The notes under the pieces: generated by a model
Told to the model about the DNA's origin: nothing
The model's input: only the letters and a program-made list of their open reading frames with translations
Database searches by the model: none
Translations under genes and position numbers: made by a program
Assembly (NCBI RefSeq): GCF_902713615.1
Contig: NC_052158.1
Span: 158,666,691 to 158,730,690, forward strand
Reading direction: 5' to 3'
DNA from: Scyliorhinus canicula
Taxonomy: Eukaryota
DNA length: 64,000 nt
Part shown: positions 1-64,000 of the stretch, piece by piece
How positions within the stretch are numbered: position 1 is the stretch's first letter
How the letters are laid out: each line of letters begins with the position of its first letter

Positions 1-538
1 AACTAGGGGCTTTTCACGGTGACTTCATTGTGGTGTCAATGCAAGTCTACGTGTGACAATAAAGATCATGATTATCATTATTATAAAGGACTATTGTATT
101 ATAATAAATGTTTTCGTCTGTAATAACTGATTTTTCCTTGTTAAATCTAATTAGTGATCCCTAACTCTCCATGCTTGCTAAAAAAAAGTTAAAGTAGCAG
201 TCTTTTGAGACAGAGTTCCATTTTAGGATCTACCAGTCCCGTTATCACACAAACTGGGATTGGAACATCAACTATTCCCTTCATTACCCCAAAAATCACA
301 ACCAAATCGCTCATCCAAGCACGCTATTAGAAGTCTTAATTATGTACTCTCTCCACATACCTTAACCCAAAATGTTCTAAAGATGGGTTCTTGGTCCAAT
401 TTACACACACCGACATTGGGTGAGGTCTGACCATGCGCTTGGAGTGAAGTTATAGACGCCCATGTGGGGTGAAAATGCAGTCACTTACTGCGATGTGTAA
501 TGAACCCCCCACTTTGGATTAAGGGATTCACGCACGGT

Positions 539-3500
539 TAGAACATAGAACATAGATCAGTACAGCACAGTACAGGCCCTTCGGCCCACGATGTTGTGCA
601 GACCACTTATCTGAATCTAAGATCAACCTAACCTACAACCCCCAATTTTTTGCTGTCCATGTGCCTGTCCAAGAGTAACTTAAAAGTCCCTAATGATTCT
701 GACTCCACCACCTCTGCTGGCAATGCATTCCACGCACCCACCACTCGCTGTGTAAAGAAAGTACCTCTGACATATCCCCTATACCTTCCTACAATCACCT
801 TAAAATGATATTCCCTCGTGATAGCCATTTCCGTCCTGGGGAAGAGTCTATGACGATCCACTCTGTCCATGCCTCTCAGCACCTTGTACACCTCTGTCAA
901 GTCACCTCTCTTCCTTCTTCACTCCAGTGAGAAAAGCTCGAGCTCCCTCAATCTTTCTTCATAAGACAACCCCTTGAGACCACGCAGCGTCCTGGTACAT
1001 CTCCTAGGCACCCTCCCCAAAGCATCCACATCCTTCTTATAATGAGGCAACCAGAACTAGACACAATATTCCAACTGTGGTCTAACTAGGGTTTTATAAA
1101 GCTGCAGCAAAACCTCGCGGCTCTGAAACTCAATCCCCCTATTAATGAAAGCCAACACACCGTACACCTTATTAACAACCCTATCAACCTGTGTGGCAAC
1201 TTTGAGGGATCTATGTAAGATCCCTCTGTCCCCCCACACTTCCAAGAATCCTGCCTTTAACCCTGTATTCAGCATTCAAATTCAACCTTCCAAAATGAAT
1301 CACTTCACATTTATCAAGATTGAACTCCATCTGCCACTTCTCAGCCTAGATCTGCATCATGTCAATGTCCTGTTGTAACATGCAACAGCCCTCAACACTA
1401 TCTACAACTCCCCCAATCTTCGTGTCATCGGCAAATTTACTAACCCACCCTTTCAGTTCATCATCCAAGTCATTTATAAAAAACACAAAGTGCAGAGGTC
1501 CCAGAACAAATCCCTGCGGGACATCATTGGTCACCGACCTCCAGGCGGAATACGTTCCATCCACTACCACTTGCTGTCTTCTTTTGGCCAGCCAATTCTG
1601 TATCCAGACAGCTACATTTTCCTATATCCCATGCCCCCTGACGTTCTGAATGAGCCGACCATGGGGAACCTCATAAAATGCCTTACTGAAATCCATGTAC
1701 ACCACATCCACTGCCGGACCTTTATCAACGTGTCTTATCACATCCTCAGTGAACTTAATGATGCTTGTGAGGCATGAACTGCCCCTCACAAAGCCATGCT
1801 ACTACCTTTGATCAAATTATGTTTTTCTAAGTAATCATAAATCCTATCTCTTAGAATCCTTTCCAATATTTTGCACACCACAGACATAAGACGGACTGGT
1901 CTGTAATTCCCAGGAATATCCCTATTCCCTTTCTTGACCAATGGAACAACATTCATCTCCCTCAAATCTCCCGGTACTATTGCAGTGATGAGTGAGGATG
2001 CAGAGATCATTGCCAACGGCGCAGCAATTTCCTCCTTCACTTCCCATAGTAACCTTGGGTATATACCGTTAGCTCAAGGAGACGTATCTATTCTGATGCT
2101 TTTCAAAATATCCAGCACATCCTTTTTCTTAATATCAACCTGCTCAATGGTATTAACCTTTTTCTCATTGTTTTCATGAGCAACAAGTTCCCCTCTCTAG
2201 TGAAGACTGAAGCAAAATATTCATTTAGGGCTTGGCCCATCTTCTCAGACTCTAGGCACAAGCTCCCTCCGCTATTCCAGATCGGCCCTACTCTCACTCT
2301 GATCATCCTCTTATTTATCACATCAGTGTAGAACGCCTTGAGGTTTCCCCTAATCCTTCCACCAGGGCCTTTTCGGCCCCCTTCCAGCTCTCCTCAGTCC
2401 ATTTTTGAGTTCATTCTGGGCTACCTTGTAACCCTCGAGAGCCGTGCCCTCAACCTTATGTAAGCTTCCTTCTTCCTCTGGACTAGAAACTCCACTTCTC
2501 TTGCGATCCAAGGCTCCTTCACCTTCCCATCCCTTCCTCATCTCAGTGGGACAAAGCTATCCAGCACTCTCAGCAAGTGCTCCTGAAACAACCCCACATT
2601 ACTGTTGTCCATTTAATCAAGATCAATTGTTTCCACTTTATGCTCCTCAGCTGCTGGCTAACAGCAGTATAATTTCCCCTCCCCAAATTAAATACCTTCC
2701 CATAGTATCTGTTCTTGTCCCTCTCCATGGCTATCGTAAACATTAAGGAGTTGTGGTCACTGACACCGAAATGCTCTCCTACCGAGAAAACTGACACCTG
2801 GCCTGGATCATTGCCGAGCACCGAGTCCAATATGCCCCCCCCCCCCCCCCACCCCCAAGCCATGAGGCTGGTTTAGTACACTGGGCTAAATCACTGGCTT
2901 TTAAAACGGACCAAGGCAGGCCAACAGTACGGTTCCCGTACCAACCTCCCCGAACAGGCGCCGGAAAGTGGCGACTAGGGGTTTTTCCACAGTAACTTCA
3001 TTGAAGCCTACTCGTGACAATAAGCAATTTTCATTTCATTTTCATTTCATGTCATTTCGACCTATCTACATATTGTTTCAGGAATCCTTCCTGTATGCAC
3101 CTTGACAAAATCTGCTCCATCCAGCCCAATAGCAGTCAGGAGGTTCCAGGCAATATTCGGGAAGTTCAAGTCACCCATGACAACACCTCTGTTACTTCTT
3201 CACCTTTCCAAGATCTGCCGTCCAATTTGTCCTCTATCTCTCTGCTGCTATTGGGGTGTCTATAGAGAACTCCCAATAAAGTGACTGCTCCTTTCTCGTT
3301 TTGGCCTTCCACCCACACTCACTAAGCAGACAAACCTTCCTCAGCTACCTCCTTTTCTGCAGCTGTGATGCAGTCCCTAATTAACAGTGCCACTCCTCCT
3401 CCTCTTTTGCCTCCTTCCCCATTATTCTGAAAACATCTAAACTACAGAACATCTAACAACCATGCCTGCCTCTCTGAAATCCAAGTCTCCGTAAAGGCCA

Positions 3501-3890
3501 CAACATCGTAGTTCCAAGTAATGATCCATTCTCTAAGTTCATCTCCCTTATTCCTGACACTCTTTGCATTGAAACAGGCACTCTTTATAACGCATTCCAC
3601 TGAGTGCAACTTTGCCCTATTAACTGCGTATCCTTCCTCACAGACTCGCTGCATACAATTTCTGCCTGTTTAACAGCTACTGTATCCTCTGAACCATATC
3701 TCTGGTTCCAATTCCCCTGCCAATCTAGTTTAAACCCTCCCGAAGAGCTTTCGCAAATCTACCACCCAAGATATTGGTGTCCCTCCAGTTCAGGGGCAAT
3801 CCGTCCTTCATGTACATGTCCCACATTCCCCAGAATATTTCACAATGATCCACGTATCTGAAGCCTTCCCTCCTGCACCAGCCCTGTAGG
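539..3890 (-). mobile_element. CR1-clade LINE (HER1-like), decayed ORF2 (endonuclease + RT) and part of ORF1
   Basis: ORF fragments NYDVVAFTETW, NYRPVRLMSVVCKILE, VPQGFVLGP, SKFADDTKIGG, FFTQRVVGAWNALP; 3' tail (TTCTATG)n at ~540-555. Confidence 0.9.
2863..3050 (+). mobile_element. tRNA-like SINE, short-head family with GTGACAATAAG tail, nested in CR1
   Basis: ggctggtttag...ggttcccgtaccaacctccccgaacaggcgccgg...gtgacaataagc + (ttcat)n. Same family recurs at 6108, 19085, 31045, 48685. Confidence 0.8.
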
Positions 3891-3959
3891 CACGTGTTAG
3901 GATTAATGTGTGTACATCGTCATTGAACTGAGTTTCACGGCTCATTGGGTGTAGGCTCC

Positions 3960-4720
3960 AATAGAGCTGGACGATATCCAGACCTGGGCTGGCAAGTGGC
4001 AAGTAACATTCACGCCACTTACATGCCAGGTAATAACTATCGTCAATAAGTGTGAATTAAACGTTCCTGGGGGTTACCATTGACAACATACGGAACTGCA
4101 GTAGCCATTGAAATACTCTAGCTACAAGAGCAAGTCAGAGGCAAGGAATCCTGTGGTGAGGAACTCACTTCCTGATGACGCAAAGTCTAACCACCATCTA
4201 CAAGGCACAAATCAGGAATGTGATGGAAACTGGCCACTTGCCTGGGGAGGGCAGCTCCAACAACTCAGAAAACGCGACACTATCCAGTACAGATCAAACC
4301 GTTTGATTTGTACCCCTTACATAAATATTCAGTCTCTCCACCACGGATGCACAGCAGCAGCCTTGTGTGCCATATACAGGATCCACTGCAGGAACTCACC
4401 AAGGTTCCTTTGGCAGCACCTTTCAAGCCCACGACCACTCCCAACTAGAAGGACAAGGGCAGAAGACACATGGGAACACCGCCAATTGGAGGTTCTCCAA
4501 GTCACTCACCACCCTGACTTGGAAATATATCACTTTTCCTTCACAGTCCCTGGGTCAAAACCATGCAACTCCCTCCCTAACAGCACAGTTGGTGTACCTA
4601 CGCCACATGGACAGTAGTAGTTCAAGAAGGCGGCTCATCACTACCTGCCCAAGGGGAATTAGGGGTGGGCAATATATCTGACGGAGCCAGAAAAGCCCAC
4701 ATCGCGTGCAAAATGATTTG
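3960..4720 (+). mobile_element. Old CR1-like LINE 3' fragment (second family)
   Basis: Decayed RT C-terminal motifs (...WAGKWQVTF..., ...TIYKAQIR.VME...) and 3' end gggcaata...gcccacatc. A related 3' end occurs at ~43480-43935. Confidence 0.65.
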
Positions 4721-5038
4721 AAAGCTTTTTTGTGGTCTTGGGTATTAAGTGAAATCATATAGGTGCACATTGGGGACTATACAGAGTACAATGCAGGGGC
4801 CTTGCATGGTTACTTCAGATTGCTTTCAATTTGCTCGAGCCATGAGGATAAAGTAAAGCTAACTAAATAACTTTGACATCCCAGTTTCTGGACAAGCTCA
4901 CGATACTCTTTTGTAATTACCCTAATGAATGTACATTTAAGCAGAACATATCTCATTTACTGGCGAACTCCGTCATACAAATTCATAATATTATAATTTT
5001 GAGAATCGTTGACACATCGCAAAACCTGAAGCACATAC

Positions 5039-5353
5039 CGGAACAGATGACTCCAGCATCATTTCTGTGTGTGCAAGGATGGTGCCCCCAGGATGCAACG
5101 GGGCAGTCTTTCAAACGTAACTCATTGCCAGTGCATTCGTTAATATCGTTCCATATTGAACCATTTCCTTCCCCGAAGATTTCTCCACCTGGCGTTGATA
5201 TCACAGCTCCACACCCGAGTTGATTGCAGACAACGGCTGCATCGTGTAAATCCCAGTAGGTGTTGCAGACTGTGCCCCAGGTGTCGCCTTGCAGTATCTC
5301 CACTCTCCCTGAGCAGGTGTCATTACCACCAACTAACCGCGGTCCTTTATGAC
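5039..5353 (-). CDS. Exon 6: SRCR domain 4 (group B)
   Basis: CTGCACAAAG|GT CAT AAA... to TGT TCC G|GTATGT; 315 nt. GHKGPRLVGGNDTCSGRVEILQGDTWGTVC...FGEGNGSIW...DAGVICS, 8 Cys. Confidence 0.95.
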
Positions 5354-6107
5354 CTTTGTGCAGAAACAAATTTTTAAAAATCAAATCACTCGTTTTCCAC
5401 GGGAAGGTATTTTCCTTCATTAACTTATCAAATACCTCGAATCCAATTGGTCAAAACAGAAATATAAACCAATGAAAAGACTAAAAAGGGCGAGTTATTG
5501 TGAAACAAATAGTATTTTTTCCAACCATGACATCGCCACTACAAGTTATGCCACACTGGCGCGCATCAGTGCAAGAGAGGTTACTCCGGCCAAGTGCAAC
5601 AAATATGTTGAGAGCTCAGAAAAAGTTAAACTCCATTTGGAAAAGGTCTCCAATAATCTGAAAACACGAAGACATAAACCATGCAGCAGCGATCAGCTGA
5701 TGTGAAACTTGGGACTTTTATTAAACCACGTGTGGGCAACCAACATTGCGTATACTTCTTCGAGATTAAAGTTATGCAAAATAAAGTAGAAAAGATCTTC
5801 CGCTAAAACACGGTGCTGAATTTTGGAGAGGAACGAGACCTGCGGTGGGTTATTGAAAATATATGTCTGCAATACTGGTTTGGCGGGTAAGATCGAAATA
5901 TATTACAATACGAAGGGTTTAATGAAACTTTGAGAAATTCCAAATTTTATTTGAACTTGAGATTCGGCGCTAATGTTGTTGCGTATCGCTGCATCTGGAT
6001 ATAAACCAAGTCATTACTTTAAATAGTAATTTTAAATTGCTATTGGCCTCATGAAAATGGCAAATTAATTATTTGATTCAAATATGGAACGTGACACGAG
6101 AAAGTGA

Positions 6108-6281
6108 TTTGAAATGAAATGAAAATCGCTTCTTGTCACAAATAGACTTCAAATGAAGTTACTGTGAAACGCCCCTAGTCGCCACATTCCGGCGCCTGTT
6201 CGGGGAGGCTGGTACAGGAATTAAACCGTGCTGCTGGCCTACTTCAAAAGCCAGAGATTTTGCCCTGTGCTAAACCAGCCC
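6108..6281 (-). mobile_element. Short-head SINE (GTGACAATAAG-tail family)
   Basis: Reverse complement of the 2863-3050 element, with (gaaat)n tail. Confidence 0.8.
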
Positions 6282-6655
6282 TTCTATTGAACGACAACTA
6301 AAATCTGTGTCGGATGCTGAACATCAACGATATTTCCCTTGTAAATTATTCAGGTGAGGAAAATGTGTTAACGGCCCAGTGACAAACTGGTTAACACTGC
6401 TGCCTCACTTTACCAGGGATTCCAACCTCGAGTAACTGCCTTTGGGGAGTTCATGCATCCTCCGGATGTTATGGTTTTCTCCCACAGTCCTAAGGTGTGC
6501 AGTTTGAGTGGCTTAGTCATGTTAAATTGACCCCTAGTTGGGGTTGCTGGGCAAAATTATATGGAATGCGTCGAATCTATCAGACGACATGCACGGAGTT
6601 TCAGGGTTCTGTGTTCCCACATGAGTGCAGGTGAAGGAAGAAATGAAACACTTAC

Positions 6656-6970
6656 CGGAACAAATTACACTGACATCATTCTTGTGCGTACAGTCGTCTC
6701 GGTTTCTTGGTGTAGTGGGGCAGTCCCAGAGAATGGCTTCATTACCTTGACATTCATATAAATCCTGCCATATGGGTCCACTGCCCTCTCCAAAATGAGC
6801 CCGTCCTTGTACTGATATCACATCGCCACATTTCAGTGATGCGCAAACCACACGGGCGTCCTGTGAATCCCAATTGAAATCACACACTGTCCCCCAGATG
6901 CCTCCATATTGTATCTCCAATCTTCCGGAGCAACCGTCAGCTCCGCCAACCAGTCTCGGCTGTTTGTGTT
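6656..6970 (-). CDS. Exon 5: SRCR domain 3 (group B)
   Basis: AATCAACAG|AA CAC AAA... to TGT TCC G|GTAAGT; 315 nt. EHKQPRLVGGADGCSGRLEIQYGGIWGTVCDFNWD...FGEGSGPIW...DVSVICS, 8 Cys. Confidence 0.95.
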
Positions 6971-7740
6971 CTGTTGATTATTACCAGATGGTAAAATATG
7001 TTCAAGGAAATTTGGTGAAATACACAGTTTAAATCTTCAACATTAATTGACAAAAATGCTAATTTTATGCCTACAGAATGGCGAGTACAGCTCGCTTTTG
7101 CCGGTGCTGGCTTTTCTTGAACCCTCTCCGCATATCCATCCTGTGATTTTATGCTAATGAATTAAGGACTAAATTGTTACTAGTATCATTTTGTGTCCAG
7201 AACCATTTGAATCTGTCGTTAATGACAGAAGTTTTGTATCTGCTCCCGACCGCCAATACGTTTGTCATTCACTAAATCACTTCGCCCCAGTCATTCAATA
7301 ATTGGACCTGTATTCATTCGCTTCATTCCGCTTTTGAATCTTCTCTTTACATTTTACCATGCAGTCTGATACTTCGAAAATTTATAAAATTTATAATAGT
7401 CACGTTTGTGATTCAGAAATATGGAAATGTGATGTGCAGTCTCATATTCCGATTGGAACATCACAAAACAAAATGCTATTTGCAATTCTCGACGGTTAGA
7501 AAAAATCGCTCTGTCTGCTAAATTTTATGAAATGTTTCTTGGAATTTGTGGTTCAGACTAAGAACGCCAATGTGAGTTCCATTCACGCCTGTGTAAGATC
7601 CATTTACACCTGCGTGAGATTGACTTTGCTTTGGACCTGACTCTGAGGTTGGAAGGCAAGGCAGGCCAGTCCTCACTAAAACTACTAACGATTTGATTCA
7701 GAATTTAAGTATCATTAGATATTGACACAAGGACCAGAGT

Positions 7741-8000
7741 CCGGCACAGCACGGTGTCAATTATGTATCTCTCTGTCCCTGCGTGGGTTTCCCCCAGGCG
7801 TTCCAGAGTCCTCCGAACAGTTCACAGATGTGCAGGTTAGGTGGATTTACCATAATAGAATTGCCCCACCGCGTCCCAGGAAGGTTTGGTGGGTTAAGGG
7901 GGCAGGGTGGAGTCGTGGAGTTCATTAGGGTAATCTTTCCAAGGGCCAGTGCAGACACGGTAGTCAGAATGGGCTCCCTCTGCACTGTCAATTCTATGAT
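7741..8000 (+). mobile_element. HE1-type V-SINE (degenerate)
   Basis: gcacggtg...tgcgtgggtttcc...gatgtgcaggttaggtggatt...ctgcactgtcaattctatg. Confidence 0.8.
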
Positions 8001-8004
8001 CACA

Positions 8005-9090
8005 TTGTTTAAATGCTTGATCCTCGACTTTCTGACCAACAGACCACAGTCAGTAAGAATGAACACCAACACCTCCTCCACAATAGTCCTCAACACCGGT
8101 GCCCCGCAAGACTGCGTACTCTACTCCCTGTACACACACGACTGCATGGCAAAACTTGGTTCCAACTCCATCTACAAGTTTGCTGACAATACGACCATAG
8201 TGGGCTGGATCTTGAATAACGATGAGTCAGAATACAGGAGGGAGATAGAGAACCTAGTGGAGTGGTGCAGCGACAAAAATCTCTCCCTTAATGCCAGCAA
8301 AACTAAAGAGCTGGTCATCGACTTCAGGAAGCAAAATACTGTACACACCCCTGTCAGCATCAACGGAGCCGAGGTAGAGATGGTGAGCAGTTTCAAATTC
8401 CTAGGGGTGCACATCACCAAAAATCTATCCTGGTCCACTCATGTCGACGCTATCACCAAGAAAGCACAACAGCGCCTTTACTTCCTCAGGAAACTAAGGA
8501 AATTCGGCATGTCCACATTAACCCTTACCAACTTTTACAGATGCACTATAGAGAGCATCCTTTCGGGCTGCATCACAGCCTGGTATGGCAACTGCTCGGC
8601 CCAGGACCGCAAGGAACTTCAGAGAGTCGTGAATACCGCCCAGTCCATCACACGAACCTGCCTCCCATCCATTGATTCCATCTACACATCCCACTGCCGG
8701 GGGAAAGCAGGCAGCATAATCAAGGATCCCTCCCACCCGGCTTACTCACTTTTCCAACTTCTTCCATCGGGCAGGAGATTCAGAAGTCTGAGAACACGGA
8801 TGAACAGACTCAAAAACAACTTCTTTCCCACTGTCACCATACTCCTAAATGACCCTCTTATGGACTGTCCTCATTAACACTACACCCATGTCTGCTTCAT
8901 CTGACGCCAATGCTTATGTAGTACATTGTATATATTGTGTTGCCCTATTATGTATTCTCATGTATTTTCTTGAATTCTGTTCAATTCCCTTTTCTACCCA
9001 TGTACTGAATGATCTGTTGAGCTGCTTGCAGAAAAATACTTTTCACTGTACCTCGGTACACGTGACAATAAACAAATCCAATCCAATCCA
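8005..9090 (+). mobile_element. Rex1/Babar LINE, 5'-truncated (RT C-terminal half + 3' UTR)
   Basis: ILDFLTNRPQSVR, TGAPQDCVL, KFADNTTIVG, KAQQRLYFLRKL, FYRCTIESIL; ends gtgacaataaacaaa(tccaa)n. Confidence 0.9.
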
Positions 9091-9114
9091 ATGTTGTAGT
9101 GTATGTGCATAAAG

Positions 9115-9480
9115 TGAGGAGACGATAGCGTTATGGTTATGCCAATGGGTTTATAATTCAGTAAACCATGCTCTGGGGACATGGGTTCCAAGTACACCAC
9201 GGTAGCTGGTGGAATGTGAATTTATGAAGACACGTGCAATACAGAGCTTGTGTCAGTAATGCTGATGCTACATCTATCATCAATTGTTGCAAACAAAATC
9301 TGGATCACTAAGGGAAGGCCATCTTGCACGTTTACACAGGCTAGCCTACATGTGACTCCAGACCCAGACAATCTAGTTCAATTTTAACTGCCTTTGGAAT
9401 TGCCCGAACAAGCTACTCAGTTCAAGGGCAAGAGCCATAGGCAAAATACATGAAGCAACAGGACACCCGGATCCAATTAA
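9115..9480 (+). mobile_element. Old tRNA-derived SINE with CR1-like tail
   Basis: ctctggggacatgggttc...cctacatgtgactccagaccca...ctcagttcaagggcaa. Another copy on the minus strand at ~37310-37890. Confidence 0.6.
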
Positions 9481-9538
9481 AGAACAATTGTCATTGCTAT
9501 GGTACTGAATGTTTATGGAAAAATACCATTTCAATTTT

Positions 9539-10150
9539 TTTATAAATTTAGTGTACCAACTCATTTTTTCCAATTCAGGGGCAACTTTATTTGATTTGAT
9601 TGGATTTGATCTTTGTCACATGTACCGAAAGACAGTGAAAAGTATTTTCTGCGGCCGAGGGAATCTACACAGTACGTACATAGTAGACAAAAGAATAATC
9701 AACAGAGAACATTGACAAATGGTACATCATAAACAGTGATTGGTTACAGTGCAGAACAAGGGGCCAAACAAAGTGAATACATGAGCAGAGTAGCATAGGT
9801 TGTCGTGAATAGTATTCTGACAGGGAACAGATCAGTCCGAGGGGGGAGTCGTTGAGGAATCTTGTAGCTGTGGGGAAGAAGATGTTCCTATGTTTGGATG
9901 CGCGAGTCTTCAGAATTCTGTAGCTTCTGACTGATGGAAAGGTCAGGAAGAAGGCAATGCCTGGGTGGGAGGGGACTCAGATAATTTAGCGTGGCCAATC
10001 CACCTACATCTTTGGGTTGTGTGGGCGAAACCCACGCAAATACGGGAGAATGTGCAAACTCCACACAGACAGTGACCAAGAGCCGCGAGCAAACCTCGGA
10101 ACTCGGCACCGTGCGGTAGCAATGCTAACCACTGTGCCACCATGCTGCAC
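9539..10150 (-). mobile_element. Short A-tailed HE1-derived SINE with 15-bp TSD, interrupted by a Rex1 3' fragment (~9590-9975, minus)
   Basis: TSD taccatttcaatttt (9524-9538) / taccatttcactttt (10151-10165); HE1 head at 9985-10150; Rex1 tail (atttg/attgg)n at ~9590. Confidence 0.75.
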
Positions 10151-10639
10151 TACCATTTCACTTTTTAACTATCATCAGCTCACTGCATCTCACTACAGAA
10201 ACAATCCGACTGCAAATGCTGAGTGAATTAAAACCGGTATTCCGAGCCCATCGCGGCCGTCACAGCAGTGCAATATTCAATTAGCTTTATTTCCAACTAG
10301 AGAAAGGTTATTTCTCTAATTTGTGCTGCGAATCAAACAGGAGCAACTTCAGGAGGTGACTGCGTAAATCAGAAAAAACATAACATACACATTTGTGAAG
10401 TGTTAACAATTGATTTTCTTTTTGCTTCCGGATCTGGAGCCGTCAAAGTGAGTTCAATAACTTGCACCAGGTAAAAATGGTCGGCCCTTGATCACATTAT
10501 CCGGTATGAAGCCATTCAAAAATGAATGGAGAAACTGCAACGCCAACACGTCCCAGCCATGATGCAGAGTGGGCCAAAAGGATATCCAGGATTGGATAAT
10601 GAAAAGAAGGGAGGGTGATGGCAGATGCAGGGGGATTAA

Positions 10640-12632
10640 AACTGGATGTTCAAGGCGAGTGTTGAACATGGAGGGGGTACCCGAAAACTATTTCGGAGAG
10701 CGAAGAAGGGGCAAGAAAATCAAGGGCGGGCAAAATAATTGAAAATCCCACGGTGTTTTTGAAGTACATTAAGGGCAGGGAGGTAACCAGCGAAAGAATG
10801 GGACCCAGTAGCGACCCAAATGACAATCAGTGTGCTGAGTCTAAACACGTAGGTGGGATACTAAATTAGGAGTTTGCAACTGTGATCCCTATGGAGAAAG
10901 ACAATGCAGGTTTGGAAAGCAACGAGTGGAACTATGATAAAATTGAACAGATTGGCAGGGATACGAATGCGGTGTTCGGGATTTCAGCTGGACTAAAAGT
11001 GGATAAACCACCAGGCCCGGATGATACGTATCTTCGACTGCTGTTGATGGCAAGGGAGGAGCTTGCAAGTGTTCGGACGTGAATTGCCAAATCCTCTCTG
11101 GCTGCAGGAGAGGTGGCAGGAGACGGCAGGACAGCTAACATTGTGCCATTATTCAAGTAGAGCAGTTGGGAAAAAACAATAAATTACAGGCTAGTGGGTC
11201 CGATTTCAGTCCAGGGAAATTATTGAAACAAACGCTGAGGGGAGAAGTAATTTCCACTTGGAGAGACAAGGGTTAATTCAGGATAGTCAACGTGGCTTTG
11301 TCAGGGGAGGTCATATCTAACAAACTTGATGTATGTTTTTCAGAATTAGAAAAGTGTGTAAAAGAGGATAGTGAAGCTGATGTACTCTGCATGGACTTCA
11401 GTAAGCCTCTTATTAATGACCCGCATGGGAGACTGATCAGCAAGGTAAGGGGCACTGGGATTCAGGGTAATTTGGCAAATTGGACCTAAATTGCCTTTTT
11501 GGCAGGAGGCAGAGGGTAATGATCGAAGGTTCTTTTTGTGCCTCAAACCTCTGTCGAATGATGTACTTAAGGGATCTATGTTGGCTCCCTTACTGTTTGT
11601 CGCGTACATAATCAGTTGCGAATGTAGAGGGTATCATCAGTAATTTCACAGACACGAAAGGTAGCGCTGTGGCAACTATCAAAGAGGAAAGCCTTAGATT
11701 GCAGAAGGACGTAGACTGGCTCGCTAAATGGGCAGCACAGTGAAAACTTAACTTATCCCTGACAAGTGTGAGTTGATTCATTTTGGAGGAACAAATAAGG
11801 CAAGAGAATACACAATACTTTGGAGGAAGCTAAAGGGCAGCGGACCAAAGGGAACTTGGGGAGCATGTCCACCGGTAGCTGAAGGCAGCAGGACAATTTG
11901 ATAACAACGCGTATGGGATTCTTGCCTTTAATTCCTAAGCATACAATATAAGATCAGCCATGTTATGCTGAAGCTGTATAACACTCGAGTTATACCACAA
12001 CAGGAGAAGTGTGTGCAGCTCTACCGCCAGACTATAGGACGATGTGATTGCACTAGATAGGCTGTAAAGGGGAATCACCCGACTTACCAGGGATAAATCA
12101 TGGTGTACAGGACTCTGGAACAGAGTCTGTCCCTGTTGCTCAGAAGGGAAGGGGGAGATGAATGAAGCATTAGTCATTGGAGACTCCATAGTTAGGGGGA
12201 TAGATAGGAGATTCTGTTGGAACGAGAGAGACTCGCGGCTGGTGTGTTGCCTTCCAGGTGCCAGGGTCCACAATGTCTCGGATGGTCTCGGATCGTGTTT
12301 TCGGGATCCTTAACGGGGAGGGGGAGCAGCCCCAAGTCGTGGTCCACATAGGTACCAACGACAGATGTAAGAAAAGGGATAGGCATGTAAGGCAGGAATT
12401 CAGGGAGCTAGGGTGGAAACTAGGACAAACAGAGTTATTATCTCTGGGTTGTTACCCGTGCCACGTGCTAGCGAGACGAGGAATGGGGAGAGAGAGCAGT
12501 TGAACACGTGGCTAGAGGGATGGTGCAGGAGGGAGGGTTTCAGATTCCTGGATAATTGGGGCTCATTCTGGGGTGGGTGCGACCTCTAAAAAGGGCTGGT
12601 CTGCACCTGGACCGGAGGAGTACCAATATCCT

Positions 12633-12663
<31 letters not shown>

Positions 12664-15600
12664 TTTGCTAATGTTCTTCGGGAGGGTTTAAACTAATTCA
12701 GCAGGGAATTGGGAACCTGAATTGTAGCTCCAACATATAGGAGGTTGAGAGTAGTGAGATAATGAGTAAGGTTTCAAAGTTGCAGGAGTGTACTGGCAGC
12801 CAGGAAGGTGGTTTGAAGTATGTCTACTTCAATGCCAGGAGCATCCGGGATAAGGCATGGGTTGGTACCTAGGACTTCGAAGTTGTGGCCATTTCGGAGC
12901 CATGGATAGAACAGCGAAAGGAATGGTTGTTGCAGGTGTTGGGGTTTAGATATTTCAGTTCAGGTAAGGTGGTAAAAGAGGGTGAGGGTGGCATTGTTAG
13001 TCATGGACAGTATTACAGTGACAGAAAGGACGTTTCATGAGGACTCATCTGCTGAGGTAGTATAGGCTGAGGTTAGAAACAGGAATGGAGAGGTCACATT
13101 GTTAGGGATTTTCTATAGGCCTCCGAAAAGTTCCAGAGATGTTGAGGAAAGGTTTGCAAAGGTGATTCTGGATCGGAGCGAAAGTAACAGGCAAGTTGTT
13201 ATGGGGGACTTTAACTTTCCAAATAATGACTGGAAACGCTATAGTTCGAGTACTTCAGATGGGTCCGTTTTTGTCTAATGTGTGCAGGAGGGTTTCCTGA
13301 CACAGTATTAGATTTGGTACTGGGTAATGAACCAGGACAGGTGCTAGATTTGGAGGTAGGTGAGCACTTTGGTGATAGTGACCACAATTCAATTACGTTT
13401 ACTTTAGCGATGGAAAGGGTAAGTATATACCGCAGGGCAAGAGTAATATCTGGGGGAAATGCAATTATGATGCGATGAGGCAAGACTTAGGATGCATCGG
13501 GTGGGGAGGGAAATTGCAGGGGATGGGTACAATGGAAATGTGGAGCTTGTTCAAGGAACAGCTACTGCGTGTCCTTGATAAGTATGTACCTGTCAGGCAG
13601 GGGGGAAGTGGTCGAGCGAGGGAACCGTGGTTTACAAAAGTAGTTGAGACACATGTCAAGAGGAAGAAGGCAGCTTGTGTAAAGATGAGACATGAAGGTT
13701 GAGTTCCGGAGCTCGAGAGTTTCAAGTTAGCAAGGAAGGACCTAAAGAGAGAGCTAAGAGGAGCCAGGAGGGGACATGAGAAGTCTTTGGCAGGTAGGAT
13801 CAAGGATAACCCTTAAGCTTTCTATAGATATGTCAGAAATAAAAGAATGACAAGGGTAAGTGTAGGGCCAGTCAAGCACAGTAGTGGGAAGTTGTGCGTG
13901 GGGTCAGAGGAGATAGGAAAGATGCTAAATGAATATTTTTCGACAGTATTCACGCAGGAAAAAGACAATGTTGTCGAGGATAATATTGAGACAGGCTACT
14001 AGAGTAGAAGGGCTTGAGGTTCATAAGGAGGTGTTAGCAATTCTGGAAAGAGTGAAAATAAATAAGTACCCTGGGCCGGATGGGATTTATCCTAGGATTC
14101 TCTGGGAAGATAGGGAGGAAGTTGCTGAGCCTTTGGCTTTGATCGTTAAGTCATCTTTGTCTAGAGGAATAGTGCCAGAAGACTGGAGGATAGCAAATGT
14201 TGTCCCCTTGTTCAAGAAGGGGAGTAGAGACAACCCCGGTAACTATAGACCAGTGAGCCTCACTTCTGTTGTGGGCAAAGTATTGGAAAGGTTTATAAGA
14301 GATAGGATGTATCATCATCTGGAAAGGAATAATTTGATTAGAAATAGTCAACACGGTTTTGTGAAGGCTAGGTCGTGCCTCACAAACCTTATTGAGTTAT
14401 TTGAGAAGATGACCAAACTGGTGGATGAGGGTAAAGTAGTTGATGTGGTGCAAATGGATTTCAGTAAAGCGTCTGCTAAGGTTCCCCACGGTAGGCTATT
14501 GCAGAAAATACGGAGGCATGGTATTCAGGGTGATTTAAAAGTTTGGATCAGAAATTGTCTAGCTGGAAGAAAACAAAGGGTGGTGGTTGATGGGAAATGT
14601 TCAGACTGGAGTCCAGTTACTAGTGGTCTGCCACAAGGATCTGTTTTGGGGCGATAGATGTTTGTCATTTTTATAAATTACCTGGAGGATGGCGTAGAAT
14701 GATGGGTGAGTAAATTGGCAGATGACACTAAAGTCGGTGGGGTTGTGGACAGTGCGGAAGGATGTTACAAGTTACAGAGGGACACAGATAAGCTGCAGAG
14801 TTGGGCTGAGAGATGGCAAATAGAGTTTAATGCAGAAAAGTGTGAGGTGATTCATTTTGGAAGGAATAACAGGAAGACAGAGTAATGGGCTAATGGTAAG
14901 ATTCTTGGTAGTGTGGATGAGCAGAGAGATCTCAGTGTCCATGTACATAGATCCCTGAAAGTTTTCACCCAGGTTGAGAGCGTAGTTAAGAAGGCGTATG
15001 GTCTGCTAGATTTTATTGGGAGAGGGATTTTGTTTCTGAGGCATGAGATCATGTTGCAGCTGTGCAAAACCCTGGTGCGTTCGCATTTGGAGTATTGCAT
15101 GCAATTCTGGTCGCCGCATTATAGGAAGGACGTGGAAGCATTGGAAAGGGTACAGAGGAGATTTACTAGAACGTTGCCTGGTATGGCGGGAAGATCTTAT
15201 GAAGGAAGGCTGAGGAACTTGAGGCTATTTTCGTTAGAGAGAAGGTCAAGAGGTGACTTAATTGAGGCATACAAGATGATCAGAGGATTAGATAGGGTGG
15301 ACAGTGAGAGCCTTTTTCCTCTGATGGTGATGCCTAGCACGAGGGGACATTGCTTTAAATTGAGGGTAGATAGATACAGGACAGATGTCAGAGGTAGGTT
15401 CTTTACTCAGAGAGTAGTAAGGGCGTGGAAGCCCTGCCTGCAGCAGTAGCGGACTCGCCAACACTATGGGTATTCAAATGGGCATTGGATAGAAATATGG
15501 GTGATAAGGCAATAGTCTAGCTGGGCTTTAGAGTGGTTTCACAGGTCGGCGCAACATCGAGGGCCAAAGGGTCTGTACTGCGCTGTAATGTTCTATGTTC

Positions 15601-16020
15601 TATGTTCTATTGTCTGGGCTGGAATGATTTATTTATGAGCAGAGGCGGGGCAGGCTCCGGTTATTTTGCTTGGATTGGGGAAGGCTGAGGAAGGAACTGA
15701 TTGAGGTGTACAAAATTATGAGGGACATAGGATAGATAGGAAGAAACGTTCTCCTTAGTAGATGGGTCAATAACTAAGCAGCACAGATATAACTAAGCAG
15801 CACAGAGGGTAATGGGAATCTGGAACTCACTGCTTGAAAGGGTGGTAAAGGCGAGAACCCTCAGAACATTGAAGAGGTATTTCGATAATCACGGGATAGC
15901 ACACATCGATCCGGATTAAGTGCTGGAAAATGGAACATAGATGAGATTGATGCGTGCCTTCATGCACAAGCACGTTGGGACAAAGGGACTGTTTCTTTGT
16001 CGTAAAACGCTATGACACTA
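10640..16020 (+). mobile_element. Old CR1 LINE split by a younger CR1 insertion
   Basis: Decayed RT motifs at 10640-12085 (LKVDKPPGPD, MDFSK...PHGRLISK) resume after 15610 (..LIEVYKIM.., WNSL). Confidence 0.75.
12090..15610 (+). mobile_element. Younger near-complete CR1/HER1 LINE (ORF1 SGNH-esterase part, ORF2 EN+RT; inactivated)
   Basis: GDSIVR, VVVHIGTND, DLVLGNEPGQV, NYRPVSLTSVVGKVLE, LPQGSVLG, ADDTK, FFTQRVVRAW; (ttctatg)n tail at 15590-15610; several stops/frameshifts. Confidence 0.92.
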
Positions 16021-16026
16021 TGCATC

Positions 16027-16367
16027 CATAGAACAGTACAGCACAGAACAGGCCCTTCGGCCCTCAATGTTGTGCCAAGCAATGATCACCCTACTCAAAC
16101 CCACGTATCCACCCTATACCCGTAACCCAACAACCCCCCCCCCCTTAACCTTACTTTTTAGGACACTACGGGCAATTTAGCATGGCCAATTCACCTAACC
16201 CGCACATCTTTGGACTGTGGGAGGAAACCGGAGCACCCGGAGGAAACCCTCGCACACACGGGGAGGACGTGCAGACTCCACACAGACAGTGACCCAGCCG
16301 GGAATCGAACCTGGGACCCTGGAGCTGTGAAGCATTTATGCTAACCACCATGCTACCGTACTGTCCC
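16027..16367 (-). mobile_element. HE1 V-SINE, full length
   Basis: tRNA-like head, central tgtgcagactccacacagacagtgaccc domain, and tail shared with CR1 3' end (ggcccttcggccc...cagtacagcacag). Confidence 0.9.
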
Positions 16368-16434
16368 TAAGTACTGTCCATGAAGTGCTGTAATCGTGTC
16401 CCATTTTCTGAAACATTAAAGAAGGAAGAGTTAC

Positions 16435-16752
16435 CTGAACAAATCACACCGGCTGCCTCCTCTTCCAGGGAACAGTTATTGTGAGCCAAGTTTTTCAATT
16501 CACACTTCCACGGGTCGTCTTCGGTGCCGTTGCAGTGAAGTAAAGCACTTGCCATGGGCCACTGGCCGGCCCCAAATTGGGAATCTCCTGATGCAGACAC
16601 AGCCTCGCCGCAGCCCACGTATTTACATATAACACGAGCCTCATTCATATCCCACATTCGACCGCAGATTGTACGCCAGCTGCCAAAGTCGCCGCCTTGA
16701 ACTGTTCCAGCACAGGGACTACCTCCACCTTGAAGCTTGACATTTAGATCGG
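16435..16752 (-). CDS. Exon 4: SRCR domain 2 (group B)
   Basis: AATAATAG|CC GAT CTA... to TGT TCA G|GTAACT; 318 nt. ADLNVKLQGGGSPCAGTVQGGDFGSWRTICGRMWDMNEARVICKYVGCGEA...AGVICS, 8 Cys. Confidence 0.92.
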
Positions 16753-17728
16753 CTATTATTTAGGAAAAATGCATTTTGAAATTATTCACTTAGTGCTGTT
16801 ACAACGATTTGGAGTTCTGGGCTGAATGTTCTCTTCGTGAAAAAAATCTTTATCACCCTTAAATTGTCGCACAGAAACTGTCACTCACTGGCTTTTGGCT
16901 AGGGCGCCATTAATTTACTGTCAATTTTTATTCCAAGTTATCTGGACAAGATGTATTTTTAGATTTCTTGAAGTTGGCTCTCTCCACTTACTGGTTTCTT
17001 ACTTGGATTATTCCATGTTCCTAAAAGTTATGATCCTGTCTCTCCTAAGTTTTCCCCTCACAGACTTTACTTCCACGTAACCGTTCTGCCTTGGAGCCAC
17101 AACCATCAGTGTTATCTTTCTGGCTGGATCTGAAAAATGCTGATGTTAAAAAGTGCACAGAACATACCTAAATAAACCCGACATCTTTAGCTTTCTTTTA
17201 CCTTTTCTATCTACAATCGGATAATTGAACTCCCTATTATAGCCAATTTTAAATTCTATATCTCTCCGTAATTCGTTGGAAATCTATTTATTCCGCATCT
17301 TACGACTCTTTGCAGTCTATAGACTATATTGAGCGATATTATTTTAACTTTGCTCCTTTAGTTCTGGTCAAGTATATTGGACCTATGCTCCGAGTTTCCC
17401 AGCATTGTCTTTCATAGGGGGGCCGGTGGGGGCAAAGTTGCTTAGGTATTCTCTCTCGGAATTTTACTGATAAGTACTCACACGGCCATTTCCCAGATGT
17501 GCTCAAGATCTTTGAACAATTGCACTGCGCTGTCAACCATGAGAACATGCGATTTAAATCCCTAACTTCGGATGAATCCTCGGAGTTACACCGATAGTTA
17601 CTTCAAAAACAGCTGAAGGATTACTTCTAACTACTGGGAATCTACTGAAAACACCTAGACCGATGCGGGCACGGCAATCAGAACACAACCAATCACGGAT
17701 CTACAGCCACACTCCCCACTGCAAGTGC

Positions 17729-17729
<1 letters not shown>

Positions 17730-17783
<54 letters not shown>
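17730..17783. repeat. 54-nt C homopolymer
   Basis: Directly visible run of C. Confidence 0.9.
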
Positions 17784-19084
17784 ACCACTTAACAATACTT
17801 TCCCCACCATCTCCTTATAGACGGCATGGCTACCACCGACGCACGGCCCACTTCCAGGGCTTCGAACCGACCTTCACCCCATCCCCAGAAACATACCCCC
17901 AACCCTGACCATCCTGATCTAATATATTATGGAGTTTGACTAGTTAGGTGATAAATATAATGTAGTTGTTTATTTCAAGATAATTACTTTAAAGAACTGC
18001 CCTCACTTCGGAAACATTTTTGGATTCACCATCTGCCTGCTTGCACAGTAATTCAATGCCTTCGTGTTTCAGCTTTCTTGGATCATAGCACCCTTTTTCT
18101 GACTGCGCAGAATTCACTCCTTAATCAAGTCCTGCATTTAAGCACTCGGCTCTCTGCACTGGCTCCCCGCTTGCATCATCGTGAGTCTTATGTCATGTCT
18201 GTGCATTTATCATAACTTATATTCATTGGAGACCTTGCTTATCTGTGCCTCACGCTGAAAGAAACTAAAATTACTGTAAGGTTAAATGCTAAATTCAAAC
18301 TACACTATATATTAGGAAGTGAGCAATCCTTAATTCGGACTCATTTAACAAATTGCCGAATTTAGGAACTCAATCTCCCTGCACTCAGTTTCAACTGAAC
18401 TTTTGTGTCACTAATCTACCCTTAGAAAAGGTGTTTCATGGTTTTTATTGGTCTTTCGCTTTCAAAGCCCCACTTTAGATGAAAGGCCTGACGCCGGGAA
18501 ACAGAAACTCCGGCCACATTCTTTCTTTCACCCTGTTCGCCTCCATCTCCGACCCTCGCCAAGCCTAAAAATTCGGCCCTCAAGTCTCCAGTTGAAAATT
18601 ATCTACACGATAAATTTCACGTCAATACTGTGTCCCTTTCAAGATTCTCCCAGATAAAAAAACAATGTCTAGTATAAGCTGTTATCTCAATTGATAGGGC
18701 ACATTAAGCACGTTTGGCGATTTACATAATCATATTACAGAATTCAAGGGGGTTAAGAAAGAGAATTTGAACTATTAATACAATCCAAATGTTCAATACA
18801 GGTAGAGCGGAAAATAATACGTACACTGTCATAGGAGTGAACCTTAATGATGATAATATAAATGTTAAACCACCGAAATTATTCCCAGGTTGGAGTGTTG
18901 CGTACCAAGACTATGGCCGAATTTCCTCAACTCCTCATTCTAAATTCCATGAACGCTACAAACCAGGATTTCCATTTCGTTTAGTTTGATGAACTGTCAG
19001 GACTGATTACACTAGAGTACCAAATTGCATATTCCTGTGTTGTAGAATTCTAGGAACGTTGCATTACATCAATTATCAACAGGG

Positions 19085-19250
19085 TAAAGGACAGTGGGCT
19101 AAACAGCTGGCTTATAATGCAGAGCAAGGCCAGCAGCGTGGGTTCGATTCCCGTACCAGCCTCCCCGAACAGGCGCTGGGATATGACGACCAGGGGCTTT
19201 TCACAGTGACTTAATTGAAGCCTACTTGTGACAATAAGCGATTATTATTA
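19085..19250 (+). mobile_element. Short-head SINE (GTGACAATAAG-tail family)
   Basis: gggctaaacagctggct...ggttcgattcccgtaccagcctccccgaacaggcg...gtgacaataagcg(att)n. Confidence 0.8.
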
Positions 19251-19559
19251 TCATGTTTTTTTCGGCTCTGTTCTGGGCAATTTTTAACATCAATGTTTAT
19301 CAGGTTCAGCAAGAAAGGAGGCACTGCTGGATGTGGTTTGCAGCGGGAGGAGGGTCACGTGGATCTACTGTCTGAGAGGCGTACTGAGGAGATAGTGATT
19401 ATTGGATTGTAAGGCCACAGCAATGTGGTTGACTCTTAACTGCCCGCAAAGTGGGCAATAAATGCTGTCATAGCCTGCGATGAACGAATAAAACAACAGT
19501 GTTTCTTTCAGCCTCGTGACAAATATAAATGCTAGGAGCTCATCCACAGCTATGTGATC

Positions 19560-20060
19560 AAACTCACCCGATTAGCTTTCTTCATTATGTCCTCCCTCAT
19601 CAATCACTTTCATCCTTTGTTGTTCCTTCCTACTTTTAAATCCTTAACCTGATAACACTTGCTAACCAGCACACCTTTCCCATGCTCCCTTCCTCTCTAA
19701 AGTATTTGCACAAGCTTTCGACTCCCAAATCCATGCACAGCTTCCCAGAACTCCCTCAGCAGCAAAAAGGCTCCTATCAAGGTCATAAAATATATGCTCT
19801 GTATTGATCAAAATTCTTTCTCATCCTACTTGACCTGGCTGCACTCGTTTACACCCTTATTCTCAAGATCCTCGTCAAAACATTGCCCTCTGTTACAGCT
19901 ACAGGAAATGATCTCATCTCCATTCGTCTCTATCTGTTCATAGCCACTAAACCAACTACTACTGTTTCCGTTTACAGTTCTGCAGTTATTTCAAGCAATC
20001 CCAACAGGTCAATGTTTGTCTTCCGCCTCGCCATTTATCATTTGCTATTGCTGAAAAACA
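19560..20060 (+). mobile_element. Ancient L2 LINE RT fragment
   Basis: Decayed IKVI...LILLDLAA.V.TL...IL pattern typical of the L2 RT. Confidence 0.5.
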
Positions 20061-20371
20061 GGCATTTTATTTAAACTATACATCTTCCACTCATCAGCAC
20101 TGATGCAAAAATTTCAGAGGGAGCAATAATTTGTACTGCATAATAAAATGGTGCTTATTTCGTTGGCGAGTCGACTCTGACTGGTGGATATATTGCCATG
20201 CAGAGTGTCACAGAGAACCTTGGTTCGAAAAGGTGCATGCCGGGGTGTATTACGTTTTGTCCCCAGAGTAGGGCTGCCTGCATATAAATGTTTGTAACGT
20301 CCAGCACGTGTAAAGCACGCATATTGTGAGCCCGACTGATCATCTTAAATCGATTACTGGTGTAATTTATA

Positions 20372-22105
20372 GCCCACACCTCCACCACCATTCCATTTCA
20401 ATTACTTCACTCTCCAAATTAATAAAGAATTCTGACATTATGGTCGCTCTTCCCCAAAGGCTCCACACAATATGATTATTAATTCATCACTTCTCAGTAC
20501 GCAGTACCCGTCTGAAATGCCCTGTTCTCTGATTGGCTCCTCAACGCATTGGCTTTAAAAATCATCCCATGCACACTCCAGTAACTGTTCCTCCACTATT
20601 CCATTGCTAGTTTGGTTGGTCCAAACTCTATGTTAATTAAAGTCATCCACGTTTCCAGTTTTACAATGGTTGCATGCATCACTGATTTATTACTTGAAAA
20701 CTTCCCTTACATCTCCACCACTTTTGGGAGTCCTATCGTCAACATTTCCTGCCCCTTCACGTTTCTTATCTCCACCCATACAGATTCCGCTTTTCCGAAA
20801 AAATATACTCCCTCATTAATACATTGGTTTTCTCCCTTCCTAACAACGATATCCCATCTTCTTTCTCTTTTATTTTGTCCCCCTTGAATACCGCTGATTG
20901 TTGCGCTCCCATGCCTTTGAAACCTTGCATATTCAATTGCCCCATTGTATATGAACGCCTCTTGAAATGGTCAACTGGTACATTCCACTCTCCCACCTCT
21001 TCCACGTAATCATGAACATTCTTCCTTTTCAAAGAACAGTCTGATTCCGTTTTGAATTATTCTCATAAACCTGTTTCCATCACACTCACAGACAGTGCAT
21101 TCCATGCCCGAATGACTCGGTGCATAAAAACGTGTTTCCTGATTGTTTATTCCTTATTGCTTTCGAAAAAAAAAATGTATTGGTTATCACATTTGATGTT
21201 ACATACTTCAGTTCATACGTTAAATTACAAGTTGCATAAGCGCACTTAACGCAAAGCAAAAGCAATCCGGGAAAAAAATAAAAAGAGAAAAACCAAAGTG
21301 AGAAAAAAAAGACGGAAGCAATAAACGATCATTGCGTATATTTGCATGTTCTTGTCTCCCCTCCCTCTGTGACCCTATTCCCCATTAGTCAGTCTGCCTC
21401 AACAGTACTCCCCAGTGTGGCCCAAGCGTATTTCTGCTGGTGATTCGGATTTTCCGCATGCCCTCGGGCCCGTCCTCTGTGCCTTTGTCTGTTGCCCCTC
21501 GCATTCCCTTTTGTGGGTCTTTACCCCCCTTCTTCCCCCCAGTCTCCTTCACTCCCCTCTCTTTTCGTTTATGTTCCCTGGCTCGTCTGTTACCTACCCC
21601 CCCCCCCCTCCCGCCCTCAAACCCTTGCTTCACTGGTTGCTGACTACGAATAGGCCATGGTAAAAAATAGTGAACGGCTCCCACGTCGAGTAGAAGCCCT
21701 TTTCTGACCCCGGATGGCAAATTTTATCTTCTGTATTTGGAGGAATTTGGGCAGATCGGACAGCTTGTCTGCAGCTTTTCATGGTGTTGCCAATCGCCAG
21801 CTGACCAGGAATCTTCGGTGAGCGATTAGAGAAGCAAAGGCAAGGGCGTTGGCCACCATCCCATAAAAAGCTCTGGCTGGTCTGAGACCCCATAAACCAC
21901 CACTTTTAGGCATGGCTTCATCATCACTCCCAGAACCTTGGATATTGCCTCAAAGAAGTTTGTGCAGGACCGGACAGGTCTGGGGAAGGAGCAGAACTTG
22001 GCAACTTTCACATGTGTCCTCCACCTCCGGAAAAATCTGCTCATTCGAGTGCTGCTTTGGTGTCATCTGTGCAACAGTTTAGCTGCATTCGGCTTAGCTC
22101 TGCAT
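20372..22105 (-). repeat. Left arm of ~1.73-kb inverted duplication (derived copy)
   Basis: Reverse complement of 33789-35526 along its whole length; the ORF track shows mirrored peptides (MVGPN.MLIKVIHV..., MDIASKKFVQDRTG..., MIRIFRMPSG...). Confidence 0.95.
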
Positions 22106-22298
22106 GCTGTTGAACGTTTTCCAATGCCTCGAAGATCCTGAGATTACTACTTTTGACGCACGCTGTTTTCAGTCGCCGTCCTACCTCCCGAAAGTGTGCC
22201 ATCAGGACTTGGGCCCTTCCCGGTCTCTGCCATTGGTACCAACTTGGACTACGATTTCTGGCTATTTACATTTGTCGTGGTTCCCCAGGACGACAATT

Positions 22299-22995
22299 TG
22301 TTCGTACCTATTAAAACACCGAGAGTCTGAGAAGCGATCTTTCAAGCAGTGAACTTTATTTTCCTAGCACAAGAAAACAAAGCTGGGATGTCCGGAACAA
22401 TCCGAAGAGCCTCAGGGCTTACTGTCTTTTATGTACATTTCAACTCCATATCTCAAACTCTTATCTTACTTTACAGCCCTCTTATCTTGCTTTCCAATCT
22501 GACCTTGCTTTGGCCACCATTGTTTTTAGTTGGCCCTTTATCTGTCCCATTCGAGATTGGTCGCTCCCTATTTCCTCTCTTTGCTTCTTAAACCATGGTG
22601 GCTATAACTCTTGTCCTTATCTTGCTCCTGTGTAAACTTCCCTGCTTGTGAAACAATCGTGGTTTTGCTGACTTAGGCCGAATGTATAGAAAAACATGCT
22701 CACTCCATTCTTGTCTTTTTATGGCCATTATTTATGGTCAACCATTAAGTTGAGCCACTGAGCAGTATTCATTGTTCTCCCAAGTGACTATTATTTGTCT
22801 TTGTTAATTAGTAAATGCTATACTACTTTTCTGGGTCTTCTGCTTTAATCATATTAACTATACTTGATTACATTAGGTCACACGAGGTTACCCTAGGTTA
22901 CATACTCATCTCAATACTCACCTAAATCTACTTTATCATTTCACTAAAACCTATGATTCTGAACTTCATACCTAACTCATACAATATCCAGTACA
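22299..22995 (-). mobile_element. Probable solo LTR (ERV/Gypsy-like)
   Basis: TGT...ACA termini flanked by 4-bp AATT direct repeats. On the minus strand CCAAT (22556-22560), TACATAAAA (22427-22435) and AATAAA (22355-22360) appear in U3-R-U5 order. Confidence 0.55.
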
Positions 22996-23390
22996 AATTC
23001 CCTTACACATTCTCCCAGAAAAATATCATGCAGCCTGTATATCCTTCACCCTGGCATGAACAAGGTAACATTTATTTCTGGAATCACATCGACAGTCATA
23101 GAGACGCCTGTCTGTTCTCCAACATAACGAACCCCCTATTATTACATTTCTTCCCTCCTCTTTCTCGCCTGTTGTACCACAGCTGAACATGGCTTCCAAT
23201 GGATGCACCCTTATGAACTCCAGAATCCATGTTCCAGAACTGAAACGAATTACCTCCATAACCTTCCAATCATTTTAATATGACTTCAATCATTGGAGAG
23301 TTTGCCCCAGATTCCCATTGACCCTAGTATTGCTTAGGTCTCTTGTGATGCATACGGTCAATCCTACCTCGATCTAATGGGCAGTCTCTC

Positions 23391-23756
23391 ACATGCGCCC
23401 TGCAGACGACTCAGACCCGGTCGCCAACCATGTACGTGCCTGATTGGTATTGACTAGTGTGGCTCTTGTGTTCAGCTCTTCATTCAATATTTAGATCTAG
23501 TTTCCAGCTAGGTCAGGATCTGATCAGCCATGCGAGAACTTCTTTTTTGAGGGAACGTTCGGTCATATGACCTAATCTTTCAGTCGCTAGTTCATTTTGC
23601 TCTGTGCAGTGCCTTGAGGCTCATTTTGCGACACTGGAGTCCTGCCATATCTGACTGAATGACACCGCCCTCCAGTGGGACATGCGCCCTGCAGACGACT
23701 CGGACCCGGTCGCCAACCATGTACGTGCCTGATTGGTATTAACTAGTGTGGCTCTT
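23391..23756. repeat. 77-bp direct repeat, two copies (23391-23467, 23680-23756)
   Basis: acatgcgccctgcagacgactc(a/g)gacccggtcgccaaccatgtacgtgcctgattggtatt(g/a)actagtgtggctctt; 2 mismatches. Confidence 0.95.
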
Positions 23757-23941
23757 TGTTGCTATGAACAGATTGGCGCCTGCTCTGGAGCTACTGGACT
23801 GGCACACAGATAAGGAGGTTAGCACTAACCCTGAATGTGCGACAAAGTTGGGGAATTCAGCTATTTTGCCAACATTATTTCCATGCCCGTCAATAAGTAT
23901 AATGAACGAAAATATTCAATAGTAATTATGGGAACAAATAC

Positions 23942-24253
23942 CTTTACAGTACATGGTTAAAACCGTCCCAGTTTCGCAGTTCAGTTGGCCCGACGGTTTC
24001 AATTGACACTCCGACAACGACAATTCCGTTCCATTGCACTGAACCTTATCCAGCAACACATATCTTGTTTCCTTGGAGATCGGCTTTTTCAACGTTGTGT
24101 AATAAGCAACGCAGCCAATTTGCTTGCAGAGTATTTCTGAAGCTGCAGTATCCCAAAGGCTACTGCAGATAGAGTTCCACTGTCCACGGTAATAAACTTT
24201 CAGTTCCCCAATACATGGTGCTTCTGGACCCACCAACTTCACGTCTCTCAATT
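23942..24253 (-). CDS. Exon 3: SRCR domain 1 (group B, divergent)
   Basis: TTCAACAG|AA TTG AGA... to TGT AAA G|GTATTT; 312 nt. ELRDVKLVGPEAPCIGELKVYYRGQWNSICSSLWD...LCKQIGC...VQCNGTELSLSEC...LNC...MYCK, 8 Cys in SRCR spacing. Confidence 0.9.
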
Positions 24254-25139
24254 CTGTTGAACATTTAACACGTGAAACACTAATTATGCAAATAGTCCAA
24301 CACGGAACTGAAATAATAATCATGGAAACATTTCAAAACATTTTAAAACTTAACACTAAGCTGACATTGATTTCTCAGAACATCAATGTTATACTGTGCA
24401 TGAATGTGTTGTTTTTTCAATGCTTTAAGATTTGGTTTAAACTCCAACTCGAACTTGTTTTTGTGTCAAATTCCTTTTCTCTGTAGTACTAAGCATCGTT
24501 TTGTCTTAAAATGTGACCTTGAAACAATTGATTTCATTATTCGTTTTTCATGCTTTGACCAACTTAGATGCTAGAAAATGGACCATAGAGTTGTTACCGC
24601 CAGTGCCTCCTCAATAGTGATCAAAACAATGATATTTTTATGGGATCGACCTATTTCCAATTACTGCACAACCGATTTGAACAGAAATTAGATTCACATT
24701 CCTGCATAAGTGAGCATCGATCTTTAATGCGTGGTTTATTTTGCCTTTCAGTTGTAGGGAAAAATATTCTACTTAAGCGTGAATGCAACCCTGGACATTT
24801 TTACATGCCAATAATTTGACACCACATTCAGTTAGATTCAATATCAGCACAGATTCGCAAAGAACGTTGTGCTGCGTGATAAGATCCACAATGGCCACTT
24901 TACTTTTCTTCGCTGATCTCATGGCAATTGCACGATACCCGAATATGAATGGAGGCATTGGGGTTGCTAAAGGTGCCATCAGGCTGACAGCGATTTTTAA
25001 CGGTGGAGGAAGAAATTGTGTAAAGTTTTCTGTTAAGAGATTCGGGTTATTAATTAACATAAATTGCTGAAGGATCGTGATCAAATCCTCATATCATGTT
25101 GTTCCAATACAGTGTAAGTTATTGGGATAAGTGACAATG

Positions 25140-25790
25140 AGAGGTCTCTCTTACCATTCAAATGCACGAAATGCAGTTCAGAGAAGGTTTACTGCAATGA
25201 TGGCTGGAATGGAATGGACCTGTTGTCTTTTGAGGGAAGGTTGGACAGTCAAGGTTTGCATCCACTGGAGTTTTGAGGAGTAAGAGACAAGATGATTGAA
25301 ACATGCAAAATCCTGAGTGGCCTCACAAGGTGGATATGAAAAAGGTGTTCCCTTTCGTTGGAGAATCTAGTAAAAGTGTCATTACTTCAAAATAAGGGGG
25401 ACCCCATTTAAGACAGAGATGCAGAGTTTTTGTTTTCTCAGTGAGGTTTATGTCTTCACTAGTCTCTTCCTCTAAAAATGGGGTAAGCAGAGTTTTGGTT
25501 GTTTGCAAGGCATAATGGGCAGCACGGTAGATTCGGTTCCCTGCTGGGTCACTTATTGGGTTATGGGGATGCGAGGGCTTTAGTGGGCCGGTGCAGACTC
25601 GATAGACCAAATAGACTCCTGCACTGTACGTTCTAAAAAACAAATAATAATTTTATTTGAAATGTTTGTGGTAAAAGATAATAGGCATAAGTGGAAATTT
25701 AGAGATGAGATTACAAGGAGGTTGGCCATGATCTTATTAAAAGGCGAAGCACGTTACTACCCCTGAACCTAATTCGTAAGCATTTCGAAC
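25140..25790 (+). mobile_element. CR1 3' fragment with small HE1 piece
   Basis: ..AVQRRFT.., IETCKIL motifs; HE1-like gggcagcacggtag...gtgcagactcgat at ~25515-25640. Confidence 0.65.
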
Positions 25791-28700
25791 ATAGTCAATC
25801 AGCAAAGATGAGAAAGACGATTAAATATCCAAGGTAACAGAGAGATCACCAGTACTTTCCAAGCGCTTCATTTCCACAAAAATTCCGAAAGGGATTCAAC
25901 CTTTGGAGACAAGTCACTTTGAGGGTCCCCAGCATCTTACGTTTTCGCATAGCAAACGTATTATTAGATTGTATTGAATAGCCAACAATTACACCACGTT
26001 GCCCCGGAACTCCAAGAACAGCGGCAACGGAGCCTTTGAATTTCGAAATGGAAAAGTTCCAAATCCCAAAGTGGCAGATATCGTTCAAATTGATCTCGTG
26101 CACCGAACAAAATGAGCACTAGTTGCATAAGTCCTCAATGCATTTTTGCTATAGTTATGCAGTTTATGTGCAGCCATTTGCATGGGTCCAGGCAATAACA
26201 GACATCCACCATTGCATTTGTTCGTGATTTTTTTGAGTACAAGAGCAAGTAGGTTATTTCAAACTTGTAATAGTCACGGGTTCGGCTTCAACTAGAGAAG
26301 TTGGAGCCATGTTTCAGGAAGGACGTGGAAACACTGAAGCGGGAAAGAAAATATTCACGGCAATGGTTCTGAGACGAAGATCTTCAGACGTAAAGACGGA
26401 AGGGAGAGCGTGGACATATTTCCTCAGTGAAAAGAAGGCTGAGAGCACGTTTTCTAGAGCTAGTGTACACAAAATGAAGATCGATCTGGAAAGAGTATAA
26501 AGGGATAAACTGCTCATACTCGTGAAATGATCGAGTAAAAGAAGACACAGCTGCTGCAAAATAATGAGGAAAATACCGTGGGCGGACGCATGAAAGGTTG
26601 CTCGCCTCCTGGAAGCTCGAATTTCGGCGCATTCAGCCCAAAGCAGCCTGCTAAAAACGGGAGAAAACCCGTTCAGCATCACAAAGACAATACATGCCAA
26701 GCAGCAGCATGGCAGCAAGGCAGTAAGAATCTTGAGAGAAGGACAAAGGCCATAATAAGCAAACGAGGCGACGAGGCCTCCACCACACCTAATCGGGAAG
26801 GGTCGCCAGACCACACACAGGGCTCTTCCCTGTGAACGTATGGAGCGAGCTCCTGAGACAGGAACTCTAGCAGCTCAAGGATGCGATTAAAATAGAGATT
26901 AAAGCAATGGTAAATGTGGCGGTAGTGGAGGCACTAGGCACCCTGCATGACGCACTGGAAAAGGCAGAAGTGCACCTGGAGACTCAGGAAGTGATTATCC
27001 TTGAACTAGAGAAGGTCTCGATCAACCAGAGCGATCGGATCTCCGCAGTGGTGACCTAAATGGCAGCATTGGTGGCAACGCAAGCGATACTAACGGGGAA
27101 GGTCGAGGAGCACAAAAATCGGTCGCGCTGGTAGAACATCAGCATTGTTCGGCAAACTGAGGGATCCGTGAGCAGGAACCCCATGTAATATGTGGCCCAA
27201 ATGGCACTCAAACTGGTGGGAAGGGGAAGCTTCCCCAAGCCTCCAGAAATGGACAGAGCCTCATTGTCACTCGGGCCAAACCCAAGGCCAGCGAACAGCC
27301 GCGGCTATCATTGCGAAGCTGCACCTGCACCAAGATGGGGAAAGGATCTTAAATTGAGCGGGACAGACAGGACCTGGAACTGGATTGGCCACTTGATTCT
27401 GATGTATCGGGACATTAGGGAAGACGTGGGTAAGCGCCGGGCAGAATTTAACAATGCCAAGATGGCACTTTATATAAACAATGTGCAGTTTGGAATGCTG
27501 TATCCGGCCAAATTCTGAGCAATGTCCAAGGCAGAGAATATTAATTCACGCAGTTTGGTTCATCCACAAATGAATGCTGAGAAAATAACAATGTAACCAG
27601 AATTGAAGCGGATACCCCAGCTTATGGAGACACTGACAGACTATTTGCGTGGGACTACACCGTCTAATTTTTAATTCTGCAATAATGTCTCAGAAACGAG
27701 GGGCGAGAGCATCAGGGTGCAGGAGAGCGAGAGGAGGGAGAAGTGGGAACGGACAGGAAACGGTCAGGAGTTGGCATATGTTGATCCTGGGGGCGACCAA
27801 CACAGAGGCGCGTAAGCTAGCATGAGGAAATATGAGTGCTGACTGGGGGTGGGGTGGGGTGGGGGGGGGGGGGGGGGGTGGGGAGAGGGGGGGGGGGGGG
27901 GAGGGGGAGGAGGGCGTGGCACATGTCGCGTCGGCGATCGGATGCCGGCGAAAGGAGGGAGAACACTAGAGATAGGGAGTTAATAGGGGGAAAGCAAAGG
28001 TGATAAGGCTTGAGCTGGAAACTCACAGGCATGAAGGAGGTGGAAGTGGGCGGGGGGGGCAGACTCGGGGGGATAGCAGAGGGACAAGGGGTTGAAGGAC
28101 GCTGGGCTGTCTATGACAGATCCCACATGGCAGCAATGAACACAAAGACACCGCAGCAGCTACTTTGGAGGTCCCCAAAACAGAAGGAAATTCCGGAGTA
28201 CAGGGGATCATCCACATGGCGGGCACATAGATGGTGGTTACCTCTCTCGGTCCCTTGTAAAAGGGAAATACTGGAGCACAGGGACCGAGCCCATGGTGAG
28301 TACGGTGACCACTGCCACCTTGGATGCCCCCTAACAAAGGTAACAACAGAGTGAAGGGACGCATCCACAAGGTATGTTCAGTTGATCCCATAAGAAGGGA
28401 GGTGGGGGGGGGGGGGGTGCAGAAACCCTCCATCAGACTAGTTATCAGGAACGTCAGGGAACCAAATGGCCCAATGAAAAAAATCGAGGGTTTTTCCCCT
28501 TCTAAAAGTAGGAAAGGCGACATAGTCTTCCTCCAAGAGCCCCACCAAAGGTAGAATGACCGACTTCAGATAACAGGATGCTGTGTGGGACAAACTTACC
28601 AACCATGCGGCGGTAAAAGGGCAAGGAGTTGGCCAATGTTGCTCAATAGGTCGACAGCATTTACAGTGACTAGGATGGTTACGGAACGAGGCAGAAAGTG

Positions 28701-29227
28701 GTGTACTGGAAGTGGCACCAGTGATCCTTGTTAATGTGAACGCTCCAACTGGGATCAGGTGGAATTAATGACAAAGACCATGGAACTGATGGGGGCAGTG
28801 GACTCATGGAGATTTGCACGCTAAAGGGAGAAGGAGATCTCCCTTGAATAGATGCACACGGTAGATACATAGGGTCGACACCAGGATTGAATTCTTTATA
28901 GTGTGACAAGCATTGTTTCCAAGTGAAGTATGTGTGGTGCACTCCAAAATCATAATCTCCGTCCATGCTTCACACTACATGGATGTGTGATTAGGGGTGG
29001 GCTGGGCCCATTATCTCATAGGAGGCTGGACACGGCCCAACCTGCCAATAAGGCATTCAGCGAATGGATATTGCAAGAGATATTCTAACAACCAGAATGG
29101 GGAAATCACACCTACCAATTTCTGGGAGGTGCTGAAGGCAGTGAGGGGCGAAATCATTGCAGACAAGGCGTGCAGCGATAGGAAGGAAATGGTGGCTCAG
29201 CAGCATGTAGTTGACTGCATGTTGGGG

Positions 29228-29594
29228 TTTACATAGATTTACATAGAATTTATAGTGCAGAGGGAGGCCATTCGCCCCATCGAGTCTGCACCGGCTCTTG
29301 GAAAGAGAATCCTACCCCCTACCCAAGGTCAACACCTCCACCCTATCCCCATAACTCCATAACCCCACCCAACACTAAGGGCAGTTTTGGAAACTAAGGG
29401 CAATTTATCATGACCAATCCACCTAACCCGCACATCTTTGGACTGTGGGAGGAAACCGGAGCACCCGGAGGAAACCCACGCACACACGGGGAGGATGTGC
29501 AGACTCCGCACAGACAGTGACCCAAGCCGGAATCGAACCTGGTACCCTGGAGCTGTGAAGCGATTGTGCTATCCACAATGCTACCGTGCTGCCC
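29228..29594 (-). mobile_element. HE1 V-SINE, full length, nested in L1
   Basis: Canonical head/body and aattctatg-type tail. Confidence 0.9.
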
Positions 29595-31044
29595 TGAAGC
29601 AGCGGAACCTGACAGCCCTGATTGTAGAGCTGCTGGCGGACAGGAAGAATCTACAAATCGACTTGGACCTGCTCTCGACGAGAAGAGCAGTGCATTAGCT
29701 TCCACAGATATTAGGGACCTGTTATGAACATGGAGTCAAACCCAATTTCCTGCTGGCTCAGCAGCTGAGAAAGCATGCAGCCACGAGGAAAATAGTGGAC
29801 ATTACACACAACAGCAGGAAGCTAATCGTTGCATCTGAAAAGATAAACGAGACCTTTGAGACCTTTCACCGAGGGCTGTAAACCTCAGAGCCCCAGAGGT
29901 GGACTCAGAGATGAAGCAGATTCTCGATGTACTGGACATGGTAGTTGTGGGGGAAAATATGATGCGGGGCCTGCAAGCACCATTAAAACTGAGAGAGTCC
30001 GTGGTGAGTACGAACTCCATGCAGGCGGGGAAGGAGTCGGGCCAGGTAGAAATATTGCGGACATCTGAAAAAGAATTTGGGACAGAACTGGCCCCGCATC
30101 AGCATGAGATATTCGCCAGCTCGCTGTTCAGGGACTCCTTTCCGCCAAGAGTTGCACAAGCCTCAATATCGCTGATACTCAGGAAGGACAAAGGCCCAAC
30201 TGAGTGTGGATCCTACAAACTGAACTCGCTACTCAAAGTAGATGCAAATATCCTGGGAAAGCCCTGGCAAAGTGGCTGGGAGTGGCAAAGTGGTAATGGA
30301 AGACCAGACGAGCTTTGTCAAGGGCAGGCAGTTAATATTGAACACCAGGCGCCTGCTGAACGTGATAATGACTCCATTCAGGGAGAGACCACCAGAAGTG
30401 ATGATGTTCCTTCTCACAGAAAAGGCTTTCGACAGAGTCGAGTGGCAGTATACACATAGAGGTTCTGGACAGTTTGCACTTGGGCCAGGGTTCACGTCCC
30501 AGGGGAAATTATTGTAGATTGTTCCTGTGGCAAGAGAATGGATGAACTCAAAATATGTCCAGCTGTACAGAGGCAAGATAGGGATGCCCGGTACCCCTGC
30601 TGTTGATGCCTCTGGCAATCGAGACTCCAGGAATAGCACTCAGAATGCTGTAGGGCAGAAGAGGTATCCAGAGGAGGGAGACAAGGTTTATAGAGTTTAA
30701 CTGTACGCAGATGACCTGCTCTGCTACATACCGAACGCTGAAGGCAGCATGGAAGGGATCATTAAGCTCCGAAAGGAAATTCGAGCCTTCGTGGACTTCA
30801 ATCTCTACCTCAACAAAAACAAAATCTCCCCAGTGAATCAGCAAGGAGGAGGGACAGAACAAGAGGGGTTCCCATTCAAGCAAGCCAAAAGCAACTCATG
30901 CTATCTGAGGATCCAAATAGCCCACAACTGGACATGGATTCACAAATGTAACCTGACGAGTCTGGTAGAGAATGTCAAAAGGACCTGCAAATGTGGGACA
31001 CACTCCCACTCTCGCTGGCATGGATAGTGCAGACGATAAAAATG

Positions 31045-31226
31045 AAACGATAAATGTAAATCGCTTATTGTCACAATTAGGTTTCAAATGAAGTTACTGT
31101 GAAAAGCCCCTAGTCACCACATTTCGGCGCCTGTTCGGGGAGGCTGGTACGGGAATTGAACCGTGCTGCTGGCCTGCCTTGGTCTGATTTAAAAGCCTGC
31201 CATTTGGCCCTGAGCTAAACCAGCCC
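31045..31226 (-). mobile_element. Short-head SINE (GTGACAATAAG-tail family) nested in L1
   Basis: Closely matches 6108-6281. Confidence 0.8.
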
Positions 31227-31707
31227 CTCGAACATTGATCTACATCCCCATGGCCTTCTTCAACACAGTAGAGAAACTAATCATGGCACTTGCCTGGGGG
31301 CAGGGGTGGGCAGTGAAAAAGTGCACTACAAAGAAGAAGAAGCATGGGAGGCCTGGTCCTCCCATATCTACATTTCTACCACTGGGTGGCCATTGCAGAA
31401 AGTGTGAGGGAAAGAATTAAGGAACCAAGAGAGGAATGGGTGAGGATGGAGGGGTGATGCCGAATAAGGTCCTCCCTCCGAGCCCTAGCCACAATTGCAC
31501 GCCCATCTCTTCCGAACAAGTATGCAAGAGGCCCAGTAGCGGTATCTACGCTCCAAACGTGGTGTGAGATGAGACAGCACGTCAAGCAAACCAAACTGAA
31601 CACAATGGCACACATCTGTGACAAACACAGGTTTACACCTGCAACAATGAACGTAACCTTCAGAAGGTGAAGATAGGATAAGGGGACACTGACGATTAGA
31701 GGCATGA

Positions 31708-33446
31708 CATGGAGATGCCGGCGTTGGACTGGTGTGAGCACTGTAAGAAGTCTTGCAACACCAGGTTAAAGTCCAACAGGTTTGTTTAGAATCACTATCT
31801 TTCCGAACACAGCTCCTTGCTCGAGCGAATGAAGAGGTAGGTTGCAGAAACATATATAGACAAAGTCAAAGATGCAAGACGATAATTTCAATGCGAGTCT
31901 TTGCAGGTATTTAAGTATTTACAGGTCCAGACGGAGCAACTGGAGAGAGGGATAATCACAGGTTAAAGAGGTGTAAATTGTCTCAAGCCCGGACAGTTAG
32001 TAGGATTTCGCAAGCTCAGACCAGATAGTGGGGGGTGAATGTAGTACAACATGAATCCAAGCTCCCTATTGAGGCCGTACACATGTTTGCGGAACTTGGC
32101 GATAAGTTTCTGCTCGGCGATACTGCGTTGATGCGGGACTTGAGGGCCACCTTGGAGAACGCTTACCCGAAGGCCAGGGGCTGAATGCCCTTGACTGCTG
32201 AAGAGTTCCCCGACTGGAAGTAAAAATTCCTGCCTGGCAATTGTCGCGCGATGTCCGTTCATCCTTTGTTGCAGTGTCTGCATAGTATCACCAATGTACC
32301 ACACTTAGGGACATCCTTTCCTGCAGCGTATGAGGGAGACAACTTTTGTCGAGTCGCAAGAGTATGTACCATGTACCTGGTGGATGGTGTTCACACGTGG
32401 AATGGTGGTACCCATGTCGATGATTTGGCACATCTTGTAGAGATTGCCATGGCACGGTTGTGTGGTGTCGAGGTCGCTGTTCTGAAGGCTAGGTAGTTTG
32501 CTGGAAACAATGGTCTGTTTAAGGTTGCACGGTTGTTTGAAGGCCAGTAGTGGGGGTGTGGAGATGACCTTGGCAAGATGTTCATCTTCATCGGTGACCT
32601 GTTGAACACTGAGAAGAAGATGTCATCGTTTCTCTGCTCCGGATAAGTACTGGGTGACGAAGGTACTCTGTCGGTTGTATCGCATATTTGTCTTCTGAAG
32701 AGGTTGGTGTGTTTCTTTGCTGTGGTATGCTGGAACTGTCGATCGATTAGTGGAGCACCATATCCCATTCGTACGAGGGCATCTTTCAGCGTCCGCAGAT
32801 GTCCATTACGCTTCCCCTCGTATGAGCAGATCCTGTGTATACGGACCGCTTGTCTATAGGGGATGGCTTCTTCAATGTGTTCAGGGTGGATGCTGGAAAA
32901 CTGGAGTATCGTGACGTTATCCATGGGCTTGTGGTAAAGTGAAGTGCTGAGGTCACCGTCATTGATGGAGATGAGTGCGTCCAAGAATGCAACCGATTCT
33001 GGAGAGTAGTCCATGGTGAGTCTGATGGTTGGATGGAACTTATTGATATCATCGTGTAGTTGTTTCAGTGATTCTTTGCCATGGATCGAAAGGAAAAAAA
33101 TATAATTGATGTATCTCGTTTATAACGTTGGTTCAAGGTCCTATGCGGTGAGGAGGTCTTGTTCAAACTTGTGCATGATATTGGCAAATTGACATGAGAA
33201 TTTAGTCCCCATGGCTGTTCCATGTATCTGGATGACGAACTTGTTGTCACAGCTGAAGACGTTGTGGACCTCTGAAGACTTACTTACCTGCAAAGTATCG
33301 CATTCGAAGTATAGTCTTGCACCTTTGACTTTGTGTATGTATATGTTTCTGGAATCCACCTCTTCAATCACCCGAGGAAGGAGTTGTGCTCCGAAAGCTA
33401 ATGGTTCGAAACAAACCGTTTTGGACTGTAATCTGGTGTGGCTAGA
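31708..33446 (-). mobile_element. Penelope-like element (RT C-term + GIY-YIG endonuclease) with inverted pseudo-LTRs
   Basis: QIHGTAMGTKF, MDYSPESVAFLD, STSLYHKP, WYIGDT...RMNGHR...EQKLIAKF...GLNRE; 33280-33445 is the reverse complement of ~31750-31915. Confidence 0.9.
33366..33406 (+). ncRNA. Decayed minimal type-I hammerhead ribozyme motif in Penelope pLTR
   Basis: aatcac-CCGAGGA-a-ggagt(tgt)gctcc-GAAA-gcta-atggtt. The core is one substitution from CUGAnGA, stem II is intact, helix III is a minimal AGCU palindrome. A more decayed copy lies on the minus strand at ~31790-31830. Confidence 0.6.
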
Positions 33447-33788
33447 GTCACCTATGTACACATACAACATAATTGAGACCCTGGAGGACCTTACAGTTTG
33501 GCTCAAACTACCAAAAGGAAATTAACTGAGACACATGCAGGTCAACAACTTCCTCTATATGGAAACAACGACATACCCCCAGATACCAGGACATTTGCTA
33601 CTTGTAGAACTGTTGGACATGGGCGAATTAGGAATGGGGAACTGTGGGAACCTGTATCAGCGACTGTTGGAGGAGTTATGCAACATCCTGGATGAGACAA
33701 TGGAGAAATGGGAGGAAGAACTCGCAATAGAAGTGGGGGAGGGGATACTTAGATTTAAGAACTACACAGGGCTCACCCCACTTGGCAT

Positions 33789-35526
33789 ATGCAGAGCTAA
33801 GCCGAGTGCAGTTAAGCTGTTGCACAAATGACACCAAACCAGCACTCGAATGAGCAGATTTTTCCGGAGATGGAGGACACATGTGAAAGTTGCCAAGTTC
33901 TGCTCCTGCCGCAGACCTGTCCGGTCCTGCACAAACTTCTTTGAGGCAATATCCAAGGTTCTGGGAGTGATGATGAAGCCATGCCTAAAGGTGGTGGTTT
34001 ATGGGGTCTCAGACCAGCCTTAGCTTTTTATGGGATGGTGGCCAACGCCCTTGACTTTGCTTCTCTAATCGCTCACCGAAGATTCCTGATCAGCTGGCGA
34101 TTGGCAACACCATGAAAAGCTGCAGACAAGCTGTCCGATCTGCCGAAATTCCCCCAAATGCAGAAGATAAAATTTGCCATCCGGGGTGAGAAGAGGGCTT
34201 CTACTCGACGTGGCAGCCGTTCACTATTTTTTCCTATGGCCTATTCGTAGTCAGCAACCAGTGAAGCAAAGGTTTGAGGGCGGGAGAGGGGGGGGGGGGA
34301 GGGAACAGACGAGCCAGGGGACATAAAGGAAAAGAAAGGGGAGTGAAGGAGACTGGGGGGAAGAAGGGGGGTAAAGGCCCACAAAAGGGAATGCGAGGGG
34401 CAACAGACAAAGGCGCAGAAGGCGGGCCCGAGGGCATGCGGAAAATCCGAATCACCAGCAGAAATGCGCTTGGGCCACATTGGGGAGTACTGTTGAGGCA
34501 GACTGACTAATGGGGAATAGGGTCACAGAGGGAGGGGAGAAAAGAACATGCAAATATACGCAATGATCGTTTATTGCTTCCCTCTTTTTTTTCTCACTTT
34601 GGTTTTCCTCTTTTTATTTTTTTCCCGGATTGCTTTTGCTTTGCGTTAAGTGCGCTTATGCAACTTGTAATTTAACGTATGAACTGAAGTATGCAACATC
34701 AAATGTGATAACTAATACATTTTTTTTTCGAAAGCAATAAGGAATAAACAATCAGGAAACACGTTTTTATGCACCGAGTCATTCGGGCATGGAATGCACT
34801 GTCTGTGAGTGTGATGGAAACAGGTTTATGAGAATAATTCAAAACGGAATCAGACTGTTATTTGAAAAGGAAGAATGTCCATGATTACGTGGAAGAGGTG
34901 GGAGAGTGAAATGTACCAGTTGACCATTTCAAGAGGCGTTCATATACAATGGGGCAATTGTATATGCAAGGTTTCCAGGCATGGGAGCGCAACAATCAGC
35001 GGTATTCAGGGGGGACAAAATAAAAGAGAAAGAAGATGGGATATCGTTGTTAGGAAGGGAGAAAACCAATGCATTAGTGAGGGAGTATATTTTTTCGGAA
35101 AAGCGGAATCTGTATGTGTGGAGATAAGAAACGTGAAGGGGCAGGAAATGTTGACTATAGGCCTCCCAAAAGTGGTGGAGATGTAAGGGAAGTTTTCAAG
35201 TAATAAATCAGTGATGCATGCAACCATTGTAAAACTGGAAACATGGATGACTTTAATTAACATAGTGTTTGGACCAACCAAACTAGCAATGGTATAGTGG
35301 AGGAACAGTTACTGGAGTGTGCATGGGATGATTTTTAAAGCCAATGCGTTGAGGAGCCAATCAGAGAACAGGGCATTTCAGACGGGTACTGTGTAATGAG
35401 AAGTGATGAATTAATAATCATATTGTGTGGAGCCTTTGGGGAAGAGCGACCATAATGTCAGAATTCTTTATTAATTTGGAGAGTGAAGTAATTGAATCTG
35501 AAATGGAATGGCGTGGAGGTGTGGGC
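33789..35526 (+). repeat. Right arm of inverted duplication (source copy: L1 3' end + flanking CR1/SINE sequence)
   Basis: This copy is contiguous with L1 ORF2 upstream and with an HE1 3' fragment downstream, whereas the left arm is cut at both points. Confidence 0.95.
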
Positions 35527-37457
35527 AGGGTTGGGTGCGCTTTCCAAGGGCCGTTGCAGACTCGATGGGCCGACTGGCCTCATTCTGCACTGTAAATTCT
35601 ATGATTCTATGATTCTATGAAATTGGAGTCCTCAATCTACATAACCGAAACTATGGGGGTATGAGGTTAAGATAGATTGAGGGACTATATTCAAGGGGTT
35701 GATGGCAGATACACAATGTTTCATATTTAATGAATATGTGCAAAAGATACAATTACCCCTTCCTGCCTTGCTTAAAAATGAAAGAAGAAATGTGACTCAA
35801 CCATGACTTACAACATAAATTACGGATAATATAAAATACAAAGAAGGGCAAAAAATTGCCAGAAATAGCAGCAAGCCGGAGCATAGGGATCACTTTAGAA
35901 TTCAGCAAAAGAGTGCAAAGAATTTGATGGAGGGGTAAAATAGAGCATAACAGTTAATTGCAGGGAAGATTAAACTGACCATAAAGGATTTTATAAATAT
36001 TTGAAGACAGAATCATAAAATCATAGAATTTACTGTACAGAAGGAGGTCATTCTGCTATTCGAATCTGCACCGGTCCTTGGAAAGAGCACGCTACTTAAA
36101 CCAATGCCTCCACCCTATCCACGTCACCCAATAACCCCACCTAACCTGAGGGGCAATTCTGCATGGCCAATCCACCTAAACTGTACATCTTTGGACTCTG
36201 GGAGGAAACCGGAGTATCCGGAGGAAACCGACGCAGACACGGGACGAATGTGCAAACTCCACACAGACAGTCACCCGAGGCTGGAATTGAATCTGGCACC
36301 CTGGAGCGGTGAGGCAGCAGTGTTGACCACCGTGTCACCGAAATATGAGTAAAGACTCCCTGAGATTCAGACGGGGACCAAAGAAATAGCAGAGTAGGTG
36401 AACACATACTTTTCTTCTGTCTTCTCAAAAGAGGGTACAAATAACCTCCCATAAATGTATCGGAGCCTAGAAATTTGGGAAAGGGCAGAATTTAAGGAAA
36501 TTAGCATGCGTAAGGAAATAGTACCCAGGAAATGAATGTGGTTAAAGGCTGACAATTCACCAGGACCTAATAAATTCCATTAAAGGGTCGCCCTACTGAT
36601 TGCAATGGTGGGCATCGTCCACAATTCCATAGGTTCTGGAGCAGTTCCTACAGATTTGAGGATGGCATCTGTATCCCCATTATTTAATAGGATGGGAGAA
36701 AGAAAGGGAGAATTGCTGCCAGGTTAGCCCAGCATCAGGTATGGGGACGTTGCTAGAATCGATTATAAAAGATGGGATGACAGCACATTTGGAAAGCAGT
36801 AACGGGATTGGAAAATATCAGCATGGGTCCATGAATGCAAACATTGCATTCCAAATCTACTGGAGTTGTTTGAGGTTATGGCTAGTAGAATCAATAAGTG
36901 AGAATGAGTGGATGTGGTGCGTCTGTTTTGAGAAGGTTCCTCATGAGAGGTTATTGGGCAAATTTGAACCATAAGGGATCGGGAATGATGCAATTTCACG
37001 GATCGACAATTTTTAAAAATGAATTTAGATTACCCAATTATTTTTTCCAATTATGGGGCAATTTAGTGTGGCCAATCCACCTACTCTGCATATTTTTGGG
37101 TTGTGGGAGGCGAAACCCACGCAGACACGGAGAAAATGTGCAAACTGCACACGGACAGTGGCCCATAGCAGTGATCGAACCTGGGATCACGAATTGGGTG
37201 ACGTACAGGAAACAGAGAGGGGGAATAAATGGATCTTCTTCTGAGTGGCAGTCAGTGACCATTGAGTATGCAGGGATCAGTGCTTGAGTACTGTTGTTCA
37301 CAATGTTATTTTTATTGGTTCCTGGGACATGGGCATCAGAGGCTGTACAACACTTATTGCCCATCGCTCATTGCCGTGAGGGGCAGTTAAGAGTCAACCT
37401 CATTGCTGTGGGTCTGGAGTCACAGGTAAGTCAGACCAGTTCAGGATGGCACATTTC

Positions 37458-37677
37458 GGGGCAGCACGGTGGCGCAGTCGGTTAGCCCTGCAGCCTCATG
37501 GTGCCGAGGTTTCAGGTTCGATCCCAGCTCTGGGTCACTGGCCGTGTGGAGTTTGCACATTCTCCCCCTGTTTGCGTGGGTTTCGCCTCCACAGCACACT
37601 GATGTGTGGGCTAAGTGGATTGGTCACCCTTAATTGGAAGAAATGAATTGGGTACACTAAATTTATATTTAATAAAA
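37458..37677 (+). mobile_element. Short A-tailed HE1-derived SINE with 15-bp TSD
   Basis: TSD aggatggcacatttc (37443-37457) / aggatggcagatttc (37678-37692). Confidence 0.85.
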
Positions 37678-37954
37678 AGGATGGCAGATTTCTTTCCCAA
37701 AAGGTCATCAGTGACCCATATGGCATTTTACGACAATCGATTCATGGTCATCATTAAACTTTAAATTCCAGATTTTCATTGAATTCAAATTTCACCTTCT
37801 GCAGCGATGGAGCTTGAACCTAGGTCCACAGAGCATTTCCCTGGGTCTCAGGATTGCTAGTCCAGCCACACCACCACTCCGCCACCACCTACCCTCGACA
37901 TATATCAATGACCTTGATGAGTGAACCAAAGGTAACATGTCCAAATGTATTCAT

Positions 37955-37990
37955 TTTTTTTTTTTATAAATGTTTTTATTCAGTTTTCGA
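37955..37990 (-). mobile_element. 36-nt poly(A)-tailed retroinsertion with perfect 14-bp TSD
   Basis: ccaaatgtattcat at 37941-37954 and 37991-38004; the insert reads TCGAAAACTGAATAAAAACATTTAT(A)n on the minus strand. Confidence 0.8.
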
Positions 37991-39148
37991 CCAAATGTAT
38001 TCATGACACTAACCGAAGGGATGCAAAGAGGCTTCAGAATGATTTCGACAATTTGTCTGACTGTGCAAACATATGGCAGTTGGACTACCATATGTCGGTA
38101 ATCCAGTGCCATGGCTCTCTGACGAAGATTTTGGAAGTACACCTCCAGGTGCACCTTTGTACTTTGTTCTCTGAGAGCATCTTGTCGTTCCCACCATGAT
38201 CGTTGACACTTATTCCACTGCACACTGTACATGACCAAGGATTACATTATCAAAGAGTCACAGAATGCTTACAGTGCAGATGGAGACCATCGGGCCCATT
38301 GTGCCGTCATAGACCCTCTGAAAGAGCTGTCCACCCAGGCCCGCTCCACCGCCCTATCTCTCTACTCGACCTAACCTTTAGAAACTAACGGGAACTCTGG
38401 CATGGCCAATCCAGTCTCGAAGCACTGAATTACGTACTCGTGCTCCTAATTTACATTGCCTGAGCTAAACTGCGTAGTCCAGTACTGATCAGTGCGCCAG
38501 ATTGACTGTCATCATTATGTACCCGTGCTATGACCACGCCCAAAGATGTGCAGGTTGGATGGATTGGACATGCCAAATTTCCCCATAGATACTCCAAATG
38601 TTAGGTGGAGTTACCGGGATGCAGGGGAATGGAGTGCCTCTGGGTTGTCTGGTCTTCCTGAGGGTCGTTGCAGACCCGACAGGCCGAATGGCCTTCTTCC
38701 GATAACCCTTGGTAATGCATAGTGTGCAGTGCATTAAATATCCATGATCATGATGGGCACGTCAAGCTGCTCCAGAAATGCACCTCCAAAGGTGCTCTCC
38801 AGAGAGCCATGGAACTGGAGCACCTGCTTCCGACACCTACTGGAATGTAGGGGAAGTATAGTTTTCAAGAGGCTAAGAAAAGAGCCATGGTCCTCACTAT
38901 TATTAACAAAAACATCATTGTATATTCAAGTTTAAGCTAAGTTAGGACCAGCGTGTGCAAATGTCCAGAGTGGATGGCTGTCTTGTAGTCTCAGAGTAGA
39001 ATCCCAGAAAATCAACATTGTATCTGTTCAGAGAGCAAGCTGCATGATCTAGATATTTTAAGGATCTTTTTTAAATGACTGGAAGGGGTCATTTTATTCC
39101 GATATTTCATATTTTAGTTATTTAGTTCTAAAGGTAGAATTTGCTTAC

Positions 39149-39217
39149 CTTTCTCATTCACTACTTCAACTGCAGCATGTTGAACGGAAGGTTGCAAAGA
39201 TGTTCCAAATGTTGCAA
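39149..39217 (-). CDS. Exon 2 (end of leader + N-terminal spacer): (V)ATFGTSLQPSVQHAAVEVVNEK
   Basis: Acceptor TTTTGTATTTTAG| and donor AAG|GTAAGC; 69 nt, phase 1-1, no stop. Completes a plausible signal peptide ...VSMVATFG and joins SRCR1 in frame. Confidence 0.85.
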
Positions 39218-39934
39218 CTAAAATACAAAAAGTGGATGTTATCAATTCTAAAAGCGTAAAGAATTTGGACAGTGGAAATAAATAATTAAAAGAGAACTCA
39301 GCATTTCAAAAAAACCTTTGTTTATTTTTATGCTATTAATTCAAACGCTCCATCAATATTTGTTTCACAGACGCAGTAGAACCGTAGAAATATGGTTCTC
39401 TTCTTGAAGGAGGCTTTTCAGCTAATTATATCTACGTTAGATCTTAAAAAATGGTTTCCAATTTGTCCTCGCCTCACGCCACCGCATATCTGACAACTTT
39501 GCATCATAATAGCAGTGGAAACTGTGAGGCACGTGATAAGTAACGAAAAGGTGCCACGAAGAGCCTGGCATTGGTAGTTAAATGAATTGCACCCTGAGGA
39601 CTGGAAACCCATGTAATTTCAGGGGCGGAATAAATAACGGTGAATACAAGACGTTCCCTGCAGATCCCCACTCAGCTCTTTAAAACACTTCAGAGGAACA
39701 GCCACAATTTTACTTTCAGTAACCATCCTTGGGAATTTAATCCCTCGTCTGTGCCAATAAAGTCTCGTTCCCAATCTTAGCAATTTTGTGCATGTTGGCC
39801 ACTGCACTCTGAGTTTGTTTTCACATAATCCAATTAAACAATTAAAATTAAAATTGAAGCTTTCTGAGAATAAACCAATAATATTCCAAAGGGTATATCC
39901 GGCAGGACTTTGTGATAGTATGTCGACGGTGCTT

Positions 39935-40148
39935 TCTTAAATTAAGAGTACCCAATATTTTTTTTCCAATTAAGGGGCAATTTAGTATGGCCAATCCACC
40001 TAACCTGCATATCTTTGGGTTGTGGGAGAGAAACTCACGGAGACATGTGGAGAATGTGCAAAGTCCACACAGAAAGTGACCGTGGGCCGAGATTCGAACC
40101 CGGGTCCTCAGCGCTAACCAGTGCTAACCACAGCGCCACATGCCGCCT
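39935..40148 (-). mobile_element. Short A-tailed HE1-derived SINE in intron 1
   Basis: Same head and aattggaaaaaa..attgggtactct tail as the 37458 copy. Confidence 0.8.
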
Positions 40149-42839
40149 TCTCTTTCAAATTGCAATTCTGTAATTTAGTATTACCCTCATAAACTGTGCT
40201 CATGGTTTAGATTGTTTCCATCTAGCTTATTTCATTTCCCACTGCATCAGTTAAAGGACAATGATATCAATCCCGTGATTCTATCACCGCTGTTGCGCAC
40301 AATAACCCAGGCTGGATTTACCGAGTGGAGCACGAAGAAAAAGTGAATTTTGATTTTGCGGTTTGTGGAATTATCTTGAAATTTTCACAGATTTTGCCAT
40401 GCAGTCAGGGCAAAAATTCACTTCAACGGTCGGGTGTGACTGGTGTTAGTGAATCCGGTGGAGATTTAATATCACTTTCAATTTTCTTATTAATCAAAGC
40501 CGAGCCGACTGTGAGCCAAGTAAGAAAAACATATTGATTGTTGTCGCTTAACGATTGAATTGTGTGAACATCTGTCTTCGAATGAACATATCAGTGAATA
40601 GTACACTATTCTAACAACTCGCTGTTATACCTGAGAATACATGATCTGGCTAAGCGTTGATCTGCTCCAGTGGTGGAGCTGCCTTTCTGAGAGCCGAGTG
40701 AAGGTGCTGCTGTCTCACTGACGGGCAAGAAAATTCTAACATGAAGCAGCTCTCGGTCAGATCTGGCTGAAAGCATTGCTGTTGCATTCATTTGGGCTGA
40801 ATCCCATTATGTTAAATATTCTACTTTCCACCTCTGCCAGTACCTACATTGTGAGCCGGCTGCGAGTTATAGTAATAAATATTGGTGGGTTCTCGGAAAG
40901 GAACCGACGATTAGCAAAACTACAGCATTGCTTCTGCGAAGCGAACTTAAAGGTCACGCTCATGAGCGTAACGACAAAAAATGACATGGAGCTGCGCAAC
41001 AAGATATTTCAGAAGCCGTCACATATGTTTAATCAAAGATAAAGGTTCTAAGCAGCATATTGAAGGAGGAGGTGGACATAATAAGATATCAGCAGATAGA
41101 GAATAGGAATCCATCCCATGTGGAGTAATATTTTCCTCAGGTGACGGATTGGGAACATCACTCCATTCTTCCCGATTTATATTCCAATTTCACTGACCAG
41201 TGACTGTGGACCAGCCATTTATCCGAGTCGCTAAATTGAAATTAACTGCCACAGTACCTGGATTATTCGTGTTGGGTGCAAAAAAAAACTATTTGATAAT
41301 TTGTAAAAGATATACTGCTGCCATTGAGAAAGAACGTGTGCTATGTAATGAGTGTGAACGTAATGAATCTGAAGCCCGTGTTGCGTCCTCTCAAATATTG
41401 TGTTCTATATTCAGATGTTCTATGGACCACAGACCTGATATCACCTACTTTAGGCTACTTCACTGTCCAAATTCGTCTACCTTTCCCGCTTTCTTACAAC
41501 ACTGGCCTCGGTGCTGTCCGACACCCCCCCCCCCTCCCAAAGCTGCGCCCTCACTGTCATTCATCATCAATTTAATTAACATTTGGACAAATTGAAGATT
41601 AGGCGTAAAATATTAACAACTGGACAAAATATAGCAGCCAAGCATATTATCACTGAAATAGGACGTCGCTAGGATATCAATCAATTAGTTCAAGCGACGG
41701 TTGAGTCCTGCCGGCCTGTTACGTTTGTTGCAATATGTTTGCGAGAGAGATTGCATGATTCCTTTCAGTACATTAGGCACATGGTGAACTTCTGAAATAC
41801 TAGTTTACTGCGGCTGTCACGTTGTGTTGGCTTAACCGTCACCACTGAACCCTGGTGTCGGAATGATGACACTCAATGAGAAACATCTGGCAGCAATTTT
41901 CAGGCGGCAAAGCGCTGAAATATCCCCAAACGTGTCGTGCGAATTATTGATTCAAATTACTGAAATTATCTGACGCTTCATTTTTTGGATTGAAAAAGAA
42001 ATGAGCGAGAACTGAACTCTTCTCCTTAGTCTATCATCCATCTGGTTCTAATTCCTTATGTTTTAAAATTTCGTGTCTGTTAGTGATAATGGAGATTAAT
42101 GAAAGTTAAATTATACTTCCAAACTGGGATCTCATCCAAACCGCAAATTTGAAACGAGAAATATGCTGAAATGTTCCAAATAAGTATTTTGACTGATATT
42201 AATCGCTGTTATCTCTGAGGATTTACAATATTAAATTAAGGATTCAGACCCAAATCGTGGAATCACAGTCACAAAACAGTGGATTACACTCTTTGAACTT
42301 GTTCCTTCGAATATAAATTAATTCTATTCATCAAAAAACATCAACCCAAATCAAAACCTCGTGATACATGATTAGCGTCTTCCTATAGGTAGTGGGTGAG
42401 TTTGTAATTACTAAATACAATCAGTTAACTTTTGACCACCTCATGCAACTGAACGTAAGTCCATCGAAACTTATGTTTGTATAATTCATGGATGCCATAC
42501 AATTAAACCAGATATCTCGCTAATTCCAACGCAGTGGAAGAATTTCTGGAAATATTTTTCATGATCTGTGCACAGAATAAGAACCGGCCAGAGACTCATA
42601 TTGAAGAATCATTTATTGTTAAATTGCGATTGGCATTTCCCTATCCAGATTTTCCTGGGCAATTCAGAACGGAGACTGTGCAAATGATTCCCATTAACAC
42701 CAAGTACCTTTTGGACCGAATGAAAATAATCAACAAGGGGCATAATTTAAACTATGCCAATGGGTTCTGTGCGACTGATTAGAATGTACCAACATATTTC
42801 GAGATAATGCACTCTTTCCAGAAATGGAGATCACCTTAC

Positions 42840-42885
42840 CCATTGAAACTTGCAGACTCAGCATCAATATCACCAAGGACTTCAT
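42840..42885 (-). CDS. Exon 1 (signal peptide) of group-B SRCR gene: MKSLVILMLSLQVSM + phase-1 donor
   Basis: Minus strand reads GAAATG AAG TCC TTG GTG ATA TTG ATG CTG AGT CTG CAA GTT TCA ATG G|GTAAGG. It is 46 nt with a hydrophobic leader and a strong donor, and splices in frame to the 69-nt exon. Too short for the ORF track. Confidence 0.85.
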
Positions 42886-43080
42886 TTCTCGGCGACTATT
42901 ATAGAGAACAGAAGAAGTGTCTGATCAATGGTTCAGTGGACAAGCTGTAGCTCAGTTCGGTAAGAATGACATGTGACGGTGATAAAGCAGAAGTTCTCTT
43001 TTTTCAGCGGAAAGGGTTTCTTAAATTCAGGCCAGTCAATGATTTCTGCCTCTTTTTTCACTGACGCAGAACTGGAATCG
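42886..43080 (-). promoter_or_regulatory. Probable 5' UTR/proximal promoter of SRCR gene
   Basis: Non-repetitive sequence directly upstream of the ATG. Contains GATA-like (tgataa), ETS-like (gcggaaa) and CRE-like (tgacgca) words; the call is positional inference only. Confidence 0.35.
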
Positions 43081-44959
43081 ATACATCAAGAACCAGCATT
43101 ACGACCAAATTAGGCAAAGCAGCTGTAAAGTAGTTGGGGTGGGAGGGGCTATATGACTTCGAGATTGCCGATAGATTTCTAAACAGACTTTAAACGCAGA
43201 AATTGTCAGGGGAGTGAATTTGATAATGCTCAATTTTATAAAAAGCCTGCAATACCCATAATCTAGAGAAAACGACGAAAGATTAAACCAGTCCATCGAT
43301 TCAGTGATGGATCTCGTTGCACAGCGAGAAGAATGCAGACAATCACTCTGAGGATCTATAATGTGCTCCAGTCCATTGTCCTATGAGGTAAAATAAAACA
43401 TTATATGGGTGCATGGATGGATGAATGGACGGACGGATCTTCAAATCAAATCCCACATTAACAGTTTCAGCATTTGGTTTTTATTGAAGAACAGGGAGCA
43501 GCAAACGGGATCTTGATGCTCTCAAGTTGCGTGCGATGTCTATTGGTCCAGTAATAACCTTTGAGGAAGAAAATCTGTTCACCACGTTGGCTTACATCTG
43601 AATCAGTACTCCCATATGAATTGATGTGGGATCAATTCAAGGCACCTGACTATGACCAGTGGTTCTTGGAAATTGTTGCCGGCATATATTAGGCACAAGG
43701 AATGATTTGCCACGGGTCCTGATATATTTCAGATCAGCAGGTGACAGGTGCATTCAGGATGTCGCTGGACAGGGTGCTCGTGGAAGCCATTTGAATTCCC
43801 GGTTCCATCATCGCTGGCAGTACCCCATACATACAACTTGGAAGGAATTGGCTCACTGCAAACATCTCAACGGGAGTTAGAAATGGACAATGAATGCTGG
43901 CCGGGAAGCAATATAAAAATGAGCAAAAAAAATTAAATTAGGAGGAGCAATTGAACGAGTAGAGTGTGTCGGTGCAAGTGGAGATGGGATAATTAGTGAT
44001 CCGGGGGTGGATCACCGACGGGAAAGAGGGCCGTGGGTTTCATGTGGAGCTGAAAGAAGTGCGCCTGCAATCCGAGCCTCCATAATCAGTGAAGTATGAA
44101 TTTCAAACTCAGCTTGTTATTTGCAGCCGGCAGTCGACACTTTAATAACCGAATAAACCACAGTTGCAGCTGCTTTTGATGAATACTCCCAACTGTATGC
44201 ATCCAAATGGCTAAATTTGGTCTCAAGCCGGCGTTATTTCGATGCGTGTGTGAAATGTTTCCAGTGCAATATCCCTTTCAGGTGCTAAAGGCAAAGGGAT
44301 TCTGATTGCTATAGCCATTTGAGAGTTGCTTAATTAATATATGCACCCGCAAAAGGCTTGTCATCTTGAACGTCTTTGCATTTTTTATTGTCTGTACCAC
44401 AGGCTGCCTCCTGGAATTCTAGGTCCCGTACTTTCTCTATCAGCAGTACCTCACAGCCGGAATAGCCGCTTTAAATGGTTTATCTTCACCCATCGCTGCA
44501 TGTTTCTTGTTCTGTCTTCTTACTTTTCCAGAGCCATTCTCAATGCTTAAGCACTTCTGTAAATTTATCTCGGAAAGTATCATGCAGAAGCCAATCACTG
44601 ACCGTTGTCAGGCTGAGCACTGTCTATGACAAATCAAATGATTACTAGTTAACACATCGATCTCCCTCCTGGAATGCTTCTTAATTTAAACTTTGTGCCG
44701 AGAAGTCTGGCTTGCCCTCGACAAAAAACAAAACCTGGCAACACGTGAAATGGCAGGCAGGCTATTTCAACTTTGACTCTCCTGCTTAAAGCCACATCCC
44801 GATTACGGGAAGGTCCAAAACAACAAAATAACACTACAAAATGGGAACAAAGTAAATAGACAGGACGCATTTTCCACCTGGGAAGTCCAATAATTTTCTG
44901 TACGAATTTAGCTGCTATGGTGTTGCCCGCGGATCTCCTCATTTTCATTCTCAACTGAC

Positions 44960-45497
44960 TGAAGTAAGGATGTGCTGGACTTGGACAGGGTCCAGAGGAG
45001 GTTCACAAGAATGATCCCTGGAGTTAAGAATTTGTCCTATGAGGAACGGTTGAGGACTCTGGGTCTGTACTCGTTGGAGTTCAGAAGGATGAGGGGAGGG
45101 GGAGGGGGGGGGGGTAGTATTGAAACTTACAGAATACTGCGTGGCCTCGATAGAGTGGACGTGGAGAGAATGTTTCCACTTGTAGGAAAAACTAGAAGCA
45201 CAGGATATCATCTCAGACTAAAGGGACGACCCTTTAAAACAGAGATCAAGAGGAATTTCTTCAACCAGAGTGTGGTGAATCTGTGGAATTCTTTGCCGCA
45301 GTAGGCTGTGGAGGCCATATGACTGAGTGTCTTTAAGACAGAGATAGATAGGTTTTTGATCAATATGGGGATCAGGGGATATGGGGAGAAGAGAGGATAA
45401 TGGGGATGAGAAAAATATCAGCCATGATTGAATGGTGGAGCAGACTCGATGGGCAAGTGGCCTAATACTGCTCATATGTATCATGGTCTTATGGTCT
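44960..45497 (+). mobile_element. CR1 3' end
   Basis: RVQRRFTRMIPG...YEERLRTLGLYSLE...FFNQSVVNLWNSLPQ; tail (tcttatgg)-like. Confidence 0.88.
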
Positions 45498-48400
45498 GAT
45501 TCCATCGGGCGCCTGGCACTCATCACGATTTGTGACTGAATTGTGATTCTCCGCACAATCAAGTAACACAAACCTGGCTTTCTTGGATGGACAATCGCAC
45601 CCCATGATTTCTCGGAATCCCCAGGGTCCAGAAATTTCAATATTCTGCAATCACAAAAACTCACATGTTCTGGCATCTTTATTTGTAATTGCTTCATTAT
45701 TAATTATTATATAATTATCAAACACAGTAGAAAATAAAATAAAAAGAAAATGCACGTGAAAATAAACAAACAAACAAACCCAAACAAATTCAAACATGTC
45801 TTTTAATAAATTCTATAATTTTCCAGTTTACTAATGTCAAGCTCACAGGTCTGTAATTATCCATTTTCTGTCGTCCTCCTTCTTTTAATAGTGGGACTAC
45901 ATTTGCTACTTTGCAATCTGTAAAGATGGGTAATAAATGTTGGCCTAACCAACGACTCCCACATCCGACTGATGTACTTATTTGTTTACTGATGTGAATA
46001 TATTCCATTTCCTTGTTTAGATTTATCTGCTGAAACTGCAATATTTTTAGGATGTTGTTTGTATTTTCTTTTGTGAAAACACACACAAATTATTAGTTCC
46101 GTTTTCATGCCATGTTGTTACCCCCATTACCCCCCCCCCCCATTATATTTATTGTGCCCCCGCTTGTAATGGAGAGCCTGTGCTTTTCCTAATTTCATCC
46201 TTTTTACATACCTTTTGAACCTTTTGCACTGCATTATATATGTTTCTCACCTGCTCACTCAACTTTCATATTTCCATTTCTTAATTGTTTCCTTGGATCC
46301 CTTTGCAAAATTCCAAAATGCGCCCAATCCTTCGCCTTACCATTATTTTGGCCTATAAAAGTGTCTAAGACAATTGTTGATTTCAATCGTTAGCTACGGT
46401 TGGACTACTTCTGTTGGCGCGTTTCTGAGCAATAAAATCACGTTTCTTTGTTATAAACTAGCTTTTAGTCCATTAAATGATAGCCATGCACTTGTATTGA
46501 GCAAATGTTACTTGACACATTTGCTCAACAGATGTGCGGGTTAGGTGGATTGGCCAAGCTAAATTGCCGTTAGTGTCCAAAAACGTTAAGTGCGGGTTAC
46601 TGGGTGACAGGGATAGGGTAGGTCCATGAACTTCAGTATGGTGATCTTTGTAACGGCCGGTGCAGACTCGATGGGCCGAGGTCTATGACACTTGTCCGCC
46701 TTAGTCAGTATATTTTCCTGGTCTTTCTACTTTTAAATGCGGGCATCTTCCGTATCTGAGGAATCGGTAATGGTTCTGAATATTGCACAATCGTCAGATA
46801 ACATCCAAACTTCTGAACTTATAATGGAAGAACGGTGAAGAATAATATTGCCCAAAATACACCTGTGCAATTTCATTGTTCCTGGCTCTAAGCGGCATAA
46901 TGGAATTTTGAAACGGGTTTATGATACAAGTTTAATTATGTATTTTATTTGGAAAAACCCTGTGCATCGATAAAGAATAAATCATCTCATGGTCCTATAT
47001 AATGCTTCTTACTTTTACCACATTGCCTGCTATTCCAGTGACCATTCAACATTATCTCATTAATTTATAATGTCAATATCCGTGCTGGTGCATTGTTGTT
47101 ATTTTCCACCCTTAACGACAATATATTTATTTGTAATTTGTTCCCCAAATTCAAAACTGCCCTAGAATTTTTTAAAAGAAGTGTTATAGTATACTAGTCA
47201 TGTACTGACATTTAAATAAGCAACTGAAGGCAGATATTACCAATGAACATTTCTGAATTGGTTAAGGTTTGGAACATATTATACGTCCTGAGTTGCTATA
47301 TTGAATATTTGCAAAGCTAAATCCTTATTACAGTCGCCAGACATATGCATTATCTTGTCTCCTCCTCAATGTAACCTTGTTTAAATTATATAATGAAAAA
47401 TACGTAAAATGCAGCTTCCTTAAAATAATGTTAATGCCATTCTTCCTCAATAGTTTTGATTTATTTTCTGATCAGATTTGATTTAGTTCTCATTAATTAT
47501 GTAATCTCACCTCGAGATTTATACTTGCTCCATTGGTTTCCCATTTTACGAACTAAAATTACATTTATAAATGTGTTGTTCACTCAGTGTAGTTCTATGA
47601 CAACCATTGCCCTGATTCTGTACTAACCACTATTGAAACGTTGATGTATAAACTGATATTTTCCTTACACGTGACTTCTTTTCCTGGATACATCAGAAAT
47701 TGAAAACAATCTCTCAGAGATATTGGAGATCCATTTGTTTCAAGAGCAAATTATTAACAAAAATATCTCCCTTCACAGAATTAAGTTTATTGACAATCTA
47801 ACGTGCTTAATAACAGCATGTAAAGAACAAAGAACAAAGAAATGTACAGCATAGAAACAGGCCCTTTGTCCCTCCAAGTCTACGCCAACACATGTGCATG
47901 TTAAAATGCATTGCGTACTACAGTGTGCAATTGGAATTAGTCCGTTCAGTCCGGAGGATCACACCATTCTTCGGTTCACTCAAAAATCTATGTTATAACA
48001 CTACATTCATTATGTCACAAAGCCACAGTTCGCCTAATTGGCAGTGAAGTAACATGAACCTTTCACGCAATTTAGTATTCACCGATCGAGGTAAGCACGT
48101 GCTATAGCCAGAATGAGAAAACGTAGAGGTGTGTATGACTAAAGCTTTCTAAAGCAATTGGCCAAAGCTTGGGGATCATGGCTGGCAAAATAACACCAAT
48201 CTAAAGCCAAAGCTGAACTATACATGTTATGGTCTTCAATTAGCTGGCTGACACCAAAGAATATGCAGACTTTGATACTGCGTGCACACCAAATTATTTA
48301 TTGTTTATTTCAACAAATTGCTCATAGGCGCTTTTAACAACTGATCAATCGGTAGAATGCAACTTAGTCCAAAGCAATGTAAACCCGTAATTAATAAGTG

Positions 48401-48684
48401 CAGTATAATGTAAAACTTGTGGTGATTACTCAATTAATAGTACTTCGCACTGCTCCATTAAAAATCAGTGGACATTTTTTAAAAATCTTAATTTTGTCTT
48501 CTGAATTAAGCATCACATAAAATAATTGAACCTAAAAAGGAAACGGTATCCACATGATTAAAGTTCACAGTAAAGATTTTAAAAAAAAAGTAGTTTTCAG
48601 TGAATCTCTGTAAATCTGCAGCATGGCCAATTGATTTAATATTAACATTGTTATTCTTAATTTTTATTCAGCCCACTCTCAGTC

Positions 48685-49258
48685 AGCGCAGTGGGCTAAA
48701 CAGCTGGCTTGTAATGCAGAGCAGGCCAACAGCGTGGATCCAATTCCCTCCCTGGCCTCCCGAACAGGAGCCGGAATGTGGCGACTGGGGCCTTTTCACA
48801 GTAACTTCGTTGAAGCGCTCTTCTGATAATATGCTATTATTATTACACGGTGGAGTTTAGAAGGATCAGGGAAAACTTATTGAAACTTACAAGATAGTGC
48901 GAGGCCCGGATAAAGTGCACGTGGAGAGGATGTTTCCACTTGTAGGAAAAATTAGAACCAGAGGACACAATCTCAGATGAAAGGGACAATCCTTTAAAAC
49001 AGAGATGAGGAGGAATGTCTTCAGCCAGAGGGTGGTGAATCTGTGGAACTTGTAGCCGCAGAAGGCTGTGGAGGTCAAATCACTGAGTGACTTTAAGACG
49101 GAGGTATATAGGTTTCTGATCAATAAAGGGATCAGGGGCTATGGGGAGAAGGCAGGAGAAAGGGGATGAAAAAATTATCAGCCATGATTGAATGCCAGAG
49201 CAGGCCCGATGAGCTAAGTGGCCTAATTATGCTCCTATGTCTTATGGGCTATGGTCTA
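48685..49258 (+). mobile_element. Short-head SINE (48685-48845) followed by CR1 3' end (48850-49258)
   Basis: SINE body as at 19085; CR1 3' end matches 44960-45497. Confidence 0.8.
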
Positions 49259-49739
49259 AGGTTTCCCCCTGTTAACTGTTTTTATTTTTGATTCAGTCTC
49301 CCCTTTTCCATAACTGTTGTATTCCTGGCGATGCTGTGGTCACTTTTCTCAAAACGCACTCCCAGTTAAAAAATGCTCCAACCCAAAACTCCATTTTCTG
49401 GATTCTTCATTCAGTATTCCTTCTTTCACCTGGAAACACGCTGAACAAAAATATTCTCCAGTCCACTGTACAGGAATTCCACTTCCTCCTTGTCCTTTAC
49501 CCTGTTAATTTACAAGCCGAAATTAGGATAATATTATGTGCACCATTGCGACTAACCTGTAACTCCTGCACATTTAGTCCAGTTGCGGACAATTTAGCAC
49601 CCCACCTCATTCCCATTATATGGTGGCCTTTTGTAGCGTAATAATCCCTTTTGTATTGCTGAGTTTTAAGAAATTAGATTCTTCTTTCATCCCTCAATTA
49701 AAGTACCTCCGTCATGTGATCGATTGTTTTATTAATAAT

Positions 49740-50025
49740 AAACTTAATTGTCACAAGTAGGCTTACATTAACACTGCAATGCAGTTACTGCAAAACGTCC
49801 CTAGTTGCCGCATTCAGGCACATGATCGGATACACAGGGGAAGAATTAAGCATGTCCAAATTAGCTAACAGCTTGTCTTTCGGAACTTCTGGGAGGAAAC
49901 TGGAGCATCTGGAGGAAACCCACCCAGACACAGGGTGAACGTGCAGACTCTGCACAGACAATGATCCAAGGCAGCAATCGAACCTGCAAAGCTGGAGCTG
50001 TAAAACGACTGTGCTACCGTGCCGC
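49740..50025 (-). mobile_element. Chimeric SINE: HE1 head + GTGACAAT-type tail
   Basis: HE1-like head (gcacggtagcac...gtctgtgcagagtctgcac) joined to ...gcgactaggga..cagtaac..cattgcagtgttaatgtaagcctacttgtgacaat; second copy at 55445-55755. Confidence 0.75.
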
Positions 50026-50089
50026 ACACTCAATAACTTAATACTTCAACAATTATCTCCTGTTCACTTGCATGTTACTTTCCTGAATG

Positions 50090-53000
50090 GCACAAGACCA
50101 TAAGACATAGGAGCAGAGATAGGCCCATCGTGAATACTCAGCCATTCAATCATGGCTGATATGCTTCCCACCCCCATTTTTCTGCCATTTCCCCATTACC
50201 CTTGATCCACTTTTCAATCAGGAACCAATTTATCTGAAAGACACTCAGTGACTTGGCCTCCACAGCCTTTTGCGGCAATGAGTCCCAATGATTCACAAAC
50301 CTCTGGCTGAAGAAATACCTCCTCATCTCATCTCGTCCCTTCCACCTGAGGCTGTGGCCTCGGGTTCCAGTTTCTCCTACTGGTAGAAATATCCTCTCCA
50401 CTTCACTCTATCTCGGCCTCTCAGTATCGGCAGCACAGTAGCACAAGTGGCTACCACTGTGCCTTCACGGCGCCACGGTCCCACGTTCGATTTCCCACTG
50501 GTCACTGTCTGTGTGGAATCTGCACGTTCTCGCCGTGTCTGTAGGTTTCCTCTGAGTGCTCTGGTTTCTCTCCCACAGTCCAAAGATGTGCAGGTTAGTT
50601 GGATTGGTCATGAAAAATTGCCCTTCTGACCAAAAAGGTTGGGAGGGGTTATTGGGTTACGGGGATAGGGTGAAAGTGAGGGATTAAGTGGGTCGGTGCA
50701 GACTCTGTGGGCCGAATGGCCACCTTCTGCACTGTACGTTCTATTTTTATGTTCTATTCTATAAGTTTCAATGACATCCCCCTTGAGCTTTCTAAACTCC
50801 ATCGAGTAAAGACACAGAGTGCTCAACAGCTCCTCATTGGACAAGTCCTCCAGTCGGTAGATCATTATTTTGAACCTACCGTGGACCCTCTCCAAGGCTA
50901 CCACATCCTTCCTCAGATTGGGGATCCCAAACTGCTCAGAATAGTCCAAATGTGATCTGATCAGAGATGGTAGAATTGCAGATAGCGATGAAGATGTCAG
51001 AGGTTACAACAGGATAGAGATTGGTTGGAGACTTGGTCGGGAGATGGCAGATGGAGTTGTATCCGGACAAATGTGACGCAATGCACTTTGGAAGATCTAA
51101 TGCATGTGGGAAATACTCAGTAAATGGCAGAACCCTCAAGAAAGATAGAGGGTTCTGGGTGTTCAGGTGCACAGGTACTGAAAATGGCAACGCAGTTTGA
51201 GAAGGTAGTCAAGAAGACATACAGCATGCTTACCTTAATCGGCAGGGGCATTGAGTAGCAAAATGGCAAGTCATGCTGCAGCTGCACAGAACCTTAGTTA
51301 AGTCAGATTTAGAATATTGTGTTCAATTCTAGTCGTAACACAACCAGCAGGATATGGAGGCTTTGGAAAGAGTACAGAGAGGATTTACCAGGGTGTTGCC
51401 TGGTATGGAGGCAATTAGCAATATGGAGAGTTTGAATAAACTTGCTTTATTCTCGCAGGAATACCGGAGGTTGAGGGTCAACCTGACGTACGTCTACAAC
51501 ATTATGAGAGGCACGGACAGAGTGGAAAGTCAGAAGTTTTTTTCCAGGGTGGAAGTGTCAATTACAAAGATTTGAGGTGCGTGGGGAAAAGTTCAGAGGA
51601 GATGTGCGAGAGAGGATTTTTACACAGAGGATACTGGGTGTCAGGAACTCGCTGCCAGCGGAGATCGTGTAAGCAGGTATGATAGCAACATTTCAGAGGT
51701 GTTTTGACAGATATATTGAATATGATGAGAATAGCCCCTGTCTTCCTTCTGCCAGTCAGCCAATATTCTATCTATGCCAGATCTTTTCCCCTAACACGAT
51801 GGACTCTCACATTATTTTGCAGCCACCTGTGTGGCACCTTGTCAAAGGCGTTCTGGAAATTTAAAGACATCACACCAGCAGGTTTTCCTCTGTCTAGCTT
51901 CCTTGTTACTTCCTCCAGCAATTCTCACATATATGTCAGACATGAACTTCCCTTGACGGATCCATGCTGACACTGTCCTGTTTTACTATGCACTTCTAAG
52001 TTTTCTGCAATTTCCTCCTCAATGATAGACTGCAAAACCTTCCAACAACCGAAGTCAAGCTCACAGGTCTAGAATGCTCTATCTTCTGCCCCCTCCCTTC
52101 GTAAGCAGCGATATTACGTTAGCCATTTTACAATCCTCTGGGGCACTCACTGCCTCCAATGATTATGGAAAGATCACCTGCAATGCCTCCACAACCTCCT
52201 TAGCTATCTCTTGCAGAAATTTGGCGTATTCTACCTATGGCTCGGGTGATTTATCCACCTGTAAACCTTTCAGTTTCGCCAGCACCGGGTACTTAGTGAT
52301 GGCCACTGCACTCACCTCTGCCTCTTGACTCCCTTGAATGTTTGGTACGCCACTGGTGTCTTTCGCTGTGATGACTGATGCAAAGTATATATTCAGCTCC
52401 CCTGCTATTGCTTGCTTCCCTATTACTGCTTCTCCAGCCTCATTTTCCCGTGGTCCAGTGTCTATTCTTGTTCCCCTCCTACCTTACATATATCGAAAAA
52501 AACCTCTTGATATCTAAGAACACGCACGAGCAGATTCAAGAGCAAATTCCCTGCTGTTACCAGATTCCTAAACGACCCTCTTATGGGCTGACCCGATTAA
52601 TACTACACTCCTGTATGCTTCATCTGATGCCGGTGTCTATGTATTTACATTGTCCACCTTGTGTTGTCCTATTATGTATTTCCTTTATATTTTAATTTAT
52701 TTTCATGCACTGAATGACGTGTTTGAGATGCTCTCAGAAAAATACTTTTCATTGTCCCTCAGTACACGTGACAATCAACAAATCCAATCCAATTCAATCC
52801 ACGCAATGTCTCATCCTCCTTGGGATGAATTTCTGTTGTCTCCCGAATAATCCCCAAAAGCTCCTGTCATTGCAGCTCAACAGCCTTCCACCTCTGGTCA
52901 GATTGTCCCTCATGTCTTTGTAGTTACTTCATTCAGTTGTAAGACCAGTACATCTGATTCGAGCTGCTCCCTCTCAAACTGCAGACTGAATGTTATCATA

Positions 53001-53400
53001 TTGTGGTCACAGGCCGCTAAGGGTTTCTTCATCTTACTTTCCCTAACCATATCTGCCTCATTACACATCACCAAATCCTGTATTACCTGTTCTCCAGAGG
53101 GTTCTAACACATGCTGCTCCAGTGTGTTTCATAGACATTCTGTAAATTCCTTTTCTTGGGATCCGCTACCGATCTGATTGTCTCTCCACCTACATATTGT
53201 TGTCCTCATGCTTACTGTAATATTGCCTTTCTGCCTCTTCATTTACTTTCTGCCTCACATCCTGTCCACTGATAGGGGACCTGGACGGAACTCCCATTAG
53301 GGTCTTTGTTTCATTTGGGATGCCTCAACTCTACCCACAGACGCTATGCCTTCCTACCGTATATCGCTTCTTACTATTGATTTACTATATCGATTATTGC
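50090..53400. mobile_element. Cluster of CR1 fragments (50090-50965 minus, 50970-51725 plus, 51725-53400 minus) with HE1 (50428-50755 plus) and Rex1 3' fragment (52510-52800 plus)
   Basis: FFSQRFVNHWDSLP, EALERVQRGFTRVLPG, DLVMCNEADMVRE motifs; HE1 body; Rex1 tail gtgacaatcaacaaatccaatcc. Confidence 0.75.
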
Positions 53401-55084
53401 TAGTGGTACATTGCTAGAAGGGATTTTAAGTTCTTAATCTAACCTTCTTGAAACAGGCCTGTGATGCAGCCACTATATAATCACCAAATACAGAAACATG
53501 GAGTGATAGTTTACCCAATTTATTGACCACATTCCATTAATTTATTAAATTCACTCCAATCATGCCTAGATTGCATAGTGTGGGGTGCTTTTCGAATACT
53601 TCCCACTTCCAAAGCATTCGGATGAACTGTTAGTTGGCTCTCCTAATGCAATTTTAGCCTTCTTTTCTCGTTTATAATTGATTCTCGAGCCAGCAAACCT
53701 GGTATATTAGTTTAAAACCCTCCCTGCCTGTAGGGCACTCGTCTCAATACATTTAATGTCCAACAGAGTTAATGCCCTCCCTGCTCCAGACATTTACCAG
53801 AAGCCGTTGGTGTGTGCATTTGCCTGTTAACTTTACTGATAGCGTTCATCTTATGCCCTGTAGTGCACGGGACTGGGGACCAGCCAACCGTTGCGAGCTT
53901 TGAATTCCTGCTTTTTGATCTCCACCAGAACATCTGACATTTTAACCTTCGGACTTGAACTTTTTCCTTTCCCATGTCATTAGGCCCCGATGGCAATGCT
54001 CATCGCAAATGCAGCACTATTCACTGATGCATTTTGCCCTGCCATTAATGTGGTTAAAGCATCATACAGGACTCATATTGGCGTTTGTGGAAAGGCCAGT
54101 TTATCCCCTGGTGATCCAACTCCCGATCACAACTACAGTGCTACGCGGTTTTCTGCCTCATTATGTGTATGTTGGTACGGTCATGATTGCATATTCACAA
54201 GGTCGGTCCACCAGACAGGAATTCAGTACCCCAGTTCACACATGCCGAACCGTGCACTGTCTGCCTCGTCCAGCAAGGAGCACCCTGTCAAGTTCCTTCT
54301 GCACGGTCTGGTGCTGACCAGTTCACCGAATTTCACTGCCTCCCTGTCTGCCGCAATTGCAGCTCAGAAAAAGTGAGTTTTGGAAAGGGGAGACAATTTC
54401 CGTACCTTTGGTTATCCAAATTACTACAGTGTGCTGGAGTTTGCAGAGCATGAAAACGTTGCAGTCAGCGGATCGGAGCTGCCCCACTATTTCTGTTTCT
54501 AATCACTCTTCGGTATAATTGGTAACACCGATTAGTTCTGCATTTTATCGTTTGTATATTATCTCGCGGCTTCTTAATTCACATCTGCGGTTATGAACCC
54601 AGCTGTGAGCCTGGAAAGTCCCGTTTTTTTGAGTAATGGTACCGACCTGAAGTGTTTGTGTAACTGTTGCCACAAGCAATTGCTTATCACCGCATCTTTG
54701 GTTGCAGCCTAATATACGACAGAACACTAAGATCTTTTTGATGCGATGCTTGCAGCAGTTTGCAGCAGCACTACAAGCTCTGGCGAGGAGAAACAAGTTG
54801 CTGAGCAGCGGGTTGGGTTACAGAGCAAAGTTTCAAATTGTTTACCCCGAGGCTTTCAAGAACTGTGCAAAAAGAAAATCAAAAAATCTCCTCAGCAAAA
54901 CAGCAAGTAGATTCATTCTACCAGAGAAAGTGGTTTAAAGGCATAGAGTATCTAATTTTGTCCCTTATCCGGCGTCAAATATGGTCTTGCTTATAGCCGT
55001 TCCATTCAGATAAAGCCGTTAACGTGGCAAATACTGCAATGCGTTTAAGGACGGTTCCAAAACCAATGGCAGAGCATAGCATCA

Positions 55085-58000
55085 GACCACAAGGCATAGG
55101 ACCAGAATAAGGTATTTCGGCCCATCGTGTCTGCTCCGCCATTCAATCATGGCTGACATGGTTCTCTTGCCTTCTCCCTATAACCCATGATCCCCTTATT
55201 CATCAGGAACCTATCTACCTCTGTCTTAAAGGCACTCAGTGAGTTCGCCTCCTTAGCCTACTGCGCAAAGAGTTCCAATGATTAACCATCCTCTGACTGA
55301 AGAAATTCCTCCTCATCTCAGTTTTAAAAGATCACCCCGTTAGTCTGAGGGTATGCCCTCTGTTTCTAGTTTCTCCTACTAGTCTATCTCAGCCTCGCAG
55401 TGTCCTGTAAGATTCAATAAGATCCGCCCTCATCCTTCTCAACTTTATTTTCACAAGTAGGCTTACATTAACACTGCAATAAAGTTACTGTGAATAACTC
55501 ATAGTCACCACATATCAGCGCCTGTTCGGGCACACAGAGGGAGAGTTCAGAATGTCCACATCAGCTAATAGCTCGTCTTTCGGGACTAGTGGGAGGAAAC
55601 CGGAACACCCGGAGAAAACCGACACAGACACAAGGAGAATGTACAGACACAAGGGGAATGTGCAGACTCCGCGCAGGTAGTGTCCAGCCGGGAATCGAAT
55701 CAATGACCCTGGCACTGTGAGGCCACAATGCTAACCGCTGTCCTACCGTGCTGCCTGTACAGACCCAGATTTCTCAACCACTCCTCATATGACAAACTCT
55801 TCATTCCAGGGATCATTCCAGTCAACCTCCTCTGGACTCTTTCCAAGGCCAGCATATCATATCTTAGATTCGGGGCCCAAACCGGCTTACAATATTCCAA
55901 ATGTGTTCTTACAAGATTCTTATATCTGTAATCATGTATTCTAGCCCTCTCGACATGAATGCTAACATTGCATTTGCCTTCCTAACTGCCAACTGAACCT
56001 GCTGCTTACCCTTAAGAGACTGTTGAAATAGCACGCCTAAGTCCCTTTGTGCTTCTGATTACCTCAGCCTTTTCCCATTTTGAAAATAGTCAATGTCAAC
56101 ATTTGTCTCACCAAAGTGCGTTACCTCACACTTTTATGCATCCTATTCCATCTGACAATTCTTTTCCCACTCTCCCCGCCTTTCCAAGTCCTTATTCTGC
56201 CCTCCTGCTTCCTCCTTACTACCTGTCGCTCTGCATATCTTTGTATCATATGCAAACTTAGCAACTGTGCCTTCAGTTCCCTCTTCCATGTCCGTAATGT
56301 ATAACATGAATAATTGTAGCATCAACACTGACACATGTGGCACTCCCCAAGTCACGGCTACCGCCTTGAAACGGACGGCTTATATCCCCACTCTGCGCCT
56401 TCTACCAGTCAGCCAATCGTCTATCCATGCCAGTAAATTACCCTTAACATGCTAGGCTCTTAACATATTTAACAGCCTCCTGTACAACACCTTGACAAAG
56501 GTCTTCTTGAAATCGAAATATATCACGTTTACTGGTCCTCCTTTGCCTATCTTCCTTGCTGCCTCCTCAAAGAATTCTAACAAATTTGTCAGACATGATC
56601 TCCCCTGGATGAAGTAGTGGGGACTAGGTTTTATTTTATCATGCATTTCCAAGTACTCTGCAGTCCCATCTTTAATAGTGGACTGTAAAATCTGACCAAT
56701 GACCGAAGACAGGCTCAACAGCCCAGAATTTCCCGTCTTCTGTCTCCGAACATTCTTAACCAGGAATATTAATTTAGTCATTTTCCTGTTCTTTGGCACC
56801 CTCACTGCCTCCAATGATTCCTGAACGATTACCTCCAATGCCTCCGTAATCTTCTCAATTATCTCCTTTAGAAACCTGGGATGTAGTCCTCCGGTCCAGA
56901 TGATTGATCAAACTTCAGACCTTTTATATTACTAACTGTCCCACACTCACACCTTATGTTACCCCCCCCCCCCATGAACCCACCACTACCTTATTACTTT
57001 TGTGGTTGTCCTCTGCTCACATTTAATATCTTCACAATCCTCTTGCTTCCCACTAATCTTCACAACTTTGAATGCTTTTTATTTTTATTTTATGCTGTCC
57101 TTGACTTCACTGCTCAGCCATAAATGTCTCGTCCTCCCCTTAGCATGTTTTCTCCTGCTTCGCACAAATTTCTATGGTACCTCCCGAAGGGCAGCACGGT
57201 AGCATTCTGGATAGCATAAATGCTTCACAGTTCCAGGGTCCTAGGTTCGATTCGTGCTTGGGTCACTGCCTGTGCAGAGTCTGCACATCCTCCCCGTGTG
57301 TGCGTGGGTTTCCTCCGGGTTCTTCGGTTTCCACCCACAGTCCAAAGATGTGCAGGTTAGGTGGATTGGCCATGATAAATTGCCCTTAGTGTCCAAATTT
57401 GCCCTTAGGGTGGGGTTACTGGGTTATGGGGATGGGGTGGAGGTGTTGATCTTGGGTGGGGTGCTCTTTCCAGGAGCCGGTGCAGATTCGATGGGCCGAG
57501 TGGCCTCCTTCTGCACTGTAAATTCTATGAATAACCCCCAAATACTGCCGCATTGTTGTTTAACTGTGTTCCCTGCTACACCCTGCTTCGAACTAACTCT
57601 GGCCAGCTCCTCGCTGATGTCTTTGTAGTTACCCTTGTCCAATTTTAACACTGCTACATCTGTTTCCAGCTTCTCCCTCTCAGACTGCAAGATAAATTCT
57701 ATCTTGTTGTGGCCACGGCTCCTTAAATGTTCCTTCACCTTAAATTCCCTAATCATGTCAGGCTCACGACACATCACCAAATTCGGAATTGCTTCTTGCC
57801 TATAGGGCTCTGTCATAAGCTGCTCCATAAATCCAGCTCGTAGACGTTCCAAAAATTCATTTTCTTGGGATTCACTACCAGCTTGATTTCCCCATTGCAC
57901 TGGAATATTGAAGTACCCCATGATTATAGTAATATTGCGTCTCTTAAATACTGTTTCCATCTCCTGGTTTCTACTCAGCCCCACGTCCTGACTACTGCTT

Positions 58001-58200
58001 GGGAGGGGGGGAGGGGGGGGGGGCGATATATAACTCCCATCAGCGTATTTTGTCCTTTGCGATTCCTCAAGTCTACCCTAAAATATGCTATATCATCCGA
58101 TCCAATATTGCTTCTTGCTATCGATTTAGTTCAACTGGCATTACAGCCCGCCCCTTCTGCCCATCTGTTTGTCCATTAGATAGTACAATATCAATATCCA
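55085..58200 (-). mobile_element. CR1 LINE (EN+RT, decayed) with nested chimeric SINE (55445-55755 minus) and HE1 (57189-57530 plus)
   Basis: IMGYFN, NLVMCREPDMIRE, GRSCLTNLLEFFE, AKFAYDTKI, ALERVQRRLTGMIPG. Confidence 0.85.
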
Positions 58201-58209
58201 TTTTCTGAA

Positions 58210-59740
58210 GGGGGTGAAGGCCAACATGTTTGCATGGTGCGTAGCCCTGTGCCTAACCATGTCCACCGTTATACATGGTGGCCCTGGGTGGCAGCGCCGG
58301 CTCAGACCCCACATGTCCCACTCCCACACCCTGGCCCCATCGGTGGCTGGCTCCGTGTGAATGACTGGCCCTGGAGCCTGTTCCCAATGCCAGGGGTTCA
58401 GTCGGCCTCGGTATCAGGCATGGTCGGCACAACCGCTTGCTCCTACATATCGTCGGACTCCTTCAACTGCACATGCAGGTGCTGGATGCTCGTCGACACC
58501 CATTCTTGTAGTGCATGGATCTGGTACTGCATCTGCAAAATCGATGGGACGCCTGAAACCTATAAGGACAGAAGCAAATTCCTGGGTCGTACTGCCCTAT
58601 GACCATCCGCTCCCTCGCGAGTTCCTGCGTTCCACTTGATGTACTGGGTCAGCTGTGCGGTGCACACCACATAGTGCCCAAGGAACCACTTCACTACCGT
58701 GCCCAACTGAGGTGGATGTCTCTAGGGTGGTGGAGGGTGTTGCATACAGCTGTGACGGGAAATCCAAACCAACATTGGACTCGATCTCCAGGGTGTTCAG
58801 AGCCTCGGGTCGAGGGCTGCTTGCTAAGCTCCGCTCCACTTCACTGCTCGGCTGAAGAGGGTCGCGGCGGGGTGGGGAGGAGGTGTCCTCCGGCTGTGGC
58901 ACTGGTTGTGGACAGGGGACACAGGATGGACCTATCCCATCATCAGCAGGTCCTGCAAGTCACAAGGCAAGATGCATGAATTTATGAAAATACCGCGGGG
59001 CACGGGTATTGCGGGGATGGGCATCAGGGTCAGCGTGACGAGGGTTGTGTGAGGCTGAGGGTCAGGGTGGAGTGGGGTTGGTTTTCGAGTTGAGGGTAAT
59101 GGTGTCGGTGCTGTGTTAACACATGTGTCACGGGGAACTGCAAATCAGCATGGTCTCAGTTTCTTTTCCACTGCCATGACGACCTTTCCTTCAGGTCGCC
59201 GACCACATTCAGGGACCACTACTCAGCCACAGTGAGGGACCGCGGTTCAGGTACCGCCCCCCCCCCCCCCCCCCCCAGTTTTCTCCACTGCTGGCACTTT
59301 TGAACAGTCTCTTTTATTGATGGTGGGGGAATAGAAAATGTCTGTGTCAGGCAGTCCGACGCATGCAGCCCAGGGGATCCGTGGCTGGTGACCTCATTGA
59401 CCAGGGCATCCGGCCATGGAGCCTGGGATAGGTGACAGCACAAAATGCAGCATAGGGGTTTGGCTGCTCTCCAGGAGAGGGTGGGTCGGGTTTTGGGTGT
59501 GTTTGTCACGGGTTAGTGCCAGGAAAGCAATGTTGCCTACTCACCCTAGACGCCCTGAGGAGGGCGTGCAGTTTTCTTAAGGCACTGCCGGCCAGTCCTG
59601 ATGGTGTTGCTCACGGCACTGACCACCACTGCGAACTGCTCCCAGGAACGGCGGGAGGCGACGGCTGACAGCTGCCTTCCCGGACTGGGTGCAGGGTGAA
59701 CCACCTCTCCTCCACCTCATCCAGAAGGGTTTCCAGCTCG
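58210..59740 (-). mobile_element. PIF/Harbinger DNA transposon fragment (Myb/SANT-like protein gene, spliced, decayed)
   Basis: DIELETLLDEVEER..TL.P...W...AVVVSAVS.T.RTG.QC.KK; GTGAGT donor at 59539-59544; next segment RK.GGG..P.PR.LT.AE; GC-rich. Confidence 0.65.
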
Positions 59741-59744
59741 ATAT

Positions 59745-60760
59745 CAGAAATTTGTCGTATTTGGCAAATGGTGAATGTGACAGAAACCCCAGTGAAGGTT
59801 CCCACGGCAGAAAACCCTGAACGAAAATGTATTACAGGAGAGTTGTCGGTCACGCCCTCCTATCTGACAGATTATCCACAAGATGATCCATAAATAATTA
59901 AGCAACATATTACGGCATTTGCGCATCACAGACATGACTGTGGCTGAATGGTGGGATAAATTGGGCTAGAAAACCCAGACCTCAAGCCACAGATGCTGTA
60001 CTGCTTCCCCAAACTGTCGGGATGTGAAATTATAACCGAATTGGTAATGTTGCCACCTGCTGCATCCACAAATAATTCACCAATTCGGCCTGTAAGAAAG
60101 CCGGACGGACCCTGCCACCTGATAATTGACTATCGAGAATTAGATAGGACTACTCTTTTGACTGCACCTACGGTCGCACGTCCAGCCGCATGTTAAAACA
60201 GGCCCCACACGCTCAATATTTTACTGTATTAGATACCGGTAAAGATTTCTTATCAATTTCCTTGAAGAGGGAAAGCTGGTTCAAGTTTAAATTTACCTTT
60301 GAAGACCAACAATACACGTGGACCTGTTTTTCCCAAGGGTTCACAATTCACCTTTAATTTTTCAGCAAACAGGACTCGAATTTCTTTCGAGGCCGAGTGC
60401 TTTCCGTCGGTTGATGACCTCCTCCTGCGGATGGACGGAATGGTGGACCAGCTCAAACTTCTCGCCGAGCTGTTGATATACCTCACATCTCTGCGTATTT
60501 AAAAAGGGCCACAAGAAAGCTCTGATCATGAAGCCTCAAGTGACGTTTTTGGGAACAACCATAACTTATGGATAATGGTAGATCGAGGACAACCGTGTAG
60601 AAACATTATTAAAGCTTCCATTTCGTAGACAAATAAAGTCCCTCCGATACTTTCTAGGATTAGCCAGCCACTGCTGTAACAGCATTGATAACTTTGCCAC
60701 AATGGTAGGTCTGTTGTCGTGACTCCTCAAGAAGTTCTCCCAGGGCAATAGATGGGATGG
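59745..60760 (+). mobile_element. Retrovirus-like LTR-element pol (RT) fragment
   Basis: AFAHHRHDCG; STNNSPIRPVRKPDG..LIIDYRELD; QYFTVLD...FKFTFEDQQYTWT..SQGF/HNSP; SVDDLLL; VTFLG; LRYFLGL. Frameshifts and stops present. Confidence 0.8.
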
Positions 60761-60769
60761 CATAGCCAT

Positions 60770-61190
60770 GCCATTGTGGAGATTTGCCCACTTTCAACCC
60801 TGCCAACACCTCCAATACCTTTTCACTCCCCATGAAAATGTTATCCAGAACCCCACATTTTCTCTGACTGAGTTCGAGATCTAACACCACATTGTTTTGA
60901 GTGAAGACAGATACAAAGTATTAATTCAATATCCTTCCAAGTTCTTCTTGCTCTATCCTTGTTCTCTAATGGGCCCTATCCTTTCCCTGGCAATATTATA
61001 CCAACTGATATACTTCGAGAACACATGGAGACTTTCCATACTTTTACCAGCCAAAGTGTTCTCATTTCCCTCCTTTGCTCTTCCAATTGATTTATTTAGC
61101 TCCATTCTGCACTCTCTGTTCTCCACTAATGCCTCCATACATTTGTTCCCCTTGTACTTGCTGAAGACATTTCTATTCCTTATCATGCAA
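60770..61190 (-). mobile_element. CR1 ORF2 fragment
   Basis: VFSKYI...ARERIGPIR; VLEVLAGLKVGKSP. Confidence 0.7.
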
Positions 61191-61642
61191 ATCAAACTTC
61201 ACCGCCTACAGTAGGAATCTGGGGACCGCCATTTCTCATGGCCCTGTCCTCACCACCTCCCGCATTCGTCATGGGGCTTGTCTGTGTGAGGGTTGTGCTT
61301 GTTTCCTCTCGGTATGTGCTTGGTGCAGAATATCTTGTAACTTGGGTAAGCCGTTGCACATTAGCAGATGCACGGTCCTTCACATTGGTAGGTCCAGGAG
61401 GAGTAGCAAGGGAACCTTGACGACTGGGCATCTTCCTACTGCTGAAACCTACAACATTCATTGCATCTGCTGATACCATACAAGCACAGTCTTCCTGATT
61501 CTCTGTTGAGAACTTGCTTTGGATTGTGTTTTGTCTGGTTCCTTCCGTCCAACATTACCATCATGGGTGACCCTGCCAGGAACTGCCATCTCCCAGCAGC
61601 GTTGGTCTCAGTATCAAAAGAACGTTCAACTATCTCCACTAC

Positions 61643-61872
61643 GGGCAGCATGGTGGCGCAATGGGTTAGCCCTGCAGCCTCACGGCGCCGAAGACCCAGG
61701 TTCGATCCCGGCCCTGGGTCACTGTCTGTGTGGAATTTGCACATTTTCCCTGTGTTTGCGTGTGTTTCGCACCCACAACCCAAAGGTGTGCAGGCGAGGT
61801 GGATCAGTCACTCTAAATTGCCACTAAATTGGAAAGAAATGAATTGGGTAGTCTAAATTTATTTTTAAAAAA
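61643..61872 (+). mobile_element. Short A-tailed HE1-derived SINE with 16-bp TSD
   Basis: TSD caactatctccactac (61627-61642) / caactacctccaccac (61873-61888). Confidence 0.85.
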
Positions 61873-62380
61873 CAACTACCTCCACCACAACAAGGTGGCA
61901 ATCCAAGAAAAAGAGTACCAAAACATTGGGTGTCCTCCATTCATCTGGAACATCTCCAGTGGCCAGAGTGAATTTGACAATTGGCATCAGAGCTCTTGCA
62001 ATCACCTTCCTTCCCTGTGTTTGTATCCACTTTTAATCTCATTAGGCTCCAATTACCTCCATCCTGTCAATGCGAATCTTCTCAATGATATCACTGTTCC
62101 TGCCCTTGTGCTTTTCCTTCCACACAATCCTTCTGCGTAGTGTTGACATATGCAAAATTCACGTTTCATGCCCCACCTTCACCTTCGATGTTACGACCCC
62201 AGAATGAAGCCCGAAAGATTTAGAGGAGATGTGAGGAAAATATTTTCACACAGCTGGTGGTTAGAATGCGGAAATTAAATGGTGGTGGTGACAGAAACCC
62301 TCGTAATATTTAAAACGCATTTATATGTGCATTGGCTATGCCTAGGCATACACGTCAATGGGCCATGTGCTGGAAAATGG

Positions 62381-64000
62381 ATTGGATTGGATTGGATTGG
62401 ATTTGATTATTGTCACCTGTACCGAGGTACAGTGAAAAGTATTTTTCTGGAAGCAGCTCAACTGATCATTCAGTACATAGGAAGAAAAGGGAATTTTTTA
62501 AAAATCAAGAAAATACAAGAAAATGCATAATAGGGCAACACAAGGTATACAATGTAACTACATAAGCATTGACATCGGATGAAGCATACAGGGTGTAGTG
62601 TTAATGAGGTCAGTCAATAAGAGGGTCATTTAGGAGTCTTGTGACAGTAGGGAGGAAGCTGTTTTTTGAGTCTGTTCGTGCATGTTCTCAGACTTCTGTA
62701 TCTCCTGCCCAATGGAGGTAGTTGGAAAGTGAGTAAGCCGGGTGGGAGGGATCCTTGATTATGCTGCCTGCTTTCCCCCGGCAGTGGGATGTGTAGATGG
62801 AGTCCATGGATGGGAGGCAGGTTTGTGTAATGGACTGGGCGGTATTCACGACTTTCTGAAGTGCCTTGCGGTCCTGGGCCGAGCAGTTGCCATACCAGGC
62901 TGTGATGCAGCCCGATAGGATGCTTTCTAGATAGATAGAGATAGAGACATAGAGCACAGAACAGGCCCTTCGGCCCACGATGTTGTGCCGAACTTTTGTC
63001 CAAGGTTAATCATAGAATTGTGGGCACTTTTAAGGGCAATTTATCATGACCAATCCACCCAACCTGCACATCTTTGGACTGTGGGAGGAAACCGGAGTAC
63101 CCGGAGGAAACCCACGCACACACGGGGAGGATGTGCAGACTCCACACAGATAGTGGCCCAAGTCGAAATCGAACTTGGGACCCTGGTGCATCTGTAAAAG
63201 TTGGTAATGGTTAATGTGGACATGCCGAATTTCCTTAGTTTCCTGAGGAAGTATAGGCGCTGTTGTGCTTTCTTGGTGATAGCATCGACGTGAGTGGACC
63301 AGGACAGATTTTTGGTGATGTGCACTGCTAGGAATTTGACACTGTTAACCATCTCCACCTCGGCTCCGTTGATGCTGACAGGGGTGTGTACAGTGCTTTG
63401 CTTCCTGAAGTCAATGGCCAGCTCTTCAGTTTTGCTGGCATTGAGGGAGAGATTGTTGTCGTTGCACCACTCCACTAGGTTCTCTATCTCCCTCCTGCAT
63501 TCGGACTCGTCATTATTCCAGATCCGTCCCACTATGGTCGTATCGTCAGCAAACTTGTAGATGGAGTTGGAACCAAGTTTTGCCACGCAGTTGTGTGTGT
63601 ACAGGGAGTAGAGTAGGGGGCTAAGTACGCAGCCTTGCGGAGCATCGGTTTTGAGGACTATTGTGGAGGAGGTGTTGGTGTTCATTTTTACTGATTGTGG
63701 TTTCTTGGTCAGAAAATCGAGGATCCAGATGCAGAGTGGAAAGCCAAGTCCTAGGTTTTGGAGCCTTGATATGAGTTTGGCTGGGATTATGGTAGTGATG
63801 GCGGAGCTGTAGTCAATAAATAGGAGTCTGATGTAGGAGTCCTTGTTTTCGAGATGCTCTAGGAATGAGTGTAGGGCCAGGGAAATGGCCTCTGATGAAG
63901 ACTGGTTGCGACGGTATGCGCATTGAAGCCGGTCAATGCGTTCCGGGAGTATGGAGGTGATGCTCTCCATGATCAGCCTCTCAAAGCATTGCATTACAAA
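62381..64000 (-). mobile_element. Rex1/Babar LINE (runs off window) with nested 5'-truncated HE1 (62930-63186)
   Basis: MQCFERL, AYRRNQS, RLLFIDYSSA, APQGCVLSPLLYSLYT, KFADDTTIVG; (attgg)n tail; closely similar to 8005-9090. Confidence 0.92.

Follow-up and report, generated by a model that had tools for sequence, protein, structure and literature searches.

SRCR exons and the inverted repeat

The window, the whole 64,000-nucleotide stretch of Scyliorhinus canicula contig NC_052158.1 that was analysed, contains four SRCR exons, each of 312-318 nt and phase 1-1. The two of them that matter here, together with a candidate upstream exon, belong to a minus-strand gene model.

39149-39217, minus strand: candidate exon 2, a 69-nt micro-exon of phase 1-1 encoding ...ATFGTSLQPSVQHAAVEVVNEK; weak homology to P0001 and an AG/GT frame; outside the arms of the inverted repeat
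23942-24253, minus strand: SRCR1 exon, 312 nt, phase 1-1, eight cysteines (group B); Pfam SRCR PF00530, E=2.3e-20; AG acceptor and GT donor
16435-16752, minus strand: SRCR2 exon (exon 4), 318 nt, phase 1-1; SRCR match and splice sites; outside the arms

SRCR1 was aligned with SRCR2-4. It combines the SRCR signature, eight cysteines and a single phase 1-1 exon, as expected of a group-B domain, and it is oriented in the assembly in sense to its gene. The best matches of the SRCR domains among solved structures are CD163, PIT54, CD5L and CD6. The closest sequence found is P0001, an SRCR protein of 127 aa from Chiloscyllium plagiosum that carries the automatic name 'galectin-3-binding protein-like' and shares 55% identity with SRCR1. 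P0001 consists of a signal peptide, a linker and then directly SRCR1, and its gene spans about 14.5 kb. Candidate exon 2 emerged from this homology (residues 15-38 of P0001; weak, tblastn E=0.015), while a de novo signal-peptide exon scan alone gave no candidate for it and did not locate exon 1. The predicted join between exon 2 and SRCR1, ...NEK-ELRDVKLVG, is parallel to ...NAK-DLRDLRLVG in P0001. The initial annotation had proposed that exon 2 splices in frame to exon 4, and the predicted join does keep the frame. In-frame skipping of SRCR1 is thus a true prediction of the gene model but a generic one, because all SRCR exons here are of phase 1-1.

SRCR1 is flanked by two long inverted copies of one sequence.

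20372-22105, no strand assigned: left arm, derived from the right one by inverted copying; within the SRCR1-SRCR2 intron, 1.8 kb past the SRCR1 donor as the gene is transcribed
22106-33788, no strand assigned: spacer, 11,683 bp; contains a single SRCR exon as well as interspersed repeats and transposon-like ORFs
33789-35526, no strand assigned: right arm, from which the left one was copied; within the exon 2-SRCR1 intron, 9.5 kb before the SRCR1 acceptor as the gene is transcribed

A repeat search and self-BLAST aligned 20372-22105 with the reverse complement, 35526-33789, at 96.3% identity over 1,740 columns. These are exactly the coordinates of the initial annotation, which had judged the arms, by eye, to be more than 95% identical. 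The left arm is 1,734 bp long and the right arm 1,738 bp. In the MAFFT alignment they differ by 55 mismatches (31 transitions and 24 transversions, nine of the mismatches at CpG) and five indel events, with a JC distance of 0.0325, and the similarity ends abruptly at all four edges. Self-BLAST found no third copy of the unit in the window. SRCR1 is the sole SRCR match in the spacer, and the earlier description of a single recognisable exon there holds under the rebuilt gene model.

The exon is in use, because a spliced RNA contig begins precisely at the donor that the gene model predicts. This contig (record 15 of run X10) matches 23942-24117 with zero mismatches and continues for 56 spliced-on letters past the donor at 23942. 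X10 is the only one of the listed RNA runs that contains the exon, and most contain none of its sequence words. Coverage of 7-11% of a 6-kb stretch in several RNA-like runs was considered as a sign of gene expression and was rejected; in X9, the one such run examined, the signal arises mainly not from the gene but from a repeat at about 22273-22997 that is high-copy and highly expressed.

Origin, reality and age of the duplication

The direction of copying can be read at the outer edge of the right arm, which cuts through a SINE.

35440-35610, no strand assigned: SINE copy across the outer edge of the right arm (35526); BLAST match of 35505-35604 to 57429-57530 and alignment with other SINE copies

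The SINE is complete at the edge of the right arm and extends past 35526 into the right flank, while the left arm retains just about 22 nt of it. Therefore, the right arm is the source. Inspection of the aligned junctions showed that each is blunt and lacks both a direct repeat and an A-tail, so that neither a TSD nor poly(A) is present at the arm junctions. The arms are a DNA-mediated segmental duplication and not a transposon pair: their edges lie off transposon termini, the junctions bear no TSD or poly(A), and the SINE is cut. On the DNA-level origin, the lack of TSD and poly(A) and the partial SINE within the unit, the initial annotation was borne out. Its labels of an L1 3' end and an old CR1 piece stay tentative, as no Pfam family was matched in the arm ORFs. 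Rfam and tRNA scans gave nothing relevant within the arms.

By contig-derived depth, the arm is made up of pieces that differ in copy number, some high and some low. Only two bins are high-copy, 21000-21199 (depth 1,330-2,740) and 21800-21999 (about 175-180), and most others are near unique depth. The window self-BLAST and the approximate contig-derived depth together indicate about two copies of the unit overall, not a dispersed family.

The reading as a simple insertion comes from one junction only. The ORF over the inner right junction (33535-33831) had no homologue among solved structures or in an exhaustive representative search; therefore, transposon continuity at this point cannot be used to separate a simple insertion from the footprint of an inversion.

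Independent DNA samples bear on whether the left arm exists at all. The public DNA runs consist of contigs of 300-500 nt, shorter than the 1.7-kb arm, and samples X1 and X2 come from different studies. Letters specific to the left arm occur in both, namely T at 20600 (X1 and X2), C at 20737 (X1) and C at 20776 (X2), and X2 also holds right-arm letters at eight diagnostic sites and one indel. One X2 contig is changed at 20357 and 20387, on either side of 20372, and probably spans the outer end of the left arm. It is therefore highly improbable that the assembly has put a misplaced or fold-back left arm where the genome has none. Contig cover of the junctions is admittedly thin, with no X1 depth at 20200-20399 and no bridging contig at 22105. 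However, the arm bins at 20400-20799 in X2 reach a depth of about 12, where unique bins have 4-9, which is about twice that of the unique flanks (contig-derived and approximate), and 3.2% divergence with five indels far exceeds typical shark diversity. In the epaulette shark, pi is 0.002 (PMC10587355).

The duplication had been called recent, which is right only in a relative sense. A shark-like mutation rate is 7e-10 per bp per generation (PMC10587355), and with a distance of 3.25% the arms would be roughly ten million generations old or more. Their longest perfect tract measures 131 bp, and randomly scattered differences would give a mean of 132. Their differences are not significantly unevenly scattered (outer versus inner rate, p=0.078) and look neutral from the alignment. 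Two age strata within the arms were considered and dropped, since a change-point test was not significant. Neither the long near-identical tracts nor the conversion signature expected of exchanging arms was seen. Because the longest identical tract equals the random expectation, frequent exchange between the arms is disfavoured; they appear to have diverged without homogenisation, which argues against it. Contigs of other individuals do combine letters of the left and of the right type. In X1 the letter at 20731 is G yet that at 20737 is C, and record 17 of X2 has four differences where seven are expected of a pure right arm. Such states could reflect arm-to-arm conversion instead of ordinary polymorphism.

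Possible effects of the arms on SRCR1

The locus is probably best explained as a genuine, rather old inverted segmental duplication within a minus-strand SRCR group-B gene, and most likely as a neutral structural by-product. A 1.74-kb stretch of intron 2 (now 33789-35526) that was already a mosaic of older repeat fragments would have been duplicated as DNA. The duplicate would have been placed in reversed orientation in intron 3 (now 20372-22105), bluntly and without TSD or poly(A), presumably by a replication template switch or by templated break repair. Both copies would then have drifted neutrally to a substitution divergence of 3.2%. SRCR1 lies between them in sense orientation and is spliced into mRNA. 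Its position makes it eligible for two processes already known, intron pairing in the pre-mRNA, with back-splicing or skipping, and NAHR inversion, which would be rare. There is no sign that the gene employs one or the other as a switch. In structure the locus qualifies for both, but as a case it is ordinary.

Pairing at the RNA level is the alternative with most in its favour, although we regard it as unlikely. The arms would base-pair in the pre-mRNA over about 1.7 kb, with SRCR1 in the loop, and would yield, at a measurable level, a 312-nt circle and, by skipping of SRCR1, an in-frame receptor without the distal domain. Back-splicing and skipping are favoured when the two introns beside an exon contain reverse-complementary matches (PMC8330042), and this geometry, with complementarity in both introns that dominates over pairs within an intron, is present around SRCR1. 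The arm pair dominates the matches across the exon, with a predicted duplex energy of -3276 kcal/mol; the downstream intron has no competing inverted pair, and the competitors in the upstream intron are weak (182 nt or shorter, 86% or less). With a pair that is by far the strongest to span the exon and is nearly free of competition, an RNA-level effect of arm pairing would not be surprising. The left arm would also be transcribed before the SRCR2 acceptor, so that pairing can precede splicing, and the join of exon 2 to exon 4 stays in frame. However, the right arm is 9.5 kb away from the SRCR1 acceptor, and in the sole transcript contig SRCR1 is linearly spliced at its donor. No 'go back' joint at 23942/24253 was present in the contigs of the four runs examined, of which only X10 has the exon (depth 2.6). 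A junction of exon 2 with SRCR2, which falls beyond every 6-kb stretch that includes the exon, was likewise not seen. Contigs show such joints poorly, and an exon found in only one listed run points to low expression and gives little power.

The main idea of the initial annotation was a switch at the DNA level. In this reading the arms recombine by NAHR and the 11.7-kb spacer is turned round, as a germline polymorphism or somatically, so that SRCR1 would become antisense and be lost from the mRNA. We consider such a two-state allele improbable. The two arms are the pair of high-identity inverted repeats around a segment that an NAHR-type inversion requires, arms of 1.7 kb with an invertible segment of about 13 kb are within the range of validated human inversions (PMC3961182), and the mixed arm states in other individuals would fit arm exchange. 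However, human inversion breakpoints fall in high-identity stretches between the repeats, and a 782-bp region of 99.9% identity is the likeliest breakpoint site of one such inversion (PMC3961182). The shark arms, at 3.2% substitution divergence and with no identical tract beyond the chance length, are unlike these long high-identity regions. In the assembly the exon is sense-oriented and it is expressed, and contigs of 300-500 nt, too short to span an arm, gave no second orientation. A programmed somatic event is further disfavoured by the arm edges, at which no RSS-like match was found; between 19 and 37 kb such matches occur only at 19202, 31101 and 31601, and the whole window has seven. Quite improbable, too, is the consequence that recurrent germline or somatic inversion of SRCR1 gives each individual or cell one or the other form of an innate immune receptor, with or without its membrane-distal domain.

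One joint of the 'opposite strands' type, at 21762/21835 in X1 (one contig, depth 2.6), was examined as a possible inversion. NAHR between the arms leaves no novel junction inside an arm. The joint was therefore rejected and looks like a fold-back chimera.

Finally, the arms could be a consequence of an inversion and not its cause. When an inversion proceeds through staggered breaks, the sequence at each of its ends is duplicated in inverted form, and the search at the inner right junction gave no sign of ancestral continuity. The arms might then be the break ends that were duplicated when the spacer was once inverted. This would require that SRCR1 was formerly antisense to its own gene, or that it was flipped twice, whereas in Chiloscyllium P0001 reads directly from signal peptide and linker into SRCR1 in a gene of about 14.5 kb. 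We give this possibility very little credence.

Under the preferred reading of a neutral inverted duplication, the present value of the locus is that of a clean and polarised local inverted DNA duplication, with source and copy known, blunt junctions and traces in two independent samples. It is also a concrete and cheap target for genotyping and circRNA assays in a species with growing RNA resources. If the exon were toggled, by inversion or by intron pairing, this shark gene of the scavenger-receptor type would have an inbuilt means of producing a shorter receptor that lacks the most divergent outer domain, a matter of interest for how innate immune diversity has evolved. Were inversion the means, DNA inversion would serve as a switch for an exon of a vertebrate receptor.

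Comparison with known systems

The exon arrangement is that of the multi-domain group-B receptors of the CD163, CD5L, CD6 and WC1 type, which likewise use one 312-318-nt phase 1-1 exon for each eight-cysteine domain. The shark gene is matched to these named receptors by similarity, with orthology to none of them established.

Complementary introns around a single frame-neutral exon, with little competition within the introns, are likewise found with Alu pairs in mammals and in zip-2 of C. elegans (PMC8330042). The shark match is 1.7 kb long, whereas those in the Alu and zip-2 cases are tens to hundreds of nucleotides, and it arose by a local segmental duplication and not, as in Alu-type cases, from dispersed SINEs. 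Circular or skipped RNA is part of the Alu and zip-2 cases, while none was observed at the shark locus.

The DNA geometry is comparable to that of two human inversions, HsInv0347 (1.6-kb THE1C repeats, 7.1 kb) and HsInv0114 (2.7-kb composite TE/SD repeats, 14.7 kb) (PMC3961182). In the human cases, as in the shark, the inverted copies measure 1.6-2.8 kb and the unique segment between them 5-15 kb. Both orientations of the human inversions have been genotyped in people, whereas a single orientation is known in the shark, and the shark arms, 3.2% diverged and with no long identical tract, are unlike the human inversion repeats. The repeats of HsInv0114 are a mosaic of transposon fragments, like the shark arms; however, unlike in the human inversion cases, the segment between the shark arms carries a coding exon of its host gene.

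Structure and origin of the inverted repeat

No other self-match in the window (self-BLAST) comes close in strength to a pair of inverted copies, referred to here as the arms.

Arms and spacer
20372-22105, left arm
22106-33788, spacer, 11,683 bp
33789-35526, right arm, inverted relative to the left arm

The arms (20372-22105 vs 35526-33789) are 96.3% identical over 1,740 columns in a repeat search and self-BLAST of the window. Similarity is lost abruptly at all four arm edges in a global alignment with 200-bp flanks, and there are no N runs in the window. The near-identical inverted repeat described in the initial annotation is therefore confirmed. The arms differ by 55 substitutions (31 transitions and 24 transversions; 9 at CpG) and five indel events (10 gap columns), giving a Jukes-Cantor (JC) distance of 0.0325. 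With a mutation rate like that of sharks (7e-10 per bp per generation; PMC10587355), about 2e7 generations would produce this distance (about 1e7 with the upper confidence bound); therefore, the duplication, initially called recent, is so only in a relative sense.

The outer edge of the right arm (35526) falls within a SINE that extends approximately 85 nt further, to about 35610; copies of the element elsewhere in the window (57360-57640 and 29130-29400) align on either side of the edge. The duplicated unit thus lacks its own transposon termini, because its edge cuts a SINE that continues outside. The left arm retains only approximately 22 nt of the SINE, followed by unrelated sequence. Since the SINE is complete at the right arm and cut at the left, the right arm lies in its original context; it is the source and the left arm the copy. 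Inspection of the global alignment revealed no target-site duplication, poly(A) tail or meaningful microhomology at the left arm junctions. The proposed DNA-level duplication, as opposed to a single transposon, and the inclusion of part of a SINE are both borne out. The arm ORFs had no match in Pfam, so the earlier assignments to an L1 3' end and a CR1 piece have no profile support, and an ORF crossing the inner right junction had no homologue among 1.84 billion representatives.

Other repeats were observed in the window. A second long inverted pair (8019-9092 / 62386-63725, about 91% identity) carries reverse-transcriptase ORFs (Pfam RVT_1 and ALKBH8_N) and represents two oppositely oriented LINE copies, 53 kb apart, which flank most of the gene. 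A transposon-like ORF run on the minus strand (31963-33506, 113-207 aa) adjoins the right arm and, from its motifs, resembles a putative Penelope-like element (RT then GIY-YIG); two of its ORFs (31963-32304 and 32391-33014) had no Pfam match. At the same place there is a local inverted pair (31751-31929 / 33265-33446). RSS-like heptamer/nonamer matches with 22-23-nt spacers at 19202 (+) and 31101 (-) fall within copies of a single dispersed repeat (19127-19243 / 31059-31175), and are probably chance features of that family.

The bracketed exon

A tblastn search of the window with the SRCR ORF from the spacer identified four SRCR exons of a minus-strand gene.

Exons of the SRCR receptor gene
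39149-39217, minus strand, candidate exon 2, 69-nt phase 1-1 micro-exon with weak alignment to the P0001 linker (E=0.015)
24253-23942, minus strand, SRCR1 (exon 3), 312 nt, splice sites resolved
16752-16435, minus strand, SRCR2 (exon 4), 318 nt, splice sites resolved
6970-6656, minus strand, SRCR3, 315 nt, splice sites resolved
5353-5039, minus strand, SRCR4, 315 nt, splice sites resolved

Each SRCR exon is phase 1-1 and encodes 8 cysteines. SRCR1 matches Pfam SRCR with E=2e-20, is 22-27% identical to the SRCR2-4 domains, and has its best matches among solved structures in CD163, PIT54, CD5L and CD6. A word-indexed search returned a single relative, P0001, a 127-aa protein of Chiloscyllium plagiosum whose label "galectin-3-binding protein-like" is an automatic name. 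Its layout is a signal peptide, a short linker and SRCR1. Candidate exon 2 is framed by a good AG acceptor and the donor GTAAGC, and its predicted join to SRCR1 (...VVNEK-ELRDVKLVG) parallels P0001 (...TPNAK-DLRDLRLVG). In the C. plagiosum annotation, P0001 is a separate gene spanning 14.5 kb, and a 365-aa SRCR gene begins 1.4 kb beyond it on the same strand; these may be one receptor gene with a split annotation, or transcripts may end after SRCR1.

Candidate exon 2 is located beyond the right arm and SRCR2 beyond the left, so the arms appear to bracket exactly one exon, as first proposed. Splicing of exon 2 to SRCR2 would indeed be in frame. However, every SRCR exon here is frame-neutral, so in-frame skipping would be common to the gene family and not specific to this cassette. 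The structural reading, a DNA-level inverted duplication around one frame-neutral exon, is supported.

In an RNA run search, only X10 contained words of the SRCR1 exon. Its record 15 (232 nt) matches 23942-24117 with 0 mismatches from record position 57; therefore, 56 letters lie beyond the predicted donor. The record represents a spliced transcript containing SRCR1 and confirms the donor site. DNA contigs over the exon region also depart from the assembly: one from sample X2 (23852-24205, exon and 3' flank) at 27/354 positions, and the X1 contig at 8/402. These differences point to a close paralogue at another locus or to SRCR1 alleles of unusual divergence.

Support for the left arm in public samples

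The public runs under the same species label include two DNA samples from different studies, X1 (2019) and X2 (2024). All runs are short contigs and were mapped onto 20000-25999. Contig-derived depth over the arm is a mosaic of high and low bins.

Contig-derived depth
21000-21199, depth 1,330-2,740
21800-21999, depth about 175-180
most other arm bins, low depth
20400-20799 in X2, depth about 12
unique bins in X2, depth 4-9

The X2 depth of about 12, against 4-9 in unique bins, suggests about two copies. X2 has right-arm letters at eight diagnostic sites (20600, 20731, 20737, 20776, 20816, 20821, 21034 and 21182) and the right-arm state at the 21166 indel.

An artefactual left arm would fit the nil depth of X1 at 20200-20399, and probable contig bridging concerns only the left outer junction (20372), in X2 only. 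However, left-arm letters occur in both samples (T at 20600 in X1 and X2; X1 also has C at 20737, and X2 has C at 20776). One X2 contig (depth 4.7) is marked by an insertion at 20357 and by a deletion at 20387, which places it on either side of the 20372 edge; judging from the bin mean of 4.86, it seems to extend across the entire bin. Typical shark diversity (pi 0.002 for the epaulette shark, PMC10587355) is, moreover, far lower than the divergence between the arms. The high divergence and the contig evidence together make an artefact highly improbable.

The spacer contains a high-copy repeat, a 753-bp block (22254-23006, with its core at about 22273-22997) whose contig depth ranges from hundreds to thousands and which is abundant in RNA-like runs (depth as high as about 6,000 in X9). 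One X2 contig links 22253 to 23007 with 28 other letters between; therefore, there is an allele or paralogue without the block, pointing to an insertion that is young or polymorphic.

Possible RNA pairing and DNA exchange between the arms

Pairing of the arms in the pre-mRNA could cause back-splicing or skipping of SRCR1; we rate this, at a fairly low probability, as the likelier functional consequence. Reverse-complementary intron matches promote both outcomes (PMC8330042), and the arm pair is the sole strong match of this type across SRCR1. Competing inverted pairs are absent from the downstream intron and weak in the upstream one (<=182 nt, <=86% identity). The predicted duplex energy is -3276 kcal/mol (RNAduplex). 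Since the left arm is transcribed ahead of the SRCR2 acceptor, we infer that pairing could precede splicing of the downstream intron. No back-splice joint at SRCR1 was reported among the contigs, whose depth of 2.6 gives little power to show one. The predicted 312-nt circle (23942-24253) would have a stop-free coding frame, with junction codon GAA and one in-frame ATG.

At the DNA level, the longest perfect tract agrees with 60 randomly placed differences (131 bp vs mean 132, 5-95% range 91-192), and the rate difference between outer and inner parts of the arms is not significant (p=0.078); thus, there is no homogenisation signature. This weighs to some extent against frequent exchange between the arms. 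The repeat has evidently long coexisted with a functional, sense-oriented SRCR1. In X1 and X2, the arm contigs combine letters of the left and the right type, and nearly everywhere they depart from the assembly by about 1-2%; this pattern may reflect ordinary polymorphism, paralogues or some arm-to-arm conversion. The contigs are too short for orientation across a 1.7-kb arm. An "opposite strands" joint in X1 (21762/21835; single contig, depth 2.6) is not the product expected of recombination between the arms, and was read as a chimera.

That SRCR1 forms a cassette open to inversion or skipping is a legitimate hypothesis, of a type already known, but no sign of such switching was seen. Validated human inversions mediated by inverted repeats span a size range that includes the arm and spacer geometry seen here (PMC3961182); among them are HsInv0347 (1.6-kb repeats, 7.1-kb inversion) and HsInv0114 (2.7-kb composite repeats, 14.7-kb inversion). 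Refined breakpoints of such inversions sit in high-identity regions between the repeats, and the most likely site in one of them is a 782-bp region of 99.9% identity (PMC3961182), whereas the longest perfect tract between the arms is 131 bp.
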